IMG/VR virus record: IMGVR_UViG_3300008116_000004
From: a virus
Reading direction: 5' to 3' (one strand)
Length of the DNA stretch: 64,000 bases
Shown piece after piece: positions 1 through 64,000 of this stretch; positions within the stretch are counted from its first letter, which is position 1, and each line of letters begins with the position of its first letter. The notes under the pieces were generated by a model that was not told the origin of the DNA, searched no databases, and saw only the letters and a program-made list of their open reading frames with translations. Position numbers and translations under genes: made by a program.

Positions 1-633
1 ATTAAGTGCATAACCTACTGTTACTGAATCTCCAGTAGAAGTCCAGCTCTTGTCATATGAACGAGCTGCTGAAATGTTTACTGATTGATCCTTAGCAAAC
101 TTGTAAGTCAAGCCTGTACCAACTTGTTGTGACTCATAGCTGTAAGCAGCATCGAATGAGTTACGATAACGATAGTTGGCAGCATTGATAACAATGTTAT
201 CAGTAAGACTGTAGTCCATACCTGCACGAAGTGCATAGTAGCCATAATTGGCACCACTGGTAAATCTTTGACCAATGCCTGCACCAGCCTTAGCAGTAAA
301 ACCAGCAAAAACTGGAAGCTTATAGCCAGCTTGTGCTTCAATAGTCTGCTTCAATGCTCCGGCATCAGCTGCCTGTGATGTTCCAGCAGCAACGCCTGCT
401 GAAAAGCCACCGCCGAGATTACGTGAGTATGCTACAGAATAGTTAGTAGCAGTTGACTTGCTATATTCACCTGTGTTATAGTCGAAACCATATCCAGCTG
501 AAATCGTATTGTCTGCAGATGCTGCAGGTGCTGCTGCAGTTGCTGCAGGAGCGGCCTTCTTATTAGGAAGGTCTGTAGCATATGCGCCAGTTGCAAAAGC
601 AATAGCGGCTGCAGTAATAAGTAGCTTCTTCAT
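1..633 (-). CDS. Outer-membrane beta-barrel protein (Omp25/RopB-like porin), 3' end outside window; absent from ORF track
   Basis: Manual translation MKKLLITAAAIAFATGAYATDLPNKKAAPAA... gives a signal peptide, a 'DLP' motif typical of rhizobial OMPs, and amphipathic Tyr/Gly-rich strands; GGAG RBS; open to position 1. Confidence 0.75.
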   Translation of the reverse strand, partial: MKKLLITAAAIAFATGAYATDLPNKKAAPAATAAAPAASADNTISAGYGFDYNTGEYSKSTATNYSVAYSRNLGGGFSAGVAAGTSQAADAGALKQTIEAQAGYKLPVFAGFTAKAGAGIGQRFTSGANYGYYALRAGMDYSLTDNIVINAANYRYRNSFDAAYSYESQQVGTGLTYKFAKDQSVNISAARSYDKSWTSTGDSVTVGYALN

Positions 634-660
634 TAATTACTCCTTGGTTAAAGTTATGGG

Positions 661-1158
661 TTAGCCTTCAACAATTAAATTATGTCCAGTGAGCTTTTCT
701 TGTCTCGTCCACTGGATTACTAACCCGATTGCACGTCCGTGGGCTTCGATTTCCCATGGCGTATCCCAATAATCGACCTTTGCAGTATCAACGTATTTGC
801 CGTTGAACTTGTAGACCTTCGGTCTACTACAAAGCTCGTAGTACTCTCCTTTAGCCCATTGCTTGACGTGTACTAGCTCATGAGCTAAGGTATTTAGCAG
901 AAGAGATATCTTTTGATTAGGATCTATTTGTATAGTAAACTCACGAGAATTGCGATGGGTATCTTCCCATATACAATTTCCGTACTGATTTTGATTTTTA
1001 AACAAGTCTTTCTTAAAATGTATGTCAATAATTAACTTATCACGCATATATTTTGTAAAAAACTTCTTAAGGACAAAATTAGTAAGACTCTTTAACTTAC
1101 TATAATCACTCTTAGAAACATACTTAGCATTATGAAACTTAATCATGAATACCTCCAA
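661..1158 (-). CDS. Putative zinc metallopeptidase (HExxH)
   Basis: AHELVHVKQ motif and downstream PWEIEA. Confidence 0.6.
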   Translation of the reverse strand: MEVFMIKFHNAKYVSKSDYSKLKSLTNFVLKKFFTKYMRDKLIIDIHFKKDLFKNQNQYGNCIWEDTHRNSREFTIQIDPNQKISLLLNTLAHELVHVKQWAKGEYYELCSRPKVYKFNGKYVDTAKVDYWDTPWEIEAHGRAIGLVIQWTRQEKLTGHNLIVEG

Positions 1159-1176
1159 TAACTAATATTAGTATGT

Positions 1177-1842
1177 TCAGTTATTAAAATCAATAAGATT
1201 ATCTAGTGAAGGATATATTTTTATAAGTTCGTTCCAGCATTCTAATGCTATAAGTTGATGTTCTTTCTGGGTACCATTTGCACATCTTAACTGACAATAA
1301 TGTATCCAAGAACGCACAGAACCAGCCATATAGAGACGACTAACAGTAAGTCCTTCTGGGAGTACTGCTCTTGCTTGTTCTTTTGCAATTCCGTTATCGA
1401 TTGCCCATTTGTATGCAATGTTTGCTGCATCAATGACGTATTGTTGTCGCCCTGTCCATTGAAATGATAGGTCGTCGTTGTTTGCTTCAATTGAGTTTTG
1501 TCTGTTTTTTGTATCTTGGAGACGGGCTTCACGGACTGTGAATCCGAGATCATCGGTCGGATCTGCATATCTTTGCGAGAATTCCTGGAAAGAAAATGAA
1601 CGGTGTCGTAAAATTTGTCTAGCGATATCACGAGTCGTATTAATCTCCATAGTAACATGAGCCATCTCAAAAGGTGACCAATGTTTATGTTTTACCAAAT
1701 ACTTAAGAAGACGATCTGATGTTTCTGTATTATGTTGATTTGATGGGTTAGAGACTCTTGCAACATATGCAATGAAATCACTAGGATTCATAGTATTGTT
1801 TTCGTCAGCAAGTTGGGTGTACGCTACTACTTTTACTGACAT
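1177..1842 (-). CDS. thyX: FAD-dependent thymidylate synthase
   Basis: RHRSFSFQEFSQRY ThyX signature; HWSPFEM. Confidence 0.95.
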   Translation of the reverse strand: MSVKVVAYTQLADENNTMNPSDFIAYVARVSNPSNQHNTETSDRLLKYLVKHKHWSPFEMAHVTMEINTTRDIARQILRHRSFSFQEFSQRYADPTDDLGFTVREARLQDTKNRQNSIEANNDDLSFQWTGRQQYVIDAANIAYKWAIDNGIAKEQARAVLPEGLTVSRLYMAGSVRSWIHYCQLRCANGTQKEHQLIALECWNELIKIYPSLDNLIDFNN

Positions 1843-1843
1843 A

Positions 1844-2122
1844 TCAGTCTCTCAAAAAGTCATAAGACTTAATCATGATAGATTCTTTAACTGGATAAAA
1901 GTCATTACCATTCACACCCTGCATAATATAATCACCATAGTATGCCTTCATTGCACCCTCAAGAGTCATAATTAACACACAAGGTTCATCATCACGATCG
2001 AGATGAGTAATAAATGCTTTATTATCAGACCATTTACGCAATTCCTCATCTGTTAGTTCAGGAGTAAATTGTATTGCTTTTTGAATAAATGGTTTCTTTT
2101 TTACAATATATTCATGAATCAT
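1844..2122 (-). CDS. Small phage protein, KKP...TLEG...GDYI family (possible nucleotide-signal sponge)
   Basis: KKKPFIQKAIQF...TLEGAMKAYYGDYIMQGVNGNDFYP pattern. Confidence 0.5.
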   Translation of the reverse strand: MIHEYIVKKKPFIQKAIQFTPELTDEELRKWSDNKAFITHLDRDDEPCVLIMTLEGAMKAYYGDYIMQGVNGNDFYPVKESIMIKSYDFLRD

Positions 2123-2333
2123 TTTTAATACTCTCAATCATTTTAACTACATCTTTAGGAGATTGTTCTACTTCCCATTGAACACCAGTATATCCACCAA
2201 ATACAAATGTCTTAAGACTACCACCTGGTTGAGGTGCTGCATCATAGACTGCTGTAATATGATCAACATTAATGTAGATTGGATTACCTTTGTGTGCTTC
2301 TACATCATTAGTCAATCTAATAAATTTTGCCAT
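2112..2333 (-). CDS. FlbD-like small protein
   Basis: FIRLT...PIYINVDHITAV...VEQSPKDV resembles the FlbD family pattern. Confidence 0.45.
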   Translation of the reverse strand: MAKFIRLTNDVEAHKGNPIYINVDHITAVYDAAPQPGGSLKTFVFGGYTGVQWEVEQSPKDVVKMIESIKNDS

Positions 2334-2361
2334 AATATATCCTTTGTTAATAAAATGGTAA

Positions 2362-2444
2362 TGGTAGGCGCGGCCGGACTTGAACCGGCAAGCCGAAGCA
2401 ACGAATTTTAAGTCCGTCGAGTTTACCTATTTCTCCACGCGCCC
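2362..2444 (-). tRNA. tRNA-Leu(UAA)
   Basis: Cloverleaf, anticodon loop CTTAAAA, long variable arm, encoded CCA. Confidence 0.95.
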
Positions 2445-2446
2445 AT

Positions 2447-2523
2447 TGGCGATCACGCCTGGACTCGAACCAGGACTCTGCCGCTTAGAAGGCGGCTGCT
2501 TTGTCCAGTTAAGCTACGTGACC
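2447..2523 (-). tRNA. tRNA-Arg(UCU)
   Basis: GCCGC-CTTCTAA-GCGGC anticodon arm, TTCGA loop, CCA. Confidence 0.95.
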
Positions 2524-2526
2524 ATC

Positions 2527-2820
2527 TCAATAAAGATTAATGTTTAATTTTTCACGAAAGTATTTTTTAAGTTCTTTTTCAAAGAACTCTGGTGAAGTTG
2601 TCATATAAGTTGTATATAGTTTTGTAATATCGTCATCTTTATGATGAAGTTTACCGTATACAGTATAGCCTCGTTCTTGAACTATATCAATAAGATCTTG
2701 ATCTTTTGTACCCGGTTCATAAACAACAAAGCCACGACTTTTAAGCTCATCTACTAGATCATAGTCATCAATATCATCTAAGTCAAAATCAACATCAACT
2801 GTTTGTGTAATAGTTGGCAT
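2527..2820 (-). CDS. Hypothetical protein
   Basis: ORF in operon context, acidic N-terminus. Confidence 0.6.
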   Translation of the reverse strand: MPTITQTVDVDFDLDDIDDYDLVDELKSRGFVVYEPGTKDQDLIDIVQERGYTVYGKLHHKDDDITKLYTTYMTTSPEFFEKELKKYFREKLNINLY

Positions 2821-2978
2821 ATCACTTGTACCTTTTGTTTATCTCATCAATCCTAATATTAAGATACTCTATAATGAAATCTTTTGCAACTGATTTTTCA
2901 AAGTATATCTTGGCATAGTTAAGTTCATCAACAAAGGCAGCTTTTTTCATCTGATCTACTGAATAATTATAAGGCAGA

Positions 2979-3548
2979 TCAGTCCCAGAGTGCCTCAAAG
3001 TACTTGCCGAAAAGCCTAAATCCGTTTGATTTTCTTGCATTCCACTTCTCCCAGCCTTCTTTGTCAAACTTATGTGTATGATTAGGACCTTCTACCATTT
3101 CCCAATAATGTTCTTTCTTGGGTTTAGACTCTGGTGTTTCACCCATCTTATATAAAGTTTCGTCTAATACATTACCTTCAATATCCACTTTTCTCCAGAG
3201 TATATCTGTTTCACCTGTATGAAACTGATCATCTGCTCTATCATCAATCTTTTGTGCAAATGCCCAGATCATCTCATCAAGCACCCAATCCCAACGTTTA
3301 TGAAAATTATCATCAGTATCATATTCGTTCTTTTTAGGAGGTGCAGATGAAGAACGAAGTTCTTCTGGGACATCCTCGTCATCGACTAATGGTGCACCAT
3401 GCTTTGTTGCTTGAAGCTGAACAAGTAAAGGGTGAATGATAATAGAAAGAGTATGATCCATTGACCATGTATCCCACTTATCAATCTGAATTTTTATCTT
3501 ACGTTCAGCACCAAATTTTCTAGGGTATTTTCCAAGTGATACTTTCAT
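2979..3548 (-). CDS. Conserved T4-like phage hypothetical protein
   Basis: WDTWSMDHTL...RWDWVLDEMIWAF...GFRLFGKYFEALWD motifs. Confidence 0.65.
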   Translation of the reverse strand: MKVSLGKYPRKFGAERKIKIQIDKWDTWSMDHTLSIIIHPLLVQLQATKHGAPLVDDEDVPEELRSSSAPPKKNEYDTDDNFHKRWDWVLDEMIWAFAQKIDDRADDQFHTGETDILWRKVDIEGNVLDETLYKMGETPESKPKKEHYWEMVEGPNHTHKFDKEGWEKWNARKSNGFRLFGKYFEALWD

Positions 3549-4327
3549 CAGAATACAATCCACCCGTTTTCTTCATCTATCATATACTTGTCGGTATTCT
3601 TCAACCCCTTGATAAAACCATTAGGAGGGATCATATTATATCTAGCAGTTTTATCATCTGGTTGTGTATGAGATTTCTTTTGTTCTACTGGTACAATAAC
3701 TGGTGCAGGATCTACAACATACATCGGCATCCTAAAAAGATTACGAACACCCATAATATGATCGATAGAAAGACCTAAGATATGATAACCTTGATTTTTT
3801 TGTTCATTATAATTTAAGAGAGTTTGTAGGCAGTTTCTTGCTGTATTAGGAGTTATTGCATAAGCATGCGTGCCTTCAAATTTTTCTATCTGTACTCTTG
3901 TAAATGGTTCATCGATACATTCATAGTCATCTCTATGATCAACTCTGTAACCTAAAAACAACCATTCATTATCTTGTACATCTGCATCTAAAAAGTTACG
4001 CTTAACAATAGCATCGTGCTCAAATACTGCTACTGCTCCTGTATGTTCTGATGCAATCTTTTTCCATATAGAAAGGTGGCCTGTCAGACACAATTGTTCT
4101 TTAAACCATATATTAAGAACATCGTTTGTTGCTTCATGACCGTCAACTCGAGGATCTACTTTAAATCCCCAGTTGTCATATATTTCTTTTGTTGTGGTAG
4201 GAAGTTTCATACCTTTAAAAGGTGTAACAGGGATGCCATGCTCTTCACAAGATTTCTTACACTCCTCCATATACTTTATAGCATCAGGAGTATCAATGTA
4301 TAAAATATAAGCATGCTCAATTTTCAT
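3548..4327 (-). CDS. Glycosyltransferase family 25-like
   Basis: CLTGHLSIWKKI, VFEHDA and GTHAYAITP motifs. Confidence 0.7.
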   Translation of the reverse strand: MKIEHAYILYIDTPDAIKYMEECKKSCEEHGIPVTPFKGMKLPTTTKEIYDNWGFKVDPRVDGHEATNDVLNIWFKEQLCLTGHLSIWKKIASEHTGAVAVFEHDAIVKRNFLDADVQDNEWLFLGYRVDHRDDYECIDEPFTRVQIEKFEGTHAYAITPNTARNCLQTLLNYNEQKNQGYHILGLSIDHIMGVRNLFRMPMYVVDPAPVIVPVEQKKSHTQPDDKTARYNMIPPNGFIKGLKNTDKYMIDEENGWIVF

Positions 4328-4345
4328 AGGTCACCTATTATAAAA

Positions 4346-4420
4346 TGGTTGCGGGGGATGGAGTTGAACCACCGACCTTCGGATTATGAGTCCGACGCTC
4401 TTCCTCTGCGCTACCCCGCG
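4346..4420 (-). tRNA. Initiator tRNA-fMet(CAU)
   Basis: CGCGGGG 5' end with C1:A72 mismatch, CAT anticodon, CCA. Confidence 0.9.
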
Positions 4421-4618
4421 TCAACTTTGTTTATGTGATCTCTTGTACCACTTACACCAGCCTTCAGGATCAATATCACCTGCTACTGCTGTACACTTAT
4501 TAGGTTCTCTCCACATTGTGCAATTTTTACAAATTTGCCCTTCATGTGGGTGTGCTTGATAACTAGCTTCTTGTTTAGATGCTTTTTCTTCGTTAAGAAA
4601 TTCTGTAAAGCTTTTCAT
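4421..4618 (-). CDS. HiPIP-like 4Fe-4S protein with capsid-targeting-like N-terminus
   Basis: YQ..P...CKNC...C..VAGDIDPEGWCKWY HiPIP pattern; N-terminus MKSFTEFLNE. Confidence 0.75.
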   Translation of the reverse strand: MKSFTEFLNEEKASKQEASYQAHPHEGQICKNCTMWREPNKCTAVAGDIDPEGWCKWYKRSHKQS

Positions 4619-4980
4619 TAAGCATCTCTTGAAATATAATGCATACGAACTTTTTCTGGCTTAAAATATTTGTCTACTGTTTCAATTACTGTATCATTAT
4701 TAAACGGTTTACATGAAAAAACATCAATATAAAAATTACCGTTTGACTCAACAAAATGACCTGTAATGTTTGATGTCTCAATCATCTGGCAAAAAGAAAT
4801 ACCTGACTTAGAAAGATCATGAGTAGCGAAACGTTCAATCCAAGGTTCACCGAAGGCAACCATATCGATAGCAACTACTAGTTCCTTAATAAACTTATAG
4901 ACGTTATCTTTAGAACTAATTAGTTCTTTATCACCATTTGTACAATCAAGTAAAAGATGGTAGCCCCATGTATCTTTCAT
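4618..4980 (-). CDS. speD: S-adenosylmethionine decarboxylase proenzyme
   Basis: WGYHLLLDC, IETSNITGHF and YIDVFSCKPF motifs. Confidence 0.85.
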   Translation of the reverse strand: MKDTWGYHLLLDCTNGDKELISSKDNVYKFIKELVVAIDMVAFGEPWIERFATHDLSKSGISFCQMIETSNITGHFVESNGNFYIDVFSCKPFNNDTVIETVDKYFKPEKVRMHYISRDA

Positions 4981-5019
4981 TCTGGTTTCCTTTTCTGGGT
5001 AAATGTAAAACATTATTTA

Positions 5020-5532
5020 TTACCCTGCTTTCTTAACAGGTCTACGAATATCAACTACTTGACTGGCTGGGTAAGAAGATATTTTAACTGAATCATCTTG
5101 ATTACCACCTAATAATTGAATATACTTTTCACCATTCTCAACATGATAACCATAAAAGAATGCAACATGTCTACCACTACCACCTGTTCTTCTAAGAAGA
5201 ACTATATCACCTGGTTGTGGTTCTTTTACCTTACTACCGTAGTTATGATAACTAGATGCTAACAAACTATTAGTAGAGTGATAACCTGTTTGTTCTAATA
5301 CAAAATTAATAAACCCAGCACACCAAGGCGTCTGCACCGGGTCTATCTCTAAAATTTCTTTTAGCTCTTTTCTATTCTTTCTAGCTTCGTAGCCATTGTA
5401 TCCCATGGCTACCTTTAATATATCTGGCTGCTTAGCAAACATACCGTTGAAATCAACAGAGAATGTTAATTCAAATGCTAACGCCTTGACAGGTAACAGA
5501 CATATGAGTAGAGTTGCTAGAAATTTTTTCAT
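5020..5532 (-). CDS. Secreted NlpC/P60-like peptidoglycan peptidase (TIGR02594-like)
   Basis: Signal peptide; PWCAGF, HVAF, LLGGNQ. Confidence 0.8.
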   Translation of the reverse strand: MKKFLATLLICLLPVKALAFELTFSVDFNGMFAKQPDILKVAMGYNGYEARKNRKELKEILEIDPVQTPWCAGFINFVLEQTGYHSTNSLLASSYHNYGSKVKEPQPGDIVLLRRTGGSGRHVAFFYGYHVENGEKYIQLLGGNQDDSVKISSYPASQVVDIRRPVKKAG

Positions 5533-5978
5533 TGTAAATGGGTAAGCATTTTTCTGCAGTATGCGGTCTTATTCGATCTTGGAACCTGACCACTGCTATA
5601 AAACGATGCTGCTTTGCAGATATCGTTGTTCGTTCTATCCAAAGCATAACGAAGATATGCCATGCTATACTCTAAGTTAACTTCAGGCTTGTAAAGTTCA
5701 GTACACTTACCCTTAAATCCCTCTGACTTCGCGGTACCACAGCGAATTTGACCAAGGCCAATTTCACCTAGTTTACCGGTAGCATTGGGATCATAATTTG
5801 ATTCCAGACTGACAATAGCATGCGCTAAGTCTTTTGGAACATTATGTCTTTCTGCGATTATATCTACTAGTAATTGTATATCCGATTTATTAAACGATGT
5901 ATTTTTCGATGTATTAGCGCCGTATGATGCAGAAGACATACTAACCCCTATTACGAGGGCTAATAGTACTTTCTTCAT
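5529..5978 (-). CDS. Lytic transglycosylase (SLT domain), secreted
   Basis: AIVSLESNYDPNA, GLGQI, NLEYSMAYL; signal peptide. Confidence 0.85.
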   Translation of the reverse strand: MKKVLLALVIGVSMSSASYGANTSKNTSFNKSDIQLLVDIIAERHNVPKDLAHAIVSLESNYDPNATGKLGEIGLGQIRCGTAKSEGFKGKCTELYKPEVNLEYSMAYLRYALDRTNNDICKAASFYSSGQVPRSNKTAYCRKMLTHLQ

Positions 5979-6063
5979 TTTTCTTCCTTTGGTTGACACA
6001 AAGGCTTCTAACCTTGTGCTTCTCGTGCTAGAAGGAGCACGATTGAATATTTATTTTATTTGA

Positions 6064-6831
6064 TTATTGTAAAGACGGCCACTGTTTCTTATCTGGATCA
6101 GTATTTTCAAGTACTTTAAGATCACCAGGAATCAATGGACTGAAGTCAATTTTTGTTTCTTGTTCTACTTTCTGAACAGAAACTACGTATTTTGGAAGAT
6201 CTTTAACTTCCAACTTTTCATTAGGAAAGATAAACGCAATCATTTTTTTATTAGTAGGATCAATAATAACTTTAAAGAGTCTTGTAGGTACTGCTACTTT
6301 ATTAGTACCAATAGTCTTATATCCGTTATCGTAAATAGAACCTTGAATAACATACAAGTCAGCACCTGACACAACCCAGTTACGTACGAATACTTCTAGC
6401 TGTTTCCAGATACCTCTGTTGTTGCCTGGATTCTGAGGTACCATATTTGAAAGAAGAAACGATTCAGACATGGCTTGTTTGTTAGCACCGTTATTAGCAG
6501 CTGGACTCATATGGCCACGATCATATCCTGCACCATTATAGTCTTGTAATGTTGACTGATGTTCTGGTTTAATTTCAGGATCTGGTCTAAAGTCTTCTGT
6601 GCGAGGTTCTTCACCAATACGATCTTTAGATACGTGTTCGGCAACATAAAGAGGATTCTTATATACTGTACTATAAGCCACTGCATAACTTGAACGACAT
6701 AGATACTGAATATTTTCTTTTACTAATGGTTCAGGTGCACCCCATTTAACATGTTGTGGACACTTATCGTCAATGGGGTTAGCAAATGCTAATGTTGGAA
6801 AAAATAGTAAAGCTAATAATAACTTTTTCAT
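6064..6831 (-). CDS. DNA/RNA non-specific endonuclease (NucA/EndA family) with signal peptide
   Basis: YDRGHMSPA, SFLLSNMVPQ, NRGIWKQLE; MKKLLLALLFFPTLAFA signal. Confidence 0.9.
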   Translation of the reverse strand: MKKLLLALLFFPTLAFANPIDDKCPQHVKWGAPEPLVKENIQYLCRSSYAVAYSTVYKNPLYVAEHVSKDRIGEEPRTEDFRPDPEIKPEHQSTLQDYNGAGYDRGHMSPAANNGANKQAMSESFLLSNMVPQNPGNNRGIWKQLEVFVRNWVVSGADLYVIQGSIYDNGYKTIGTNKVAVPTRLFKVIIDPTNKKMIAFIFPNEKLEVKDLPKYVVSVQKVEQETKIDFSPLIPGDLKVLENTDPDKKQWPSLQ

Positions 6832-6841
6832 CCTGTATTCC

Positions 6842-7876
6842 TTATGTAATCAGCCAATCTGGTCGGCTTAGTGTCCAATCGACAACTTGTTTAATTCGTT
6901 CAGTCAATTCAATCTTAGGTTCCCAACCCATTGCCTTCATTCTCTCGCCACTAAGAGCGTATCTGAGATCATGACCAGGACGAGATGAATGAAAGTCGAC
7001 CAATTCGTACTTCAATTCTTTACCCTGGCAATCAGCAATGATTTGAGCTAATTGTAGATTATTTATTTCTTGCTTTCCAACAATATTGAACTTAGGACAT
7101 TTAACACCACTTGTCGTAGTGTCATTAGGATCATTGTTTGTATCTGCATTATTAATTAAAAACATAATTGCATCTGCAACATCTACCGCATGAATATAAT
7201 GACGGCTTCCTGGAATTGTTTTTGATGCATCAGAATGTACAGTGATTGTTTCACCATCTCTGATCTTCTTAATGCATTTAGGAATATACTTTTCTGGATG
7301 TTGCCTTTCACCAAACACATTCATTGTATGAGTTACAATGATTGGTAATTTGTAAGTGTTATGATAAGCTACTGCAAGTTCTTCACCACCAGCTTTTGTT
7401 GCTGAATATGGGTTAGTAGAATTGTAACGATCATACTCATCATAGTTTACACCTTTAGGTGCAGGACCAAACACTTCATCAGTCGAGAAGTAAATAAACT
7501 TTTCTAATGATCCATTACATCCTCTAGCATATTCTAAGATATTACATGTTGCCACAACATTATCAAGAACAAACTCCATGGGATAATCAATAGACCTATC
7601 CACATGACTACCAGCGGCCAGATGAACAATAATGTCAACTGGGCCAATACGGGAAGCAGTGAGAGGAGTAATAGCTGCCTTGAGGTCATGATATACAACC
7701 TTAACTCTATGTTTGTGAGGGTTATCTTTTACTAGATCATGTAGACGATTTAAGTTACCTGAAAAATCTAGACGATCTAGAGTAACTATATTCCAATCAG
7801 TATTATTTAAAAAATAATTTACAACATGATGAGCTACAAAACCAGCACCACCAGTAATTAAAACATTCTTACTCAT
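6842..7876 (-). CDS. NAD-dependent dTDP-glucose 4,6-dehydratase-like epimerase
   Basis: TGGAGFVA, HLAAGSHVDRS, STDEVFG, YSATK. Confidence 0.9.
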   Translation of the reverse strand: MSKNVLITGGAGFVAHHVVNYFLNNTDWNIVTLDRLDFSGNLNRLHDLVKDNPHKHRVKVVYHDLKAAITPLTASRIGPVDIIVHLAAGSHVDRSIDYPMEFVLDNVVATCNILEYARGCNGSLEKFIYFSTDEVFGPAPKGVNYDEYDRYNSTNPYSATKAGGEELAVAYHNTYKLPIIVTHTMNVFGERQHPEKYIPKCIKKIRDGETITVHSDASKTIPGSRHYIHAVDVADAIMFLINNADTNNDPNDTTTSGVKCPKFNIVGKQEINNLQLAQIIADCQGKELKYELVDFHSSRPGHDLRYALSGERMKAMGWEPKIELTERIKQVVDWTLSRPDWLIT

Positions 7877-8460
7877 AATTTTACCTCATATAACCAACTA
7901 TCCCAACCAATATTATCATATACTTTAATATTATCTTTACCAAAAATTTCATTCACTGCTATGTATACACCATGATCAGGATGGTCAGGAGGTGATGCAT
8001 AATCATGACCACCTATAAACCCACTCTTTTTAATTTTAGGTAACCATGCAAGCAAATCTTTTTTTACATTTTCATACTTATGAGATGCATCTATAAAAAC
8101 AAAATCAACTGAGTTGTCCTTAAACAATTTAGCTGCCTGCACACTATGTTTCTTGTATGTTGTAATATGATCTTTTATAGGTTTTATATTGGAAAGATAT
8201 TCTTCATATAATGTATTATCTTTTATTGAATTGTTTTCCATTATTTGTGGTTCACCTGGAGAACCTATAAAAGTATCAACAGCATAAAATTTAATATTTT
8301 TATTTTTATTGATAGACTCGACTACTGCATAACTAATTGATTTTCCTTTCCAAACTCCTACTTCTACGAAAATAGAATTATCAGAAAGTTTTTCTATCAT
8401 ATCATCATACAATTTTTCAAAGTTAAAAAAACCTTGAATATTATGATAAATGTGTTCCAT
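7873..8460 (-). CDS. Class I SAM methyltransferase (Methyltransf_24-like)
   Basis: VEVGVWKGKS, FVFIDASH, GGHDY. Confidence 0.85.
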   Translation of the reverse strand: MEHIYHNIQGFFNFEKLYDDMIEKLSDNSIFVEVGVWKGKSISYAVVESINKNKNIKFYAVDTFIGSPGEPQIMENNSIKDNTLYEEYLSNIKPIKDHITTYKKHSVQAAKLFKDNSVDFVFIDASHKYENVKKDLLAWLPKIKKSGFIGGHDYASPPDHPDHGVYIAVNEIFGKDNIKVYDNIGWDSWLYEVKL

Positions 8461-9071
8461 TATTCTGCAACAATAAATGCATTGCCAAACTGATGAGTTT
8501 TTGTCCAGTTACCTTTAAGGTGTCCCATCTGATAGTCAAAGAACTTGATTTTGAAACCAGCTTCACCAAGAGCCTTCAACCAAAACTCTTCAGGTTCTCT
8601 GATCACATGAGTGATGTCCATTTCGTATTGACGAATACGAAACTTTTTATTATCACCTAACGGTACAGCAACTAAAATATTTCTACAACGGATGCGAAAT
8701 GCTTTTAGGATACCTGGTAGCACATCATAAGGAACATGCTCTAGGACATCTTTAGCCATAATGAGATCATAGTTACCTTTAATATCATCTACACTATTAA
8801 TGATGCTAAGATAATCTTTTACTTCTGGCATACCTGCATTAACTGCGTATTCGGAAATATCTACACCGTAAGCTTCTTTGCCAAGAAGTCTCATGGCATA
8901 GACCATGAAGCCTTTTGCACAACCAAAGTCAAGCACTGTTTCAAAATTAACTTTTTCGATAATAGATGTAGCTTCACGAATTGTGCGCTCAGGCATCCAG
9001 CGATAGTTTTCATAACCACTAATGTGATTATTAATACCATCTTCATAATATTTTTCATCAAATATATTCAT
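8460..9071 (-). CDS. Class I SAM methyltransferase
   Basis: VLDFGCAKG, GVDIS, DVLEH. Confidence 0.85.
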   Translation of the reverse strand: MNIFDEKYYEDGINNHISGYENYRWMPERTIREATSIIEKVNFETVLDFGCAKGFMVYAMRLLGKEAYGVDISEYAVNAGMPEVKDYLSIINSVDDIKGNYDLIMAKDVLEHVPYDVLPGILKAFRIRCRNILVAVPLGDNKKFRIRQYEMDITHVIREPEEFWLKALGEAGFKIKFFDYQMGHLKGNWTKTHQFGNAFIVAE

Positions 9072-9081
9072 ATTAAAATCC

Positions 9082-10161
9082 TTAAGCAAATTCGTTATGT
9101 CTTGTTTCCGTTACAATATCGTCGATAAGTTCGTTTTGTAGAGCATACTTACAGAATGAGCAAGCATGATGTCTACGCTTAGTATTAATATCACCGTCAA
9201 TCGAATTATAGTAATCTAAGATACCATCGATGTCAGCAATTTTAAACTCAGCATTAACATGATATCCGTTCTCGGGTGCAAGTTCTGCTGATGGGCAAAC
9301 ATAAACGTTACCATCTGTAAACACGCAAGGCTTAACCATATGCATGTAACAATTATCGTTACGACGAGTGCCTTTGAAGTTAAAGTCTGAAAGGAAAGCA
9401 AACTTCAATGGACCATTCTCTGCTTCGAAGTTATTAAGAATGCCTCGAATCTTTTCAATGTCCTTAGCAGTTTCCTTTGGATCCTTGATAGCATTAAATG
9501 CAATGCGGCAAGGTATCTTCTTCTCTTCTACCCACTTAAGCATACGAATAAAGTTTTCTTCCTTATAGGTATTCTTAGCAAGAACTTTCTTACCTGCAAG
9601 TTCACTATTAGTCTCTGTCCACTGACCAGTAATGTTAGGGTTGGTAGAAGTTTCTAGTGCACCATCCCAAACATATGCAGCTGAGATTTCAATATTAGTA
9701 AGACCTTCAAATACTGAAAGGTCATAATCATATCCTTCGTCAAACCCGTACATACCAAGACGTACCCAGGATACTTTATCCCAATTCTTAATCTTCTTAA
9801 GACGCGAACCGTTTGTTACAATACCAATCTTAATTCCTTTTGCATGAATGTAATCAATCATGAAGTTAAGATCAGGATGAAGAGTAGGTTCGCCACCACC
9901 AGTAAATTCCATACCAAGAACACCAAGTTCAGCAAACTGATCTACGGCTTTAATCATCTGTTCCTTGGTAAGCATTTCCTTCAAGTTACGATTAGCAAAG
10001 CAGCAGAATGAACAAGTCAGATTGCAAGGATTGCAAGGTGACATATGGAACATTACAGGCTTTGGTCTTCCTCCTTTTTGGATAATAGAAAGCCTATCCA
10101 TATGCTTAAGAAGCTTAACATGATTACTTGTGTAGCTTCTACCTTGAACTTTTGTTTCCAT
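9082..10161 (-). CDS. Radical SAM protein with C-terminal SPASM/twitch-like Cys cluster
   Basis: CNLTCSFC, TGGGEPTLHP, C-terminal CY...DGNVYVCP...CSFC. Confidence 0.85.
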   Translation of the reverse strand: METKVQGRSYTSNHVKLLKHMDRLSIIQKGGRPKPVMFHMSPCNPCNLTCSFCCFANRNLKEMLTKEQMIKAVDQFAELGVLGMEFTGGGEPTLHPDLNFMIDYIHAKGIKIGIVTNGSRLKKIKNWDKVSWVRLGMYGFDEGYDYDLSVFEGLTNIEISAAYVWDGALETSTNPNITGQWTETNSELAGKKVLAKNTYKEENFIRMLKWVEEKKIPCRIAFNAIKDPKETAKDIEKIRGILNNFEAENGPLKFAFLSDFNFKGTRRNDNCYMHMVKPCVFTDGNVYVCPSAELAPENGYHVNAEFKIADIDGILDYYNSIDGDINTKRRHHACSFCKYALQNELIDDIVTETRHNEFA

Positions 10162-10181
10162 CTCGTGCATAATATTTTTCC

Positions 10182-10781
10182 TTATTGTTTAATCCAGTAC
10201 CAGACATTATCTGCACATGTTGCTATTGGAGGGTAGTCACCTTCAGATCTAAATTTATTTAGAGCAGCATTCACTCCAGGCAATCCATAATCATGCCCGG
10301 AAAAGATACCGCCTTTTCTTACTTTATTATAAAAGTTTTTACAATCTCTATAAACAGCTTCTTCTGAATGATCACCATCTATAAAAATATAATCTAGAGA
10401 TTCATCAGAATAATCTTGTAAAATATTCTCACATTTATCTTTTACTATGATAATTCTACCTTCAAACTGTTCTGTGTTCTTAACAGCTGCTTGGTATTGA
10501 GCATCTAATATATCTTCTCCAATATACGAATTCCAATCTTGATAAGGAAGATATGGATCAACTCCTATAAGATGAAGGTTAGGTATATTAGAAAGAAAAT
10601 GATTAATGTTCCAACCGCTTGCTACCCCGATCTCCATACCTATTATAGGAGTATCTTCATCTATTGTAAGTTGTTTTACTACAGGTACTAGCCCAGAAGC
10701 AGAAATGTATTTTTTTTGCTCCCATTCATTTTTTTCTACAAGTTCAGATATTAACCATGGATATAAATTTGAGTTTGTCAT
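10182..10781 (-). CDS. Class I SAM methyltransferase (Methyltransf_24-like)
   Basis: MEIGVASG, YIFIDGDH, SGHDY. Confidence 0.85.
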   Translation of the reverse strand: MTNSNLYPWLISELVEKNEWEQKKYISASGLVPVVKQLTIDEDTPIIGMEIGVASGWNINHFLSNIPNLHLIGVDPYLPYQDWNSYIGEDILDAQYQAAVKNTEQFEGRIIIVKDKCENILQDYSDESLDYIFIDGDHSEEAVYRDCKNFYNKVRKGGIFSGHDYGLPGVNAALNKFRSEGDYPPIATCADNVWYWIKQ

Positions 10782-11536
10782 TTTCTTTTCACTTCTTCGT
10801 AAATTGTATAATCTATACCAAATAATGGTGTAACATATTCATGATAATGCTGCATCATAAAATCTGGATAAACACTATTAAAAATATGATACATTTCTCT
10901 ATTAGCTTCGTCTACCTTATAATATGAGGGTGTATACCCTTTAAATGATGCAGGAGGGTGATAAACTGAACTACTATGAACCACCATAGCTTTTTCTTTT
11001 AATACTTTAGAAAGAATAACATCAAAACCGTAACCACTTTTAAAGTCATGCAATTTCCACAACTCAAGTAATGTTGGAATACAGGATGTGTGCACAAAGT
11101 TACACATTCCTTCTACAAATCTTGTAATAGAATATTCTAGGTCTTCTCTTTGATGCAGAATATGATGTGAACTTTCAGAGCCTTTGTAGGTAGATAATTG
11201 AAATAATTTAATTCTATTATCATAAGCAAGCTTAATTGCTCTATTAATATTATCAATATCTGTTATTAAATCATCATCAAAAAAACCGATATACTCATAA
11301 TCAGTCCAGTCAAATTCTTGTAAAAATTTATGAGCGATTTGCCACTTAAACCCTTTGTTTTCCCAGCTAATATAATCATATGTATTAGGTTCTATTTCAA
11401 TATCATTATATCTATAGAGTACAGTTTCATACAAACGTTCTGGTTTAGTATATCTCCAGTGATTATCTGAATCGTAAGCTTCTGGATAAAAATTAATAGG
11501 TATACCTACTGAACTAAAAATGAGACTTTTCTTCAT
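10778..11536 (-). CDS. Glycosyltransferase-like (DUF707-like)
   Basis: YEYIGFFDDDL DxD motif, FVEGM, GYGFD. Confidence 0.55.
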   Translation of the reverse strand: MKKSLIFSSVGIPINFYPEAYDSDNHWRYTKPERLYETVLYRYNDIEIEPNTYDYISWENKGFKWQIAHKFLQEFDWTDYEYIGFFDDDLITDIDNINRAIKLAYDNRIKLFQLSTYKGSESSHHILHQREDLEYSITRFVEGMCNFVHTSCIPTLLELWKLHDFKSGYGFDVILSKVLKEKAMVVHSSSVYHPPASFKGYTPSYYKVDEANREMYHIFNSVYPDFMMQHYHEYVTPLFGIDYTIYEEVKRK

Positions 11537-12387
11537 CTGTATTTTTCTTCTATAGATTGTTTCCACATCGAATTACGATTATATTGGTGAACTATAAAAT
11601 AATCAATACCTGAAGAAGTTTTTACCATACCGTTTTCAAATTTAGGATTAGCTTCAATATTAACTCTCGAATAATCTTTATATGGGTCTGCAACTGTACC
11701 TACTTGACAAGCCCAGCCACTATCATGACTTACATAACGAGTAATTAGTTTATAAGGGATAGTTGAGAGTAGTACGTTATAAGCTGCTTGATCTGAACCA
11801 CCACCACCAGGTACATGTTGTTGTTTTCCAGTACATAAAGAGTAGATCGAGAAGAAAAGATCACTCATAGCTTCAGTTTTACCAGCCATAACTCCAGCGT
11901 TGTATATTGAGATGTCTTTTAACTTCTCATACACTTCTTCACCAAATGCTAATTTCATATTATTAGCACCCCATACCTCATCTTTATATCTTATATTTTC
12001 TGAAGAAGAAATAATATGTTTAGTTGATATACTATCTATTAAACTAAAATAAACGTATTTGCTGGGATCTTTCTGAAAGATCACATCAGTAACATCCGTA
12101 GTAATAATAAAATCATATTTTTCTTTTCTATCTTGTAGTATTGCATAGTAAACATAAAATCTTACAACACAGACATGTTCATTAGGTTCTAATTTTCTCA
12201 GAGAAATTACTTCAAAATTATTTTGTTCAAATTTTTGTTCAAGTTCTTTATTGTCACCAAAAATAATAATAAGTTTATCCCCAGAATAGCCGCTTTGATT
12301 AAGAGAATTAACCCAAAATTTACATTTATCCCAAGTAAGATCAGAGGTAATAGATCCTAGTACTAGACTACTCACAATTCGCCCCAT
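11533..12387 (-). CDS. Glycosyltransferase-like protein
   Basis: TDVTDVIFQKDP, NAGVMAG, DQAAYN, HQYNR motifs of GT-A type. Confidence 0.65.
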   Translation of the reverse strand: MGRIVSSLVLGSITSDLTWDKCKFWVNSLNQSGYSGDKLIIIFGDNKELEQKFEQNNFEVISLRKLEPNEHVCVVRFYVYYAILQDRKEKYDFIITTDVTDVIFQKDPSKYVYFSLIDSISTKHIISSSENIRYKDEVWGANNMKLAFGEEVYEKLKDISIYNAGVMAGKTEAMSDLFFSIYSLCTGKQQHVPGGGGSDQAAYNVLLSTIPYKLITRYVSHDSGWACQVGTVADPYKDYSRVNIEANPKFENGMVKTSSGIDYFIVHQYNRNSMWKQSIEEKYR

Positions 12388-13109
12388 ACTTTTAAATAAT
12401 CACTTTGTTGAAAATTATTATTATTATTTACATCTTTAATTTTTTTTGCAGCAAATGCTATGTAGTGTGAGTTAGGTGATGTTTTAAATTCTTGTCTATC
12501 ACCTTTTTTAGGTTCAGGTATATGATACATGTCAAACGATTCATCTGAAGTCAATTCATAAATGTCCAAACTAAGTTGTTCATAACCTGCTTGTTCTGAA
12601 AAAACTGTTCTAAAAAATTCTGGGCTAAATTGATAAAAACCATGTCCTGCAAAATTATTACATGTGGTAATAATTGCTACTACCCCACCTACCTTTAGCA
12701 TAATTTTGTAATTATCAATCACTGTTTTAATATCATAGATATGTTCAATAGTACCTGCGTCTAAAATATAATCGAAAGTATTATGGTATATCTCGTCGAC
12801 TGGTTTATTCATATCATGAACTATAGAACAACCTTCATAAGGTGAATAATCTATTGTATCTACACTATCAGCACCTAGTAGTCTAAATAGTTTTTCTGTA
12901 TGACCATCACCACCATTAACAGTATCTTCTGCTGTAAAATTAATGTCATGGTCTGATAAAATTTTATTACTAATTGCTGCTTTCCTGCCAGATCTATCTG
13001 CCCAGGAACCTGCATAGTGGAGACCTTGTCTTCCAATCTGCAGTGTTTTGCCTTTTACATATTGTTTATGATCAGCAATAAAGTTCAAACACGAAATATC
13101 AATACCCAT
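12372..13109 (-). CDS. SAM methyltransferase-like protein
   Basis: LQIGRQ, DYILDAGTIEHIY, GHGFYQFSPE. Confidence 0.7.
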   Translation of the reverse strand: MGIDISCLNFIADHKQYVKGKTLQIGRQGLHYAGSWADRSGRKAAISNKILSDHDINFTAEDTVNGGDGHTEKLFRLLGADSVDTIDYSPYEGCSIVHDMNKPVDEIYHNTFDYILDAGTIEHIYDIKTVIDNYKIMLKVGGVVAIITTCNNFAGHGFYQFSPEFFRTVFSEQAGYEQLSLDIYELTSDESFDMYHIPEPKKGDRQEFKTSPNSHYIAFAAKKIKDVNNNNNFQQSDYLKVWGEL

Positions 13110-13123
13110 AACAACCTCATAAT

Positions 13124-13151
13124 AAAGAAAAGGGGCGCAGAGTGCGCCCCT
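13124..13151 (-). terminator. Rho-independent terminator after yhhQ
   Basis: AGGGGCGC-ACTCT-GCGCCCCT stem followed by TTTCTTT on minus strand. Confidence 0.8.
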
Positions 13152-13166
13152 GTGTAGTATTATTTA

Positions 13167-13748
13167 TTATTGTTCTTTCTTAATTTTATTCAAGAGATGG
13201 TTAAGAACAACACCGTAGATAGGAAGAATAATAACAAGACTTACAATAGTCTTGAATACAACATCGGCATTTGCAATTGCAAGCCAGTTAGCTGCCATAT
13301 ACTCGTTAGTGCTGTTATAGAATGCTGCACCAAAGAAAGCATATGTGTCAACAATGTTTGCAAAGATACCTGAAACTAATGGTGCAACCCACCAAGAAGA
13401 ATACTTTTCTCTTACTTTCTGGAATACTGTTACGTCAAACAATTGACCAATAAGATATGCTACTGCTGACGCAACACCGATACGCCAATCAGAAAGAGCA
13501 GCACTAACTACTGCCGCAGGAATAAAAGCCATACCAACAACTACTCTTGATTGATGTTTATTGGTAAGACGTGTAGTCAAATCAGTTGCTACAAGAACTA
13601 ATGGGAAGAGGAACATTGCCCATGTTACTTTAAGTCCAAAAATTTCTAATGGAAACTGAACAATATAATTTGCAAGTCCGATAATGAATACATGGACAAG
13701 CATAAGTTTTAATGCTAGATTTTTATTTACTTCTGCAAAGTTAATCAT
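13167..13748 (-). CDS. yhhQ: Queuosine-precursor (preQ0/preQ1) transporter, VUT family
   Basis: Multi-TM protein; [42 protein letters not shown]. Confidence 0.85.
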
Positions 13749-14863
13749 ATAGTATTCCTTTCAAATACATTATTGTATTGCTGGGTTACTCTAACAAATG
13801 TAGTACACTTGCTGAGATACTTCAACTTTGAGGCTCCAACATAGGTGCATGCGGACCTCAAACCACCTAAAATATCTCGTACTGTATCGGAAGCTTTTCC
13901 TTTATACGGTACGAGTACCTCTCTTCCTTCTGAAGATCGGTAATCCTTAAGACCACCAAAGTGTTTATCATTGGCAGCCTTGGAACTCATTCCATAGAAC
14001 TTTACGAATTTCTTTTCTTCTGTGATTGGTTTGTATGTATCCCAATCACGATCATATGACCACTCACCTGTACTGAGATACTTAGTAACAATATCACCAC
14101 CACCTTCATCGTGGCCGGCAAGCATGCCACCAAGCATTACAAAGTCAGCACCAGCTGCAAATGCTTTAGCAACATCGCCAGGAGAAGTACAACCACCATC
14201 AGCTATGATATGCCCACCAAGTCCATGAGCAGCGTCAGCGCACTCGATAACAGCTGAGAGCTGCGGATAACCAACACCTGTTTTAATGCGGGTAGTGCAA
14301 ACAGAACCAGGACCAATGCCTACTTTAACGATATCAGCTCCAGCAAGGATCAACTCCTCTGTAATATCACCGGTAACAACATTACCTGCAATGATTGTAA
14401 GTAAAGGATAATTATCTCTTACATGTTTAACTACATCAATAAAACGTTCTGTATATCCGTTTGCAACATCAATACAAACATATTTTAGTTTACTACTATG
14501 TCTATAAACATAGTGAAGTTTATTAAGATCATCTTCACCTATACCAATACTCATAGCGGTATGATCATTAACGTCATGATCAATTATAGAAGCATCATGT
14601 AAAAACTCTACTACTTCTTCTGGAGAATAGTGTTTAACAAGACAGGTAAACATATTGAAGTTTGATAACTCGACTGCCATACGACGAGTACCAACACCAT
14701 CCATATTTGCAGCGATAATAGGAACTCCGCAATAGTTAAGTTGACTATTGCGGAAAGTATATTCACGTTCTAGTGATACTGTTTTTCTAGAAGTAAGTGT
14801 ACTACGTTTAGGTCTTAGTAGTACATCTTTAAAGTCAAGTTTTTGATCATTATCGATACGCAT
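13745..14863 (-). CDS. guaC: GMP reductase
   Basis: [44 protein letters not shown]. Confidence 0.95.
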
Positions 14864-14952
14864 TAGTCTACTGTACCGATAATCTTAAATGAACGACCAA
14901 TCCAAAATCCAACATACCACTTCTTTGTAAAGACATCATATCGCTTAACCAT
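14863..14952 (-). CDS. 29-aa small protein translationally coupled to guaC
   Basis: [29 protein letters not shown]; GGAG RBS; TAATG overlap. Confidence 0.55.
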
Positions 14953-14962
14953 TTTATTCTCC

Positions 14963-15253
14963 TTAGAGTGACCAACGAGTTTTCTGGGTGATCTTATCGC
15001 GTTTAACTGGTCTGTCATAGCACTCAACGAACCCCATTAAGATACGAATCTGATTTTCAATAGGATACGACCAGTCACCCCAGTCATATACTGAATCTTC
15101 TTCTTTAGTGCACTTACGCAAATACTCTAAGTAACCATTAGTACATGCGTCTGCGTATTCTTTTTCATCAGAATCATTACGTACTGAAACGCGATGATAT
15201 AGACGGTAAGCTAGCCAAAGACGTTTAATATGATATTCGAGTTTGTTTTCCAT
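14963..15253 (-). CDS. Hypothetical protein
   Basis: ORF track; operon context. Confidence 0.55.
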   Translation of the reverse strand: MENKLEYHIKRLWLAYRLYHRVSVRNDSDEKEYADACTNGYLEYLRKCTKEEDSVYDWGDWSYPIENQIRILMGFVECYDRPVKRDKITQKTRWSL

Positions 15254-15275
15254 ATTATAATTATGGCTTATCTTA

Positions 15276-15989
15276 TTAAATAAATCCAGTACGATGTTTG
15301 TTCTCTTCCTTAATCTTTGCTAAAAGACTAGGCATTTCCCTGTTGTAAACAATTGATTCTCTATTTAGAATCTCATTAGAATCTTTAATCGTAGAAGTTG
15401 TAACTGCAAATGGTGTATGGTAGAACGTATTAGTAATATGATAGTTTTGATTAAGTTTATAGAACATTGTGTCGTATATGAAATTATCACCCCAGTACAA
15501 GTCTAGTCCTTCAATGATAGGGACGTATACGTCTTTATGGAAAAACATAAGTGTACCTAGACCGAAATGAAATCTATAGTCATAAGGTGTTGCACATTGT
15601 AAGAGAGTAATTTCACCAGTCGTAATAGGAATCTGATTGAAGTCTTTTACATTACCAGGACAAATACCACACAATCCTATATTAGGATTAAGGAACTGAT
15701 CCATACGATGAAATAATTTAAGATCAACTATTACATCATCGTTAATAAGACATATCTTATCATATTTGGCAATCTGTGTTCCTATGTTCCATGCTGGATT
15801 AACATAGATGTTCTTACCATATGATATACAGTTTACTTTAGAATGTGTAAATATGTTACTAGTAGGTGTTACAGCTGGATCATTATCAATAATAATAATT
15901 TCACCAATGGAAGGTACTTCAACCATATCTTCTACAAATTTAAGAAATGGTGGATACTTCCACATTGTAGGCACAACAACTGTTATCAT
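15276..15989 (-). CDS. Glycosyltransferase family 2
   Basis: ITVVVPT, IIIIDND, LINDD. Confidence 0.8.
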   Translation of the reverse strand: MITVVVPTMWKYPPFLKFVEDMVEVPSIGEIIIIDNDPAVTPTSNIFTHSKVNCISYGKNIYVNPAWNIGTQIAKYDKICLINDDVIVDLKLFHRMDQFLNPNIGLCGICPGNVKDFNQIPITTGEITLLQCATPYDYRFHFGLGTLMFFHKDVYVPIIEGLDLYWGDNFIYDTMFYKLNQNYHITNTFYHTPFAVTTSTIKDSNEILNRESIVYNREMPSLLAKIKEENKHRTGFI

Positions 15990-16006
15990 AACTACCTCAT
16001 AATAAA

Positions 16007-16097
16007 TGGCGGAGGGTATAGGATTCGAACCTATGGGACCGTGTTAGGGACCGACTCGTTAGCAATGAGCTGCTTTCGACCACTCAGCCAACCCTCC
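16007..16097 (-). tRNA. tRNA-Ser(GCU)
   Basis: Anticodon loop TTGCTAA, long variable arm, G73-CCA. Confidence 0.9.
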
Positions 16098-16101
16098 AAT
16101 T

Positions 16102-16623
16102 CTATATTACTTTTAAAAACTTTTCTATGCCTTTGTTAATATTTTCTTGCCAGTGATTTGCTGAGTTTTCATCTGCATAATCTGTTAAATATTTGTAACA
16201 CGAAAAAGGTTTGTTCATTAAATTACAAACTTTTGCTATTGCATATGCTTCCATATCAACCGCATCTGTTTTTAATTCAGGTGAAGACATTACAAAATTA
16301 TCACCTGTGCTTAAAGTATAATGTGAATTACTGATAGTAATTGATCCGCTGTTTTTTTCAAACGGGGTATGACCTAGTTCTGCTAACGGTCTTGCATCCA
16401 TATCTCTTTGATACAAAGTGCCAATCTCAATAAGCTGTCCTATAAGATCTTTGTTAAGAGCTCCTGCAGTACCATAATTAATAATTCTAGTACATTTAGG
16501 ATCTATACATGCTTCTACTGCAGCAATTGTAGCATTAATTTTACCTACCCCGGTATATTTAATATACAAATCTGTACTATTAAATGGAAGCTCTTGCTCT
16601 AACGCTACTAGTATATAAATCAC
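16102..16623 (-). CDS. MTA/SAH nucleosidase-like (PNP_UDP_1); start approximate
   Basis: TGVGKINA, INYGTAG, STGDNF, VDMEAYAIA, KYLTD. Confidence 0.8.
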   Translation of the reverse strand: MIYILVALEQELPFNSTDLYIKYTGVGKINATIAAVEACIDPKCTRIINYGTAGALNKDLIGQLIEIGTLYQRDMDARPLAELGHTPFEKNSGSITISNSHYTLSTGDNFVMSSPELKTDAVDMEAYAIAKVCNLMNKPFSCYKYLTDYADENSANHWQENINKGIEKFLKVI

Positions 16624-17480
16624 TTCAATTCCATCTGATATGCACTCATACACATATCTTCTAAAGTGCGCTTACCGTAATACTTTACCGACTTATCTTC
16701 AGGCATAATAAGTTCTGCAGTATCACCAGATCTTCTCGGTCCTTCTATAACCTGGAAGTCAACATCCGAAACAATTTTCATTGCATCTATAACTTCTCTA
16801 ACAGTATGACCGATACCACTACCAATGCATTCATAATTTGAATTACTAGGATTTTCAATAGAGTTAACTATACAATCTGCAAGATCAGAAACGTGAACAT
16901 AGTCTCTAATACAAGTACCATCACGGGTATCCCAGTCAGTGCCATTTATAGTAATAAAAGGTCTTTTACCTGCTGCTGCTTCTGCTGCAATACGTATCAA
17001 ATGAGTAGCATTACCAATTTGTCTAAACTCACCGTTATTACCAGCAACATTAAAGAATCTAAAAATGCTATAATTCTTACCGTATGCTTTAATAATATTT
17101 TCTGCAAGTAATTTTGATTGTGCATATGGTGATATAGGATTAAACGCTGATGCTGTAGATGCAAAAATAAAATTATCTGAAGAATATTTTATAAGTGTAT
17201 TAAATGTACCTTCAACATTTGTCTTAACGTACTTCCAAGGAACTCTTACTGACTCTTCAATATCAATAGCACCAGCAAGGTGGACAATTGCATCATAATC
17301 ACCACGGTGATCTTTACGAACTACATCATGTAGGTATGCTGGTTTGTTTAAATATTTTTCAATATCATTGGAAGACCTGCTGATGTCTAGACCTTCAACA
17401 TGATAACCATGTTCAGCTAAAGCCTTAACTGTATGTGAACCAATATAACCATAAGCACCTGTTACTAAGATTTTTTTCAT
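16620..17480 (-). CDS. galE: UDP-glucose 4-epimerase-like
   Basis: TGAYGYIGSH, YAQSK, RFFNVAG, DGTCIRDYVHV. Confidence 0.85.
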   Translation of the reverse strand: MKKILVTGAYGYIGSHTVKALAEHGYHVEGLDISRSSNDIEKYLNKPAYLHDVVRKDHRGDYDAIVHLAGAIDIEESVRVPWKYVKTNVEGTFNTLIKYSSDNFIFASTASAFNPISPYAQSKLLAENIIKAYGKNYSIFRFFNVAGNNGEFRQIGNATHLIRIAAEAAAGKRPFITINGTDWDTRDGTCIRDYVHVSDLADCIVNSIENPSNSNYECIGSGIGHTVREVIDAMKIVSDVDFQVIEGPRRSGDTAELIMPEDKSVKYYGKRTLEDMCMSAYQMELK

Positions 17481-17890
17481 TATGGTAACGCTGCTCTCTT
17501 TCTTAAATCTGTAGTTGAAAATCTATGTTTACGACTATTGTAAATAATTTCAATATTATTATCTAGGCAATACTCTTTACCGGTAAAATCTTTATTACGA
17601 TATTCTTCTCCTACAAATCTTACATTGACTGGAAATATTGTAAGAATATCTAACAAGTCTTTTTCTGTTTCATAAACTATAATTTGATCGACATGCTTAA
17701 CTGCTGCTAACTGTATTTGTCTTTCTACAATCGATTGTGCAGGTTTGTTTTTAGTATCTGGTCTATCTATAGTAGGATCGGTCTGTAACCCTACAATGAG
17801 ATAATCACAGTATTGTTTTGTTTCTTCTAGCATTAAAATATGACCTGCATGAAGAAGATCGAATGTTGAAAATGTTACACCAATTTTCAT
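17480..17890 (-). CDS. Cytidylyltransferase (TagD-like)
   Basis: FDLLHAGH, RKHRFSTT. Confidence 0.85.
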   Translation of the reverse strand: MKIGVTFSTFDLLHAGHILMLEETKQYCDYLIVGLQTDPTIDRPDTKNKPAQSIVERQIQLAAVKHVDQIIVYETEKDLLDILTIFPVNVRFVGEEYRNKDFTGKEYCLDNNIEIIYNSRKHRFSTTDLRKRAALP

Positions 17891-17898
17891 AATACACC

Positions 17899-18624
17899 TT
17901 AATTAAATTTTCTAAGATAGTCTAAGCTAATTCTTCCAGATTCAAAATCATTATAACCTGATTTAAGTATTAAGTTAAAATCTCCTGCAAGTCCACACCT
18001 TCTACCATCCTGTAGCTTATTTAGATTAGGATTAGGAACTGTACCATGAGGTAAATTACCAGGCCACATTACTAATAGTCCTTCACGGGGTGGAATAAAA
18101 AAACTATTATAGTTAGTAACGTTACGTTCTTTTAAAAATGTTTTATCTTGCTCAAATCTATCATCATCCATCATACCTGAAAATAACTGATTTGGTCTAT
18201 GAACATTTTTAAATGATAAACAATCTGCGTCTTCTGGAACTTCAAGATAATATACAAATGAAATATCTGAATTAGAATGAATATGATAGTTCATATGATT
18301 GCCAGGTTTATCTAAAATAGACAACCATGTTTTAGTAATATAATATTCAAACACATCACTTTTAACACCTAACAAATCTACATAAGATTTTGCATGTATC
18401 GATATCTGTCTAAAAAAATCTTGGAAAAGAGAATTATGGTGTATATTGATTTTGCCAATATGTTCACCCGTCATTCTATAGATATCGTTTTGTTCATCTA
18501 ATGTTTCAAAGTTATAAGGTTCTATATTATCTAATATAACTTTATTATACTCTCTATAATTATTTAGTTGTGCTGTATAGATTACTGTAGGGAATATAAG
18601 ATGAGCTTCAGTTTCATCAAGCAT
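17899..18624 (-). CDS. 2OG-Fe(II) oxygenase-like (TIGR02466-like)
   Basis: HIHSNSDISFVYYL, P.EG..VMWP..LPHG. Confidence 0.7.
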   Translation of the reverse strand: MLDETEAHLIFPTVIYTAQLNNYREYNKVILDNIEPYNFETLDEQNDIYRMTGEHIGKINIHHNSLFQDFFRQISIHAKSYVDLLGVKSDVFEYYITKTWLSILDKPGNHMNYHIHSNSDISFVYYLEVPEDADCLSFKNVHRPNQLFSGMMDDDRFEQDKTFLKERNVTNYNSFFIPPREGLLVMWPGNLPHGTVPNPNLNKLQDGRRCGLAGDFNLILKSGYNDFESGRISLDYLRKFN

Positions 18625-18802
18625 TATCTATTTCTTTTTCTAGCCACTCAATTTCTTTTTTAACTTGAAGTTTCTTTATTTTTAGATCTTTTATTTTAAG
18701 ATCTGGATCGTAATGAATATAAGATTCGTTAATCTGATTTTCTAAATCTTTATGCTTTTCTTTAAGACTTTTAATATGATGTTTAAGTTTTTCTATGTTC
18801 AT
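18617..18802 (-). CDS. DUF465/YdcH-like coiled-coil protein
   Basis: LKEKHKDLENQI...LKIKKLQVKKEI. Confidence 0.6.
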   Translation of the reverse strand: MNIEKLKHHIKSLKEKHKDLENQINESYIHYDPDLKIKDLKIKKLQVKKEIEWLEKEIDNA

Positions 18803-18977
18803 ATAAGTCTCCATTTTACACATAATACCTAAATATATAGGAGTTGATTATTAACTTCAACTGAATAATTATGTGCGCTTGAAATAAATTATAAGATTCG
18901 CGCAATTTAATCATGTTTATATCATTATGAATGACTGATTGATTGAATTAAAATGTTCAACCAATGAGGGAATAAAC

Positions 18978-21344
18978 ATGTCTTTTTTACGTAAAATAGC
19001 TATAGCTTTTGTGGCAGTACTTTCTACATTGACTGTTGCTAAAGCTGATATTGCCGACGGGCAATTTAGTACAAATCAAATATTCGATGTGCAATATTAT
19101 TGGTCAGGAACTACTCTTAACGCTTCTAACTTTATTGCTCCATATGATCAGAACTTTACTCATCCTACTGTAACTTCTGGTCAATACTTTCAATTCTTTA
19201 ATAGTACTACTAATCCAGGGACTTATGGTCTAGGTCTTTATAACAGTGATGGTACTCTTGCACAAGTGCTGCATGATACTGGTACACTTCAAGCTATTGG
19301 TCCAGATGCATTGTTTTATATTGGTTCTGGCTTCTTTGGCACAGTAATCACAACATCAGCTGGTTATAATTATGGTGATAATGCAAGTTTTACTAACATG
19401 GACACTTCTGTATCTGGTACTGATACTACTAGTTATACATGGGCAAGTACAACTCCATTAGCTGCAGGTCAAACTGCAAGTTCTGGTTCTGGTAGTGGTT
19501 CAGGGAGCAGTGTTAGCAACCCAACTAATATGAATTTTGCAACTGGTGATCTAACTGGTTGGACTTCTGGTGGTGGCACTGGAACACAAACATCTTCTTA
19601 TACAGGTACTGGTGTTGGTGTTGCTGTAGTCCAAGGAATGCAAAATTTTAATGCAGGTGGTACTCACTCATGGACTATTACACCACCTACGGGTGACTAC
19701 ATGGTCAGTTTACAACCAACCGGAACACAACAAAGTGGAACTAATGATTTTCAAACAATGGCAACTGCATTAGGTCTTAGTGCTACCAGTGTTACTGAAA
19801 TTCAAAATGCAATGACAGCAACCGGCAACGGTCTTCCAACAAATGCTGCATGGTTATATCAGGATTTAGTATTGTCTAATGGAACTACATTCAACGTTGC
19901 ATGGCAATATGTTTCATCGGACTACGAACCATTTAATGATGGTAGCTTAACATCTCTTGTTAATACTACTGGTACTACAGTTGCAACTGTAAATGGTGAA
20001 AATAAAGAATATGCTCTTCTTGGATTTACTAATGCAGGAACTGGTAACTATTCAGTAGGATCATATGGTGCTACTGGATGGCAACTTGCAACTTATCTTG
20101 TTAATGAAAACGGAACATACAGATTAGGCTTTGGATCATTCAATCTTTCAGATACTGCTCTAAGTCCTATTCTTTTTGTAACTCAATATCAAGGTACAAC
20201 TCTTGATCACGGTGTTGCATTTGGTCCTATTGCTCCTAATCCAGGAAGTAATGCTCCTAACAATTCAGGAGGTGGTAGTGGTACACCTACAATAGTAAGC
20301 ACCGCACCAGGTGCTGATATCGTTACATCAACATCAACTGTTGGTGCAACTGTATCACAAGATACTGTAAATTATACTGCAGCATCTTCTGGTGACACAA
20401 AGACTATCACACAAACTACTGTAACTGCTCACACAACACCAACAACTACTGTTACTATTACAACACCTACTACTGTAGATACTTACAGTGATGGTTCTAC
20501 AGTAACTACTAACGGTACACCTGTAACAACAACCACTACTGTAAGTACTGTTACTTTTGATACTGCTAATGTAGAAGAAACTGCTTATGTTGGTGGTGGA
20601 AATAGTGCATACAATAATGCAATAGTAAAACCATTCTTTGTCGATCCATTAGGTATTCCAGAAGGATCATGGGCTGATGTTTCATTGTCTTCTGGTAATA
20701 ATATTGGTAGTACTAATGTAAACTTTGGTTATCAAAAGACTGTCGAAAATGTTACTGCAGGTGTTGCAGGTTCAGCCGGTAAGGTCGCATCAAGCGGTCT
20801 TAACAATTCATCTGTAACTGGTGATACATATGCAGCAACTGCTTATGTGTTAAATAAGTCTGATGTTGTAGACGTAAAAGGATCAATTGGTTTTGGAATT
20901 GGTAATTATATTGTTAATAATTCAATTGCAAACTTTGGTCTATCTAATCAAACTAAGTCACAACAAAAAACAGCATATGCTGATCTTGCATTTTATTCTC
21001 CAGAAAAGTATGCAGGATGGACACCATTTGCTGGTGTGACTGTTCTTAATAGTGATATTGGTAATGTTGAGGAAACTGGTTCATCATTACTATCAAGTGG
21101 TACTGTTGCATCAAATAAGACATACACAATGCCTTATGTCGGTGTTAAGAACGAAGTATCACCTGGTGTAGTAGTTGAAGTAAAAGCAACTCAAACAGAA
21201 CCATATGGTACTGTTGTATCAGGTAAAGTAACTGCTAAGAATAAAATCACAGACAATGTTTCTCTAAATCTTACTGTAGGTGCTGACAAAGGTCAGAACT
21301 ATGATAGTTTAGCAGTAATGTTAGGTCTTGTAGTTAACTTCTAA
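18978..21344 (+). CDS. Autotransporter-like surface protein (signal peptide, S/T/G-rich passenger, C-terminal beta-barrel)
   Basis: Signal peptide ending AKA; Thr-rich stalk; amphipathic C-terminal strands ending in Phe. Confidence 0.7.
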   Translation: MSFLRKIAIAFVAVLSTLTVAKADIADGQFSTNQIFDVQYYWSGTTLNASNFIAPYDQNFTHPTVTSGQYFQFFNSTTNPGTYGLGLYNSDGTLAQVLHDTGTLQAIGPDALFYIGSGFFGTVITTSAGYNYGDNASFTNMDTSVSGTDTTSYTWASTTPLAAGQTASSGSGSGSGSSVSNPTNMNFATGDLTGWTSGGGTGTQTSSYTGTGVGVAVVQGMQNFNAGGTHSWTITPPTGDYMVSLQPTGTQQSGTNDFQTMATALGLSATSVTEIQNAMTATGNGLPTNAAWLYQDLVLSNGTTFNVAWQYVSSDYEPFNDGSLTSLVNTTGTTVATVNGENKEYALLGFTNAGTGNYSVGSYGATGWQLATYLVNENGTYRLGFGSFNLSDTALSPILFVTQYQGTTLDHGVAFGPIAPNPGSNAPNNSGGGSGTPTIVSTAPGADIVTSTSTVGATVSQDTVNYTAASSGDTKTITQTTVTAHTTPTTTVTITTPTTVDTYSDGSTVTTNGTPVTTTTTVSTVTFDTANVEETAYVGGGNSAYNNAIVKPFFVDPLGIPEGSWADVSLSSGNNIGSTNVNFGYQKTVENVTAGVAGSAGKVASSGLNNSSVTGDTYAATAYVLNKSDVVDVKGSIGFGIGNYIVNNSIANFGLSNQTKSQQKTAYADLAFYSPEKYAGWTPFAGVTVLNSDIGNVEETGSSLLSSGTVASNKTYTMPYVGVKNEVSPGVVVEVKATQTEPYGTVVSGKVTAKNKITDNVSLNLTVGADKGQNYDSLAVMLGLVVNF

Positions 21345-21349
21345 TAGCT

Positions 21350-21382
21350 AAAAAAAAGAGCGGGAATAAAATCCCGCTCTTT
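21350..21382. terminator. Bidirectional terminator
   Basis: A-run, GAGCGGGA/TCCCGCTC stem, T-run, between convergent units. Confidence 0.85.
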
Positions 21383-21389
21383 CTATGTT

Positions 21390-21466
21390 TGGTGCGCATG
21401 GAGGGACTTGAACCCCCAAAACCTAGTTTCTAAGACTAGTACGTATACCAATTCCGTCACACGCGC
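21390..21466 (-). tRNA. tRNA-Leu(UAG), short variable loop
   Basis: CTAGT-CTTAGAA-ACTAG arm; 77 nt; CCA. Confidence 0.9.
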
Positions 21467-21470
21467 TAAT

Positions 21471-21546
21471 TGGTGGACCTTATCGGACTCGAACCGATCA
21501 CCTATAGCTTGCAAAGCTATCGCTCTCCCAGATGAGCTAAAGGCCC
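21471..21546 (-). tRNA. tRNA-Ala(UGC)
   Basis: G3:U70, TGC anticodon, CCA. Confidence 0.95.
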
Positions 21547-21551
21547 TTGAA

Positions 21552-21625
21552 TGGAGCGGGTAACCAGACTCGAACTGGTTTCTACAGCTTGGAAGGCTGG
21601 GGCACAACCCATATACCATACCCGC
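21552..21625 (-). tRNA. tRNA-Gly(UCC)
   Basis: TCC anticodon, U73-CCA. Confidence 0.95.
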
Positions 21626-21632
21626 AATTAGT

Positions 21633-22109
21633 TTAAGCTGCCATTAATTCTTTCAATCTGTCCGCTGCATATGATGCTGCAAAAGCATTAGGCTTGACCA
21701 TAGGTACCACATTACACATACCACGAATATATCCGGTAGCTTCTGAAATAACACAAGAAGAACCATGATGCTCATCAGGATTGATATCAAGGTGTACTTC
21801 CACATGGCGATCCTCCAACACATCGGCCAACTTCATATACAATTCGGCAACCTTATAAACTTCATTCATTAAACGCATACGAGGTTTATCTCGTTGCTGA
21901 TCGAAGTCACGTTCACGTTGAACTTCTCCAAAGATCTTACATCCACGTTTACCATCAATATGAACAACGACAGCAAGAGTATAATCAGCATGCCATACAT
22001 TATTAATCATGAAACGCTCAGAGTCTGCACCAACATACACTTTTGTTTCTGGTGATTGTGCTAGAATATATTGTTTAACTTCTTCGATATTCATTTCTTT
22101 ACGTAACAT
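21633..22109 (-). CDS. RNase H-like YkuK (DUF458) family protein
   Basis: VYVGADS, RLMNEV, EVHLDINP, ASYAADR. Confidence 0.75.
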   Translation of the reverse strand: MLRKEMNIEEVKQYILAQSPETKVYVGADSERFMINNVWHADYTLAVVVHIDGKRGCKIFGEVQRERDFDQQRDKPRMRLMNEVYKVAELYMKLADVLEDRHVEVHLDINPDEHHGSSCVISEATGYIRGMCNVVPMVKPNAFAASYAADRLKELMAA

Positions 22110-22120
22110 GACCGCTCTCC

Positions 22121-22720
22121 TCAGTCTATATAAAATCCCTTCCTATTATAGTCAGGGGATTCAACAAATCTTAAATTACCTGATACTGATATATGTTCAT
22201 CTTTCCATACTGGTATTGCAATTGAATTACCATGTACAAAGTCAGGATTTTTTCTAAGATGTATTTCTATTGGATTTCCATCGATATATTCTATATTAAT
22301 ATATTCGTATTTTTTAATCAACGGAAAAAATATGGAAGGTAGAGGTATAATATCATCTACTTTTACCCATTTACTAAAACGCCAAAGTTCTTCTGAGTTT
22401 CTATGACCTTCGACTGTTAGTACTTGTCTACCTTCTTTGTAGTCAATACTTAAATGTCTACCTTTGAATACCTCACACCAGAAGTATCCAAATGGTAAAT
22501 GACTAGTATCATCTTTTATGTAATGAAATTCTGCACCACGACCCATACCTGGAATATTAACACATGGTCTTACGATATAAGTATCAGGTCTAGGTACAAC
22601 CATACCTACTGGGCCGCAATTGTATTTTAGCTTTCTTGCAACTATTAACTTATCGAATATCCAAAGATCTTCATCTTTAGCATTCTTCCATGCAATAGCT
22701 TCTACTTCATAGTCTTCCAT
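22121..22720 (-). CDS. ATP-grasp-like phage protein
   Basis: YIVRP, FWCEVFKGRHLSIDY, INIEYI...IEIHLR.NPDF. Confidence 0.5.
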   Translation of the reverse strand: MEDYEVEAIAWKNAKDEDLWIFDKLIVARKLKYNCGPVGMVVPRPDTYIVRPCVNIPGMGRGAEFHYIKDDTSHLPFGYFWCEVFKGRHLSIDYKEGRQVLTVEGHRNSEELWRFSKWVKVDDIIPLPSIFFPLIKKYEYINIEYIDGNPIEIHLRKNPDFVHGNSIAIPVWKDEHISVSGNLRFVESPDYNRKGFYID

Positions 22721-22736
22721 GGCATACTCAAAGAAA

Positions 22737-22811
22737 TGGAGCGGAGAATGGGATTCGAACCCACGACCGTCTGCTTGGCAAGCAGAAGCTCTACCCCTGA
22801 GCTACCTCCGC
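22737..22811 (-). tRNA. tRNA-Gly(GCC)
   Basis: GCC anticodon, U73-CCA. Confidence 0.95.
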
Positions 22812-22813
22812 AT

Positions 22814-22821
22814 TATAAATA
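22814..22821 (+). promoter_or_regulatory. T4-type late promoter
   Basis: TATAAATA about 20 nt upstream of the ATG at 22841. Confidence 0.7.
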
Positions 22822-22840
22822 TTTATTTGAGGGATACACT

Positions 22841-23137
22841 ATGAAAAAATTATTACTTGCAGTCCCATTTATGTTATTACCATTTAGTTCTTTTGCCGCT
22901 GAGCCATCTGGTCAAGTTGCTAAAAAACCCGTTCTATGTTTTGCATTAGACGAGATACTCAACCATCTTAAATCTGAATATGGTGAAATAGTATCAAGAA
23001 AATTTGGTAAAATTGATTTTTTTGAAACTGATGCAATGTTGTTAGAGAACACAGAAAAAGGTTCTTGGACTATTATTGAATATAAAGATAATGTAGGGTG
23101 TGTTATTGCATCTGGTAAAGGTGCAAATAAAGTCTAG
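22841..23137 (+). CDS. Secreted hypothetical protein
   Basis: MKKLLLAVPF signal peptide; GAGGG RBS. Confidence 0.65.
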   Translation: MKKLLLAVPFMLLPFSSFAAEPSGQVAKKPVLCFALDEILNHLKSEYGEIVSRKFGKIDFFETDAMLLENTEKGSWTIIEYKDNVGCVIASGKGANKV

Positions 23138-24294
23138 TTTATATATTTTTGTAAAGTATTGCGTATACCTAATTGAGTAAGATTTTGATTAAAAGAAATT
23201 GGATTCCAAGTACCATATTCAAATTTTTCTTTTAAATAGCCAAATTTTATAGTATCACTTTGTAAAATCATATCTACTAATTTTGAATTCTTTATTGCCT
23301 GATCTATTTTCAATTTACCATTATTTTTTGCCATTGACCAAAATCTAGTATCAAACGAAGATCCAGCATAATAATGCAGCATGATCATAGCTTCTACTTC
23401 GTTAATAGTATCAAAATAAAGATTATTAACCCTGTCTAGTGAAGCTTCACCTGTCCATAAACTAAAAGCAGATCTTTGAATTAAGTCCATAGTAGAAATT
23501 GATGTTGCTTCTAATGGTTCTAAAAAGAATGATGCATTACCGTTATAAGATATTCTTTTACTGTAATTTTCTTTTCTATAATAATTGCCAAAAGAAAATG
23601 TATTGGTAATTCCGCTAGGTACTAGATTAAACTCCTCAAAAATATTCTTTACATCTTCTTTTACTTCTTCTAATGTATTAATATTATTATTGTACAAGTA
23701 ACCAATAGAACATCTGTTCTGTAGGGGTATACCAAATACCCAACCATATGGTCTAGCTATAGTTAATGTATATTGAAATCTAGGATATTCCCACATACAT
23801 TGATTGACGTGCACTGAATTAACTGGAATATAATTTGATTCTATAAAATTATCTTTATTAATTTCCGGTTTACCAGAACAATCCATTATAAAGTCTGCAT
23901 CTATTTGATCTGATAATACATTTTTTTCTATAAATTTAAAACGTTTATTATTTTGCACTAATGAAAAAATATATTCTTGAAATTTAACTGCATTAAAATG
24001 TATACCAATATTAGGGGGAGAAAAATGATGATGAAATTCTTTTACGTTAGTTCCCCAGTTTTGTTTGTATATAGATTCTTTTACTGTACCGTCTAACTTT
24101 TTTAAATCTTGATAGGTAAACCCTATATTCTCATAAAGTGCTAGTGGAAAAACTAAATTAGACCCTTCACCAACTGCTTGTGGTTTAATATTATGGTCAA
24201 AATACCAATCAATATCCCAATCAGTCCAACGCATAAAATGAGTTGCTGAAAAAGCTCCTGCAGTACCTTTACCTATGATTGCTAATTTTTTCAT
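23134..24294 (-). CDS. Tryptophan halogenase-like FAD-dependent oxidoreductase
   Basis: IIGKGTAG, VGEGS, DCSG, GWVFGIPL, GNASFFLEPLEATS. Confidence 0.8.
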   Translation of the reverse strand: MKKLAIIGKGTAGAFSATHFMRWTDWDIDWYFDHNIKPQAVGEGSNLVFPLALYENIGFTYQDLKKLDGTVKESIYKQNWGTNVKEFHHHFSPPNIGIHFNAVKFQEYIFSLVQNNKRFKFIEKNVLSDQIDADFIMDCSGKPEINKDNFIESNYIPVNSVHVNQCMWEYPRFQYTLTIARPYGWVFGIPLQNRCSIGYLYNNNINTLEEVKEDVKNIFEEFNLVPSGITNTFSFGNYYRKENYSKRISYNGNASFFLEPLEATSISTMDLIQRSAFSLWTGEASLDRVNNLYFDTINEVEAMIMLHYYAGSSFDTRFWSMAKNNGKLKIDQAIKNSKLVDMILQSDTIKFGYLKEKFEYGTWNPISFNQNLTQLGIRNTLQKYIN

Positions 24295-24311
24295 TTTTTC
24301 TTTTTTGTAAT

Positions 24312-24386
24312 TGGTGGGTGATGAGAGGGTCGAACTCCCGACATTCTCGGTGTAAACGAGACGCTCTACCACTGAGCTAATCACCC
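24312..24386 (-). tRNA. tRNA-Val(UAC)
   Basis: TAC anticodon, CCA. Confidence 0.95.
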
Positions 24387-24393
24387 AAAATCA

Positions 24394-24501
24394 TTACATG
24401 CACAAGTCTTCATACTTAGTAGTGAACTGTCTATGTTTAGATTGCTCGCCATTAATATGATTGTACCACATAAAGTATAAAAAGTCTACTATTTTTTTCA
24501 T
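24394..24501 (-). CDS. 35-aa small ORF between tRNA-Trp and tRNA-Val
   Basis: MKKIVDFLYFMWYNHINGEQSKHRQFTTKYEDLCM; AAGGAAG upstream; contains a TAGACT-N17-TACAAT promoter-like site. Confidence 0.45.
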   Translation of the reverse strand: MKKIVDFLYFMWYNHINGEQSKHRQFTTKYEDLCM

Positions 24502-24517
24502 TTCATCTTCCTTTAAA

Positions 24518-24592
24518 TGGCACCAGGACCCAGCAACGATCTGGGAACTTCGGTTTTGGAGACCGACATTTTGCCAATTAAACTATCCCGGC
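24518..24592 (-). tRNA. tRNA-Trp(CCA), atypical T-loop
   Basis: TCGGT-CTCCAAA-ACCGA arm; T-loop ATCGTTG; G73-CCA. Confidence 0.8.
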
Positions 24593-24867
24593 TCTTTCTC
24601 TATTACGACACCGATATATTTCTTATTAACCAACACTCCTAAGAATGTTCCTAGAAACGCTCCAAGACCAGCAGGTATCAAAAGCATATTATTACCTACA
24701 TAGCCAATAATTGCAACACTATGTACTAAGAAAATAAACACACTAGTACTTGCAGATGCTATTGCACTATCATTCTGAATATGTCTAATATAGATAGCAT
24801 TGATAAAATCAACAATAAACATAGATAGGAATGCAAGCACTGCATTCAATAACAAAGAATCAAACAT
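24583..24867 (-). CDS. Small membrane protein
   Basis: Three hydrophobic segments; 3' end overlaps tRNA-Trp by 10 nt. Confidence 0.6.
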   Translation of the reverse strand: MFDSLLLNAVLAFLSMFIVDFINAIYIRHIQNDSAIASASTSVFIFLVHSVAIIGYVGNNMLLIPAGLGAFLGTFLGVLVNKKYIGVVIEKEPG

Positions 24868-24868
24868 G

Positions 24869-25516
24869 TTATCTCTTAATTAATTCATTAGTAAAATCTA
24901 AAAGAAGATCCCAATTAGAAGTCTTCTCTGGTTGCCATTTCTTCTTCATCCACGAATGACAACTATACCAGTTCTCATCTGCTTCCGGGTGTGAGCCAAT
25001 TAATCCTACGCGTCCCTGATAACCAGCCATAACATCGCCGTTAGGATAAGTAGCCACAACATCCATTCTACCGTTACCAACAATGCTACATCCATCATAC
25101 CAATAAATCCTCTCTTCATTACCTAACCAACTAACTTCGAGATCTTTTGGATGTGGTCTTCTTGTTTTTGAACCAGGGCGCCCCATAAATTGGACACAAT
25201 CACGACCTTTAACTAGGTCTAAGTATTTGCTTCCTGCCCAATAGGCACCCATACAAATACCAAGATAATGACCGCCATTATTAATATATTCTCTAATAGT
25301 ATCTTTATGATGTTTCATCACTTTATCAAAAGTGTCTACATCACCTACACCACCAGGAACAGCAATAACATCTACATCGTCAAAAAAATTATCATAAGGT
25401 ATTTTATGACGAGTAAAGATTTTAAATGTGTGCTGAGATTGTAATGCATTAATGATAGCATTAACGCCATCAACTGAGCATCTAGGATGATCTAAGAACA
25501 GCGCAATCTTACCCAT
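24869..25516 (-). CDS. BPL_N / class I glutamine amidotransferase-like protein
   Basis: VPGG, GGHYLGICMGAYWA, GSHPE. Confidence 0.75.
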   Translation of the reverse strand: MGKIALFLDHPRCSVDGVNAIINALQSQHTFKIFTRHKIPYDNFFDDVDVIAVPGGVGDVDTFDKVMKHHKDTIREYINNGGHYLGICMGAYWAGSKYLDLVKGRDCVQFMGRPGSKTRRPHPKDLEVSWLGNEERIYWYDGCSIVGNGRMDVVATYPNGDVMAGYQGRVGLIGSHPEADENWYSCHSWMKKKWQPEKTSNWDLLLDFTNELIKR

Positions 25517-25541
25517 TACAACCTCATTATTATACAACTAT

Positions 25542-26246
25542 TTATCGGAAGACATTACTTAATTTGTATAGGTAGCTTTTCAGTTTATAATGTTCTTTAT
25601 CTGTTATTAATCTAAAAACGTGATCGTATTCTTCGTCTTTTACTGGAACTATTTTAACTAGAGGTGTCCCAGCTTTCAATATTTCTTTCTTACCTAATGC
25701 ATGCCAATAAACTTGTACATTAATATTATTTGATAACTGAGTATCTAAGAGTCCTGGTATTACACTAAATCTTGTTTCATTATCATACCATACTGGTAAG
25801 AATAAAACTTTATAACCTTTTGGTACATTAACATACCAAGGTGTACTAAATTTCAAGACAGTTTGAAGTGTATTAGGTCTTGGAAAATGTTCAAAAAATA
25901 TTTTTTCGTTAAAAAAATCAATTTCTTTTTTTGTAACACCTTTGAAATTTAAATTTTTTATAACATAATCATCAGCATTTAATGGTGCATTCCACTCAAA
26001 CCATTCACCGGTATTGTTTGCTTCTATCGAAAAATCTTGCCAAGTTCTAATAATATAACCAGTTTTACTATAGTCTATTATACCTGGGCAGTTTTTAATA
26101 TTAGCTTTAGCATCTGGAGATATTTTTACTTTCTTAAATGTTTCAATAAAGTTTGTTTTACTTAATTGAGGAGGATAGTGTTCAAGAGCTACAGGTATAT
26201 CTGTATAAAATTCTATAATAGGTTTAGTCTTAAACATATTAAACAT
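25542..26246 (-). CDS. Phage hypothetical protein (paralog of 26587-27312)
   Basis: KNCPGIIDY..GY..RTWQD, PVWYDNE.RF.VIPGLL, LKAGTP. Confidence 0.7.
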   Translation of the reverse strand: MFNMFKTKPIIEFYTDIPVALEHYPPQLSKTNFIETFKKVKISPDAKANIKNCPGIIDYSKTGYIIRTWQDFSIEANNTGEWFEWNAPLNADDYVIKNLNFKGVTKKEIDFFNEKIFFEHFPRPNTLQTVLKFSTPWYVNVPKGYKVLFLPVWYDNETRFSVIPGLLDTQLSNNINVQVYWHALGKKEILKAGTPLVKIVPVKDEEYDHVFRLITDKEHYKLKSYLYKLSNVFR

Positions 26247-26261
26247 AACTACTCCACTAAA

Positions 26262-26338
26262 TGGCGACCGCTACCGGGCTCGAACCGGCGACCTCTAGCG
26301 TGACAGGCTAGCGCTCTGACCGACTGAGCTAAGCGGCC
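26262..26338 (-). tRNA. tRNA-Asp(GUC)
   Basis: GTC anticodon, G73-CCA. Confidence 0.95.
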
Positions 26339-26344
26339 TTGTAC

Positions 26345-26420
26345 TGGAGGGGAAGATGGGACTCGAACCCACATAAAAAGGTTTTGCAGACCTCTGCCTA
26401 GCCATTCGACGCACTTCCCC
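26345..26420 (-). tRNA. tRNA-Cys(GCA)
   Basis: GCA anticodon, U73-CCA. Confidence 0.9.
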
Positions 26421-26511
26421 AAATATAGAGACCGTTGACTCGCCGGATAGTCTCACTGGTTAATTCCAGGTGCCTGTTGCGCTTTTCTATAGAGGCGTGG
26501 CCGGTACATAA

Positions 26512-26587
26512 TGGTGCCCACAACAAGATTCGAACTCGTGACCTACTGATTACTAATCAGTTGCTCTACCAACTGAGCTATGTGGGC
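26512..26587 (-). tRNA. tRNA-Thr(AGU), rare A34
   Basis: ACTGA-TTAGTAA-TCAGT arm; G1:C72, C2:G71; CCA. Confidence 0.9.
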
Positions 26588-27312
26588 TAAAAATGATTAT
26601 TTTTTAATAAACTAAATTTCTTAAAAGTAGAAGCGTCTTCTTTTGTAACTTGCCTTACTGTAATATTATTTTTTTCCATCTTAAATGGTATAATTTTTAC
26701 AATAGGAGTGCCAGCTTTAAGTACTTCTTCTGTACCTAATTTATTCCACTGAATAGCGACATTTATCTGTTGATCTGTACCAGCTGGAAGTAATCCTGGT
26801 ATTACTGTAAATCTTTCTTCATTATCATACCAGACGGGTAAAAATAATGCACCATAATCTTTAGGAAGTTTTATACACCATCTTGTAGGTATCTGAAGAA
26901 TAAACTTTAAAGTATTATCTCTATAAAAATAAGGTGAATACATCTCTTTTGGAAAATGAGATATTTCATTATTAAAATATGTATTTTGTTTTAAATATTC
27001 TGATGCATATTTTTCAGTATTCGTAGCTGACTTCCATTCATAGTACTCACCATCTTCTGATGTGCGAATATGAATATCTTGCCACAATCTTATTACATGT
27101 CCATATTTGTAATATTCGATAATAGCAGGGCAGTTTTTTAAATTTACTTCTGAAGTATAATTAAGTTCTGGGTTTAGTTTTGATGGTTTAATATTCTTAA
27201 AGATATTTGCAATATCTTTTTTACCATTATCTGGTGGAAATGTTTCTAATAATTCTGGAATGATAGGGTAGAATTCTATCTTTGGTTTATTAAAAAAACT
27301 AAACAATGTCAC
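26587..27312 (-). CDS. Phage hypothetical protein (paralog of 25542-26246)
   Basis: Shared motifs KNCP, RLWQD, PVWYDNE, KAGTP. Confidence 0.7.
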   Translation of the reverse strand: MTLFSFFNKPKIEFYPIIPELLETFPPDNGKKDIANIFKNIKPSKLNPELNYTSEVNLKNCPAIIEYYKYGHVIRLWQDIHIRTSEDGEYYEWKSATNTEKYASEYLKQNTYFNNEISHFPKEMYSPYFYRDNTLKFILQIPTRWCIKLPKDYGALFLPVWYDNEERFTVIPGLLPAGTDQQINVAIQWNKLGTEEVLKAGTPIVKIIPFKMEKNNITVRQVTKEDASTFKKFSLLKNNHF

Positions 27313-27322
27313 ACCTTTAAAC

Positions 27323-27383
27323 TGGGCGGGAGAAAAGGATTTAACCTTTTAATTGCAGCTGCTGTTTCCAAACAGCTCTCCCG
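27323..27383 (-). ncRNA. 61-nt D-armless tRNA-like RNA or tRNA pseudogene
   Basis: CGGGAGA/TCTCCCG acceptor + C-CCA, T-like arm AAAGG-TTAAAT-CCTTT, one internal hairpin GCTGT-TTGGAA-ACAGC. Confidence 0.6.
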
Positions 27384-27386
27384 ATA

Positions 27387-27461
27387 TGGTGCCCAAAGAG
27401 AGGATTGAACTCCCGACCTATCGCTTACAAGGCGATTGCACTACCGCTGTGCTATTTGGGC
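27387..27461 (-). tRNA. tRNA-Thr(UGU)
   Basis: TGT anticodon, CCA. Confidence 0.95.
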
Positions 27462-27472
27462 AATCATTTTAT

Positions 27473-27501
27473 ATGATAGATTAAATTATAATATAATGCA
27501 A
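27473..27501 (-). promoter_or_regulatory. Sigma70-like early promoter for tRNA-Thr block
   Basis: TTGCAT-N17-TATCAT. Confidence 0.6.
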
Positions 27502-27506
27502 CTATT

Positions 27507-28424
27507 TTAAGACCAGGTAGCTTTAAATCCACCAGATGCACCTGCTGCACCATTACCTAAATTACCTGCGGAACCTGCACCGCCTGACCCAACAGTATAT
27601 CTAATAACTAATCCCGGGGTAATTTGCGCTCTGGTAAAAGTTAAAGACGCATAAGCACCACTACCACCTGATCCACCAGCTGCTCTGTTAGGGTTTGCAT
27701 TTTTACCTGATTGAAAGTCACTATAACCACCTGATCCGCCACCACCTCCTGGTGCTCTACCAGGAGAACCGTTTTTACCATTTATATTATGCGCACCCCT
27801 TGTACCACCTGTACCACCGTTAGGAGCATTCCCACCATTAGCACCAGTACCACCACCTGCATCACCATTACCACCTGAATTGCCGTTTGTTTTTACTATT
27901 GTACTAGTAGTGAAAGTACCTGTATTAGAAGCAGTGCCGCCGCCACCACCAGAACCATTCTGGTTACCATATCTATAACCACTAGTTCCACCTCCACCAC
28001 CTGTTGCAGTAAGTGTAGAAGAATTTATTACTATAGAAGATGTACCACCACTCCCACCAGATGCTTTAACTGAATCATGATCTGCAGCACCTGCTCCACC
28101 CCCTGCACCCCATATTTCAAATTTTATATTGTTTCTAAAAACCGGTATAGTAAAAGATTTGTTAGATCCAGCTGTGTTATCTGTAGAAGAACCTGGTGGA
28201 GCAGGATCAGAAGAAGTTTTATCGTAGAAGTCAGAAAAACTTATAGGAGCTGTTGTTGTAAACCTACCTTGATTAAAAGGATAGAGTGATCCGTAAAAGG
28301 TTACACCTTTGTAATCGTTAACATCTCTTGTTTTACCTAAAGGATCATTACCTGAACCAAAAACATTAAATATTTCCGATACTGATATAGATTGACCTGA
28401 GGTAGGTGTATTAGCTGATGGCAT
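27507..28424 (-). CDS. Glycine-rich virion/tail-fibre-like protein
   Basis: WGAGGGAG, poly-Gly tracts, VGSGGAG; N-terminus PTSGQSISVSEI. Confidence 0.65.
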   Translation of the reverse strand: MPSANTPTSGQSISVSEIFNVFGSGNDPLGKTRDVNDYKGVTFYGSLYPFNQGRFTTTAPISFSDFYDKTSSDPAPPGSSTDNTAGSNKSFTIPVFRNNIKFEIWGAGGGAGAADHDSVKASGGSGGTSSIVINSSTLTATGGGGGTSGYRYGNQNGSGGGGGTASNTGTFTTSTIVKTNGNSGGNGDAGGGTGANGGNAPNGGTGGTRGAHNINGKNGSPGRAPGGGGGSGGYSDFQSGKNANPNRAAGGSGGSGAYASLTFTRAQITPGLVIRYTVGSGGAGSAGNLGNGAAGASGGFKATWS

Positions 28425-28432
28425 TTTTATTC

Positions 28433-28930
28433 TTACCTTTTAATATATAAAAGTTCTGACCCTTCGGGTACTGTAATGTTTGCCACTTTACCATTAGGTA
28501 TTCTTGCATAATTAAATTGCTTTAGTTGCTTATCATTAATTATTGCAGTACCTTTTACACATATTATATTTTGTTCTTCCTCTGTACCTTGTATGGATGT
28601 ACTTTGTTTAATAAGTACCATATCAAAAAATTTATCTGCAGGTATAGGGTTAATGCATATCCAAGTTGCACCTCTGTCACCTGCAACAAACTTATATGGT
28701 TTTTTATAAAAGTATCTAATATCCCAGGCATTAGATACATCTGATTTGTTATGATATGAACCGTCACCGTTATATACTGTACCACTACCTTCTAGTAAAT
28801 AGAATATTTGGCTAAATCTTGCATCTGAAGAGACATCTTCTTGAGTATACTCATAAAAGTCATTAGAGGTAATATGACCTCTACACATTGCAAAACCTTT
28901 ACAAACTGAAAGTGTGCTTATAAGTTTCAT
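28433..28930 (-). CDS. Hypothetical protein (cupin-like)
   Basis: ORF track; FYLLEGSG. Confidence 0.55.
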   Translation of the reverse strand: MKLISTLSVCKGFAMCRGHITSNDFYEYTQEDVSSDARFSQIFYLLEGSGTVYNGDGSYHNKSDVSNAWDIRYFYKKPYKFVAGDRGATWICINPIPADKFFDMVLIKQSTSIQGTEEEQNIICVKGTAIINDKQLKQFNYARIPNGKVANITVPEGSELLYIKR

Positions 28931-29271
28931 ATTTCAACTTCCAGTGAATCACCTAATTTTAATTCATCTGCAGTATGTATAGAATGAACAGGTCTAACAT
29001 CCGACATATTTAAATTATATTCTTTATTAGAAATACTTTCAAAAAAATCATGTGATAATTTATCTGATTTAATTTTTTGATCAAGATAATCAGAACCAAT
29101 AAGTGCTAATAGTTTTACTAACTCTTCTTCTGTATCAGCATTAAAATTTACTGAATTAAACGAATATGGTGTAGTTTCATAATGTTTACCTTCATGTAAA
29201 CAGCTAAAAGAAACTATAAGAGAATTACTCTCTCTATCATAATTTTCAATTTTTACTTTAACTGATTCCAT
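28927..29271 (-). CDS. Hypothetical protein
   Basis: ORF with AGGTG RBS behind a late promoter. Confidence 0.6.
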   Translation of the reverse strand: MESVKVKIENYDRESNSLIVSFSCLHEGKHYETTPYSFNSVNFNADTEEELVKLLALIGSDYLDQKIKSDKLSHDFFESISNKEYNLNMSDVRPVHSIHTADELKLGDSLEVEI

Positions 29272-29299
29272 AACATATCACCTTTTTGTTAATATGTTA

Positions 29300-29307
29300 T
29301 ATTTATA
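29300..29307 (-). promoter_or_regulatory. T4-type late promoter
   Basis: TATAAATA on minus strand upstream of 29271. Confidence 0.7.
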
Positions 29308-29401
29308 AATGCAGGCTAACCGTGGCACTACGCGAGTCTATTAAGCGACCAACCTTAATAAATATTACTGGCTCAATGTTGAGCTGTATGGAGGATCCAA
29401 G

Positions 29402-29635
29402 ATGGATATTCTAAAAACTATTAAAACATGGGCAGGTGCTCTTGCTGATGTGGCAGTATCAGTTCTCGCACTTATGATTGTTGTAGGTGTATTATTTAAG
29501 GGTATTGCAATTCCATTTCTACCTAACGTAGATGTTATTGCTAATGTAACATCAATTGTTAAGTCACTAGGCTCAGAAGGACTTGTTGGTTTAGTCGCTA
29601 TCTGGGTATTGCATAGTATATGGAAAAATAGATAA
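29402..29635 (+). CDS. Small two-TM membrane protein
   Basis: GGAGG RBS; hydrophobic; followed by a terminator. Confidence 0.7.
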   Translation: MDILKTIKTWAGALADVAVSVLALMIVVGVLFKGIAIPFLPNVDVIANVTSIVKSLGSEGLVGLVAIWVLHSIWKNR

Positions 29636-29661
29636 TAGTTTAATTGAAAGTTTTTATTATT

Positions 29662-29692
29662 AAAGCTCTCATCGTAAGGTGAGAGCTTTTTT
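29662..29692 (+). terminator. Rho-independent terminator
   Basis: AAAGCTCTCATC-GTAA-GGTGAGAGCTTT followed by a T-run. Confidence 0.8.
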
Positions 29693-29695
29693 ATT

Positions 29696-29771
29696 TGGTG
29701 CGGTGTACGGGAATCGAACCCATCTCTGGACCTTGAAAGGGTCTTATCCTAAACCGATAGACGAACACCGC
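29696..29771 (-). tRNA. tRNA-Glu(UUC)
   Basis: TTC anticodon, CCA. Confidence 0.9.
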
Positions 29772-29772
29772 A

Positions 29773-29846
29773 TGGCTGGGGGACAGGGACTCGAACCCCG
29801 ATAACAGGAATCAAAATCCTAGGTCCTACCATTAGACGATCCCCCA
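29773..29846 (-). tRNA. tRNA-Gln(UUG)
   Basis: TTG anticodon, U1:A72, G73-CCA. Confidence 0.9.
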
Positions 29847-29852
29847 AAAAAA

Positions 29853-29926
29853 TGGTCCTCCGACAAGGTATCGATCCTTGGTCTCTCGATTATCAGTCGA
29901 GTGCTCTACCTTTGAGCTATCAGAGG
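29853..29926 (-). tRNA. tRNA-Ile(GAU)
   Basis: CTCGA-CTGATAA-TCGAG arm; T-loop ATCGATA. Confidence 0.9.
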
Positions 29927-29927
29927 A

Positions 29928-30002
29928 TGGTGCAAATAGTTGGAGTCGAACCAACCTTAAAAGCCTTATGAGGACTCCTCGACACCTTGCCGACCTACTT
30001 GC
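29928..30002 (-). tRNA. tRNA-Met(CAU), probably elongator
   Basis: CTCATAA loop, paired G1:C72, CCA. Confidence 0.8.
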
Positions 30003-30003
30003 A

Positions 30004-30078
30004 TGGTACCGTCTCCCAGAATTGAACTGGATCTTTCAGAGCCACAATCTGACGTGACTACCACTACACTAAGACGGC
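30004..30078 (-). tRNA. tRNA-His(GUG) lacking G-1, with A73
   Basis: GTG anticodon; acceptor GCCGTCT/AGACGGT-A-CCA; -1 base is T. Confidence 0.9.
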
Positions 30079-30079
30079 A

Positions 30080-30156
30080 TGGAGCTCCCAAGAGGACTCA
30101 AACCCCTAACCTCCACGTCCGTAGCGTGGCGCTCTATCCAGTTGAGCTATGGAAGC
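30080..30156 (-). tRNA. tRNA-Arg(ACG)
   Basis: CCACG-CTACGGA-CGTGG arm. Confidence 0.9.
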
Positions 30157-30159
30157 TTA

Positions 30160-30501
30160 TTAATTGCAGATTGTATTGTAAATCATTTGATCAGCAGCAG
30201 TCTTAATAGAATGAAATCTATCTAACACGTTATAGTTAACTCTTGGAGGATCATCTCTATAACTTTCTATAGCTACTAATGTTTTATACTGCTTGGTAAT
30301 ACAGTCCCACTCTACTTTGGCAAGTAACCATGTACGATCATATCGTAGGAGTTTTTGCCAGACTGTAACTCTATCTGCTAGTTTAATTGTAGGTTGTAAT
30401 ATTTTTATTTGATAATGTTTAGTAGTTTCAATCACTAACCATTCTTCTGCATAAGCAGGTAAATAAAATAACGAAAATAATATAACTAATATTTTTTTCA
30501 T
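30160..30501 (-). CDS. Secreted hypothetical protein
   Basis: MKKILVILFSLFYLPAYA signal; two Cys. Confidence 0.6.
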   Translation of the reverse strand: MKKILVILFSLFYLPAYAEEWLVIETTKHYQIKILQPTIKLADRVTVWQKLLRYDRTWLLAKVEWDCITKQYKTLVAIESYRDDPPRVNYNVLDRFHSIKTAADQMIYNTICN

Positions 30502-30518
30502 TAAATATTTATGTAAAT

Positions 30519-30595
30519 TGGTCTGCCTAGTAGGATTCGAACCTACGACCCCTTGACTCCAAATCAAGTGCGCTACCAGACTGCGCTACAGGCAG
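30519..30595 (-). tRNA. tRNA-Pro(UGG)
   Basis: C1:G72, A73; loop TTTGGAG (A37). Confidence 0.9.
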
Positions 30596-30598
30596 ATA

Positions 30599-30949
30599 TT
30601 AAATTAAATTCTGTGCTAATACCATACAGCTTATCCATACCCATATAGTATTAAACCCTACAAGAGTAGGTAGTAGTTTTTTATTACTAGCCCATATTAA
30701 CGTTAAACTAGTTGCTAAAGTAAAGAAATATAACCACCATATTTGTATATTAAAAATTAAACCAGGAACAATAATGATTGCTTTTGCAAGCCAACTAGCA
30801 AACTCTACTTTGTTATAGTTAGTCCAATATTCTCTAGTAAACCACATCTTATAACAATTTTTAATATTATTAAAACCACTATGACTATATGTTATTGAAA
30901 TACTAATAAACCATAAAATGGTAGCAATAATTATTTGTTGTTGTGTCAT
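30599..30949 (-). CDS. Membrane protein
   Basis: Several hydrophobic segments. Confidence 0.65.
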   Translation of the reverse strand: MTQQQIIIATILWFISISITYSHSGFNNIKNCYKMWFTREYWTNYNKVEFASWLAKAIIIVPGLIFNIQIWWLYFFTLATSLTLIWASNKKLLPTLVGFNTIWVWISCMVLAQNLI

Positions 30950-30960
30950 AATAAATCCTT

Positions 30961-31036
30961 TGGTAGATCCATCCGGACTCGAACCGGAAACCTTTCGGTT
31001 AAAAGCCGCTTGCTCTACCTATTGAGCTATGGATCC
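30961..31036 (-). tRNA. tRNA-Lys(UUU)
   Basis: CTTTTAA loop, CCA. Confidence 0.9.
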
Positions 31037-31091
31037 AAAAGAAAAAGGGGAGCACTAAGCCCCCCTTTATGAACCCATAACGGTGACTTAG
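31037..31091 (-). terminator. Terminator with overlapping alternative (antiterminator) hairpin, upstream of tRNA-Lys
   Basis: Terminator GGGGGGC-TTAGT-GCTCCCC-TTTTTCTTTT; alternative hairpin CTAAGTCACC...GGGGGCTTAG starting 3 nt after the stop of 31095-31349. Confidence 0.7.
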
Positions 31092-31094
31092 ATA

Positions 31095-31349
31095 TTAAGC
31101 AAAAGCTTCTGCACCGAGAACTGCATAACCAGCAGCGACGACTCGACGTGAAGCCTTACCAAGACGGTACTTGTTGGTTACACGACCTTTAGTATCGGTG
31201 TGCTTGTTGAGGTAAATAGGGAAGCCTTCTGAACGAAGAGTATGGATAACTCCACGAGCATTAGCAATTCCAAAGCGAGCAGAAATCTGCTTGCCAGTAA
31301 GTTCTTCACCAGACATAAGAGCTTCGAGGACACGATTAGTAGTAGTCAT
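31095..31349 (-). CDS. Winged-HTH-like DNA-binding protein
   Basis: VLEALMSGEELTGKQISARFGIANARGVIHTLRSEGFPI; GGAG RBS. Confidence 0.65.
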   Translation of the reverse strand: MTTTNRVLEALMSGEELTGKQISARFGIANARGVIHTLRSEGFPIYLNKHTDTKGRVTNKYRLGKASRRVVAAGYAVLGAEAFA

Positions 31350-31402
31350 ATGTTTTCTCCATAATATAGAAATGAGCACTGTGCTCTGTTATTAACATTA
31401 AT

Positions 31403-31431
31403 AATATACGATAGTTACATAATTAATGCAA
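31403..31431 (-). promoter_or_regulatory. Sigma70-like early promoter
   Basis: TTGCAT-N17-TATATT. Confidence 0.7.
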
Positions 31432-31440
31432 CAATAAATT

Positions 31441-31633
31441 AGCGATAGTCTTTTTTGTGTCAGGAAGACTATCAAACCCCGTATAGACAGCCCATCCCAC
31501 GTTTCGTCTATAGCGGAAGCAGAGTATACCGAGCAGGAGGCCCGAGTGGGTCTGCTACTAAACCTCACGCTTTGGTCTAGTTTGTCTGAAATTAAACGAC
31601 TACCCAGGTATGACTACCGTAGTATTCAGATCA
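31441..31633 (-). ncRNA. Candidate structured ncRNA(s) downstream of tRNA-Tyr
   Basis: GC-rich, no credible ORF; stems GATAGTCTT/AAGACTATC, TATAGAC/GTCTATA, AGCAG/CTGCT, TCTGAA/TTCAGA. Confidence 0.55.
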
Positions 31634-31636
31634 AAA

Positions 31637-31721
31637 TGGTGGGAGAGGAAGGACTCGAACCTACGAAGTCATAGACAAGAGATTTACAGTCTCCCCCCTT
31701 TGCCGCTCGGGACACTCTCCC
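31637..31721 (-). tRNA. tRNA-Tyr(GUA)
   Basis: CTGTAAA loop, long variable arm, CCA. Confidence 0.95.
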
Positions 31722-31732
31722 AAAAATTTAAA

Positions 31733-31888
31733 GCTGGGTTACTCATTCCCAGCAGTCGATCTTCAAACGTGTCGACAGGTTCAGGACTTAAGACGTCTGT
31801 GCAGATGGAACCTCAGCCGTCCACTAGCTATATCCTCACTCAATTGCACAGCCATTAGTGAGGGATTAATAGGGATTCCAACCCCTAC
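31733..31888 (-). ncRNA. Candidate multi-hairpin ncRNA between tRNA-Ser and tRNA-Tyr
   Basis: Five consecutive stems: GCTGGG/CCCAGC, GTCGA/TCGAC, AGGTTC/GAACCT, CCTCACT/AGTGAGG, TAGGG/CCCTA. Confidence 0.55.
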
Positions 31889-31893
31889 AATAT

Positions 31894-31983
31894 TGGCGGA
31901 AAGGGTGAGATTCGAACTCACGGTACCTTTGCAGGCACTTCGGTTTTCAAGACCGACGGATTAAACCACTCTCCCACCTTTCC
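31894..31983 (-). tRNA. tRNA-Ser(UGA)
   Basis: CTTGAAA loop, long variable arm, G73-CCA. Confidence 0.95.
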
Positions 31984-31988
31984 AATAT

Positions 31989-32063
31989 TGGCTCCGTGGG
32001 TAGGATTCGAACCTACAACCGCTCGATTAACAGTCGAGAGCTCTACCATTGAGCTACCACGAA
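31989..32063 (-). tRNA. tRNA-Asn(GUU)
   Basis: CTCGA-CTGTTAA-TCGAG arm, G73-CCA. Confidence 0.95.
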
Positions 32064-32070
32064 AAACTTC

Positions 32071-32209
32071 TTGTCTCTACAAGGATACATCAGCTATCTA
32101 ACTTCCAATACCACTCGTTATTACAGCTGATTACCGATTCTGGGAAGCCTACCTCTACGTATAGTAATGCGCGCACGCTTCGGGCTCTGATGTACCCATG
32201 AAGAGACAA
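32071..32209 (-). ncRNA. Candidate 139-nt RNA closed by a ~23-bp terminal stem
   Basis: TTGTCTCT-T-CA-T-GGGTACATCAG pairs with CTGATGTATCC-T-TG-T-AGAGACAA; the G-U pair favours the minus strand. Confidence 0.6.
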
Positions 32210-32225
32210 CTTACGTTGTCCTTCT

Positions 32226-32302
32226 GCCCTGCTGGAAACCACTTGTACGCTCATTCGAGTCCACGTACCAGTCAGGGGTTGTTCTTATACACTCGGAACA
32301 AC
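32226..32302 (-). ncRNA. Candidate structured RNA at the 5' end of the tRNA transcript
   Basis: GTTGTTC/GAACAAC hairpin, then nested CCCTG/CAGGG, CTGG/CCAG, GTACG/CGTAC stems. Confidence 0.45.
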
Positions 32303-32312
32303 ATCGATTATT

Positions 32313-32341
32313 AATATAGTAAATTTGCAAATTATAATCAA
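32313..32341 (-). promoter_or_regulatory. Sigma70-like early promoter for the ncRNA/tRNA array
   Basis: TTGATT-N17-TATATT. Confidence 0.65.
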
Positions 32342-32357
32342 CTAAAAAAGGACCATT

Positions 32358-32428
32358 AAAAAAGCGGCTCTAGTTTCCTAGGCCGCTCAACGTTTGTAAG
32401 ACTATAACTATCTAACTTACGTTGAGCG
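32358..32428 (-). terminator. Attenuator: intrinsic terminator (32358-32387) mutually exclusive with a 10-bp antiterminator (32419-32428 pairing 32384-32393)
   Basis: AGCGGC-CTAG-GAAA-CTAG-A-GCCGCT-TTTTT; CGCTCAACGT/ACGTTGAGCG shares AGCG with the terminator 5' strand. Confidence 0.8.
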
Positions 32429-32521
32429 CTCCATATCTTCTGACCATACGCCAGCATTCGGAGCAATCTGTCCGTTAAATGTTTGGCGATAGGTGTGTTT
32501 CAGACACGATAGAGTTAGCAT
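32417..32521 (-). CDS. 34-aa leader peptide containing all 20 amino acids
   Basis: MLTLSCLKHTYRQTFNGQIAPNAGVWSEDMERST*; GGAA upstream; last codons overlap the antiterminator. Confidence 0.7.
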   Translation of the reverse strand: MLTLSCLKHTYRQTFNGQIAPNAGVWSEDMERST

Positions 32522-32568
32522 TTAATGTTCCGTTTTGTAGTGACAAAATGGTATATTACCATTAAATC

Positions 32569-32576
32569 TATTTATA
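32569..32576 (-). promoter_or_regulatory. T4-type late promoter upstream of the leader ORF
   Basis: Perfect TATAAATA about 48 nt upstream of the leader ATG. Confidence 0.75.
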
Positions 32577-32655
32577 CGATTTTGACACTACACTCAGCAA
32601 AAAAAAATAATTTAATTGTAATGGGAGGGGAATGACCCCTCCCAATAATTACTTA

Positions 32656-33063
32656 TTATTCAGCACCAGCGATGAACTTACGAACAGGGGCTGTAAGAGA
32701 ATTTACATACTCTTGTGAATCATCAAGCATTTGATCAATGACCGGTTGAAGTTCGGCACGCTTAGCCAAACGAGCTTCCTCACGCTGAGATGAAGATACA
32801 CGCTTCATAGTGTCAAGGTTCTTAGCCTTAATGCCAACATCCTTAAGCAGCTTTGAAACAGATACTTCCTTTGTCTTAACCTTAGCAGCCTTTACTGCCT
32901 TAGGAACATCTCCCTTTGCCAATTTCTTATTAGCATTATACAAATAGACCTGAGCGTTAGACTTAGTAACGTTCAAAGTTTTCATGATCTTTGCGACCAT
33001 ATCTTCTTTGTTATAATCAGGTTCAACTTTGATGAAGTTGATAACAGTATTGATATTAGACAT
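32656..33063 (-). CDS. Basic hypothetical early protein
   Basis: GGAG RBS; Lys/Ala-rich; GC hairpin downstream (32622-32644). Confidence 0.7.
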   Translation of the reverse strand: MSNINTVINFIKVEPDYNKEDMVAKIMKTLNVTKSNAQVYLYNANKKLAKGDVPKAVKAAKVKTKEVSVSKLLKDVGIKAKNLDTMKRVSSSQREEARLAKRAELQPVIDQMLDDSQEYVNSLTAPVRKFIAGAE

Positions 33064-33130
33064 TCACATTCTCCATTTTGATGTCACATATATGATTATA
33101 GTTCATTTCGAAAATAAGGCAACTGATATT

Positions 33131-33397
33131 TCAGCAGTTACCCAGAATTTCTCTAGCAGCCGGGTAATCGATAAGTTCGGCCAGATCATCCAAGATACCG
33201 TCCCAAGAGAAGTAGCCGTTTCCAGCATGATTCTTCTGGACGATCTTAAGAGTATCCATAGCTGAAAGTTTCAAAGTCGTATCATTCTTAAGAATGTTAC
33301 CAGCAAATTCCAGTACAAAATCTTCGTCTGAATAATTCATGCGAGTTCCCTTCTTCATAAACGTATCGCTCATTTCGTTACTCTCTGTTCTCATCAT
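33131..33397 (-). CDS. Hypothetical protein (possibly leaderless)
   Basis: ATG lies 7 nt after the -10 box of the promoter at 33404-33432. Confidence 0.55.
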   Translation of the reverse strand: MMRTESNEMSDTFMKKGTRMNYSDEDFVLEFAGNILKNDTTLKLSAMDTLKIVQKNHAGNGYFSWDGILDDLAELIDYPAAREILGNC

Positions 33398-33403
33398 ATT
33401 ATT

Positions 33404-33432
33404 AATATAGCGGTATTTGGAAATTAATGCAA
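33404..33432 (-). promoter_or_regulatory. Sigma70-like early promoter
   Basis: TTGCAT-N17-TATATT. Confidence 0.7.
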
Positions 33433-33611
33433 CTTATTTTTTAATGTATTCTAAGAGAATTTTGAAGAAATTAGTTTTATATTTGTAAACCATTGATTCA
33501 CAAGTAGAATCCATGTAAAAAAGATGGAATTTTGGTGTAAATTTATAGAGAATATTATGGATAAAATTTGGCATATGCATTTTAAGGTTCTCCATCATTC
33601 TTTCTATTATA

Positions 33612-33640
33612 ATAATAGTATTTTTAGGAAAATAATGCAA
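33612..33640 (-). promoter_or_regulatory. Sigma70-like early promoter
   Basis: TTGCAT-N17-TATTAT. Confidence 0.65.
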
Positions 33641-33654
33641 CTGTTATTTTCACA

Positions 33655-33718
33655 AAAAAACCCAATAAAATCAAGGAGTTACAAAAAAAGTTAACTCATT
33701 GAAATCATTGGGTTTTTT
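33655..33718. repeat. Imperfect inverted repeat made of two IHF-consensus-like sites
   Basis: AAAAAACCCAAT..AATCAAGGAGTTA ... TAACTCATTGAAATCATTGGGTTTTTT. Confidence 0.6.
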
Positions 33719-33751
33719 AGGATTACGGATTCTTATGGATTATTACGTATT

Positions 33752-34000
33752 TTAATGCAGTTTTTTACGATATTTTGTGAAATCTACAACGTTTTCATTA
33801 GAAATTTCTAATATAGGATCACCAGTATATTCTTTAAGTCTAAACATTCTATTCTCTTGACCTTCAGGTAGTTCCTGTCCGAGAAGCTGCCATATCTCAG
33901 ATTCGTAAATTACTGATCGACCTGATTGCAATTGAGATGCAAAATAGGATAGAATAACATCTGCTACCCATTCTGCATACTCCTCATCTTCATCCATCAT
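33752..34000 (-). CDS. Hypothetical protein
   Basis: Coupled to the helicase stop; C-terminus NVVDFTKYRKKLH. Confidence 0.6.
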   Translation of the reverse strand: MMDEDEEYAEWVADVILSYFASQLQSGRSVIYESEIWQLLGQELPEGQENRMFRLKEYTGDPILEISNENVVDFTKYRKKLH

Positions 34001-35376
34001 ACTAGTAGCTCACTAAAACGAGATTTCTTTTCTTCACTAATAGCTGGTTTAGGATTATTAAAGACTTTTGTATCGTCGATAAGATTATCTTGTGCTGACT
34101 GTTCTGTGTTAAATAATCTCATCTTTGCTCTATCAATACCAACTACAAATTTCTTATACAATGTAGGATCATTATAACGGTTCTTTAATTGCTTAACCAT
34201 AATCTGACTAACAGCTTCTAACTCATCTGTACTAACTAATGCAAACATCAAATCTGCTGTAGCAGGTAGACCAAAGGACTCAGCAGTATCTGTAAGTTCA
34301 ACGTCGGAATTGCCATAACCACCTCTGGTAGTCTGTGTAGCAGATACAATAGGCACATTAAACTCAACGGCAAGACCACGTAGTTCTTCAGCGATAGCTT
34401 TGATGTACGTGTATGAGTTAACATTAGAACCAGAACGAATTCTGCTACTACTACATATATTAAGATAGTCAATATAGATGACATCGGGTATAAAATTGCG
34501 CTTAATTCTAAGTTCATTAATTAAATGCCTGAAATTAGCTGATCCTGCAGATGCTGTAGGATACTCTTTAATAATTAGCTTACCAACAGTCTTCTCTTTT
34601 ACTCTACCAATCTTCTTATCATAGACGTCTTTTGGCATAATAGTAAGTTCGTCTACTGTTACATTAAGAAGATTAGCATCGATACGTTCTGCAATCTTCT
34701 CTTCTGACATTTCCATTGTAATGTAGAGAACGTTCCTGCCACTCACTAGATTGTGAGAAGCACAATGACACATAAACAAAGACTTACCAACACCAGTGCC
34801 GGCCAGAGCGATATTGAGAGTCTTGCGGACCAAGCCGCCTTTCGTAATCTTGTTAAAGAATTCCAGGTCGAAGGGAATATGTTCTTCCCTGCGATGATAG
34901 AAATCATATCGATTATCGCTATTAAGAAAATAGTCATGACCCACGCTAACATCAAAAGACACCCCAAGAGCATCGCTGAGAAGAGTGGGTATGGAGCCAG
35001 TGCTTGAAGTTCCGGACTTATCATCGAGGATTTTAATCGATGCCATAATTGCATTGTAAATAGCCTTATCCTGACAGAACTTTTCTGTACTATCTAATAA
35101 CCATTGTATGTCCGTGTTATCTGTTTGTAGATCTTCGATTGTACGTTTAGAATCTTTAAACGTTACTTCTGATAGACCTTCTTTATTATTCAACTCAAGA
35201 AACAACACTTCCTTAGTAGGAGTGTTGTTATACTTTTGTACATAATCGGAAATTAATTTATAGACAACCTTATCTGGTTGGTTATGAAAATATTCATCCT
35301 TAAGAAAAGGTAGAACCTTTCTTGCAAATGCTTCGTTATAAATTAAATGCGAAAGTATCGTCTTTTCAATCATCAA
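33997..35376 (-). CDS. 41: Replicative DNA helicase, T4 gp41-like
   Basis: ALAGTGVGKSL Walker A, IIKEYPTASA, IDYLNI, SATQTTR, KQLKNRY. Confidence 0.95.
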   Translation of the reverse strand: MMIEKTILSHLIYNEAFARKVLPFLKDEYFHNQPDKVVYKLISDYVQKYNNTPTKEVLFLELNNKEGLSEVTFKDSKRTIEDLQTDNTDIQWLLDSTEKFCQDKAIYNAIMASIKILDDKSGTSSTGSIPTLLSDALGVSFDVSVGHDYFLNSDNRYDFYHRREEHIPFDLEFFNKITKGGLVRKTLNIALAGTGVGKSLFMCHCASHNLVSGRNVLYITMEMSEEKIAERIDANLLNVTVDELTIMPKDVYDKKIGRVKEKTVGKLIIKEYPTASAGSANFRHLINELRIKRNFIPDVIYIDYLNICSSSRIRSGSNVNSYTYIKAIAEELRGLAVEFNVPIVSATQTTRGGYGNSDVELTDTAESFGLPATADLMFALVSTDELEAVSQIMVKQLKNRYNDPTLYKKFVVGIDRAKMRLFNTEQSAQDNLIDDTKVFNNPKPAISEEKKSRFSELLV

Positions 35377-35621
35377 AGATCTTTCTTTGTGCTCTGTTTA
35401 ACAACTACTGGAATTAACAAATCACCCCAGTAGCCACCTTCTACATGGTGACGAGAGACACGTTGTAATTCTACTGCAAGTCCTAACTCTACACAACGAA
35501 TAACAGCATTATTAACACGGTGTAGATCATTACCAAGCTGACGAATAGCAGATGTTTGCTCATCATTCATAAATGATGTAAACTCTTCTGAGCGTTCCTT
35601 AACCTTAGGTTTATTATTCAT
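35373..35621 (-). CDS. Small hypothetical protein
   Basis: EQTSAIRQLGNDLHRVNNAV...GGYWGDLLIP; fills the uvsX-41 gap. Confidence 0.6.
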   Translation of the reverse strand: MNNKPKVKERSEEFTSFMNDEQTSAIRQLGNDLHRVNNAVIRCVELGLAVELQRVSRHHVEGGYWGDLLIPVVVKQSTKKDL

Positions 35622-36669
35622 CATCGTCATCCTGTTCTTCTTGTTGAATCAATGCACCACCCACTAAAGTATATTTGTTTTTAATATAGTTTGCAAAGTC
35701 TGTCTTAGAGAAAATTTCTTTCCATACTGCTCCATTATCTTCAATATCAGCAGCTCTCATTTTCTGACCAGATACTTCACCGGTAGTGCGATCAACAATC
35801 TGATACCATCCGTTAGATGGTTTAACGACATAACCACCCTCAATAGCCAAATCCAAGAGTCCGGACCACTTCTTGATCCCACCTTCATAGCTAACTGTGA
35901 TTGGAATCTTAGACTTCTCTTTAACATAACGTGACTTTTCTACATTAATAATAAAATTATAACCGGCAATCTCACCGCCGTCTTTTTCTTGTTGACGACC
36001 AAGAATCCAGATAGTATCTGCTGAGTAGTAAATACCTGTACCACCACCAACAATTGCCTTAGGGAACATTCCAATTTCCATATATGTATGGTTAACAACG
36101 ATCAATGGAATGTCTTTAAGAGTAAGATGAGGTGTAACCATACGGAAGAGTGACTTAAGAGACTTTGCACGAGACATATCTGCAACAGACTTCTCGTTCA
36201 TAGTATCTTCAACTTCTTTCTTGGAAGCCAAGTTACCAACAGAGTCTATGACAATAACGACCTTATCATCACGTTTTACTTCTGCAAGCTGTTTCATAAT
36301 ATCAAACTTAAGTTGTTCGATATCAGTGATAGGTGTATGAAGCACTCTATCCATATCAATATTGAATGACTCAAAGTACCCCTTAGGAGTACCAAACTCT
36401 GAGTCATAGAATAAAAGAACACTATCTGGGTACTGCTTCATATAAGCCGATGCCATAAGGAGAGAAAAGGCAGACTTAAAATGTTTAGATGGTCCAGCTA
36501 GAACTGTAAGACCAGGTGTCAAGCCTCCATCTACACTACCTGATAGTGCTACGTTCACCATAGGAACGTTAGTTTGAATCATATCTTTCTTACCGTAAAT
36601 TTTAGAATCGGTAAGCACTGCTGTATCTTCTATAGTAGAATTTTTAATCAAACGGTTAATAAGTGACAT
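35614..36669 (-). CDS. uvsX: RecA-like recombinase UvsX
   Basis: AGPSKHFKS, FYDSEFG, IDSVGNLASKKE, GGTGIYYSAD. Confidence 0.95.
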   Translation of the reverse strand: MSLINRLIKNSTIEDTAVLTDSKIYGKKDMIQTNVPMVNVALSGSVDGGLTPGLTVLAGPSKHFKSAFSLLMASAYMKQYPDSVLLFYDSEFGTPKGYFESFNIDMDRVLHTPITDIEQLKFDIMKQLAEVKRDDKVVIVIDSVGNLASKKEVEDTMNEKSVADMSRAKSLKSLFRMVTPHLTLKDIPLIVVNHTYMEIGMFPKAIVGGGTGIYYSADTIWILGRQQEKDGGEIAGYNFIINVEKSRYVKEKSKIPITVSYEGGIKKWSGLLDLAIEGGYVVKPSNGWYQIVDRTTGEVSGQKMRAADIEDNGAVWKEIFSKTDFANYIKNKYTLVGGALIQQEEQDDDDE

Positions 36670-36688
36670 AATATAGTTTCCTGTACAA

Positions 36689-36940
36689 TTAGCTCTTTAA
36701 TACATTATCCAATTTTTTGATAAATTCATCAATCTTTTTCTCACGATCAGGCCAAACAATATTTGGCTTATCTGGATTTTTCTTAAGATTGTTAAGTAGT
36801 GGCATTATCATTTTATACATTGTCTCAGCTTTTGTCTGAGCTATAGCTGCTTGCTGTTCTTTCTCATTAACTGCATCAGTTAAGTCGTCACTGAAGTCAA
36901 AACCAAAATCGAAATCTAAATCTATTTCATTCTTTGCCAT
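36689..36940 (-). CDS. Conserved T4-like hypothetical protein
   Basis: FDFGF...PLLNNLKKNPDK..IVWPDR. Confidence 0.7.
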   Translation of the reverse strand: MAKNEIDLDFDFGFDFSDDLTDAVNEKEQQAAIAQTKAETMYKMIMPLLNNLKKNPDKPNIVWPDREKKIDEFIKKLDNVLKS

Positions 36941-36951
36941 AAGTATATCCT

Positions 36952-39489
36952 TTATACAAAAAACTCTTCTAAGGAACTTTGTTTCTCAACATGCCATCCG
37001 ATAGCATCGAGAATAGTCTTAATAGGTTCGACAAATGCCTTATCATACTGTGTATCATAATCTATGTATTGATCCATACCAAGCTGTCTTGGTAGAGTAC
37101 CTGGGCATGCAAAAACGTTTTCACGTATAGGGTTAGGCATTTTCATATAACAGAACTTAATCTTATCACCGTCTTGAATAAGAGGAAATCTCTGATCAAG
37201 TTTCTTCTTCTTAAGAAGATCATTATAGAGTAGTGCTGCTCTTACGTGAATAGGTAGTGCTTTCTCACCTAGTTTGTATGGTATCTTACCCATACCACCA
37301 TCATGAGTTAATTTACAACCACGGGGAAATGCAACATCTTCAAAAGGTAGAGTACTAAACTCATTACGAAACTTCTGAATAAACTCTTGTGTAGCTTCTT
37401 CAGTTTCGTTCATAATAACATTAATACACTTTTTAATGTTAGCGCGACATGCAGCAGGGGTAGAAGAACGAACAGCTTCGATACCCATCATCTTTAGTTT
37501 AGGTTCTGAATACTGAACACCTTCGTTATTCCATACATTAAGAATATATCGCTTCTTAGCAGTCCAGATGCCTTTATTAGCGATAGCTTCTCGTTTCATT
37601 TTCATTTTCTGATCGTAGGCATTAACATATCCGCTAAGCTGTTCGTAACATGACTCAATAAAAGGTTCAATGCGATCTTCGCATGCACGGTCCAAGAATT
37701 TGACGATTGGTTCAACTGCATCGCCTTCATTAAAAAATTGACCGACCAAAGCGTCAAGCGTGATGTACATAGAATCCGTATCGCAAGCAATGACATAATC
37801 TTTATCCTTAGTCTTAAATAGTTTGTTTAGATACTTGTTCATCTCTCTTTCCATCCACTTAATAGAGAGCTGACCAGATAGTGTAATTGATTCGGCTAAT
37901 TTATTATCAAACCATCTAAAGTATGCGTTAGATAATGCACCATATGCTGAGTTCAATTGAATCTTTTTAGCAAGCTGCATGTTATGGTTTTGTGCAATTG
38001 CCTTCTCAGTTTCTGGTGTAGGATTTACTTCGTGTTCTTTCTTTGCCTCGATCATTCTCTTTTTGTAGATGACACGGTCATCATACATCTTCTGCATCAA
38101 TCGGGGAAGAAAACCTTGATAATCTTTGTCAAACATACAGCCACTAGCAGCACAAGTAAGATTGGAAGATAGAAGCTGATTACGAACAGAAGGCTCGTTA
38201 AGGTATCCATTTAATATTTTCTCCACACCATCTTCACCGTTAATGGCTGAAACGTGACCGACATATGTCTCCGGTGAAATATTATATTGCATAATCAAGT
38301 GAGGATAGAGAGAGTTCAAGTCAAACGAGACAACCCACTTATGCATACCAACCTGAGGATCCTTAACATAGGCACCGATAATCTGTCTTTCTTTCTCGGT
38401 TACCTTAAGTTGAGGAACAACTATGTTCTGACTGAGCAGGTAGTTATGGATGATAACATCCCACATTCTCACAGAGGTAAACGTATCTTGATAGTTCACC
38501 TTAGCATCATAAGCAATAGCAAATACCTGCTCAATCAGTTTCAGTTTATCGTCTAGACGACCAACCAGATCAACGTCTCGAATGTTATACTCAATGAATA
38601 GCTGGTAGTTCTTTTTGTAAAGGTCAAAAAGACTTTCGTATTCAGAATAATCGAGTTTACGTTCACCTAGTTCAATATTAGCAATATGGTCTAGACGATA
38701 TGACTCTTGCATCGTAAAAGTAAATTTACGGTACATCTGCATATAGTCAAGAAGAGAAATGCCTACAGGGACGTAGACTTGGTTATCACGTCCTGCAATA
38801 GTAACAGTTCTTTCTTCTAGAAGTTCCCATGGTGATAGTTTCTTTGCCATACTATCACCAAGGATACGCTTGATGCGGTTAACGATGTAGGGAATATCGA
38901 AGAACTCAATATTCCATCCAGTAACAATATCAGGTGAGAATTGTTTTGCACGCCATACATCTAAGAATTTTAAGAGTAGTTCACTCTCATCTTTACACTT
39001 AAGATATTTTACTTTAGGGTCATCTGTAGTAAACTCACCACAACCAAGAACAACATACATGTCATCTTTCTTCATTGTGATAGCAGTGATCTCTTTGTCA
39101 GCAGTCTGAATATCAGGAAAGCCTTGATCAGCCGCGACTTCGATATCGATATTAACTATAGATATAAGTCTAGGATCATAATCAATATCACCGGAATAAT
39201 AGTCATTAATAAATGGATAAACGAAGTTAGTAAATCCATATGTAGTAAAGCCTTCAATACCATCGTAACGTTTAATAAAGTCACGAGCAGCAGAAGGCGA
39301 ATCAAATTCGACACGGTCAACTTGTTTACCTTTTAAATTACGGTATATAGAGGTGCCATTATTATTCTTTGAGTGAATAAACAAATAAGGTTTACAAGGT
39401 ATAGTATGCTGTACACGTTGACCATCTTCATAACCACGAAGAAGAATATTATTGCGGTTTAGTGCAACAGAAGTATAAAATTTACTCAA
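36952..39489 (-). CDS. 43: Family B DNA polymerase, T4 gp43-like (probable TTG start)
   Basis: DIEV exo motif, SFDLNSLYP, KIQLNSAYG, DTDS, KKRY. Confidence 0.95.
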   Translation of the reverse strand: MSKFYTSVALNRNNILLRGYEDGQRVQHTIPCKPYLFIHSKNNNGTSIYRNLKGKQVDRVEFDSPSAARDFIKRYDGIEGFTTYGFTNFVYPFINDYYSGDIDYDPRLISIVNIDIEVAADQGFPDIQTADKEITAITMKKDDMYVVLGCGEFTTDDPKVKYLKCKDESELLLKFLDVWRAKQFSPDIVTGWNIEFFDIPYIVNRIKRILGDSMAKKLSPWELLEERTVTIAGRDNQVYVPVGISLLDYMQMYRKFTFTMQESYRLDHIANIELGERKLDYSEYESLFDLYKKNYQLFIEYNIRDVDLVGRLDDKLKLIEQVFAIAYDAKVNYQDTFTSVRMWDVIIHNYLLSQNIVVPQLKVTEKERQIIGAYVKDPQVGMHKWVVSFDLNSLYPHLIMQYNISPETYVGHVSAINGEDGVEKILNGYLNEPSVRNQLLSSNLTCAASGCMFDKDYQGFLPRLMQKMYDDRVIYKKRMIEAKKEHEVNPTPETEKAIAQNHNMQLAKKIQLNSAYGALSNAYFRWFDNKLAESITLSGQLSIKWMEREMNKYLNKLFKTKDKDYVIACDTDSMYITLDALVGQFFNEGDAVEPIVKFLDRACEDRIEPFIESCYEQLSGYVNAYDQKMKMKREAIANKGIWTAKKRYILNVWNNEGVQYSEPKLKMMGIEAVRSSTPAACRANIKKCINVIMNETEEATQEFIQKFRNEFSTLPFEDVAFPRGCKLTHDGGMGKIPYKLGEKALPIHVRAALLYNDLLKKKKLDQRFPLIQDGDKIKFCYMKMPNPIRENVFACPGTLPRQLGMDQYIDYDTQYDKAFVEPIKTILDAIGWHVEKQSSLEEFFV

Positions 39490-39793
39490 AGAAAATATCC
39501 AATGTAGGAGAAGGAAGATCGTCTGGCTCAGGGGAGTATCGTTCACGTAATTGTTTCATTATACTATACTCTTTAACATTATCCAACGTAAACTTTAAAA
39601 TATCTAAAGCATCCTGTAGTCGACAATCTCTTACGTCTTTAATAGGTTTACCAAACACACCTTCAAGCACAGAATACATATGAGGTATTGCTCCTCTAAC
39701 AGGATGAGAATCTAAAGGAGGCAATAGCGGTTGCATCTTAGGAGCGTACTCTAAGATTTGTTTACGTATTATGTCTCGGTTGTATTTGTTCAT
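39482..39793 (-). CDS. Hypothetical protein
   Basis: ORF track; overlaps the gp43 start. Confidence 0.6.
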   Translation of the reverse strand: MNKYNRDIIRKQILEYAPKMQPLLPPLDSHPVRGAIPHMYSVLEGVFGKPIKDVRDCRLQDALDILKFTLDNVKEYSIMKQLRERYSPEPDDLPSPTLDIFFE

Positions 39794-39830
39794 TCTATAT
39801 TTTAGAATGATATTTAAATAAATTCAACTG

Positions 39831-40034
39831 TTACTTATTTTTAGCTCTGGCTTTACCAGCTTTCATGTTAGCTAGCCAGTGTGCTAATTGTCCTTTACGA
39901 CCGCCTTGTTTAGCTATCTTACGTAAAGTAGAGACTGAAGCTTTTGTAGGAACCCCATGACGTTTGCTATCCCCTTTATCTTGAGGATTCTTACCGTCCA
40001 TAAAATTCTCTGTAAATTCTTTAAATGTTATCAT
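39831..40034 (-). CDS. Small basic protein with capsid-targeting-like N-terminus
   Basis: MITFKEFTE; CATAAATA late-like promoter immediately upstream. Confidence 0.6.
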   Translation of the reverse strand: MITFKEFTENFMDGKNPQDKGDSKRHGVPTKASVSTLRKIAKQGGRKGQLAHWLANMKAGKARAKNK

Positions 40035-40047
40035 ATATCTATTTATG

Positions 40048-40070
40048 AAAAGAGGGGCCGTAGCCCCTCT
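40048..40070 (-). terminator. Rho-independent terminator
   Basis: AGAGGGGC-TACG-GCCCCTCT-TTT. Confidence 0.75.
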
Positions 40071-40072
40071 AA

Positions 40073-40384
40073 TTACTTGTAAGATGGATTATAGTGTTTA
40101 AAGGCTTCTTTCCAGAAAGATGAATAGAGTTCATCACTCATCTTTGTCTGCATTGCCTTAAACGACTTACCATTCCAAAGCTGTTCTTGGATCTTAGCAA
40201 GTTCACTTGTGATTACACCAACTGCACTTACTGTTGCCTTTACTGCTTCCTTAGTGTATGCAGTCTGAGCATCTACAAACCCGTTAAGACTTTCAGCAAT
40301 AACTGGATTAGTTACTACTGATTTTACTACAGCTTTCTTCGTACTTTGTACTGTATCAATGAATGTGTTAAGTTCTTCCATCAT
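40073..40384 (-). CDS. Helical hypothetical protein (phasin-like)
   Basis: FIDTVQSTKK...FVDAQTAYTK; AGGAG RBS. Confidence 0.55.
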   Translation of the reverse strand: MMEELNTFIDTVQSTKKAVVKSVVTNPVIAESLNGFVDAQTAYTKEAVKATVSAVGVITSELAKIQEQLWNGKSFKAMQTKMSDELYSSFWKEAFKHYNPSYK

Positions 40385-40506
40385 TTTGCTCCTGTATTGA
40401 TGAAGACTAATTCGTCTACTGTATATGGCCACATATTGTTCTCCTTATGTATGTTTGAAAAACATGTGACCTATGACAGCTGTTACTAAAAGAGTTACAG
40501 CATCAA

Positions 40507-40662
40507 TCATATGCGTGATCTTACTACGTCATAGATATTAGTTCTATGAATACCAATATCTGCAAGATCTCTATCTGAAAGAGCACTAAGTTCACGAACA
40601 GTTTTTCTCATCTTCGCTTGACGTTTAAGCCAGCGAGATACTTTTTTTCCTATAGATATCAT
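40507..40662 (-). CDS. DUF1127 (YjiS-like) small protein; absent from ORF track
   Basis: RWLKRQAKMRKTVRELSALSDRDLADIGIHRTNI. Confidence 0.85.
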   Translation of the reverse strand: MISIGKKVSRWLKRQAKMRKTVRELSALSDRDLADIGIHRTNIYDVVRSRI

Positions 40663-40663
40663 A

Positions 40664-41170
40664 TTACTTTGCTTTCTTATCTTCTGTTAAGAGTTGCTTT
40701 GTATCAGCAACTTTGCTCTCAGTGGCAGTATCAGTAATATCAATCTTCTTAGGCTTCTTTGAATCTGGAATGATATTCTCGAGCCAAATCTTAAGCATGC
40801 CGTTTACAAGTTCGGCATTCTTAATTTCCACAGTGTCTGCGAGAGAGAACTTACGAGTAAATGCGCGATCAGCAATACCCTTGTGAAGATAATCTACATT
40901 ATTATCTTCGCTTCCGATTGCTGAGTTGCCGGAAATAATTAATGAACCATCCTGGAAAGTCATATCAAGTTGATGCTTACCAAAACCAGCAACAGCCATT
41001 TCGATGACGTACTTATTGTCGTCAACTTTGGCAATATTGTATGGTGGATAGTTTGGGATTACTTTTGAGAGAGTTTCGTTTGCTTCTTCGAATCTCTTGA
41101 TCATTGGTTCAAAACCAACGAAATAACGGTCGAAATTTGGCAAATCAAAAAGTCTTGCTAAATTAGTCAT
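40664..41170 (-). CDS. Small heat-shock protein Hsp20 (IbpA-like)
   Basis: NYPPYNI, IEMAVAGF, YLHKGIADRAFTRKF, NGMLKI. Confidence 0.9.
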   Translation of the reverse strand: MTNLARLFDLPNFDRYFVGFEPMIKRFEEANETLSKVIPNYPPYNIAKVDDNKYVIEMAVAGFGKHQLDMTFQDGSLIISGNSAIGSEDNNVDYLHKGIADRAFTRKFSLADTVEIKNAELVNGMLKIWLENIIPDSKKPKKIDITDTATESKVADTKQLLTEDKKAK

Positions 41171-41279
41171 ATTTGTCCTCCTGTTAAGCAAGGTTAATGT
41201 AACGTAGACCCATAAGGCGTCTACATAAATATATATAATGCTAAACCGTATAAAATGCAACTAAAAACTTATATCTGAT

Positions 41280-41612
41280 ATGAAAAATCTTGTTACCGTA
41301 ACAGAAAAAGCTAAGAAATACTTATTAGATGCGTGTTTATCAGAAAACCGCAATTCTATAAGACTTGAAGTTATAGGTGGTGGTTGTGCTGGGTTTAGCT
41401 ATAAGTGGGAACTATCGGACCAAAAAGACCCTTTAGATAGTATAGTGCCTTTAGACGAGTCTCATGAACTTATTGTGGATGATACGAGTCTTATGTATGT
41501 GATAGGTACAGAAATTGATTATGAGCAAAAGCTTGGAAGCAGCTCTTTAGTCATTAAAAATCCTAACGAATCTTCTTCCTGCGGATGTGGAAAGTCATTT
41601 AGCGTAGGATAG
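41280..41612 (+). CDS. iscA: Fe-S cluster assembly A-type carrier (IscA/HesB)
   Basis: GGGCAGFSY, NPNESSSCGCGKSF. Confidence 0.9.
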   Translation: MKNLVTVTEKAKKYLLDACLSENRNSIRLEVIGGGCAGFSYKWELSDQKDPLDSIVPLDESHELIVDDTSLMYVIGTEIDYEQKLGSSSLVIKNPNESSSCGCGKSFSVG

Positions 41613-41859
41613 GAGTTCAAAATCGACGTCCCACAGACGTTTGATATGGAGTGGTCTCAGTGTTATTGGCGATTAGTGTATTGGCAACACAATGTTAAGG
41701 AGTACAATTACCCTAGGTGGGACGTAAAGTCCGACTGGTCGAAACAGTCTATTTACAATGCGTGGGTTGAGGCGGTAAGTAAATCAGATCCAACTATTAG
41801 GATAAGATTAACTTGTCAAAACGGAAAGTATATAGTTCTAGATACCAGATGAGGATATT

Positions 41860-42273
41860 ATGATACCTACAGATCCAAAAGAAGCAGCAGAATTAGGTAA
41901 AAAATGGGGTGAGACCATTACAGATTCAGTATTTGGTTTTTCTGATGATATAAAAAAAGTAAAAGCTAAGAATCAGGTTACTAAAGCACGTAATGAATTA
42001 GTCAAAATAAATAATGAAATAGCACGTAATAACAACCTTCTTCGCCAGCAAGCTATGAAAGAGTTAGCTGACGAACAAGAAAGAAAAAGAATGGCTATGA
42101 TGTCTCCTGCTCAAAAGGAGGCTTATAGAAAGGCAAAAGAAAGAGCAGCATTAGAAGAACGTAATAGACAAATTGATGCAGAAAATACTAAACAAATAAT
42201 ACTTGCATCTCTAATTGGTATTTTAATTTTCTTTGCAGTTGGTATGGGTATTTTATTTTATTTGAGACACTGA
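41860..42273 (+). CDS. Coiled-coil protein with C-terminal TM anchor
   Basis: Helical repeats, C-terminal hydrophobic segment; GAGG RBS. Confidence 0.65.
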   Translation: MIPTDPKEAAELGKKWGETITDSVFGFSDDIKKVKAKNQVTKARNELVKINNEIARNNNLLRQQAMKELADEQERKRMAMMSPAQKEAYRKAKERAALEERNRQIDAENTKQIILASLIGILIFFAVGMGILFYLRH

Positions 42274-42274
42274 T

Positions 42275-42592
42275 ATGGAATTTTTTGTTAAATTATTAGC
42301 TGACGTAGGGTTTCCTATTGCAGCAGCAGGTGCAGCAGGATACTTTGTATTTAAAATGATGCAATTTATCTTAGGTACTGTTATTAAATCTATTAAAGGA
42401 TTAGAAGCGATTATTTCTGGTCTTGATGCACGTGTAAGAGTTATTAATAATGAGATTGTGAAAACAGATAAACTTCTGTCTCAGATCATCGATGTTCCAA
42501 CTGACCCAGAAATAAGTTCAAGATCTAACGATATGAGAACATTAGTAAGAACGGAAGATGGTGGAGAATCAGAAGACGAACTTCGTAATTGA
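42275..42592 (+). CDS. YvrJ-like single-TM coiled-coil protein
   Basis: ADVGFPIAAAGAAGYFVF followed by a coiled coil. Confidence 0.6.
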   Translation: MEFFVKLLADVGFPIAAAGAAGYFVFKMMQFILGTVIKSIKGLEAIISGLDARVRVINNEIVKTDKLLSQIIDVPTDPEISSRSNDMRTLVRTEDGGESEDELRN

Positions 42593-42702
42593 GGTGAGAG
42601 TTTCTAAAATAAATGATAGGCGATATTATTCAGTATATGATGCAAGTAGAAGAAGATTATTGTTACAAACAAAATATTTAAAAGAAGTGGAAGTGTTTAC
42701 AA

Positions 42703-43011
42703 ATGGATATGGACATAGGGGAACTAGTCAATAAGTATGGATTCCCAATCATCGCAGCTGGTGGAATGGGATACTTCATTTACTTTATCTGGATGTGGAC
42801 GACAACTGAAGTGAGTCCTGTTCTTGCAGATGCAAATAAAACACTTATTGGTCTCATTGACAGAGTAAGAAGATTAGATAATGATCTTATCAGACTTAAT
42901 CAGAAACTAAAAATGACTGTAATACTAAAACAAAAAGCAGATTACAGTAAAGCCGATGTTAAAAAGTTCGATGCTGATATGGAAAAATCATCAGTAAAAA
43001 GGAGAGACTAA
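42703..43011 (+). CDS. YvrJ-like single-TM coiled-coil protein (paralog)
   Basis: NKYGFPIIAAGGMGYFIYF...LIDRVRRLDNDL. Confidence 0.6.
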   Translation: MDMDIGELVNKYGFPIIAAGGMGYFIYFIWMWTTTEVSPVLADANKTLIGLIDRVRRLDNDLIRLNQKLKMTVILKQKADYSKADVKKFDADMEKSSVKRRD

Positions 43012-43379
43012 TGAGAAAATTTATTATTTTAGGAACTCTACTATTTGCATCTACTGCAATTGCTGGTAATAATATTCTTCCTTTAAGACCTGGTATTACA
43101 AATAATAATGTAATGTTTGGTACTGCAGTTATTCAAGTAGAAAAGGCACCTATTCAAGTAGAGAAACCTAAAAAAGGTAAACCTACTAACAAACTAGAAT
43201 CATCTGATGAGTTTCCATCTGTAGATGGATACTTCGAAGGTCCACTTCCTGAAGTTATTTTTACCGGTGAACTTGAAGGGAGAGATGGAGAAGGTTCAAG
43301 TGTTGATGAGATTACAGAAGTAGGTTTATTTCCACAACCTTATTATTACTGTATTGACTGTATCAATACATCAGAGTAA
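43011..43379 (+). CDS. Secreted hypothetical protein
   Basis: Signal peptide; acidic C-terminus with CxxC. Confidence 0.55.
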   Translation: MRKFIILGTLLFASTAIAGNNILPLRPGITNNNVMFGTAVIQVEKAPIQVEKPKKGKPTNKLESSDEFPSVDGYFEGPLPEVIFTGELEGRDGEGSSVDEITEVGLFPQPYYYCIDCINTSE

Positions 43380-45410
43380 TTACTTACTAGTAGCTCTGTA
43401 AACCCCATCAAAACCTTTAGGTGGTCCATCTTCCATACGCTCGAGCATCATGTCATAATAGTGCTCGAGCTTTCCATTAAAGCATGTTTTTAATTCTTTT
43501 GCAAGCTTAGACGCCCCGCCCCAATTGCCATCATAATAATAAGATAAGAATCTAAAGTGTGTCTTTTCTTGATTATTAGCCCAATCGGCTTTATCAACAA
43601 GCGTATAGATCTTCACACCTTCTTTTTTACCTTTAACCGCAATACAATCTAATTCAATAACGTTATAAGAACTCTTTACCTGATTAGCGGTTTCTGGTCC
43701 GAGGATGATCTGTACTCCATAGTTTTTTGATTGTCCTTCGAGTCTTGAGGCTAAATTAACATTATCCCCAAGGCAAGTATAATCAAAACGTTGTATACTA
43801 CCCATGTTTCCCACAACAACATTACCAGTATTGATACCCAATCCCATACCGAACGGGGGGACTCCCTCTTTGGCAATCTCATCATTAAACTCCTTCAACT
43901 TATCTAACATCTTGACTGCAGCTTCAACAGCATGTTTAGCATGCTGTGTATCATCAAGAGGTGCATTCCAAAATGCCATTTGTGCATCACCAATATACTT
44001 GTCAAGTGTTCCGTTTGACTCTAAGATAGACTGAGTCATTGCAGTCATGTAACGATTCATTATCTTAGTAAGACCTTGAACGTCTGTACCGTAATGTTCA
44101 GATATAGAAGTAAACCCGCGAACGTCAGTAAACATGATAGATAACTCTCTTGTCTCACCACCAAGTTGTAGAAGTTCTGGATTCTTCTGTAACTTCTCGA
44201 CCATTGCTGGTGATAGATATGTTCCAAATTGCTTCTTGATTTGTAACTTCTGTAGATACTCAGATATCATTTTCTGAGCAACAATCATAAAGTAAATTAG
44301 TGAACCAGCTAATAGTATATAAGAAGAATCCCAAAGCTGGTTATAAGTTGTAAACAGATAGCTTTGTGTGTATGCTACTGCAGGAAACAATATTACATAA
44401 ACTGGAACTGTCCAAAGTACAGGGAGTCTAGTAACTATTAATATGATAAGAAGACCAAGTAGTGCAAACGCTAATAGTTCTACAGTAGGTGCAATTGCAA
44501 TACGTTCTGGTGTTGTTCCAGCAAATACAGAAAGTAGTGCCTGTGCTTGTAGATCTTGAACAAATTGTTCACCATGAGGTGTGGCAACTACTGTAGAAAC
44601 TCCAGATGCAGACACACCTAGTATAACTAATTTACCTTCAACATCTTTTTGTTCTACATCTAAGAAATCTATATGCTTAAAACGGCTAGAAGGGTCAAGC
44701 CAAATACGAGCATTAGCATCAGTGTTAATAGTCTTAAACTGTGGAATGCGTACAGCCTCGATACCTGCTTCTCCAGTTTTAATTTGGAACGATGGGTCAT
44801 CTGTTAATGTTCTTATTATTTCTAAAGGAAGGGAAGGATATAGTTGATCGCCAATTCTCACTACCATTGGCATACGTCTGATAACACCATCTATTTCTGG
44901 TGTTGATGCAATAGTACCAACACCAGCAGCATTATCTGCAAATTGCTTTAACGGAGCAACAGCACCAGGCCAGCTAAAAGTATAGGGGAGAGGGTCAGCA
45001 CCAATGGCAGAAAATCCTCTCCTAACAGCATCAGGTTTTTGGGTTTGGTTGGTAGGCACCTGCGCAAGTACGATACCCCCAGATCCCACAGATTTTGCAA
45101 ATTCATTATCGTGTCCGCTCCTATCGGGTTCTGAAAACAAAATAGGGAATACTATTACACCAGCTTGATAATGACGAAGACGTTCAATCATATCAGCAAA
45201 CTCTTTACGATCAATAGGCCACTGACCCAGCTTTTCGAGAGTCTTATCAGATACGTCTACAATTACAATATCTTCGTTTGTTGTTATCTCTTTACTTCGT
45301 AACGTATAGTCAATAGACTTAAGTTCAAGAATTTGTACTGGATATGGATTCCAAACCTTAAGTGCTACTAATGCACCAAGTACAAGTAAAGAAATAAGAA
45401 GATTTTTCAT
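43380..45410 (-). CDS. CHASE2-domain class III adenylate/guanylate cyclase
   Basis: LGQWP..R, DGVIRR (CHASE2); 3 TMs; FTDVRGFT, DKYIGDA, DYTCLGDNVNLASRLEG. Confidence 0.95.
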   Translation of the reverse strand: MKNLLISLLVLGALVALKVWNPYPVQILELKSIDYTLRSKEITTNEDIVIVDVSDKTLEKLGQWPIDRKEFADMIERLRHYQAGVIVFPILFSEPDRSGHDNEFAKSVGSGGIVLAQVPTNQTQKPDAVRRGFSAIGADPLPYTFSWPGAVAPLKQFADNAAGVGTIASTPEIDGVIRRMPMVVRIGDQLYPSLPLEIIRTLTDDPSFQIKTGEAGIEAVRIPQFKTINTDANARIWLDPSSRFKHIDFLDVEQKDVEGKLVILGVSASGVSTVVATPHGEQFVQDLQAQALLSVFAGTTPERIAIAPTVELLAFALLGLLIILIVTRLPVLWTVPVYVILFPAVAYTQSYLFTTYNQLWDSSYILLAGSLIYFMIVAQKMISEYLQKLQIKKQFGTYLSPAMVEKLQKNPELLQLGGETRELSIMFTDVRGFTSISEHYGTDVQGLTKIMNRYMTAMTQSILESNGTLDKYIGDAQMAFWNAPLDDTQHAKHAVEAAVKMLDKLKEFNDEIAKEGVPPFGMGLGINTGNVVVGNMGSIQRFDYTCLGDNVNLASRLEGQSKNYGVQIILGPETANQVKSSYNVIELDCIAVKGKKEGVKIYTLVDKADWANNQEKTHFRFLSYYYDGNWGGASKLAKELKTCFNGKLEHYYDMMLERMEDGPPKGFDGVYRATSK

Positions 45411-45748
45411 TGTGTCTGGTTCACTATCAATGGATATGGATTACAAGATGATATGCCGCAGTACTGTTGTATAGAATAAGAAAGGTTAGAAGAACTATTC
45501 TGTGTAACTGAAATATTATAGTTATTAAAGTTACCATATAATTCTATATTAGAACTATGATTTCCTCCACCTTGTTGATCTATAGAAACAGTACTGTTAT
45601 TTAGGTCTGTTGCTAGAAAGTTTGATGTAGGATCTCCAATCTGAGTAGCAGTTATAGCATTACTATTGCCAGTCAGATTAATAATATTGCTTCCTGCATA
45701 ACAAGGTGTAACTATTAGTAATAGAATTAAACTAATTATTTTTTCCAT
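45407..45748 (-). CDS. Curlin-like (CsgA/CsgB-like) secreted protein
   Basis: Signal peptide; N/Q/S/G-rich repeats (TATQIG, IDQQGGGN, VTQNS). Confidence 0.65.
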   Translation of the reverse strand: MEKIISLILLLIVTPCYAGSNIINLTGNSNAITATQIGDPTSNFLATDLNNSTVSIDQQGGGNHSSNIELYGNFNNYNISVTQNSSSNLSYSIQQYCGISSCNPYPLIVNQTQ

Positions 45749-46467
45749 AGGATTACTTCCATAGTTCCGTCCATATGCTCGACAATTGCTGAGCAAGTTT
45801 CGACCCAATCCCCACAATTAAGATACGTAACTCCCATAATATCTCGTCTATTAGGATGATGAATATGCCCACAAACAATACCATCACACCCAACAGATTT
45901 TGCATAATTGCAGAGAGTTTTTTCATAATCGCCTATAAAATTTACAGCTTTTTTGACTTTATATTTAAGCCAAGAACTAATAGACCACGGCTTAAATTTT
46001 AATTTATTTCTTATTCTATTAATAAAAACATTTATCACTATGGATACATCATAAGCCCAGGATCCAAAATGAGATAACCATTTGGCGTGCTCTATAACAA
46101 CATCAAATTGATCACCATGTATGACAAGATACTTCTTACCATCTACTCCTATATGATAATCTTTATCTATTAATTTTATATTACCAAATTCATGATCGCC
46201 AAAACTTCTTAAAAATTCATCATGGTTACCAGGTATGTAAATTACTTCTGTACCTTTACGAGCCATTCTCATTAACTTCTGAATAACATCGTTATGAGTC
46301 TGAGGCCAATAAAAAGATTTATATAATGCCCAACCATCAATAATATCACCTACTAAGTATAATTTTTCACATTCAAATGTTTTAATAAATTCTAAAACTT
46401 GATTAGCTTGCGACATCTTAGTGCCAAGATGAATATCAGATATAAAAACTGTTTTATACTTGTTCAT
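45736..46467 (-). CDS. Calcineurin-like metallophosphoesterase (LpxH/YbbF-like)
   Basis: SDIHLG, VGDIID, GNHD, HGD, GHIH, NCGDW. Confidence 0.85.
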   Translation of the reverse strand: MNKYKTVFISDIHLGTKMSQANQVLEFIKTFECEKLYLVGDIIDGWALYKSFYWPQTHNDVIQKLMRMARKGTEVIYIPGNHDEFLRSFGDHEFGNIKLIDKDYHIGVDGKKYLVIHGDQFDVVIEHAKWLSHFGSWAYDVSIVINVFINRIRNKLKFKPWSISSWLKYKVKKAVNFIGDYEKTLCNYAKSVGCDGIVCGHIHHPNRRDIMGVTYLNCGDWVETCSAIVEHMDGTMEVILWKK

Positions 46468-47585
46468 AGTGATTGCTTTATTGTTATAGTTGTTGAACCA
46501 GCATTGTTTACAACTTGTTTAATTGATATGTTATCTTGAGTTAATTCGTAAGTTGTTGTATGAGTATCTGCCACGTTCAGTTCAGCATAATGATTGACAT
46601 CTTCTCTGTATAATACTACATTGTTCATATCATCTACAAAATATTTAAGTCCTGCACCTTTATTATATCTATTATAGTTTGGAAGTAGTGAGTTAAACTC
46701 TTCTAATTCACTTTGTAAGAATTGTGAACTTTGTGCATCTAAAACATTAAGCATAAAATCTTGATCTAAGAAATTAATATCTAATCTGTTGTTAATAAGA
46801 TAATCTTTGTTCAATTCGTCATAAGCTAGAAAATCTACATTGAGGAAATCTTGATCAAGAAAGCTTTTAGTGGTTGTCATTTCATCTTGAGCTTTTTTAA
46901 TTTCTCTTGGTGGTGTGACAATGAGAATATTATTAATTTGATTCTCGCTCAATTCTAGTATCACAGGTTTAGTAGGAAGTTTACCTCTTGTATCCACTGA
47001 TGTAGCTTGGAATGGTTTAGTCAACCATACTTCACCAGCATCAGTCATAACAACTATTTGTCCTGTGATGCAATCTTTTTCAATGTCTCTGAAGCCGACA
47101 GGGCAAGAAGGTAAAAGAATAATAGTACTGCGACCAATCTCGTCAACAGTAGATGTAAAATCTGTACCTCTGACACCAATCGTAGCAGACGGCGTTTCAA
47201 CCTTAACTTGTTGTGGATCATTCTTTGCAATCTGTCCTGATGTATACTTGACTGTTCCTAAAGCAATCTTAACAGCTAGCTTACCTGCACCTTTGTTAGG
47301 ATCATACACGAAGTTATCTATCACGAGTTTGCTTTGCTCGGTGATATGAACTTGTGTTTGATCCTCAAAAGTAATACCTGCCTTCGCATTAGCAGTAGTG
47401 ACAGTATCATCCATTTCTACTTTAGTACTAAGCTCGGAAGGTATTACTTCTTTGTTTCGCTTTATTTCTGTTGGACCAGTCTGTTCTGTAACAGTACCTA
47501 TTGCAGCATTAGTAGTTGCTGTTAATAGACATAGTGTTGCCAGAGCCAGTAATAGTCGCTGTAACGCTGCTATCAATTCCACCAC
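46464..47585 (-). CDS. FecR-domain periplasmic protein with curlin-like C-terminal tail
   Basis: AIG.V...G, F.DQT...TEQSKL.ID, VETPSATIGVRGTDF; tail LTQDNISIKQVVNNAGSTTITIKQS. Confidence 0.8.
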   Translation of the reverse strand: MVELIAALQRLLLALATLCLLTATTNAAIGTVTEQTGPTEIKRNKEVIPSELSTKVEMDDTVTTANAKAGITFEDQTQVHITEQSKLVIDNFVYDPNKGAGKLAVKIALGTVKYTSGQIAKNDPQQVKVETPSATIGVRGTDFTSTVDEIGRSTIILLPSCPVGFRDIEKDCITGQIVVMTDAGEVWLTKPFQATSVDTRGKLPTKPVILELSENQINNILIVTPPREIKKAQDEMTTTKSFLDQDFLNVDFLAYDELNKDYLINNRLDINFLDQDFMLNVLDAQSSQFLQSELEEFNSLLPNYNRYNKGAGLKYFVDDMNNVVLYREDVNHYAELNVADTHTTTYELTQDNISIKQVVNNAGSTTITIKQSL

Positions 47586-48183
47586 CTTGATCGATGTTTA
47601 CTGTATTTGTTGCACCTACTATAGTTAAATTAGCATTATGTCCACTAGTACTAGCAGCACCAGTTTGTCTTATTTGAACAGTGTTACCGTTACCACCAGA
47701 AATGTCAACTGCTGATTGTGCACCTGATATTGCAGTTGAATCATTGTTGATAGTTACATCATTATTATCTGAATTAATATCGATAGTAGATGTACTTGAA
47801 GATGTATCAAAATTGCGACTAATTATATTACCATTACCGTAAACTGTATCTGTCATAGTAATCATAGAACAAGTAACACACAGTAAACTTAAATCATTAA
47901 AGTTACCTGTAAATGTGTGAGTCAATGTGTTACCGTTACCGTCTACTGAGTAGGCAGCTGTATTGTTATTACCTATCTGATCTATCGTTATGGCATTAGA
48001 GTTGCCATTTATTATCGCGTGATTTGTTGCATCACCAATGCTGTTACCAAGTCCAGTTTGTGTAAAATTAATTGTTGAACTGCTACCAATCTGATCAACT
48101 ATAATACTGTTACTCGCAGCATATGCATATTGAACCATAACAAAGAATGACAAAATCATTGCCAATCTTGTTATTAGTTTCAT
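47509..48183 (-). CDS. Curlin-repeat protein (CsgA/CsgB-like)
   Basis: Signal peptide; repeats VDQIG, FTQTG.GN, IDQIGNNN, IRQTG, IDQGG. Confidence 0.8.
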   Translation of the reverse strand: MKLITRLAMILSFFVMVQYAYAASNSIIVDQIGSSSTINFTQTGLGNSIGDATNHAIINGNSNAITIDQIGNNNTAAYSVDGNGNTLTHTFTGNFNDLSLLCVTCSMITMTDTVYGNGNIISRNFDTSSSTSTIDINSDNNDVTINNDSTAISGAQSAVDISGGNGNTVQIRQTGAASTSGHNANLTIVGATNTVNIDQGGGIDSSVTATITGSGNTMSINSNY

Positions 48184-48186
48184 TCC

Positions 48187-48987
48187 TTACCTCTTTTCTG
48201 ACCTATGTTTCCATAATTGTTTTCTCATACCCTCACGGACCATCTGTACTACTGCTTCTTCTATTGCAACTCGAACTGCATATGTTGTAGGCTCATTGAT
48301 ATTATTACCAGCCTCAAACTCCACAGTAGTAGTATTCTGGTCTACAAACTTTAACAAATTTCCATTAGTACCTGTGCTAAGAATAGTCTTAGATACTCCC
48401 GTTGATAATAATATCTCACCAGTATTAATGGAAACTAATCTCAATACTACAGTCACTTCATCTTTACGGTATTGCTGTGATGCACCTATTCCTAATAAAC
48501 GTGCACCAGCACCTCCAGATGAAACATTACTATCATAACCTACCACACCACCTTCGATCATAATACCTGCAACGATTAAAGGTTGTAGTGGCTTTGCTTC
48601 TTTACCTTCGTATACTTCTCTCTGACTCTTAATTAGTTGTCTCTCTTTAACTAGGTTATCTAAATTAACTCTCTCAACAACTTTAAACCAAGTCCCACCT
48701 CCAGCATCCTGGAGAGCCTTTATCATAAACACTTCTGAACCTTGCGATACAGCTGTGCTAAGATCAGCAAAGCGATCATTAGGTTTTCTTTGTCCGGTCA
48801 AATCACCAAACTTGTAAACAGCAACTGGGATAGGATCACTATCAGGTGGCTGTAAATTTACTAAATCATTCTGACGCTTTTTGTAGATAGGAGTAGGCAT
48901 TTCTGTCTTTAATTCGTCCCTATAATCTCTAGGCACAGAATTGCATCCTACTAGTAAAAGCGATGCTAAAATTATAATATATTTCAT
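48187..48987 (-). CDS. csgG: Curli secretion channel lipoprotein CsgG
   Basis: LVGC lipobox; VAVYKF.DLTGQRKP, STAVSQG, WFKVVER, EGGVVGYD. Confidence 0.92.
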   Translation of the reverse strand: MKYIIILASLLLVGCNSVPRDYRDELKTEMPTPIYKKRQNDLVNLQPPDSDPIPVAVYKFGDLTGQRKPNDRFADLSTAVSQGSEVFMIKALQDAGGGTWFKVVERVNLDNLVKERQLIKSQREVYEGKEAKPLQPLIVAGIMIEGGVVGYDSNVSSGGAGARLLGIGASQQYRKDEVTVVLRLVSINTGEILLSTGVSKTILSTGTNGNLLKFVDQNTTTVEFEAGNNINEPTTYAVRVAIEEAVVQMVREGMRKQLWKHRSEKR

Positions 48988-49421
48988 ATTGCAAGACTTC
49001 CCAAAGGAACAGTTATGTCAGTTGTCAAACCACCAGCGTCAGTTATTATTAAATGTATACCATCTGCAGTTGATTCCCAGAATATATTAGAACCAGCAAC
49101 ATCAAAAGACCCTGTTGTTAATCCTTGATCTGAAAATAACTGCTCAGCAATTTTCTGAGATATAGTAGCGTATATTCTACTCTCTAAGTTATTAAGAAAC
49201 TTAGCTAGATTAGTATTTTTAGCATCTGCAGCAGCTTTCGCTTCTGCAGCTTTTTTATCCTCTATAATCTTCATCTTACGAGTGTACTCTTGATTTTCTA
49301 TCGTAAGAACATGCGAAGACCACCCTTCACCAGAGAATGAAGGGTTATTAAACTTGAACACCATCTCAGAAGCTGAGGCTGGAGTTATTATCAAAAAACC
49401 TGCTAAAACGTATCTAATCAT
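48984..49421 (-). CDS. csgF: Curli assembly component CsgF
   Basis: Signal peptide then SEMVFKFNNPSFSG; FLNNLESRI; adjacent to csgG. Confidence 0.85.
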   Translation of the reverse strand: MIRYVLAGFLIITPASASEMVFKFNNPSFSGEGWSSHVLTIENQEYTRKMKIIEDKKAAEAKAAADAKNTNLAKFLNNLESRIYATISQKIAEQLFSDQGLTTGSFDVAGSNIFWESTADGIHLIITDAGGLTTDITVPLGSLAI

Positions 49422-49435
49422 AAATACCTCCGTGA

Positions 49436-49443
49436 TATTTATA
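49436..49443 (-). promoter_or_regulatory. T4-type late promoter for the csgF-csgG-curlin-FecR-cyclase operon
   Basis: Perfect TATAAATA 15 nt upstream of the csgF ATG, with GGAGGT RBS between. Confidence 0.75.
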
Positions 49444-49490
49444 AATTTCAATATGAAAATTTAATGAATTTAATTGATGGAGATATTATA

Positions 49491-49772
49491 ATGGCTAAAT
49501 TAGATGAATTAACTGCAAAAGATGTATCAGAGGCTCGTTCACTTCACTCAGAATTAGTAAAGAAGGGTGATGCAACTGCAAGCCATTTTATTTACTGGTA
49601 TAGTTGGTTTTGGGCTATAAGCTCCACTGTTTACTTTTTTTGTGTAACTTTTGTACAGTTACCTGAGGGTGGTAGAGATTTTGCAAATATTATTTTAGGA
49701 TTCTTGCTTGGTACTGCGGTAGCTACCATCATAGGATTTTTCTATGGTAATAGCGAAAAAGGAGGCTCTTAA
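49491..49772 (+). CDS. Two-TM membrane protein (holin-like)
   Basis: Two TMs; ILGFLLGT...IGFFYGNS. Confidence 0.55.
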   Translation: MAKLDELTAKDVSEARSLHSELVKKGDATASHFIYWYSWFWAISSTVYFFCVTFVQLPEGGRDFANIILGFLLGTAVATIIGFFYGNSEKGGS

Positions 49773-50089
49773 TGAGTACTAAAACTTTAGAAAAAGGTTC
49801 CAAGTATAATCAATTTGACGTTGATGGTGATGGAACAGTTACTGATGACGAAATGACTAAAGCACAAGCTATGATCGATGCTGAAAATAAAGACAAAAAA
49901 GAAGACCAGCTTCGTTCCATGGCATGGGTTGCAATGGGAAGCATGGTCTTCTTTACTTTAGCTTTATTTACACCACTTGTTAGCATAGAGAGACTTGGTG
50001 CATTAGATAATCTATTACAGATGTTCTATATTGCACAAGCTGGTGTAGTTGCTACATTCTTTGGTGCTAATGCCTATATGAGCAAGTAA
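49772..50089 (+). CDS. EF-hand-like, two-TM membrane protein
   Basis: DVDGDGTVTDDE loop; C-terminal TMs. Confidence 0.6.
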   Translation: MSTKTLEKGSKYNQFDVDGDGTVTDDEMTKAQAMIDAENKDKKEDQLRSMAWVAMGSMVFFTLALFTPLVSIERLGALDNLLQMFYIAQAGVVATFFGANAYMSK

Positions 50090-50413
50090 TCAAAGATTAC
50101 CTGGTTTAGACATCATATCAATCCCTGATTTCTTATCGTCAGATGTAACAATATAATTGACGGGAGTAATCAGGGATTTCTTTTTCTCAATATCCCATTC
50201 TTTTAGATAATCATTTTCCTTATCAAAAAGAACTAGATAATCATCTTCTGTAATCTCAGAAACACGAGAGATTGTTTCACCAAGCCATTCTTGGCTAAAC
50301 TCTTTTGCTTCTTCCATTGTTACTGTATCTTTAGCATCTTCTTCGTTTTCACAACGAACAACATATGATGTACGATATGAAGATACTGCGTCAACTAGAA
50401 ACAGTTTCATCAC
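50090..50413 (-). CDS. Hypothetical protein
   Basis: ORF track. Confidence 0.6.
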   Translation of the reverse strand: MMKLFLVDAVSSYRTSYVVRCENEEDAKDTVTMEEAKEFSQEWLGETISRVSEITEDDYLVLFDKENDYLKEWDIEKKKSLITPVNYIVTSDDKKSGIDMMSKPGNL

Positions 50414-50610
50414 ACACCATACTTTTTAGCAATGTTATGAATTGTTTTAGCTGCTTCATAATCTGAAACTGTATGGTGAAACCACCCTACAAAAGAACAA
50501 CCACCAATCAATGCTAATGTGTAATCATGGTTAACCATACCATAGATAAATGATATAAAACTAATAAGTGTTACAACTAAAGAACATAAAAACTGTACTT
50601 TGAACATCAC
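50410..50610 (-). CDS. Small membrane protein
   Basis: Two hydrophobic segments. Confidence 0.5.
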   Translation of the reverse strand: MMFKVQFLCSLVVTLISFISFIYGMVNHDYTLALIGGCSFVGWFHHTVSDYEAAKTIHNIAKKYGV

Positions 50611-50801
50611 GCGGCCCTCACTTTAAAATTGTGAAATTTACCATCACGGTTTAGTTTAGAGACTGCATCGATCCAAGACTTAGCTTCTTTTTCAGATGTA
50701 AAATGAATCTTATCCGTGACTGTAAGACCATTTAGAACACCTTTAGCAAGAGTCTTTTCGAATTCAACAATGTACTTGTATTGACCTGGGTATACTGACA
50801 T
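50607..50801 (-). CDS. Hypothetical protein
   Basis: GGAGG RBS. Confidence 0.55.
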   Translation of the reverse strand: MSVYPGQYKYIVEFEKTLAKGVLNGLTVTDKIHFTSEKEAKSWIDAVSKLNRDGKFHNFKVRAA

Positions 50802-50846
50802 GTTAGCCTCCATTACTGTATATATTATATATTAGCATAGTTTCAT

Positions 50847-50878
50847 AAAAAAAGCCACTAGTTTTTACACTAGTGGCT
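50847..50878 (-). terminator. Terminator after tRNA-Ile2
   Basis: AGCCACTAGT/ACTAGTGGCT stem followed by a T-run. Confidence 0.8.
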
Positions 50879-50883
50879 AATTT

Positions 50884-50959
50884 TGGTAGACGAGGAGGGA
50901 TTCGAACCCCCGATAAGACCGTTATGAGCGGCCGGCCTTGACCACTTGGCGACTCGTCT
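50884..50959 (-). tRNA. tRNA(CAU), probably Ile2 (lysidine-modified)
   Basis: GGCCG-CTCATAA-CGGTC arm resembling bacterial tRNA-Ile2; third CAU tRNA in the window. Confidence 0.75.
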
Positions 50960-51155
50960 AGAAAGGTATATCATACGTTTCACCTAATGCAATTTGTATT
51001 TCGGTAAAACGTATCATATCTTTTAATTTAGCTATTTTTTCTTGATTTTCTTCCCATACAGCATCAGAAAGTTGTTTTTTATATTCCTTCAGCTGTACAG
51101 CAAGAAGAGGAAACGTAAAGTATGTTACTTCCGTTTCATGGACTAGAGCACTCAT
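50958..51155 (-). CDS. Hypothetical protein
   Basis: ORF track. Confidence 0.5.
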   Translation of the reverse strand: MSALVHETEVTYFTFPLLAVQLKEYKKQLSDAVWEENQEKIAKLKDMIRFTEIQIALGETYDIPF

Positions 51156-51244
51156 TTCTTCTTACGATTATTCCGTGCTTTTCGTTTTTTAGAACCTACT
51201 TTACGGCGCCCTTTACGAGGACGATTCTTATGAGGGTGTGCCAT
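51152..51244 (-). CDS. 30-aa very basic peptide; absent from ORF track
   Basis: MAHPHKNRPRKGRRKVGSKKRKARNNRKKK; AGGAG RBS; ATGA overlap with the next gene. Confidence 0.65.
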   Translation of the reverse strand: MAHPHKNRPRKGRRKVGSKKRKARNNRKKK

Positions 51245-51253
51245 TATTTACTC

Positions 51254-51694
51254 CTAAAAGTTACCAGGTTGAACCTGTAATACTCTAATACCTTCTTCAC
51301 GCATAGCATCTACTACACGATTACGATCATCAAACCATAAAAAAGGTTCACCCCATTCATCTCGAATTTGTTCAAGCAATTCTTTCTTGACGATACCATC
51401 ATCTCGATAGTCATTAGCTTTTCTCATAAACAAATCGTCGAAATATACATTATATTTAATCAACCAATCTAATGTATCTTTACGACTTGTTTCATCTCGA
51501 GCAGAACAAAGTACTACTGAACCATAGCTTTTAAAGCACTGAGTCAACCAGATGATATCTTCATGAGGAGTATCTTGTGGAAGTAAAGCTTTAAATGTAG
51601 TCCAATCTTTAGGTGATTTACGAATGTATTGTAGACGGTGATCGAGATTACTTAACGTACCGTCAATATCAAACACAAACACTTTATTATTCAT
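51254..51694 (-). CDS. HAD phosphatase (PseT/PNK 3'-phosphatase-like)
   Basis: FDIDGTL, CSAR, LFMRK..DYRDD.IVK, FDDR. Confidence 0.85.
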   Translation of the reverse strand: MNNKVFVFDIDGTLSNLDHRLQYIRKSPKDWTTFKALLPQDTPHEDIIWLTQCFKSYGSVVLCSARDETSRKDTLDWLIKYNVYFDDLFMRKANDYRDDGIVKKELLEQIRDEWGEPFLWFDDRNRVVDAMREEGIRVLQVQPGNF

Positions 51695-51852
51695 TAATCA
51701 CCTTGTAAGCATTTCTGCCAAAATAATACCGAAAATCATACCTGTAAGAAACTGCAGCAGATATAGCGCAATTTCCATTTTAGTTTCTTTTGTCATGTTT
51801 TTTCCTTTCATCATATTATAATAATAGGATATTATGAGAAAAAAATCAACTC

Positions 51853-52077
51853 TTATTTTTCTGGAGCAAACCTATAATAAATGTCAGCTACTTTACGGAT
51901 ATCGTCATTGGTACGTTCGTAACATTCTTTATCCATAATAGCAGCAACGATAAGATGAACATCGTTCTCACTATAATACTTACGAAGAACCTCTTTAAAC
52001 CTATCCCAGAAATTTACTGGAATGTTAATAACTGGTTTCGTAATATTATTCTTTTTAAACTCTAGAACCGTTCCCAT
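51853..52077 (-). CDS. Hypothetical protein
   Basis: ORF track. Confidence 0.5.
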   Translation of the reverse strand: MGTVLEFKKNNITKPVINIPVNFWDRFKEVLRKYYSENDVHLIVAAIMDKECYERTNDDIRKVADIYYRFAPEK

Positions 52078-52345
52078 CACCAAGAATCCTTTCAGCGTCT
52101 GCAACTGCTTGCTTTGCTAACATAAGATACAATTCTGATTCAATCATTAATGGTTTTGATGCGATATGATACACTGCATCTTCAAGAGGATTCCCCTCAT
52201 TTACTTTTTGAATCGCTTGATGAGCCATTGCACGAACAAACTCATCATTTGACTCTTGTTTGATACGAAGTAAAATATCAACAAGATACTGAGTCATTGA
52301 TCCAGGTGGTCCACCACGATCAGTTAAGAGTCTACGTTTGTTCAT
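52055..52345 (-). CDS. Hypothetical protein
   Basis: ORF track. Confidence 0.5.
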   Translation of the reverse strand: MNKRRLLTDRGGPPGSMTQYLVDILLRIKQESNDEFVRAMAHQAIQKVNEGNPLEDAVYHIASKPLMIESELYLMLAKQAVADAERILGDGNGSRV

Positions 52346-52584
52346 TATTCCATTCCAATAGCTGACATATAGAGTTCGAGAAGAGCTTCTTCTTCTTGAC
52401 GTTCTTCTTTTGACTTACGACGAATAGAAACGAGCTTGCGAATGATCTTGGGATCATACCCTGTTGATTTTACTTCAAGATAGACACTCTTGATATCTTC
52501 AGAGATAGCTCTCTTTTCTTCTTCAAGTTTTTCGATGCGGTTAATATACTGCATCACTTCATCTTTATTTGGTCCATTGCTCAT
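52345..52584 (-). CDS. gapR: GapR-like nucleoid-associated protein (DUF2312)
   Basis: YINRIEKLEEEKRAISEDIKSVYLEVKSTGYDPKIIRKLVSIRR...LELYMSAIGM. Confidence 0.9.
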   Translation of the reverse strand: MSNGPNKDEVMQYINRIEKLEEEKRAISEDIKSVYLEVKSTGYDPKIIRKLVSIRRKSKEERQEEEALLELYMSAIGME

Positions 52585-52814
52585 TGCATCATTTCCTTCG
52601 GTGGTGTAAACGGTCTTACACTATCTTTTGACTCGGCAACTGCTTCCATCATAGTATTAAATTCTTCTGGAGGCAACACTGTTTTATACAGTGACATAGT
52701 TAAGGATAGCATAGCAGCTCCAACTACAATAGGATCATAGCGGTCTAGTATATCATTCATAAAAGATAATACTTCTGTATATGCTAACTTTAAGTCCTGA
52801 TCTGAGCTATTCAT
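52581..52814 (-). CDS. Hypothetical protein
   Basis: ORF track. Confidence 0.55.
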   Translation of the reverse strand: MNSSDQDLKLAYTEVLSFMNDILDRYDPIVVGAAMLSLTMSLYKTVLPPEEFNTMMEAVAESKDSVRPFTPPKEMMQ

Positions 52815-53019
52815 TTTCTTTAACCAGTTTTAAAGAATCGCTAGGATCAATTACATATCCTATGACTGTAAGAAAATCTCTAAATTTTTCTAACACTGCA
52901 TTTACATGTACATCAGTAGCATCAAACTCAATTGTACCTGTAGTATCTGGGAACAACTCATCATGATGTCCTGATGATTCTACTTTGAGTGTTACTTTAA
53001 CTTGATATTGTTTTTCCAT
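52807..53019 (-). CDS. Hypothetical protein
   Basis: GGAG RBS; FLTVIGY motif. Confidence 0.55.
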   Translation of the reverse strand: MEKQYQVKVTLKVESSGHHDELFPDTTGTIEFDATDVHVNAVLEKFRDFLTVIGYVIDPSDSLKLVKENE

Positions 53020-53045
53020 CTTTATCTCCAAAGAAGGGAGACGGC

Positions 53046-53981
53046 TTACGCCGCCTCCGCATAAGAAATTGCCTTGTTAAGAGCAGTGATCTTACGTTGA
53101 CGATTCTGACCATACCATGAAGACTGCATACGAGACTCGTTTGTATGACCGAGAACGTGATCAGTAGTATAAGTTACAGCATTAAAAGCATTCCACCATG
53201 AACCAGGAGCAAAATCTGCGCCAGGCTGTGTATCTACTACTGACAATACAGTTTCTGCTGGACGTGACATAACATCCTTGTTTTCCTTCGAAAGAGAAGG
53301 AAAGAGCTCACGGAGGTAGTTGTGAAGTGTTTCTTCACTGTAACGCTTAGATGAAAGAAACTCTGCAGCTTCTTTATAAGTAGACATCTTATTATTAGCA
53401 ATACCTAGAGTACGTTTAACCAGTTCCCCATCAAAACTACGGCGATGATTGAGACGTACAACGAGGTCACTAGAAGAACCAAGAGCGAGAGTAAGCGTAT
53501 TATTACATACCACCCGAATTGGAGTAAAGCGAATATCAATGGAGCGACCATACTCATGAGGATTGCTAAAAAGAAGATAGCTGTCAACTTTGTCTCCACC
53601 AAGAATCTCAAACGATTCATTTACCTTTGCAAGAGCCCAAACATTCTTACCTTCACGTAATGAACCTGCTGTATGCATTTTCATATTGCCTTCCATAACA
53701 AAGTCATGAAAGAAATCAAACGCTTCGTGATTCTGTACTGGGTTCCATTCACCTGATACTACTGAGAGAACTTTACCATCAGAAGAACGAACAAGAGCAG
53801 AATCTTCTGTAGGAATCTTCTGACCGTTATAGTCAATATAAGTAGGAACTTTATCGACAGTCCAATCAAGACCTGCCTTCTCAAGCATCTGAGCAGGAGT
53901 CAAATCATCTAATACTTTAATACCAAGACCGTGCCAAGGAACTTCACCAGCATATGCCATGCTTTCTACCAAATGTGCCAT
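53046..53981 (-). CDS. DUF932/DUF945 family protein
   Basis: MAYAGEVPWHGLG, AGLDWTV, VQNHEAF.FF, TPIRVVCNNTL. Confidence 0.85.
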   Translation of the reverse strand: MAHLVESMAYAGEVPWHGLGIKVLDDLTPAQMLEKAGLDWTVDKVPTYIDYNGQKIPTEDSALVRSSDGKVLSVVSGEWNPVQNHEAFDFFHDFVMEGNMKMHTAGSLREGKNVWALAKVNESFEILGGDKVDSYLLFSNPHEYGRSIDIRFTPIRVVCNNTLTLALGSSSDLVVRLNHRRSFDGELVKRTLGIANNKMSTYKEAAEFLSSKRYSEETLHNYLRELFPSLSKENKDVMSRPAETVLSVVDTQPGADFAPGSWWNAFNAVTYTTDHVLGHTNESRMQSSWYGQNRQRKITALNKAISYAEAA

Positions 53982-54043
53982 TTCACTTCTCCATTTTAAA
54001 ATTGGTCACAATTCACATTATTATAGTAGGCTGTTTTTTTAAT

Positions 54044-54583
54044 TTAAGCAACTGTTTTTTCTAAAACAGTAAAACCGTTGTTTTCAGTCGTATGGTAATT
54101 TACGACCCATTCTCTATGTTCCTTAAGAAACTCTAGAATTGCGGGAAGAAGACCTTTACCGTCTTGGCAGGTACAACCATAAGTGTGTGTATCATGAAAA
54201 GCAATATACTTATTTACTTTCATGTGATGACGTTCTAATTCATGTTTTACTTGGGAATAGCTATGATCTGTATCTATGAATAAAAGATCAGTCTGTTCTA
54301 TATCAATATGTAAAGTATTTCCAATTGAATACTTAACATCACGACCTTGACTGCCAGCAAGGTTAAACAATTCTTGTACTTTAGGATCAATAAAAAGATC
54401 ATAAGAGCGTACTACTGGAGCATTAGATGCAAGTATAGCTCTTGTAGATTGACCTTCTCTAACACCAAATTCTGTAACATGATTACAGAGACTAGCAATC
54501 CCTCTCAAAAGAGGAAGATGCTGGTTAATATCGGTTGGCGTTAAACACGCAATTTCAAATTCATCTAATAATGTAAGGCTCAT
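54044..54583 (-). CDS. Class I SAM methyltransferase (Methyltransf_24-like)
   Basis: EFGVREGQST, LFIDTDH, FHDT. Confidence 0.8.
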   Translation of the reverse strand: MSLTLLDEFEIACLTPTDINQHLPLLRGIASLCNHVTEFGVREGQSTRAILASNAPVVRSYDLFIDPKVQELFNLAGSQGRDVKYSIGNTLHIDIEQTDLLFIDTDHSYSQVKHELERHHMKVNKYIAFHDTHTYGCTCQDGKGLLPAILEFLKEHREWVVNYHTTENNGFTVLEKTVA

Positions 54584-54590
54584 AATATTC

Positions 54591-54893
54591 TCAATCACAG
54601 ATTACTTGATACTGATTTACCCAGCGCCAACCATTCCAGTATGAACCCATGAATACATTTTGACATACAGGTTGATAGCGATAAGACTGCTGATAATATC
54701 CTTGTTGAGTATTCATCATAAGACCACCTATAATAAGACCACCCACAAGAGGTGCTACCCAGTTATTATTACCTCCATGGTAGTGATGGTTATGATGTCT
54801 AGGTGCATGATGATGTCTTTGCCATTCACCTGCTTGTGCAGAAGTAGAAAATATTGTTAAAGCGGTTAATGCACTTAAAAATAATTTACGCAT
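54591..54893 (-). CDS. Secreted His-rich small protein
   Basis: Signal peptide, HHHAPRHHNHHYH, hydrophobic GGLIIGG segment. Confidence 0.6.
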   Translation of the reverse strand: MRKLFLSALTALTIFSTSAQAGEWQRHHHAPRHHNHHYHGGNNNWVAPLVGGLIIGGLMMNTQQGYYQQSYRYQPVCQNVFMGSYWNGWRWVNQYQVICD

Positions 54894-55014
54894 GTCTTTT
54901 CTCCAGACGTTTACGATCGTAAGAGCCTTTACCCTTACACGCACGGATAACTCTCGGGCGGTATTTTCGTTCCGAGAGCTCTCTAGCAAAGATGTTTTTT
55001 ACTGCTGTTTTCAT
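54886..55014 (-). CDS. ArfA-like ribosome rescue factor
   Basis: 42 aa; KYRPRVIRACKGKGSYDRK matches the ArfA KGKGSY.RK motif. Confidence 0.65.
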   Translation of the reverse strand: MKTAVKNIFARELSERKYRPRVIRACKGKGSYDRKRLEKRHA

Positions 55015-55020
55015 AATATT

Positions 55021-55049
55021 AATATAGTATTTTTTTGAAAAAAATGCAA
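55021..55049 (-). promoter_or_regulatory. Sigma70-like early promoter giving a leaderless ArfA-like mRNA
   Basis: TTGCAT-N17-TATATT; ATG 7 nt after the -10 box. Confidence 0.65.
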
Positions 55050-55078
55050 CTAAAAAAATATCCAATGATTTCAATGAG

Positions 55079-55474
55079 TTAGTACTTGGATCCTATGGTA
55101 TATTTTGCTACTAGATTCCACTTATCTTTTTCTTTAAAAGGAATAATTTTTATTTGATTAAGGGGAGCTTCTGGTGTTTCTGTTTTATTATAATCTACCT
55201 GCTCGATCAACTCCCATTCATCTAATAAATTAACTATTCTATTACGTCTTGCAATATCACCTTCAGAAAGATCAGCTTGTTTACCATCTAGTAAAAACAA
55301 TTCTTTGAAATGCACAATATAATACTTACCTTGTTTGTGCAAGATATGACAGGATTGATATAATGTGTTTTCCTTTTTAGATGCAAGACCTATGCGAGAA
55401 AGTGTCTCTTTTACTTTTAGAAAATCTTCTGGACTTCTAAGTCTCACTTCCACCAGCTGGTTTATGTTGAACAT
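55079..55474 (-). CDS. regA: Translational repressor RegA
   Basis: EDFLKVKETLSRIG, LYQSCHILHKQGKYYIVHFKELF. Confidence 0.95.
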   Translation of the reverse strand: MFNINQLVEVRLRSPEDFLKVKETLSRIGLASKKENTLYQSCHILHKQGKYYIVHFKELFLLDGKQADLSEGDIARRNRIVNLLDEWELIEQVDYNKTETPEAPLNQIKIIPFKEKDKWNLVAKYTIGSKY

Positions 55475-55859
55475 GATTACCACCTTTTATTATTTTTGTT
55501 TTTATATGGTCAATCTGCTCTCTAGTCAGAACTTTACTGATCTCAAGAGCTCTGTTATAATTCACCTTATAATATTCTTGTATACTTTCTACGTCAGAAC
55601 TCTCAACAGGCTTTGCCCATTTTGAAAATCTCTTAGAAACTCGTATACTATTTAGGTAATAATCATTTTGTAGTATAGAATCCACGTGATTTGCACGATT
55701 CATCTCATTAGCATATAGAACTGTATCAACATAATAAGAAAGAGCCCTGTTCACGAGGAAAGGGCTATAATCTTTTTCGGCTAAAGTTGGATTTTCGCTA
55801 TTTCTAATTAGATCTTTTTTACTAATATTAATAGCGTTAACATATTCAAAAGGGTTCAT
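55437..55859 (-). CDS. 62: Clamp loader small subunit gp62
   Basis: YSPFLVNRALS, ANEMN, KRFSKW; synteny with 44/45. Confidence 0.9.
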   Translation of the reverse strand: MNPFEYVNAINISKKDLIRNSENPTLAEKDYSPFLVNRALSYYVDTVLYANEMNRANHVDSILQNDYYLNSIRVSKRFSKWAKPVESSDVESIQEYYKVNYNRALEISKVLTREQIDHIKTKIIKGGNHVQHKPAGGSET

Positions 55860-56791
55860 AGAAACTCCAATGATACCATAACTTCTGTTAAAAATGCAGC
55901 TGTGTTAATTTCTGGATCAGCAACAAAAGCTGCTTGATATTGGTATTTTGCAATCAATACTACTAGCTCTGGAATGCTAGCCGGTTTAACATAATTATAG
56001 GCTTGATCATAGAACTTCCTAAACAGCTGCGCAGAATCTGTATCTGAGTTTTCTCCAACCCATTTACGCATCTCACTAAAGTTCTTTGCCTTAATATAAC
56101 CAATAAGAGTCTTAAGATTCTCATCAGCAAGATTAACAAAGATACCAGAATCAATCTTACCGTTTACTGAGTATCTTTGTAGTTCATTAAGCACACGACG
56201 CCAATCAGGCACATGCTTATTAATAAGCTCAGCAACAACAGCTTTATCATATTCTACCCCTTCTTTAGAAAGTATTCCCACTGTTCTTTTAAAAAATTGA
56301 ACTGCAAGTCTAGGTAGATCGTCTTTGGAAATTTTGAAGTCAACCACGGAGCAACGTGAGTGTAATGGTTCAATGATGCGGTGCTTGAAGTTACACGTGA
56401 GTATGAAGCCGCAGTTCCTTGAGAACTCTTCCATAAAATTGCGTAGAGCTGGCTGTGTAGAGTTGGCGTTAAGGTAGTCGGCTTCGTCGAGGATGACATA
56501 CTTTCTTCCCCCACCAAAAGATACCGAGGAAGCAAATTGTTGGATGTCGTTCCGGAGTGTGTCAATATTACCATTCATCGATCCATTGATAACAATATAG
56601 TCAGCACCAATCTGTTCTAACATAGCTTTAGCAACTGTTGTCTTACCAACACCAGCTGAACCAGTAAGAAGAAGATTAGGTATATTTCCGCTATCTATAA
56701 AAGAGCTGAAGGTCTGCTTGAGACCTTCAGGAAGTATACAATCATTAATTGTCTTTGGTCGATACTTTTCGACCCAGAGAAATTCATCCAT
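55856..56791 (-). CDS. 44: Clamp loader ATPase gp44
   Basis: LWVEKYRP, GSAGVGKTT, DEAD, SRC. Confidence 0.95.
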   Translation of the reverse strand: MDEFLWVEKYRPKTINDCILPEGLKQTFSSFIDSGNIPNLLLTGSAGVGKTTVAKAMLEQIGADYIVINGSMNGNIDTLRNDIQQFASSVSFGGGRKYVILDEADYLNANSTQPALRNFMEEFSRNCGFILTCNFKHRIIEPLHSRCSVVDFKISKDDLPRLAVQFFKRTVGILSKEGVEYDKAVVAELINKHVPDWRRVLNELQRYSVNGKIDSGIFVNLADENLKTLIGYIKAKNFSEMRKWVGENSDTDSAQLFRKFYDQAYNYVKPASIPELVVLIAKYQYQAAFVADPEINTAAFLTEVMVSLEFL

Positions 56792-56793
56792 AG

Positions 56794-57459
56794 TTACCCA
56801 CCATACGAACTAGATGCTTCAGTCATGACAAAGTAAATAGTATTGCCTGTTGACCATTTCGATATACCACGTGATGTTATTTTAACATCATAGTTAGATG
56901 AAATCAACTTAACAATGTTTTCTACTTTAAAGAACATATTAAATGTCTTATCAGTAGTACCTACTTCAATACTGAATACATCTGTTGTTGGGTTTTTAGA
57001 ATTAGTAGCAGTGATTGTAATGGTATGCCCATCACCAATCACTGCAATTTCCGGAAGCTGAAGAACGCTAGTAGCCCTTACGACTCTCTGCAATTCATCT
57101 TGAGAAATGGAGAACTCAATATCAGCTCCCGGAAAACTTATCTCTTTATTAGGATCTGGTGCAACAATCATAGAAGGATCAGCATATGTGTAATTAACTG
57201 ACTGACGTCCAGATACAATTCTTACTTGCTTATCACTAAAATCTAACTCAGGTTCTTTAAATAGCGATACAATACCAAGAAACTTTGCAAGTTCATAGAT
57301 AGCAAATTGTTGAGGAAAAGTTTCTTCCACAATTGCTTTAGCAAAGATATTCTTAGATGGTGAAATAGTAGTAATACTATTACCAGGTGCTACCAAGAGT
57401 GATGGATTGATAGTAGAGAAGTTTTTAAGAATATTAATAGTAGCTTCACTTAATTTCAT
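56794..57459 (-). CDS. 45: Sliding clamp gp45
   Basis: MKLSEATINILKNFSTINPS, FAIYEL..FL. Confidence 0.92.
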   Translation of the reverse strand: MKLSEATINILKNFSTINPSLLVAPGNSITTISPSKNIFAKAIVEETFPQQFAIYELAKFLGIVSLFKEPELDFSDKQVRIVSGRQSVNYTYADPSMIVAPDPNKEISFPGADIEFSISQDELQRVVRATSVLQLPEIAVIGDGHTITITATNSKNPTTDVFSIEVGTTDKTFNMFFKVENIVKLISSNYDVKITSRGISKWSTGNTIYFVMTEASSSYGG

Positions 57460-57473
57460 AATATAAATTTCCT

Positions 57474-58532
57474 TTAACCAATCTTTTTAAACTTCTTGAG
57501 AAGGTTTGGATCAGCTGATCCCATTGGTACTGGTTGAGGTGCTGCAGGTGCGTTACCTGCACGTTGTTTTTTAATGAGTTCTGCATCTGCAGTTGCTGAT
57601 GCACCAATAGAAGCTAGTGCTGGCAATTTGCCACCAAACACATATGAGCCTGAATGTTGTAGATGCATCCATGGACACAACCATACCTTCATGCCAGCCT
57701 TGCGTACATTCTGACAGAACAGATAATCTTCAGAAAGATAGCGATCTGTTGAAGAATTAATCTTTGATTGTGCTTCTGCTAATGCATCAGATACTTCTTT
57801 ACTAGGAACTGATTCACCTGAAGCAATACGCTTAAGAAGTTCTTCATATTTTTTAATAGGATTGTGACGATCAACTTCAGCTTGGAAATACATACCGATC
57901 TTACGTGAACCATCAAACGCTTCTGTACGAACATGATCTGGTTTATACATAATTTCTGGATAAGCAGCAAGATACTTCTTAAAAGTATCCTTACGAATCA
58001 TCATAAACCCAGTACCAGTTTCTAGCACTTGTGCAGGTTCATCTAAACGAATAACTCTTGATGAAGGATCATTCTCATCAATTGCAGGGTTAAATACAAA
58101 GTCACCAACAAAATCTTCAAGTACATTAGGGTTTTGATCAGCTACACCTTTATCAACTGCCTGTTTAATCTTTTCCCAAGTAATACACTTCTTAGGATAA
58201 GGAGCTGCAATAACATCATATTCTGACTCTGGTGTCTGTAATGCCATCATAGCAATAACATCTTGTGGATTGAATCCAATGTCTGAGTCAATAAACAGGA
58301 GGTGCTCTGAATCTGAACGAATAAATTCATCTGCACAATAATTGCGTGCACGTGTGATCAATGATTCGTTAAACAAAAAGTATGAACGCACTTCAATGCC
58401 ATACTTAACACAGAGTGCAGTAAGATCACACATAGAACGTGTATACATCCCACCTGCCATACCACCATACATCGGTGTTGCTACAAACAACTTACGCTTT
58501 CTAAGCGCTTCTATATCAATTTTAATTTCCAT
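57474..58532 (-). CDS. Glycosyltransferase-like (GT-A) protein
   Basis: LFVATPMYGG, ESLITRARN, LFIDSDI, GTGFMMI, SEDY.FC. Confidence 0.75.
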   Translation of the reverse strand: MEIKIDIEALRKRKLFVATPMYGGMAGGMYTRSMCDLTALCVKYGIEVRSYFLFNESLITRARNYCADEFIRSDSEHLLFIDSDIGFNPQDVIAMMALQTPESEYDVIAAPYPKKCITWEKIKQAVDKGVADQNPNVLEDFVGDFVFNPAIDENDPSSRVIRLDEPAQVLETGTGFMMIRKDTFKKYLAAYPEIMYKPDHVRTEAFDGSRKIGMYFQAEVDRHNPIKKYEELLKRIASGESVPSKEVSDALAEAQSKINSSTDRYLSEDYLFCQNVRKAGMKVWLCPWMHLQHSGSYVFGGKLPALASIGASATADAELIKKQRAGNAPAAPQPVPMGSADPNLLKKFKKIG

Positions 58533-58715
58533 TTTTTATTTCCTTATTACCACGAACCATCATCAATGATGAATTCTATTCTAAACATTAATAGTCTAAT
58601 AATTAACTGATGCATCTTAGGGTTAAAATCATCAGGTCTCCTATAATTAAAATCTAAACCCCAGCTTATAGGATTAAGAATAAACATAATTGATAAATTT
58701 GACCACCTAAGATAA

Positions 58716-59222
58716 TTAAGTATACTTTTGATCATGCGCTTTGCCAATACCATAATCACCATCATACTTCTTTAGTGATTGCGACTTAAAGAGAAGGAAC
58801 TGACCTACACGAGTTCCTTTCTTAATCTTTGCAGGTGCTGTTACATGGAGAGCACCTGCCATAACGCCATGATAGCCAGAATCGTATAGACCACTAGTAA
58901 TAAACAAACCATTGCGATTAAGGGTTGATCTAGTAATAACCCAGCCAGCCTCGTCAGATCCAACCTGGATAATATTTTCCATAATGATCTCATATGAGCC
59001 AGGATTGAGGTACCAATAACCTTCATTATCTGGATTGAGTTCTGTAGAACCTCTATGCTGTTTAGTTTCTTTGCCATTCTCTTCACCAATAACAAATGTC
59101 TTATCAAGATCCATTCTAAAGATCTTTTCCACCCGGAGGTCTACTGCATTAGGTTGAATATCAGTTAACTCTACATTAGTAAGAGTAGATTGAGTATCTT
59201 GTGCTGCAATATGTATCATCAT
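58716..59222 (-). CDS. Trimeric dUTPase / dCTP deaminase family
   Basis: QPNAVDLR, RSTLNRNG, YDSGYHG, RVGQ. Confidence 0.8.
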   Translation of the reverse strand: MMIHIAAQDTQSTLTNVELTDIQPNAVDLRVEKIFRMDLDKTFVIGEENGKETKQHRGSTELNPDNEGYWYLNPGSYEIIMENIIQVGSDEAGWVITRSTLNRNGLFITSGLYDSGYHGVMAGALHVTAPAKIKKGTRVGQFLLFKSQSLKKYDGDYGIGKAHDQKYT

Positions 59223-59863
59223 GAAGCTTCATCCATAAAAAAATAAGGGTTTTCAAATGTATCAAAATGTCCTACAATCTCCATCATAGGCTGTCCTGGA
59301 ATAAATTGCCAGATATAATTTGGTTCTAACGGTCTCGAACCAGTAAATTTAGTAGATGATATATTACCTTGCTCATCAATAAACATAGGAGATATTTCAT
59401 TACGAAAGAGTTGTAAACCTACCCCATCTTCATAGTATAGACAAGAAAACGTACCATCAATATTGTTTAAGTTTTTTGTATACTTGTATTTGTGTAGTAT
59501 GAGATATGTATCCCATGTAATATATCCTAATGCTGCACCTGAACTTTCAATAAACTTTTTAATCCAGTTATCTTTAATAATACCATTATGCCAAAGATAA
59601 TGATTACCTATATTAGCTGGGTGTATAGAATTCTCTGATTTATTATCTGTTGTAGGTGCTTGCATATGAGCAATACAATATTGCCCTTCTGGTATATTTA
59701 CATCGTAAATAGGAAATAATCCTAATGCTTTTTGCATATATGTAATACGTTTAATTTTAGGATCATAGTAAGAAAATGAATAAGAATGCCCACCCCTGTA
59801 TGCATTAAGCATAGCAAGTTCTACTATTTTACCTTTATCGAAACTTCCAAATATACTACACAT
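59219..59863 (-). CDS. Class II (Ntn) glutamine amidotransferase
   Basis: N-terminal M-C-S-I-F-G nucleophile, RG, HP, WHNGII, DGTF. Confidence 0.8.
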   Translation of the reverse strand: MCSIFGSFDKGKIVELAMLNAYRGGHSYSFSYYDPKIKRITYMQKALGLFPIYDVNIPEGQYCIAHMQAPTTDNKSENSIHPANIGNHYLWHNGIIKDNWIKKFIESSGAALGYITWDTYLILHKYKYTKNLNNIDGTFSCLYYEDGVGLQLFRNEISPMFIDEQGNISSTKFTGSRPLEPNYIWQFIPGQPMMEIVGHFDTFENPYFFMDEAS

Positions 59864-60630
59864 CATAGGCCTAGAGAATTGTAAGGTAAATATTTTTCCC
59901 AATCAATAGGAGGGTTATACGGAATAGGATCTTTTACCCTTGCTTTAATGAAGTTAGCAATTCGTTCAGAGCATGAAGGACATTTTCCGCAAGAGTTGCC
60001 ATTTTCATCAGGGTTATAGCAAGTAAGTGTGTAATCAAATCTAACATTACCTAACTCCTGTGCAATCATAATCTCATCATACTTAGAGAGCAAACTAAAA
60101 GGTGCTTCTAGTTTTACTTTATGTGTACGATTTTGATCTGCAACTGCATTCATACAATCAACAAACTTCTGAGTTGTATCCCAATAACCATATTCATCAT
60201 GTACTTGTAACCCAGTAAACACATGAGATGCTTTGTTTGATTCTGCAAATGAAAATGCTAGTGCATTAAGAATCATATTGCGGAACGGTACATAGGTTTT
60301 AGGTTGTGGATCTCCAAGAACTTCTTTGATGGTTGGCATAGCCACGTCAGTGCCGCCGATATTTGCACTGACATCCTTTACAATATCACCAAGAATTCCA
60401 AGATCCAATACTTTATGAGCAATACCAAGATGTTGACACGTTTTAGCAGCCATCTCAAGCTCTTTTACTTGCTTCTGTCCATAATTATATGATAAAGCAA
60501 ACACTCTATTATTGCCATACTTTTTAACAAGTATGTAAGTCATAATTGTAGAATCTAGACCACCAGAAAGAACTGATACTACATTTTGATCTGTATCAGG
60601 TAACTTACTTAATGCTTCGTTCATATTCAT
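59863..60630 (-). CDS. queC: 7-cyano-7-deazaguanine synthase
   Basis: LSGGLDST, YNYGQKQ, TYVPFRN, TCY...CGKCPSC.ER. Confidence 0.95.
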   Translation of the reverse strand: MNMNEALSKLPDTDQNVVSVLSGGLDSTIMTYILVKKYGNNRVFALSYNYGQKQVKELEMAAKTCQHLGIAHKVLDLGILGDIVKDVSANIGGTDVAMPTIKEVLGDPQPKTYVPFRNMILNALAFSFAESNKASHVFTGLQVHDEYGYWDTTQKFVDCMNAVADQNRTHKVKLEAPFSLLSKYDEIMIAQELGNVRFDYTLTCYNPDENGNSCGKCPSCSERIANFIKARVKDPIPYNPPIDWEKYLPYNSLGL

Positions 60631-60961
60631 TTGCAATTTCTTCCTGTAAATACCACATTGCTTTGTGTAAATCTTCTAGACGCTTTGCTGGATCTTTTTT
60701 ACCTGCTCGTGCAACATACTTAACTACATTACCGAGTGAGAAGCTTAACTCCCACGCACGAATAACTTTAATGACTTCATATGGATTATCTTTACCACCA
60801 TAATGATCTGGGTGATTTACTGCCTCTTTTTTACGAGTAGTCTCTCTATGAACTGGTTGATGTACAACTTCTTTTTCTGTTGCAGGTTGTACAGCAGGTA
60901 TAACCGGTCTTGCTGGAACACTACCACTAGTAATTATACTACCACCTGTTTTAATAGCCAT
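60605..60961 (-). CDS. DUF3310 protein
   Basis: VNHPDHY, GNVVKYVARAGKK, EDLHKAMWYL. Confidence 0.85.
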   Translation of the reverse strand: MAIKTGGSIITSGSVPARPVIPAVQPATEKEVVHQPVHRETTRKKEAVNHPDHYGGKDNPYEVIKVIRAWELSFSLGNVVKYVARAGKKDPAKRLEDLHKAMWYLQEEIANEYERSIK

Positions 60962-60962
60962 A

Positions 60963-61898
60963 TTATTGCCTCAATGTTTTAGTGTTTAACTTACCTGCAT
61001 CAACCAAGTCTCTTGCATACTTGAAAATTAAATGATCATTAGTTGCGCGTACTGGATTAATATCAATACCACCACGGCGTGTATAAAGACATGATACAAG
61101 AAGTTGATCTGGTTCTAATAAATCATAAAGTCTCTTATAGACACATTCACATATTTCTTCATGAAAGTGATTTTCTCTACGCATAGAAACAATATACTGT
61201 AGAAGTGATTCTGGTGTTACTGTCTTATTACCTTTGATTGAGATGTAAATATCACCCCAGTCAGGTTGGTTAGTAACACGACAGTTTGAACGAAGAACTG
61301 CTGAACGCCAGTTATAATGTGCGTCAGGGTTAGTATCTTTTACTACTAAGATAGCAGGATCTTCGTTATATTGATTAAACTCAATCTTCTCTACATTAAC
61401 ACTATGTTCAAGAGATATAAATGAGAAATTACCAATAGGTGATGAACAGGATGTGCTTTCATCACAAAATGCTACTTGAATTGCATCTTGTTCAACACCT
61501 AATGTTTTAGAAAGGTCTCTGTAGATAATATCTACTACTTCATCAATAACATCAGAAACTGTATCACCTAAACGTGCCATATTAAATGAGTTCATATAAA
61601 GCTTAAGTGATTTTGATTCTACAATGTTAGGTGAATCAGACGGATACACACAACGAATAACCCCGCAAACAGGAAAACCGTTTGTAGTAAGGGTGGAAAA
61701 CTCATAACAATTCCAAGTATCGTACCCAACAAAAGGAAGATTATCATCATCGATGTTATAGACGGTACGATTAAGATGGCGAGGGATACCGACGAGTAAA
61801 GTAGGATCAATGTTATCAGGAGTAACATAAGGTTTAACAACTGAACCATCACCAGCTTTTCCTAGGTGCACAGACGCAATATCTTCAATATTAACCAT
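60963..61898 (-). CDS. queF: NADPH-dependent preQ0 reductase (bimodular QueF)
   Basis: VESKSLKLYMNSF, RSNCRVTNQPDWG, FHEEICE, YTRRGGIDINP. Confidence 0.95.
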   Translation of the reverse strand: MVNIEDIASVHLGKAGDGSVVKPYVTPDNIDPTLLVGIPRHLNRTVYNIDDDNLPFVGYDTWNCYEFSTLTTNGFPVCGVIRCVYPSDSPNIVESKSLKLYMNSFNMARLGDTVSDVIDEVVDIIYRDLSKTLGVEQDAIQVAFCDESTSCSSPIGNFSFISLEHSVNVEKIEFNQYNEDPAILVVKDTNPDAHYNWRSAVLRSNCRVTNQPDWGDIYISIKGNKTVTPESLLQYIVSMRRENHFHEEICECVYKRLYDLLEPDQLLVSCLYTRRGGIDINPVRATNDHLIFKYARDLVDAGKLNTKTLRQ

Positions 61899-62127
61899 TT
61901 TTCTTTTCCTCATATGCAATTGCAAATTCTAAAAACTTAGCAGCTTTCTTAAGATCTTGAAGTACAGGATCTTTATTACCTGCTCTCCAAACATACTTAA
62001 AAGCTTGAAATCGATTATAATCTGTAAACGTATCGTTAGTAGAAGTCTTACATAATTCTTCAATCACATCAATACATTCATACTTACTATCACCTTTATA
62101 GTGACTAGGTCTAATAGCATCAGACAT
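61891..62127 (-). CDS. DUF3310 protein (second copy)
   Basis: RPSHY, ECIDVI, KYVWRAGNK, QDLKKA. Confidence 0.8.
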   Translation of the reverse strand: MSDAIRPSHYKGDSKYECIDVIEELCKTSTNDTFTDYNRFQAFKYVWRAGNKDPVLQDLKKAAKFLEFAIAYEEKKNG

Positions 62128-62653
62128 TAATATGCTCCGGTAAGAATTCTAACCATGATTGTAGTGAACAATCCTTTAGTGTATTATAAAGCTCTTCTTT
62201 AGTAATGCAAGTGTTATCTCTAAGAACACTATGAACTACTTCACCTTCATCTACCCCTTCAGTTACTTTATGAATAACCGATCCAATAGTATGATACTTG
62301 GCATGACCTTCCCAAGTTTTCTCTTGAGGGTCTTTACCTTTAAGTTCTGGATGTAGATGAATAGCTGCAGGATGTCCGTTAAAGATATCATGCATTGTTA
62401 CAATATCTTTAGGAATAATTTTAAGATAACCATGAAGTGTTATAAAACATCTTCGTTTAGTAAAACGCAATGAGTTATGAATAGCCTCAAAGTTCATAAT
62501 AGTGACCTTATCTACCGGTATATTATGTGACCATTGATCTTCATTTCTATTATTAGTAATAATATCAGTAGGCCAGACATCGAAGTGATCACAAATCTTC
62601 TTGAGTTCACTTCCTGTCTGACTAAAGAGTGCTATCCAAGGTCTCAATTGCAA
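62120..62653 (-). CDS. PurN-like formyltransferase (DpdN-like)
   Basis: ALFSQTGS, LHGYLKII, NGHP, VIHKVTEGVDEGEV. Confidence 0.8.
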   Translation of the reverse strand: MQLRPWIALFSQTGSELKKICDHFDVWPTDIITNNRNEDQWSHNIPVDKVTIMNFEAIHNSLRFTKRRCFITLHGYLKIIPKDIVTMHDIFNGHPAAIHLHPELKGKDPQEKTWEGHAKYHTIGSVIHKVTEGVDEGEVVHSVLRDNTCITKEELYNTLKDCSLQSWLEFLPEHINV

Positions 62654-63435
62654 AACTTTCTAAACTGTTCAATATTACCTTTAATAAACTCAAGTTGCAT
62701 ATCTGTTACTTCTTCAGACATGTACTCAATAAGCTTAGTAGAGATCTTATCATCAAGACCAGTAGGACGATACTGCACACCATTTAATCCGTGAACAATA
62801 GGATTAGAAGTATCCACAGAATCAATCCACTTGTAATCTTTATAAGCAATAAACTCTTGAGGAAGACCGCAGCCGAGAAGGTGATGAGGCTTGTTAGTAT
62901 CAATAATACCATCATTGAGAAGATCACTCAATAGTTTCTGACGACCTAGCATCCAAGCTGCATACTTATTAATAGGTCTAAGATTTTCTGTTGATGCAAT
63001 ATAATATGAGTAATCAAAAGAGATTGCAACTTTATCTACACGAGGTGCAATGTCTTTATAGCAGTCAACTATCTCTTTATAAGTCTTCCCTTGTACAACA
63101 CCTATTGACTTAATAGAAGGATTTACTGCATACTTTGCTAGCCATTTATCCATCTTACGTAGAGTACCTAGAGTATCTTCTAAGATGTCAGGTATAATAT
63201 ACCAAGTAGGTTGTAATTTCTCAATCCATTTGAAGTATACATCACCGTCAAATGACTCGCCTAATTCAAAGATAGAATTATCAAGAATAACTTCACGACC
63301 ATTAATTACTGCATCCTTGAACATACGGTAGTATACCATATTAGATTCAAAAAGATGAACCAATGCATAATCATAATCGGTCATGCGCTGGACAGTAGGA
63401 AATATACTTATAGGAGCTTCATGCGCAATTTTCAT
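62644..63435 (-). CDS. TGT-like DNA transglycosylase (DpdA-like)
   Basis: ILDNSIFE, PDIL, GVVQG, HHLLG, SVDTS motifs of the TGT-like barrel; inside the que cluster. Confidence 0.7.
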   Translation of the reverse strand: MKIAHEAPISIFPTVQRMTDYDYALVHLFESNMVYYRMFKDAVINGREVILDNSIFELGESFDGDVYFKWIEKLQPTWYIIPDILEDTLGTLRKMDKWLAKYAVNPSIKSIGVVQGKTYKEIVDCYKDIAPRVDKVAISFDYSYYIASTENLRPINKYAAWMLGRQKLLSDLLNDGIIDTNKPHHLLGCGLPQEFIAYKDYKWIDSVDTSNPIVHGLNGVQYRPTGLDDKISTKLIEYMSEEVTDMQLEFIKGNIEQFRKFCN

Positions 63436-63793
63436 TCAATACACCTTTATTCATAATAGCAAAGATCTGTTGAATCTCATCATAGTTCCATTTGCGCATT
63501 TCTGTAATGCCAGAAATTTGATCTGGTTCATACCAATTATGAAATTTATTTTCTTTGCCTTTTATAGTATCCATTATTAGCTTTTCTAATGATAATGCTT
63601 CTTCTTCTGTTTCACAATAAACTGAATGCATTACTTTAATGTCAGTAAAGTAGTTACTAATAGGATAAGGCTCATCAGAACCTCTATACATAAGTCTATC
63701 CATAGCATCTCTAGACTTAGTAATACCTACTTTATATACTACTTTAGGAATAGCAGTAGTACGTTTAAGTTTAGCCAAATAAACTTTATACAT
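63419..63793 (-). CDS. Hypothetical protein (GIY-YIG-like)
   Basis: VYLA...YKVGITK....R...A..LE. Confidence 0.45.
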   Translation of the reverse strand: MYKVYLAKLKRTTAIPKVVYKVGITKSRDAMDRLMYRGSDEPYPISNYFTDIKVMHSVYCETEEEALSLEKLIMDTIKGKENKFHNWYEPDQISGITEMRKWNYDEIQQIFAIMNKGVLNENCA

Positions 63794-64000
63794 AATGAAT
63801 CATCCAATCCACTACTAGATTAGTATTTTTAACTTTCCTTTTATCCTGACTATTAAGTGATGGTGAATAAAGAAATTCATTATTAGCAAGATCTGCTTTT
63901 TTATAAAACTCATCATGCGGTATTTTAGACACAAACTGATTAAAACGATCTATAATCTTAAGAGTATCAAATCTATTTTCTTTACCTACAATACCTTTCA

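Follow-up and report, generated by a model that had tools for sequence, protein, structure and literature searches.

A putative ribosome-sensitive terminator/antiterminator element behind a winged-helix gene in the tRNA array of a T4-like aquatic phage

In the enterobacterial leader-peptide attenuators (trpL, hisL, pheL, leuL, thrL) an intrinsic terminator competes with a mutually exclusive antiterminator, and the position of the ribosome on an upstream leader of 14–30 codons decides which of the two is folded; in the trp leader, a ribosome at the leader stop codon lets the 3:4 terminator hairpin form, and untranslated RNA terminates through 1:2 pairing. The products regulated in these cases are biosynthetic enzymes. 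Why and when phages express tRNAs of their own is still debated; for phage T4, work of the 1980s reportedly placed internal transcriptional control between two tRNA subclusters, and neither an antiterminator hairpin nor a dependence on ribosomes is known to have been reported for them. The effect of a ribosome at the end of a gene on the RNA beyond it has been documented: about 10 nt 3' of the A site are protected; in E. coli, a terminator 5 bp past the stop codon is almost fully repressed and one at 28 bp is about 90% efficient; read-through depends on stochastic ribosome–polymerase coupling (Li et al. 2016, PMC4824070).

The switch element described here, ca. 60 nt in length, lies within a phage tRNA array and follows the stop codon of an 84-aa gene. 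That it is a genuine bistable terminator/antiterminator pair we regard as highly probable; how it is used is a matter of graded probability and is discussed below. The window (the whole 64-kb stretch of DNA that was analysed) is part of a T4-like aquatic myophage, gp41 and gp43 of which match cyanophage genes at 72–78% DNA identity; assignment to a T5-like phage was rejected, since the many T5-like records found were matched by tRNA-Lys alone and gp41/gp43 match T4-like cyanophages. The window holds 26 tRNA genes, every one on the minus strand; all coordinates below are those of the window and refer to this strand unless marked (+).

Three gaps of 170–240 nt between tRNA genes contain neither ORF nor tRNA (31441–31636, 31722–31893 and 32064–32305); the 3' end of the first is formed by a hairpin GATAGTCTT...AAGACTATC followed by GCTAATTT, conserved in L003, L004, L005, L049 and L051. 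By analogy with T4 species 1 and 2, such gaps may encode stable small RNAs.

The gene, its terminator and the competing hairpin

A sigma-70-type promoter was read from the sequence at 31403–31431: −35 TTGCAT (31431–31426), 17-nt spacer, −10 TATATT (31408–31403); in 17/17 relatives of the clade defined below, a single TTGnnn-17-TAnnnT motif is found 47–62 nt upstream of the start codon, the flanking sequence having diverged. The 5' UTR contains a stem-loop, GAGCA-CAG-TGCTC (31374–31386), at the site of which a hairpin of 5–6 bp is kept in the relatives (L001–L058) with differing sequences: GAACAC/GTGTTC, GGACA/TGTCC, GAGGCA/TGCCT, GGTCA/TGACC; its role may lie in stabilising the 5' end of the mRNA, or it may act as an (autoregulatory) operator. 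Next to it on the 3' side stands the conserved TATTATGGAG, inside which the ribosome-binding site GGAG is located (31357–31360). The gene itself (31095–31349; stop codon TAA, 31097–31095) encodes an 84-aa winged-helix protein matching Pfam HTH_39 (E 1e-5, above cut-off) and phrog_4973, with 530 metagenome homologues at E ≤ 1e-10. Its G+C content is 46% vs 36% for the window; all 8 Arg codons are CGN (window 48%), and AAG serves in 4/5 Lys codons; a codon choice so unusual for the window suggests that the gene is strongly expressed or was recently acquired.

The intrinsic terminator (31037–31068) consists of a 10-bp stem, the loop TTAGT and the U-tract TTTTTCTTTT, the first three T of which close the stem. 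The hairpin AAAGGGGGGC-TTAGT-GCTCCCCTTT occupies 31068–31044, and the T-tract runs to 31037, adjoining the start of tRNA-Lys at 31036; the hairpin energy is −16.7 kcal/mol. The MFE fold of the whole 64-nt region is the terminator together with a small upstream hairpin (−21 kcal/mol, z −3.25). This weak alternative hairpin, ACC/GGT at 31073–31084, is formed between the 5' arm of the antiterminator and the middle segment, and is present in every terminator-state MFE (3 bp here, up to 6 bp in relatives); on the folding evidence it may serve as a pause or "1:2" hairpin.

The antiterminator hairpin extends over 31055–31091: outer helix CTAAGTC (31091–31085) with GGCTTAG (31061–31055); CC (31083–31082) with GG (31065–31064); inner hairpin TTATG/CATAA (31080–31076/31071–31067). 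The segment involved, CTAAGTCACC, begins 3 nt past the stop codon TAA. For a transcript ending at the terminator loop, the long hairpin is the MFE structure (−13.4 kcal/mol), a value matched by only 2/200 shuffles of the upstream spacer segment. It takes up 11 of the 15 nt of the terminator 5' strand and loop; its 3' arm (31065–31055) lies wholly inside these (31068–31054), and the two folds are thus mutually exclusive. Among the four strong intrinsic terminators of the 64-kb window, this one alone has a strong upstream competitor (−13.4 vs −0.6 to −4.8 kcal/mol). The elements named in the original prediction, i.e., an early promoter ahead of an 84-aa HTH-like gene, a strong terminator adjoining tRNA-Lys and a long hairpin that begins 3 nt past the stop codon and sequesters the terminator 5' strand and loop, are accordingly all present.

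Other readings of the complementary segments were considered and rejected. In an H-type pseudoknot (loop CTTAG with CTAAG, stem closed) a connection of only 2 nt would have to bridge 5 bp of helix; in every member, moreover, the C-rich sequence that continues the 5' arm is paired to the G-run. An operator in the form of a DNA palindrome is contradicted by half-sites standing 24–27 nt apart at variable spacing and by G-U pairs, which work only in the minus-strand RNA; a site for RNase III would need a longer and less interrupted helix. A riboswitch or T-box was discarded for want of a conserved core, the hairpin interior varying in sequence and length; the Rfam search gave no match at E ≤ 1 within 31037–31100.

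A 19-nt terminator hairpin, GGGGGGCTTAGTGCTCCCC, is found in identical form behind an unrelated gene in L046 (6920–6938, minus strand) and L048 (5855–5873, minus strand), there without U-tract or upstream partner.

Conservation, covariation and modelled folding

Relatives were collected by protein search of IMG/VR and JGI metagenomes followed by a clade-alignment search; 207 loci with 141 distinct downstream sequences were obtained. The clade set comprised 17 distinct sequences with DNA context, ca. 40 further clade proteins lying outside the comparison. The alternative hairpin was found in all 17 (ca. 64–90% protein identity); prefix MFE: −9 to −20 kcal/mol; terminator 5'-strand and loop nucleotides captured: 9–14 of 13–16; z-scores vs shuffled spacers: −1.6 to −4.7. 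Throughout the clade the locus is arranged in the succession tRNA-Tyr, promoter, HTH gene, terminator, tRNA-Lys; the intrinsic terminator is conserved in all relatives and the U-tract strictly so. Among the other 124 homologues, mostly more distant, a terminator was detected in 55 and a competitor in 0/55 (prefix MFE mostly −1 to −9 kcal/mol), and homologues at or below ca. 65% identity have terminators without the alternative hairpin.

A separate small hairpin within the first 25 nt after the stop codon, followed by an ordinary terminator, is usual in distant homologues and was observed in L009, L012, L013, L016, L017, L030, L125, L139 and L144; the stems of these hairpins are kept, their sequences differ, and the terminator meets no competition from them. 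The switch may have evolved from this two-hairpin layout. A tRNA-Lys gene stands ≤150 nt from the stop codon in 14/17 clade members vs 6/124 other homologues, an association that is phylogenetically confounded; nor is it absolute, as L016 and L125 have the succession HTH gene–terminator–tRNA-Lys without antiterminator. In three lineages (L005, 2812–2889; L053, 1137–1227; L057/L058) the terminator is parted from tRNA-Lys by an insert of 70 to >700 nt, and the inserts have a common (G/A)(T/A)ACATCAG motif near their start.

In alignment A1 (13 sequences) the outer 8 antiterminator pairs were standard in 89% of cases vs 25–55% with the 3' partner slid by 1–3 columns; covariation score: 0.244 vs 0.182 in shuffles, with 0/500 as high. 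In alignment A3, where MAFFT visibly misplaced three of the 17 sequences, the outer helix was 85% paired vs 23–54% when slid, and 3/500 shuffles scored as high; the shuffle controls leave the relatedness of the sequences in place. The terminator stem scored no better than the antiterminator (91% paired, covariation 0.182). Individual changes are as follows: CTAAG/CTTAG is replaced by TTAAG/CTTAA (C-G to U-A) in L058/L135, otherwise near-identical to L053, and a second time in the L054/55 lineage; in L002 the words are CATAG/CTTTG, i.e., one compensated pair (U-A to A-U) and one mismatch; the outermost pair is G-C, A-U or G-U. In L134, a G of the shared strand is changed to A, and C is changed to U in both of its partners, that in the antiterminator 5' arm and that in the terminator 3' strand; this triple change argues for selection on both folds. 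The hairpin interior is not alignable between lineages, differing in sequence and length, and pairing that is kept around such an interior speaks against merely inherited complementarity as well as against a ligand-binding core. The covariation that had been proposed as a check of the hairpin is thus found, together with its conservation.

Co-transcriptional folding was modelled by a coarse master equation with suboptimal structures as states and findpath saddles (k0 2e5 per s, 20 ms per nucleotide); the model is approximate and treats the RNA alone, without polymerase footprint, NusA or NusG. The direct-path barrier from antiterminator to terminator was 8–17 kcal/mol in 13/15 relatives; no barrier value is available from L052 and L132, whose MFE fold is the antiterminator. 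With free RNA, the modelled terminator fraction was 0.00–0.17 at 20 ms after appearance of the terminator 3' strand, and ≤0.14 in 12/13 core members after a 1-s pause (window: 0.00 and 0.10, respectively); 15 control terminators taken from more distant homologues reached ≥0.99 at 1 s under the same conditions, so that the behaviour of a plain, unhindered intrinsic terminator is not matched in the model. Masking of nt 1–13 (stop codon = 1–3) raised the modelled terminator fraction to 0.79–1.0, L051 being an exception; masking of 9 nt only sufficed in 7/7 members tested in this way. Addition of 60 nt of coding sequence upstream left the antiterminator in the MFE of all core members (pair probability 0.75–0.99). 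The terminator-containing fold is the full-region MFE by 2–10 kcal/mol in most members, and in several the modelled terminator fraction climbs over 10 s. According to the model, free RNA is kinetically trapped in the antiterminator and masking releases the terminator; dominance of the terminator regardless of translation, the outcome that would have spoken against the original prediction, was not obtained.

Ribosome position, the downstream tRNAs and alternative readings

Between the stop codon and the first antiterminator pair there are 0–3 nt in 17/17 sequences, across three different C-termini. The outer 5' arm of the antiterminator corresponds in the window to nt 7–13 when the stop codon is counted as nt 1–3; the terminator stem starts 26 nt past the stop codon (22–26 nt in the clade), close to the spacing at which a terminator was about 90% efficient in E. 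coli (PMC4824070). The 5' arm is therefore inside or at the edge of the ribosome footprint and the terminator stem outside it, and a ribosome at the stop codon should remove the competitor and leave the terminator untouched. In a compact genome the hairpin would be expected near the stop codon in any case, and position by itself is weak evidence, since distant homologues too have a post-stop hairpin, there a non-competing one.

Promoters were sought on the minus strand with the relaxed motif TTGnnn-17-TAnnnT. It marks 33432, 32341 and 31431 upstream; nothing was found at 31036–29600 of the window, nor anything conserved inside the ORF or terminator of the relatives, and an internal promoter for tRNA-Lys was rejected on these scans. 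The first gene past the terminator is tRNA-Lys(UUU) (30961–31036, tRNA search), and the rest of the gated block (29696–30949) comprises a 116-aa ORF, tRNA-Pro, a 112-aa ORF and the tRNAs for Arg, His, Met, Ile, Gln and Glu; in L051 the eight tRNAs are contiguous behind the terminator, with spacers of 2–12 nt. Given this contiguity and the absence of a promoter motif behind the terminator, the Lys-to-Glu block, its two small ORFs included, must be transcribed through the terminator. The original claim that the terminator is placed to cut off these eight tRNAs holds, and the separate tRNA-Lys promoter that would have undone it did not appear by motif in the window or in the relatives. At 29662–29689 (+), 7 nt from the end of tRNA-Glu, lies the strong terminator of a converging plus-strand 77-aa ORF; it marks the end of the gated block and may act in both directions.

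A leader-ORF element is situated 1.3 kb upstream in the same array (32358–32576); its leader ORF (32521–32417) ends in a helix of GCGCTCAACGT with ACGTTGAGC that overlaps its terminator. The logic of the present element had been predicted to equal that of this leader, and the layout is indeed the same, with the stop codon at the antiterminator and the helix overlapping the terminator; the accompanying argument, that chance becomes less likely with two such arrangements in 1.5 kb, is a fair one. Just downstream of the terminator of the leader-ORF element an early-type promoter motif was noted, TTGATT-17-TATATT at 32313–32341; judged by this motif, a promoter that bypasses the upstream leader-ORF switch may serve the structured RNA and the genes for tRNA-Asn, Ser and Tyr. 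A transcript started there would skip the leader-ORF gate and would still have to pass the terminator at 31068–31037.

For the element as a whole we favour, at about even odds and by analogy with described attenuators as well as on the modelled folding, an intercistronic ribosome-sensitive transcription attenuator, in which polymerase would read through by default and would terminate if the leading ribosome stands on the stop codon; no simpler mechanism accommodates all the features. Transcription would be initiated at the HTH promoter or at one of the more upstream promoters of the array and would cross the 84-codon gene; the post-stop segment of the emerging RNA would pair with the G-run and loop of the terminator 5' half, and the long hairpin, formed before the terminator 3' strand exists, would act as a kinetic trap, RNA polymerase reading on into tRNA-Lys, the two small ORFs and seven more tRNAs. 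With a leading ribosome that keeps pace, on the stop codon or within a few codons of it, the antiterminator 5' arm would be covered, the terminator would fold and transcription would stop. Tight transcription–translation coupling would then yield few tRNA transcripts, and lagging ribosomes, i.e., poor translation capacity, more phage tRNAs, which amounts to a negative feedback on tRNA supply. Control by ribosomes in vivo, and this control as the selected function, is what we infer.

The HTH gene as a codon-matched sensor of the downstream tRNAs was rejected: codons of the eight downstream specificities make up 33% of the gene vs 36% of the long ORFs of the window, and the sole hint is the use of CGN for 8/8 Arg residues, CGT, CGC and CGA being the codons expected for tRNA-Arg(ACG) with inosine at position 34. 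With no such enrichment, the gene, if a sensor, would report general coupling and not the supply of one tRNA. It is, as had been stated at the outset, an ordinary gene and not a dedicated leader: its product is a conserved HTH_39 protein with several hundred homologues, and regulatory codons are not enriched in it. We tentatively propose, with somewhat under even confidence, that a full-length regulator gene serves here as a codon-unspecific "coupling gauge", the polymerase–ribosome lag at the stop codon deciding the transcription of eight tRNA genes. Over 84 codons, ribosome and polymerase may fall too far out of step for the regulation to be useful, and "runaway" transcription in the host, if present, would let the antiterminator always win.

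The main rival reading, rather unlikely though to be weighed seriously, is that the terminator is constitutively self-disabled, polymerase always reading through and ribosomes having no regulatory part. The terminator hairpin would then refold later as the thermodynamic minimum and, after RNase P cleavage at tRNA-Lys +1, stabilise the 3' end of the HTH mRNA; in a variant of this reading the element merely sets a fixed, tuned leak. Slow refolding is what the energy advantage of the terminator fold leads one to expect, and the rise of the terminator fraction over 10 s in the model conforms to it, as do the U-tract adjoining the RNase P site, the lack of codon matching between sensor gene and tRNAs, and the circumstance that tRNAs without a promoter of their own must be expressed somehow. 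A leak would, however, be obtained more simply with a weaker hairpin or a shorter U-tract, and a stabiliser needs no U-tract at all, yet the U-tract is strictly conserved; moreover, the HTH gene with its good ribosome-binding site is surely translated, so that by geometry a stop-codon ribosome must melt the 5' arm at least sometimes, and the triple covariation points to selection on both folds.

Read-through set by a factor is improbable. One conformer would have to be bound by a small RNA or by a protein of the phage or the host, perhaps the product of the winged-helix gene, in the manner of the protein-dependent attenuators TRAP, PyrR and BglG/SacY or of the L4–S10 system; switch and HTH gene are co-inherited in one clade, the HTH gene stands at the same place in many tRNA arrays, and the antiterminator retains a YGG motif in its apical part. 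Beyond the paired arms, however, the hairpin interior varies freely in sequence and length and offers no conserved binding platform; Rfam gave no match at the site, HTH_39 is a DNA-binding fold, and homologues of the protein are widespread without the switch. That the complementarity has no function, being a by-product of a C-rich spacer beside a G-rich terminator that was inherited among close relatives, is very improbable: although the clade is fairly shallow, the words CTAAG/CTTAG are common to many members and the shuffle controls leave relatedness in, the pairing has been kept (85–89% against 23–55% in slid registers) while the interior diverged past alignment, several independent compensatory and wobble changes are seen, the z-scores against shuffled spacers are negative in all clade members, and the other strong terminators of the window lack such a competitor.

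Comparison with known systems

The predicted ribosome-sensitive attenuator resembles the enterobacterial leader-peptide attenuators in the pairing of an intrinsic terminator with a mutually exclusive antiterminator, in the decision between folds by the position of a ribosome on an upstream ORF (predicted here), and in the sense of the response, a stop-codon ribosome favouring termination as in trp under Trp excess; the small upstream hairpin could serve as a pause or 1:2 element. It differs from them in that a short leader is replaced by the full-length gene of a conserved 84-aa DNA-binding protein without a regulatory codon run, in that the whole antiterminator is placed beyond the stop codon, in that untranslated RNA is predicted to read through, whereas that of trp terminates, and in that tRNAs are regulated in place of biosynthetic enzymes.

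With the gene-end terminators of Li et al. (PMC4824070) the element would share the ribosome that covers ca. 10 nt 3' of its A site and thereby governs downstream folding; there the ribosome blocks the terminator and lowers termination, whereas here, with the terminator 26 nt past the stop codon, it is the antiterminator that would be blocked, and termination would rise.

The tRNA array of phage T4 is similar in its T4-type origin, in its interruption by small ORFs and in termination inside the array. Literature searches, which left aside the 1980s papers on the T4 subclusters, gave no report of such control of phage tRNA genes; ribosome-mediated attenuation of tRNA genes with a full-length protein gene as sensor would, if true, be an undescribed case. 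The state of translation in the infected cell would then directly govern how much tRNA the phage makes. Attenuation would need no dedicated leader peptide, any translated gene being a possible sensor, and the search for such switches would widen from 5' leaders to the 3' ends of genes.

A close counterpart is the leader-ORF element 1.3 kb upstream, which belongs to the same array, likewise sets a terminator against an antiterminator located at the stop codon, and presumably has a like purpose, more tRNA when ribosomes lag; it uses a dedicated mini-ORF, whereas an ordinary gene without codon matching is used here. If both operate as proposed, the tRNA array would be under two tiers of translation-feedback control.

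Follow-up and report, generated by a model that had tools for sequence, protein, structure and literature searches.

In the trpL, hisL, leuL, thrL, pheL and ilvGMEDA leaders, a short 5′-leader ORF carries its own ribosome-binding site and ends in a stop codon next to the antiterminator 5′ strand, an intrinsic terminator competes with that antiterminator, and the sequence of the peptide is unconserved. A run or cluster of codons for the regulating amino acid, or for several in the multivalent ilvGMEDA and thr leaders, defines these leader-peptide attenuators, and the genes downstream encode biosynthetic enzymes. The pheST (pheM) attenuator and the T-box place a decision between terminator and antiterminator ahead of genes of the translation apparatus, in both cases synthetases, and respond to charged or uncharged tRNA; pheM uses Phe codons, whereas the T-box, which has Stem I and T-box motifs and no ORF, binds tRNA directly.

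Among phages, the T4 tRNA cluster encodes stable RNAs (species 1 and 2, rnaC/rnaD) that are processed from tRNA precursors and are not known to contain a conserved ORF or a terminator switch. The PR′-tR′ region of lambdoid phages gives a short late transcript (lambda 6S RNA; StxS), with tRNA genes lying beyond it in Stx phages (PMC7547250). A terminated leader RNA with a small ORF can also act in trans as an sRNA, as described for rnTrpL (PMC6614838). Phage tRNA arrays are regarded as a means to sustain translation when host tRNAs are depleted or cleaved (PMC11464382, PMC11555353). Limited text searches returned no described attenuator or ribosome-coupled terminator switch ahead of tRNA genes or phage tRNA arrays.

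Layout of the locus and its relatives

The window (the whole 64,000-nt stretch of viral DNA that was analysed) contains 26 tRNAs. On its minus strand, a compact unit precedes a long tRNA array, and its features are given below in the direction of transcription.

32656-33063, minus strand: upstream ORF of 135 aa, ending just 5′ of the leader unit
32623-32643, minus strand: GC-rich hairpin directly past the stop of the 135-aa ORF, without an immediate U-run
32569-32576, minus strand: T4-late-type promoter box TATAAATA, a sequence match
32547-32563, minus strand: 5′ stem-loop of 17 nt at the predicted transcript start
32521-32531, minus strand: Shine-Dalgarno-like GGA, 6-7 nt 5′ of the AUG, together with the 5′ strand of helix P2
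32417-32521, minus strand: 34-codon ORF with an ATG start and its stop codon at 32419-32417
32426-32519, minus strand: domain I, a long irregular hairpin formed from nearly the whole ORF
32381-32432, minus strand: stop-codon hairpin (candidate antiterminator), a perfect 10-bp stem (32428-32384) plus a 2-3 bp extension over an internal loop
32358-32387, minus strand: intrinsic terminator, a GAAA-capped 10-bp stem with one A bulged, then U6 at 32363-32358
32344-32360, minus strand: 3′ strand of helix P2 (32350-32360), followed by another U-run (32344-32349)
32313-32341, minus strand: sigma-70-like (early-type) promoter 3′ of the terminator, with 9/12 consensus matches
32070-32305, minus strand: second conserved structured RNA, GC-richer, ~235 nt, between the early-type promoter and tRNA-Asn
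31989-32063, minus strand: tRNA-Asn, first of the long array

The late box, the ORF, the stop-codon hairpin and the GAAA-loop terminator with its U-tract had all been predicted from the bare sequence, and each is present there at the positions listed. The same is true of the separate early promoter 3′ of the terminator, which the original prediction had entered as a caveat and which corresponds to the sigma-70-like match at 32341-32313.

The adjoining 459-aa protein is a gp41-type helicase whose best named relatives (Stenotrophomonas phage DLP_6 and cyanomyoviruses) are ~64% identical, and the public runs that contain the stretch are mainly freshwater or lake metagenomes. Together, these affinities mark the source as an uncultured freshwater T4-like phage. 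Neither the leader nor the 135-aa upstream ORF had a DNA or protein match in the phage record collection.

Relatives of the leader were sought through the helicase neighbourhood, by exact words and with a protein profile, and 14 copies, representing 13 distinct ORF variants, were found in viral and metagenome contigs. Close copies share 79-90% identity (L157, L182, L001, which equals L081, L003, L086, L088, L085, L186, L210/L212, L211 and L239; L086 is identical to L087 in the leader, and L211 to L213). The sole divergent copy is L004, with ~59% identity in the ORF. The parts of the leader are conserved among these copies, and a tRNA array lies 3′ of it in every copy whose contig extends far enough. 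A comparison of the regions 5′ of tRNA arrays in relatives had been proposed at the outset, and it returned a conserved unit at the array head in 14 related contigs. The gene upstream of the leader in L004 differs from that in the other copies, so the leader travels with the RNA cluster and not with the upstream gene. No such leader was found in L005 or L006, which have helicases ~80% identical and tRNA arrays of their own, and no second copy was found in the window.

Several other matches were set aside. The exact-word matches in L082-L084, L089 and L237 are chance matches, as are most of the 120 metagenome loci from one word scan and most loci of another, and one word match in a Desulfobacterales MAG was assumed to be chance as well. 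The profile search, run against 1.84 billion proteins, gave three true relatives of the ORF (28, 29 and 34 aa); no DNA source was located for one 29-aa homolog. Two further profile matches proved on inspection to be translated repeat arrays with a short AGVW-like motif, and the other matches, also multi-stretch, were treated as spurious.

At the 5′ boundary of the unit, the hairpin at 32623-32643 looks like a terminator and would shield the leader from upstream transcription; a comparable hairpin lies 5′ of the promoter box in L157, L210/L212, L085, L186 and L239. The word TATAAATA, in T4-type late units the box read by a gp55-type late sigma factor, is depleted in the window (four copies vs. 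11.7 expected by chance). Its exact form is found as the box in seven leader copies (the window, L157, L210, L212, L085, L239 and L004), and the remaining copies, about half, have a TATATAT/TATATAA variant. At the 3′ boundary, the sigma-70-like promoter sequence at 32313-32341 is kept in homologs, and the second U-run at 32344-32349 also occupies the UP-element position of that promoter. The RNA at 32070-32305 is conserved in L001, L003, L004 and L239, where it contains a compensated hairpin, and further unannotated structured RNAs lie inside the same tRNA array.

RNA structure, reading frame and terminator

Judged from the aligned copies, selection on the leader at the RNA level is certain. 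The window leader has a fold z-score of -5.7. In alignment A5 (12 sequences), 93.4% of consensus cells are paired and eight pairs have changed on both sides, a degree of covariation that was reached by 0 of 500 shuffles and to which all slid controls were far inferior. The 5′ stem-loop is preserved despite unrelated sequences in the homologs, with changes on both sides in 3-5 sequences per pair. Five of the seven pairs of helix 2, which lies within the ORF in domain I, are compensated, as are three stem pairs of the stop-codon hairpin; the stop-codon stem of L004 has a wholly different sequence and still pairs. The terminator is near-invariant in the close group, and L004 retains the GAAA loop and U6 on a terminator stem that covaries.

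A stretch of ~36 nt in the core of the ORF (~32439-32474) is near-invariant in nucleotides, third positions included. Since helices that covary also lie inside the ORF, RNA-level constraint dominates there. L239 has two base changes in an otherwise “invariant” loop. Rfam gave nothing meaningful, riboswitches and T-box included, on 32050-32620 (E up to 10) or on 20000-36000 (E up to 1). A GAAA-tetraloop receptor was considered in domain I, where the word UAUGG is present, and was rejected because the opposite strand misfits the 11-nt receptor.

Helix P2 pairs the 11 bases that end in the A of the AUG, GGA included, with the last Us of the U-tract and the next eight bases (32360-32350). Compensating changes are seen in L085/L186 (two adjacent pairs), L087 and L211, and in 10 of 12 copies pairing is stronger between cognate than between non-cognate strands; P2 is absent in L088 and weak in L004. 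Both domain I and P2 bury part of the start region. Because P2 can form only in RNA that continues past the terminator, its conservation suggests that such read-through RNA is made and has a role; another possibility is a functional RNA that ends at the second U-run. This helix, which sequesters the Shine-Dalgarno region, had not been foreseen in the original prediction.

None of the 13 distinct variants interrupts the ORF, whose ATG and TAA never vary and whose length is 34-35 codons; its sole indel is a 3-nt, in-frame insertion in L004. A count of the codons that read as sense in the window but as stop in one or more homologs gives 0 of 34 for the ORF frame, compared to 5, 4, 5, 1 and 2 for the five control frames of the same bases. 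The control frames give an expectation of 3.6-4.7 stop gains (P ~0.01-0.03), more than the ORF frame shows. The duplex of GGA with the anti-Shine-Dalgarno sequence is predicted at -3.0 to -5.9 kcal/mol in all copies (median -3.9 for the long genes of this phage, -1.15 for random ATGs).

The peptide itself evolves differently from a conserved protein. Variable ORF columns are spread evenly over the three codon positions (14/13/14), pN/pS is ~0.85 (range 0.4-1.9) with no excess of synonymous change, and the BLOSUM similarity to L004 is not above that after random change at the same columns (P ~0.2). Its middle stretch has G, Q, P, A, G and W as invariant residues. The frame is thus open without constraint on the protein, and selection, if anything, would act on translation itself. 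An open frame around an unconstrained peptide is the pattern of a regulatory leader ORF; the evidence for this assignment is moderate and not strong, since the bases concerned are also under RNA constraint. Homologs that conserved the peptide, or that lacked the alternative hairpin, had been named in advance as findings that would speak against a leader switch; the peptide is unconserved as a protein, and the covarying hairpin is present in every copy.

In each copy, the 5′ strand of that hairpin has the stop codon at its apical end. The U-tract follows ~60 nt after the stop codon, a spacing like that of trpL in E. coli. Hairpin and terminator draw on the same bases. While the perfect 10-bp stem shares only 3-4 bases with the terminator, the hairpin folded alone, as it would be before the 3′ strand of the terminator is made, extends over the internal loop to -20 to -27 kcal/mol. 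It then covers 7-9 of the 10 bases of the terminator 5′ strand in all 13 variants, L004 included, and the terminator, at -16.4 kcal/mol, is the less stable of the two. The overlap that had been predicted is therefore real, but its extent was understated. The G-rich bases of the hairpin extension also serve the domain I basal helix as its 3′ strand, so that three pairings compete in a chain, as in classical attenuators.

Folding models were less uniform. In equilibrium folds at full length, a shortened hairpin and most of the terminator coexist. Masking a ribosome footprint at the stop codon gives the full terminator a probability of 1.0. Profiles of how accessible the terminator 5′ strand is with the mask at each ribosome position, calculated on RNA truncated at the terminator loop, are not alike among homologs and hardly vary along the window ORF. 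The masked-folding check that had been suggested gave terminator formation with a ribosome on the stop codon and inconsistent switching among homologs. A ribosome-coupled switch is kinetically plausible, but the calculations fall short of demonstrating one.

At low depth, riverine metatranscriptome contigs from close relatives span 32358-32512; the 5′ end and the gaps in coverage are uninformative, as the relatives are divergent in those parts. In three runs, contigs stop at the U-tract (32358-32365), and in three runs contigs continue across the terminator into the following RNA. This gives a weak hint of partial termination at the U-tract, from contigs that show neither strand nor true ends and to which DNA carry-over may contribute.

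Amino-acid coverage of the ORF

All 20 kinds of amino acid occur within the first 29 codons of the window ORF, which has 29 distinct codons among its 34, uses all four Thr codons and has 15 codons that end in G or C; these counts, on which the original prediction was built, are correct. No residue occurs more than four times, and there is no run of codons for one regulating amino acid. Among the window ORFs of 25-45 codons (n = 372), only the leader ORF has 20 kinds, the next best having 19 and the mode being 14. Under the composition of this phage, the chance of 20 kinds is ~1.2e-3 for 34 residues and ~1.4e-4 for 29, and roughly 0.05-0.4 such ORFs are expected per window. The leader ORF stands out within this window, but a scan of many windows should yield ORFs of this kind repeatedly by chance, so comparative data must decide.

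Near-complete coverage had been expected to persist despite divergence. Every variant has 18-20 kinds, but all 20 are found in only four of the 13 (19 in seven, 18 in two), and the tests of retention are weak and model-dependent. Phe is lost in six variants and Asp in five, and 13 kinds are fixed by columns that are invariant in 11 close copies. L004 keeps 19 kinds, whereas random change at the same columns would be expected to leave ~16-17 (P 0.03-0.10). A tree simulation of coverage retention gave P ~0.015, a value biased toward significance because the simulation overcounts events (99, vs. a parsimony minimum of 58). A pairwise, leaf-to-leaf simulation was dropped as invalid for separating selection from ancestry. 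His occurs exactly once per variant, at codon 2 where codon 9 is not His (L087, L085, L186 and L239), and this apparent swap between codons 9 and 2 may represent a single event. Selection on amino-acid coverage is possible but unproven.

Proposed mechanism, alternatives and comparison with known systems

As the best explanation we propose, tentatively and in the knowledge that it could well be wrong, a ribosome-coupled, attenuator-like cis leader that tunes late read-through into the ncRNA/tRNA cluster. The position of the ribosome on the 34-codon ORF would set how much of the transcription from the late-type promoter enters that cluster. Transcription would begin ~6-8 nt past TATAAATA, and the 5′ stem-loop would form. 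A ribosome could load at GGA/AUG while the ORF is being synthesized, and an ORF left untranslated would fold into the long hairpin of domain I. The last codons and the stop codon would provide the 5′ strand of the stable hairpin, which would sequester most of the terminator 5′ strand. With a ribosome on the last ~5 codons or the stop codon during synthesis of the terminator, the hairpin would be melted, the full terminator would form and an RNA of ~200 nt would be released. With a ribosome that lags or stalls, the hairpin would persist, the terminator would be weakened and polymerase would read through, after which the read-through RNA would close P2 and bury the ribosome-binding site. Promoter use, translation, the direction of the switch and the link to tRNA supply are steps that we infer, and starvation or anticodon nucleases as inputs to the leader are pure conjecture. 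We count against such a leader switch the separate promoter 20 nt downstream, which can drive the tRNAs while bypassing it, as well as the leaderless relatives with ~80% identical helicases and tRNA arrays, and the variant box in about half of the copies. On the same side stand the partial burial of the start region, the invariance of the ORF core at third positions, the coexistence of hairpin and terminator in full-length equilibrium folds, and the mask profiles that vary among homologs.

Much of the structural evidence would also suit a stand-alone structured small RNA gene of ~190-215 nt, a stable RNA of the tRNA/ncRNA cluster with its own promoter, 5′ hairpin and terminator, in which the frame would be open by chance, GGA would merely be a strand of P2 and the two 3′ hairpins would be arms of a four-way junction. 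The promoter-like box, 5′ hairpin and strong terminator are what such a gene would have; the fold z-score of -5.7, the covarying helices and an invariant core lacking codon-position bias point the same way. So do a P2 that closes the whole RNA and is followed by the second U-run in the main group, a terminator hairpin near-invariant beyond the needs of a plain terminator, and the other unannotated structured RNAs in the array. We take this possibility seriously but judge it rather unlikely: the frame is open in 13 variants where 3.6-4.7 stop gains are expected, with an invariant AUG and an in-frame indel, the competition between hairpin and terminator is retained in L004 despite differing sequences, P2 is possible only in RNA past the terminator, and Rfam, having no match, offers no positive identification. 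The open frame, the AUG and the Shine-Dalgarno-like site would likewise all be coincidence if the ORF were incidental to a riboswitch-like or protein- or tRNA-binding leader, with domain I as a sensor whose closing helix competes with the antiterminator, and the antiterminator in turn with the terminator. Such a leader would account for the classic succession from sensor to antiterminator to terminator, in which strands overlap, for the G-rich 3′ strand of the domain I basal helix that also extends the antiterminator, for the ~36-nt near-invariant core, which exceeds the needs of secondary structure, and for a position 5′ of RNA genes that is unusual for a translation-based sensor. On the other side, the leader falls in no known riboswitch, T-box or leader family, neither a ligand nor a partner suggests itself, and L239 alters two of the “invariant” loop bases; we consider this reading quite improbable.

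It is very improbable indeed that the ORF is the gene for a functional 34-residue peptide, with RNA structure only tuning its expression. The open conserved frame, the Shine-Dalgarno-like site and AUG, and a conserved middle stretch with some conservative replacements in L004 are in keeping with a peptide gene, whereas pN/pS of ~0.85 with no excess of synonymous change, and similarity to L004 not above random substitution, are not. The conserved residues, moreover, coincide with nucleotide-invariant, base-paired RNA, and the search of 1.84 billion proteins gave three true relatives, the other matches being treated as spurious. A sub-case of the ribosome-coupled leader would have amino-acid coverage itself selected, so that stalling for almost any charged tRNA (starvation, anticodon nucleases) raises expression of the tRNA array. 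This sensor of general tRNA supply is favored by the 18-20 kinds present in all variants, compared to ~14 in comparable window ORFs, by retention of 19 kinds in L004 where ~16-17 are expected and the simulated P of ~0.015, and by the single His in every variant. We nevertheless give it only a slim prospect, given that 20 kinds are present in only four of 13 variants, with Phe and Asp lost in six and five, that 13 kinds are fixed by the invariant columns of 11 close copies, and that the tree simulation overcounts events. A chance of ~1e-3 per ORF, with 372 ORFs per window, is also unsurprising across a large scan, and any ORF would sense global translation speed, full coverage being unneeded for a switch.

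Should the ribosome-coupled switch that we favor prove correct, it would carry leader-peptide attenuation beyond amino-acid biosynthesis and into the supply of translation machinery. The further step, a general sensor of translation capacity whose codon-diverse ORF reports the relative pace of ribosome and polymerase for nearly every amino acid and tRNA, is a long shot. If it were true, slowed translation (starvation, tRNA depletion or anticodon nucleases) would raise late expression of the tRNA array, and ribosome-mediated attenuation would join tRNA supply and tRNA gene transcription in a feedback loop. Even with an incidental ORF, the leader would add an undescribed structured RNA, well conserved and with helices that covary, to a small clade of abundant freshwater T4-like phages, and at ~220 nt it is small enough for direct reporter constructs.

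Among described systems, the leader-peptide attenuators are closest. The phage leader shares with them the short ORF with a putative ribosome-binding site, the intrinsic terminator, the ~60 nt from stop codon to U-tract and the unconserved peptide, and its stop codon adjoins the 5′ strand of a candidate antiterminator that would compete with the terminator. It differs in that it has no run of regulatory codons and precedes tRNAs and ncRNAs in place of biosynthetic enzymes, in that the whole ORF forms a conserved hairpin with a nucleotide-invariant core, and in that an additional helix would bury the ribosome-binding site after read-through; it is also phage-encoded and stands behind a T4-late-type box. 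Because the defining codon run is missing and the genes that it would regulate are RNA genes, we file the leader as one that works like an attenuator and not as a member of any described family. The pheST attenuator and the T-box resemble it in deciding between terminator and antiterminator ahead of the translation apparatus and in the proposed input, tRNA or translation status. They differ from it in how that input is read (Phe codons in pheM, direct tRNA binding in the T-box) and in regulating synthetases where the phage leader would regulate tRNAs, and neither family was matched in Rfam.

Like PR′-tR′, the leader would couple a phage late promoter to a strong terminator within ~200 nt, giving a short RNA unless polymerase reads through. 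Read-through at PR′-tR′ is set by the Q antiterminator protein on polymerase, not by an ORF and a competing hairpin; the two have no similarity in sequence or structure and belong to different phage families. The likeness to the T4 stable RNAs is that of small structured RNAs beside the tRNA genes of T4-type phages. The precedent of rnTrpL differs in being a Trp-codon attenuator of a bacterial trp operon; a terminated leader RNA that acts in trans would reconcile the strong RNA-level conservation of the phage leader with function as a switch.

RNA structure around and downstream of the leader

Pairing in the leader, the conserved RNA that precedes the tRNA array on the minus strand, extends beyond its local hairpins. 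Positions 32344-32360 pair with 32521-32531 (minus strand), so that the ribosome-binding region of the short leader ORF and the bases directly 3' of the terminator U-tract form a long-range helix, for which compensating changes are seen in several homologs. This helix could lock the transcripts that have read through, provide a second terminator, or be the closing stem of a small RNA. Further downstream lies another conserved element:

32070-32305, minus strand: second conserved structured RNA, between the early-type promoter and tRNA-Asn; homologs in contigs L001, L003, L004 (4633-4757) and L239 (1690-1830)

This second RNA was found in all homologs that extend that far, and it had no match in Rfam. 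A hairpin in it carries a compensated pair (GTTGTTC/GAACAAC vs. GCTGTTC/GAACAGC).

Composition of the leader ORF and its late-promoter-type word

Within the ORF, the positions of His and of Gln or Lys at codons 2 and 9 are apparently swapped in four of the contigs with close leader copies (L087, L085, L186, and L239) relative to the other copies, and given this swap each ORF variant has exactly one His. The third-position columns of the two codons also co-vary (A/C, A/U, C/A, and U/A), a joint change in the aligned sequences that could equally reflect an RNA contact. Two inspected matches from the search with the ORF peptide profile, P0005 and P0007, fell beyond the true homologs and were treated as spurious: both are repeat arrays translated as protein, with repeated ...APHAGVWIEI... 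units, and were matched because a short AGVW-like motif is common to them and the core of the ORF.

The late-promoter-type word TATAAATA is rarer than chance in the whole window, with four copies on both strands together vs. 11.7 expected from shuffles, and three of the four are on the minus strand, which is the coding strand. Judged from sequence, this scarcity and strand placement fit a word set aside for late promoters.

tRNA arrays in the window and in related phages

None of the 26 tRNAs found within the window (1-64000, this part of the phage genome) is a tRNA-Phe; one is present in the related contigs L087, L213, and L006. A strong terminator lies inside the tRNA array (31068-31044, minus strand; region 31037-31431). 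The related phage contigs L005 and L006, whose helicase is ~80% identical, lack the leader despite having tRNA arrays downstream of that gene. In L006, its place is taken by a string of near-consensus sigma-70 promoters together with small genes.
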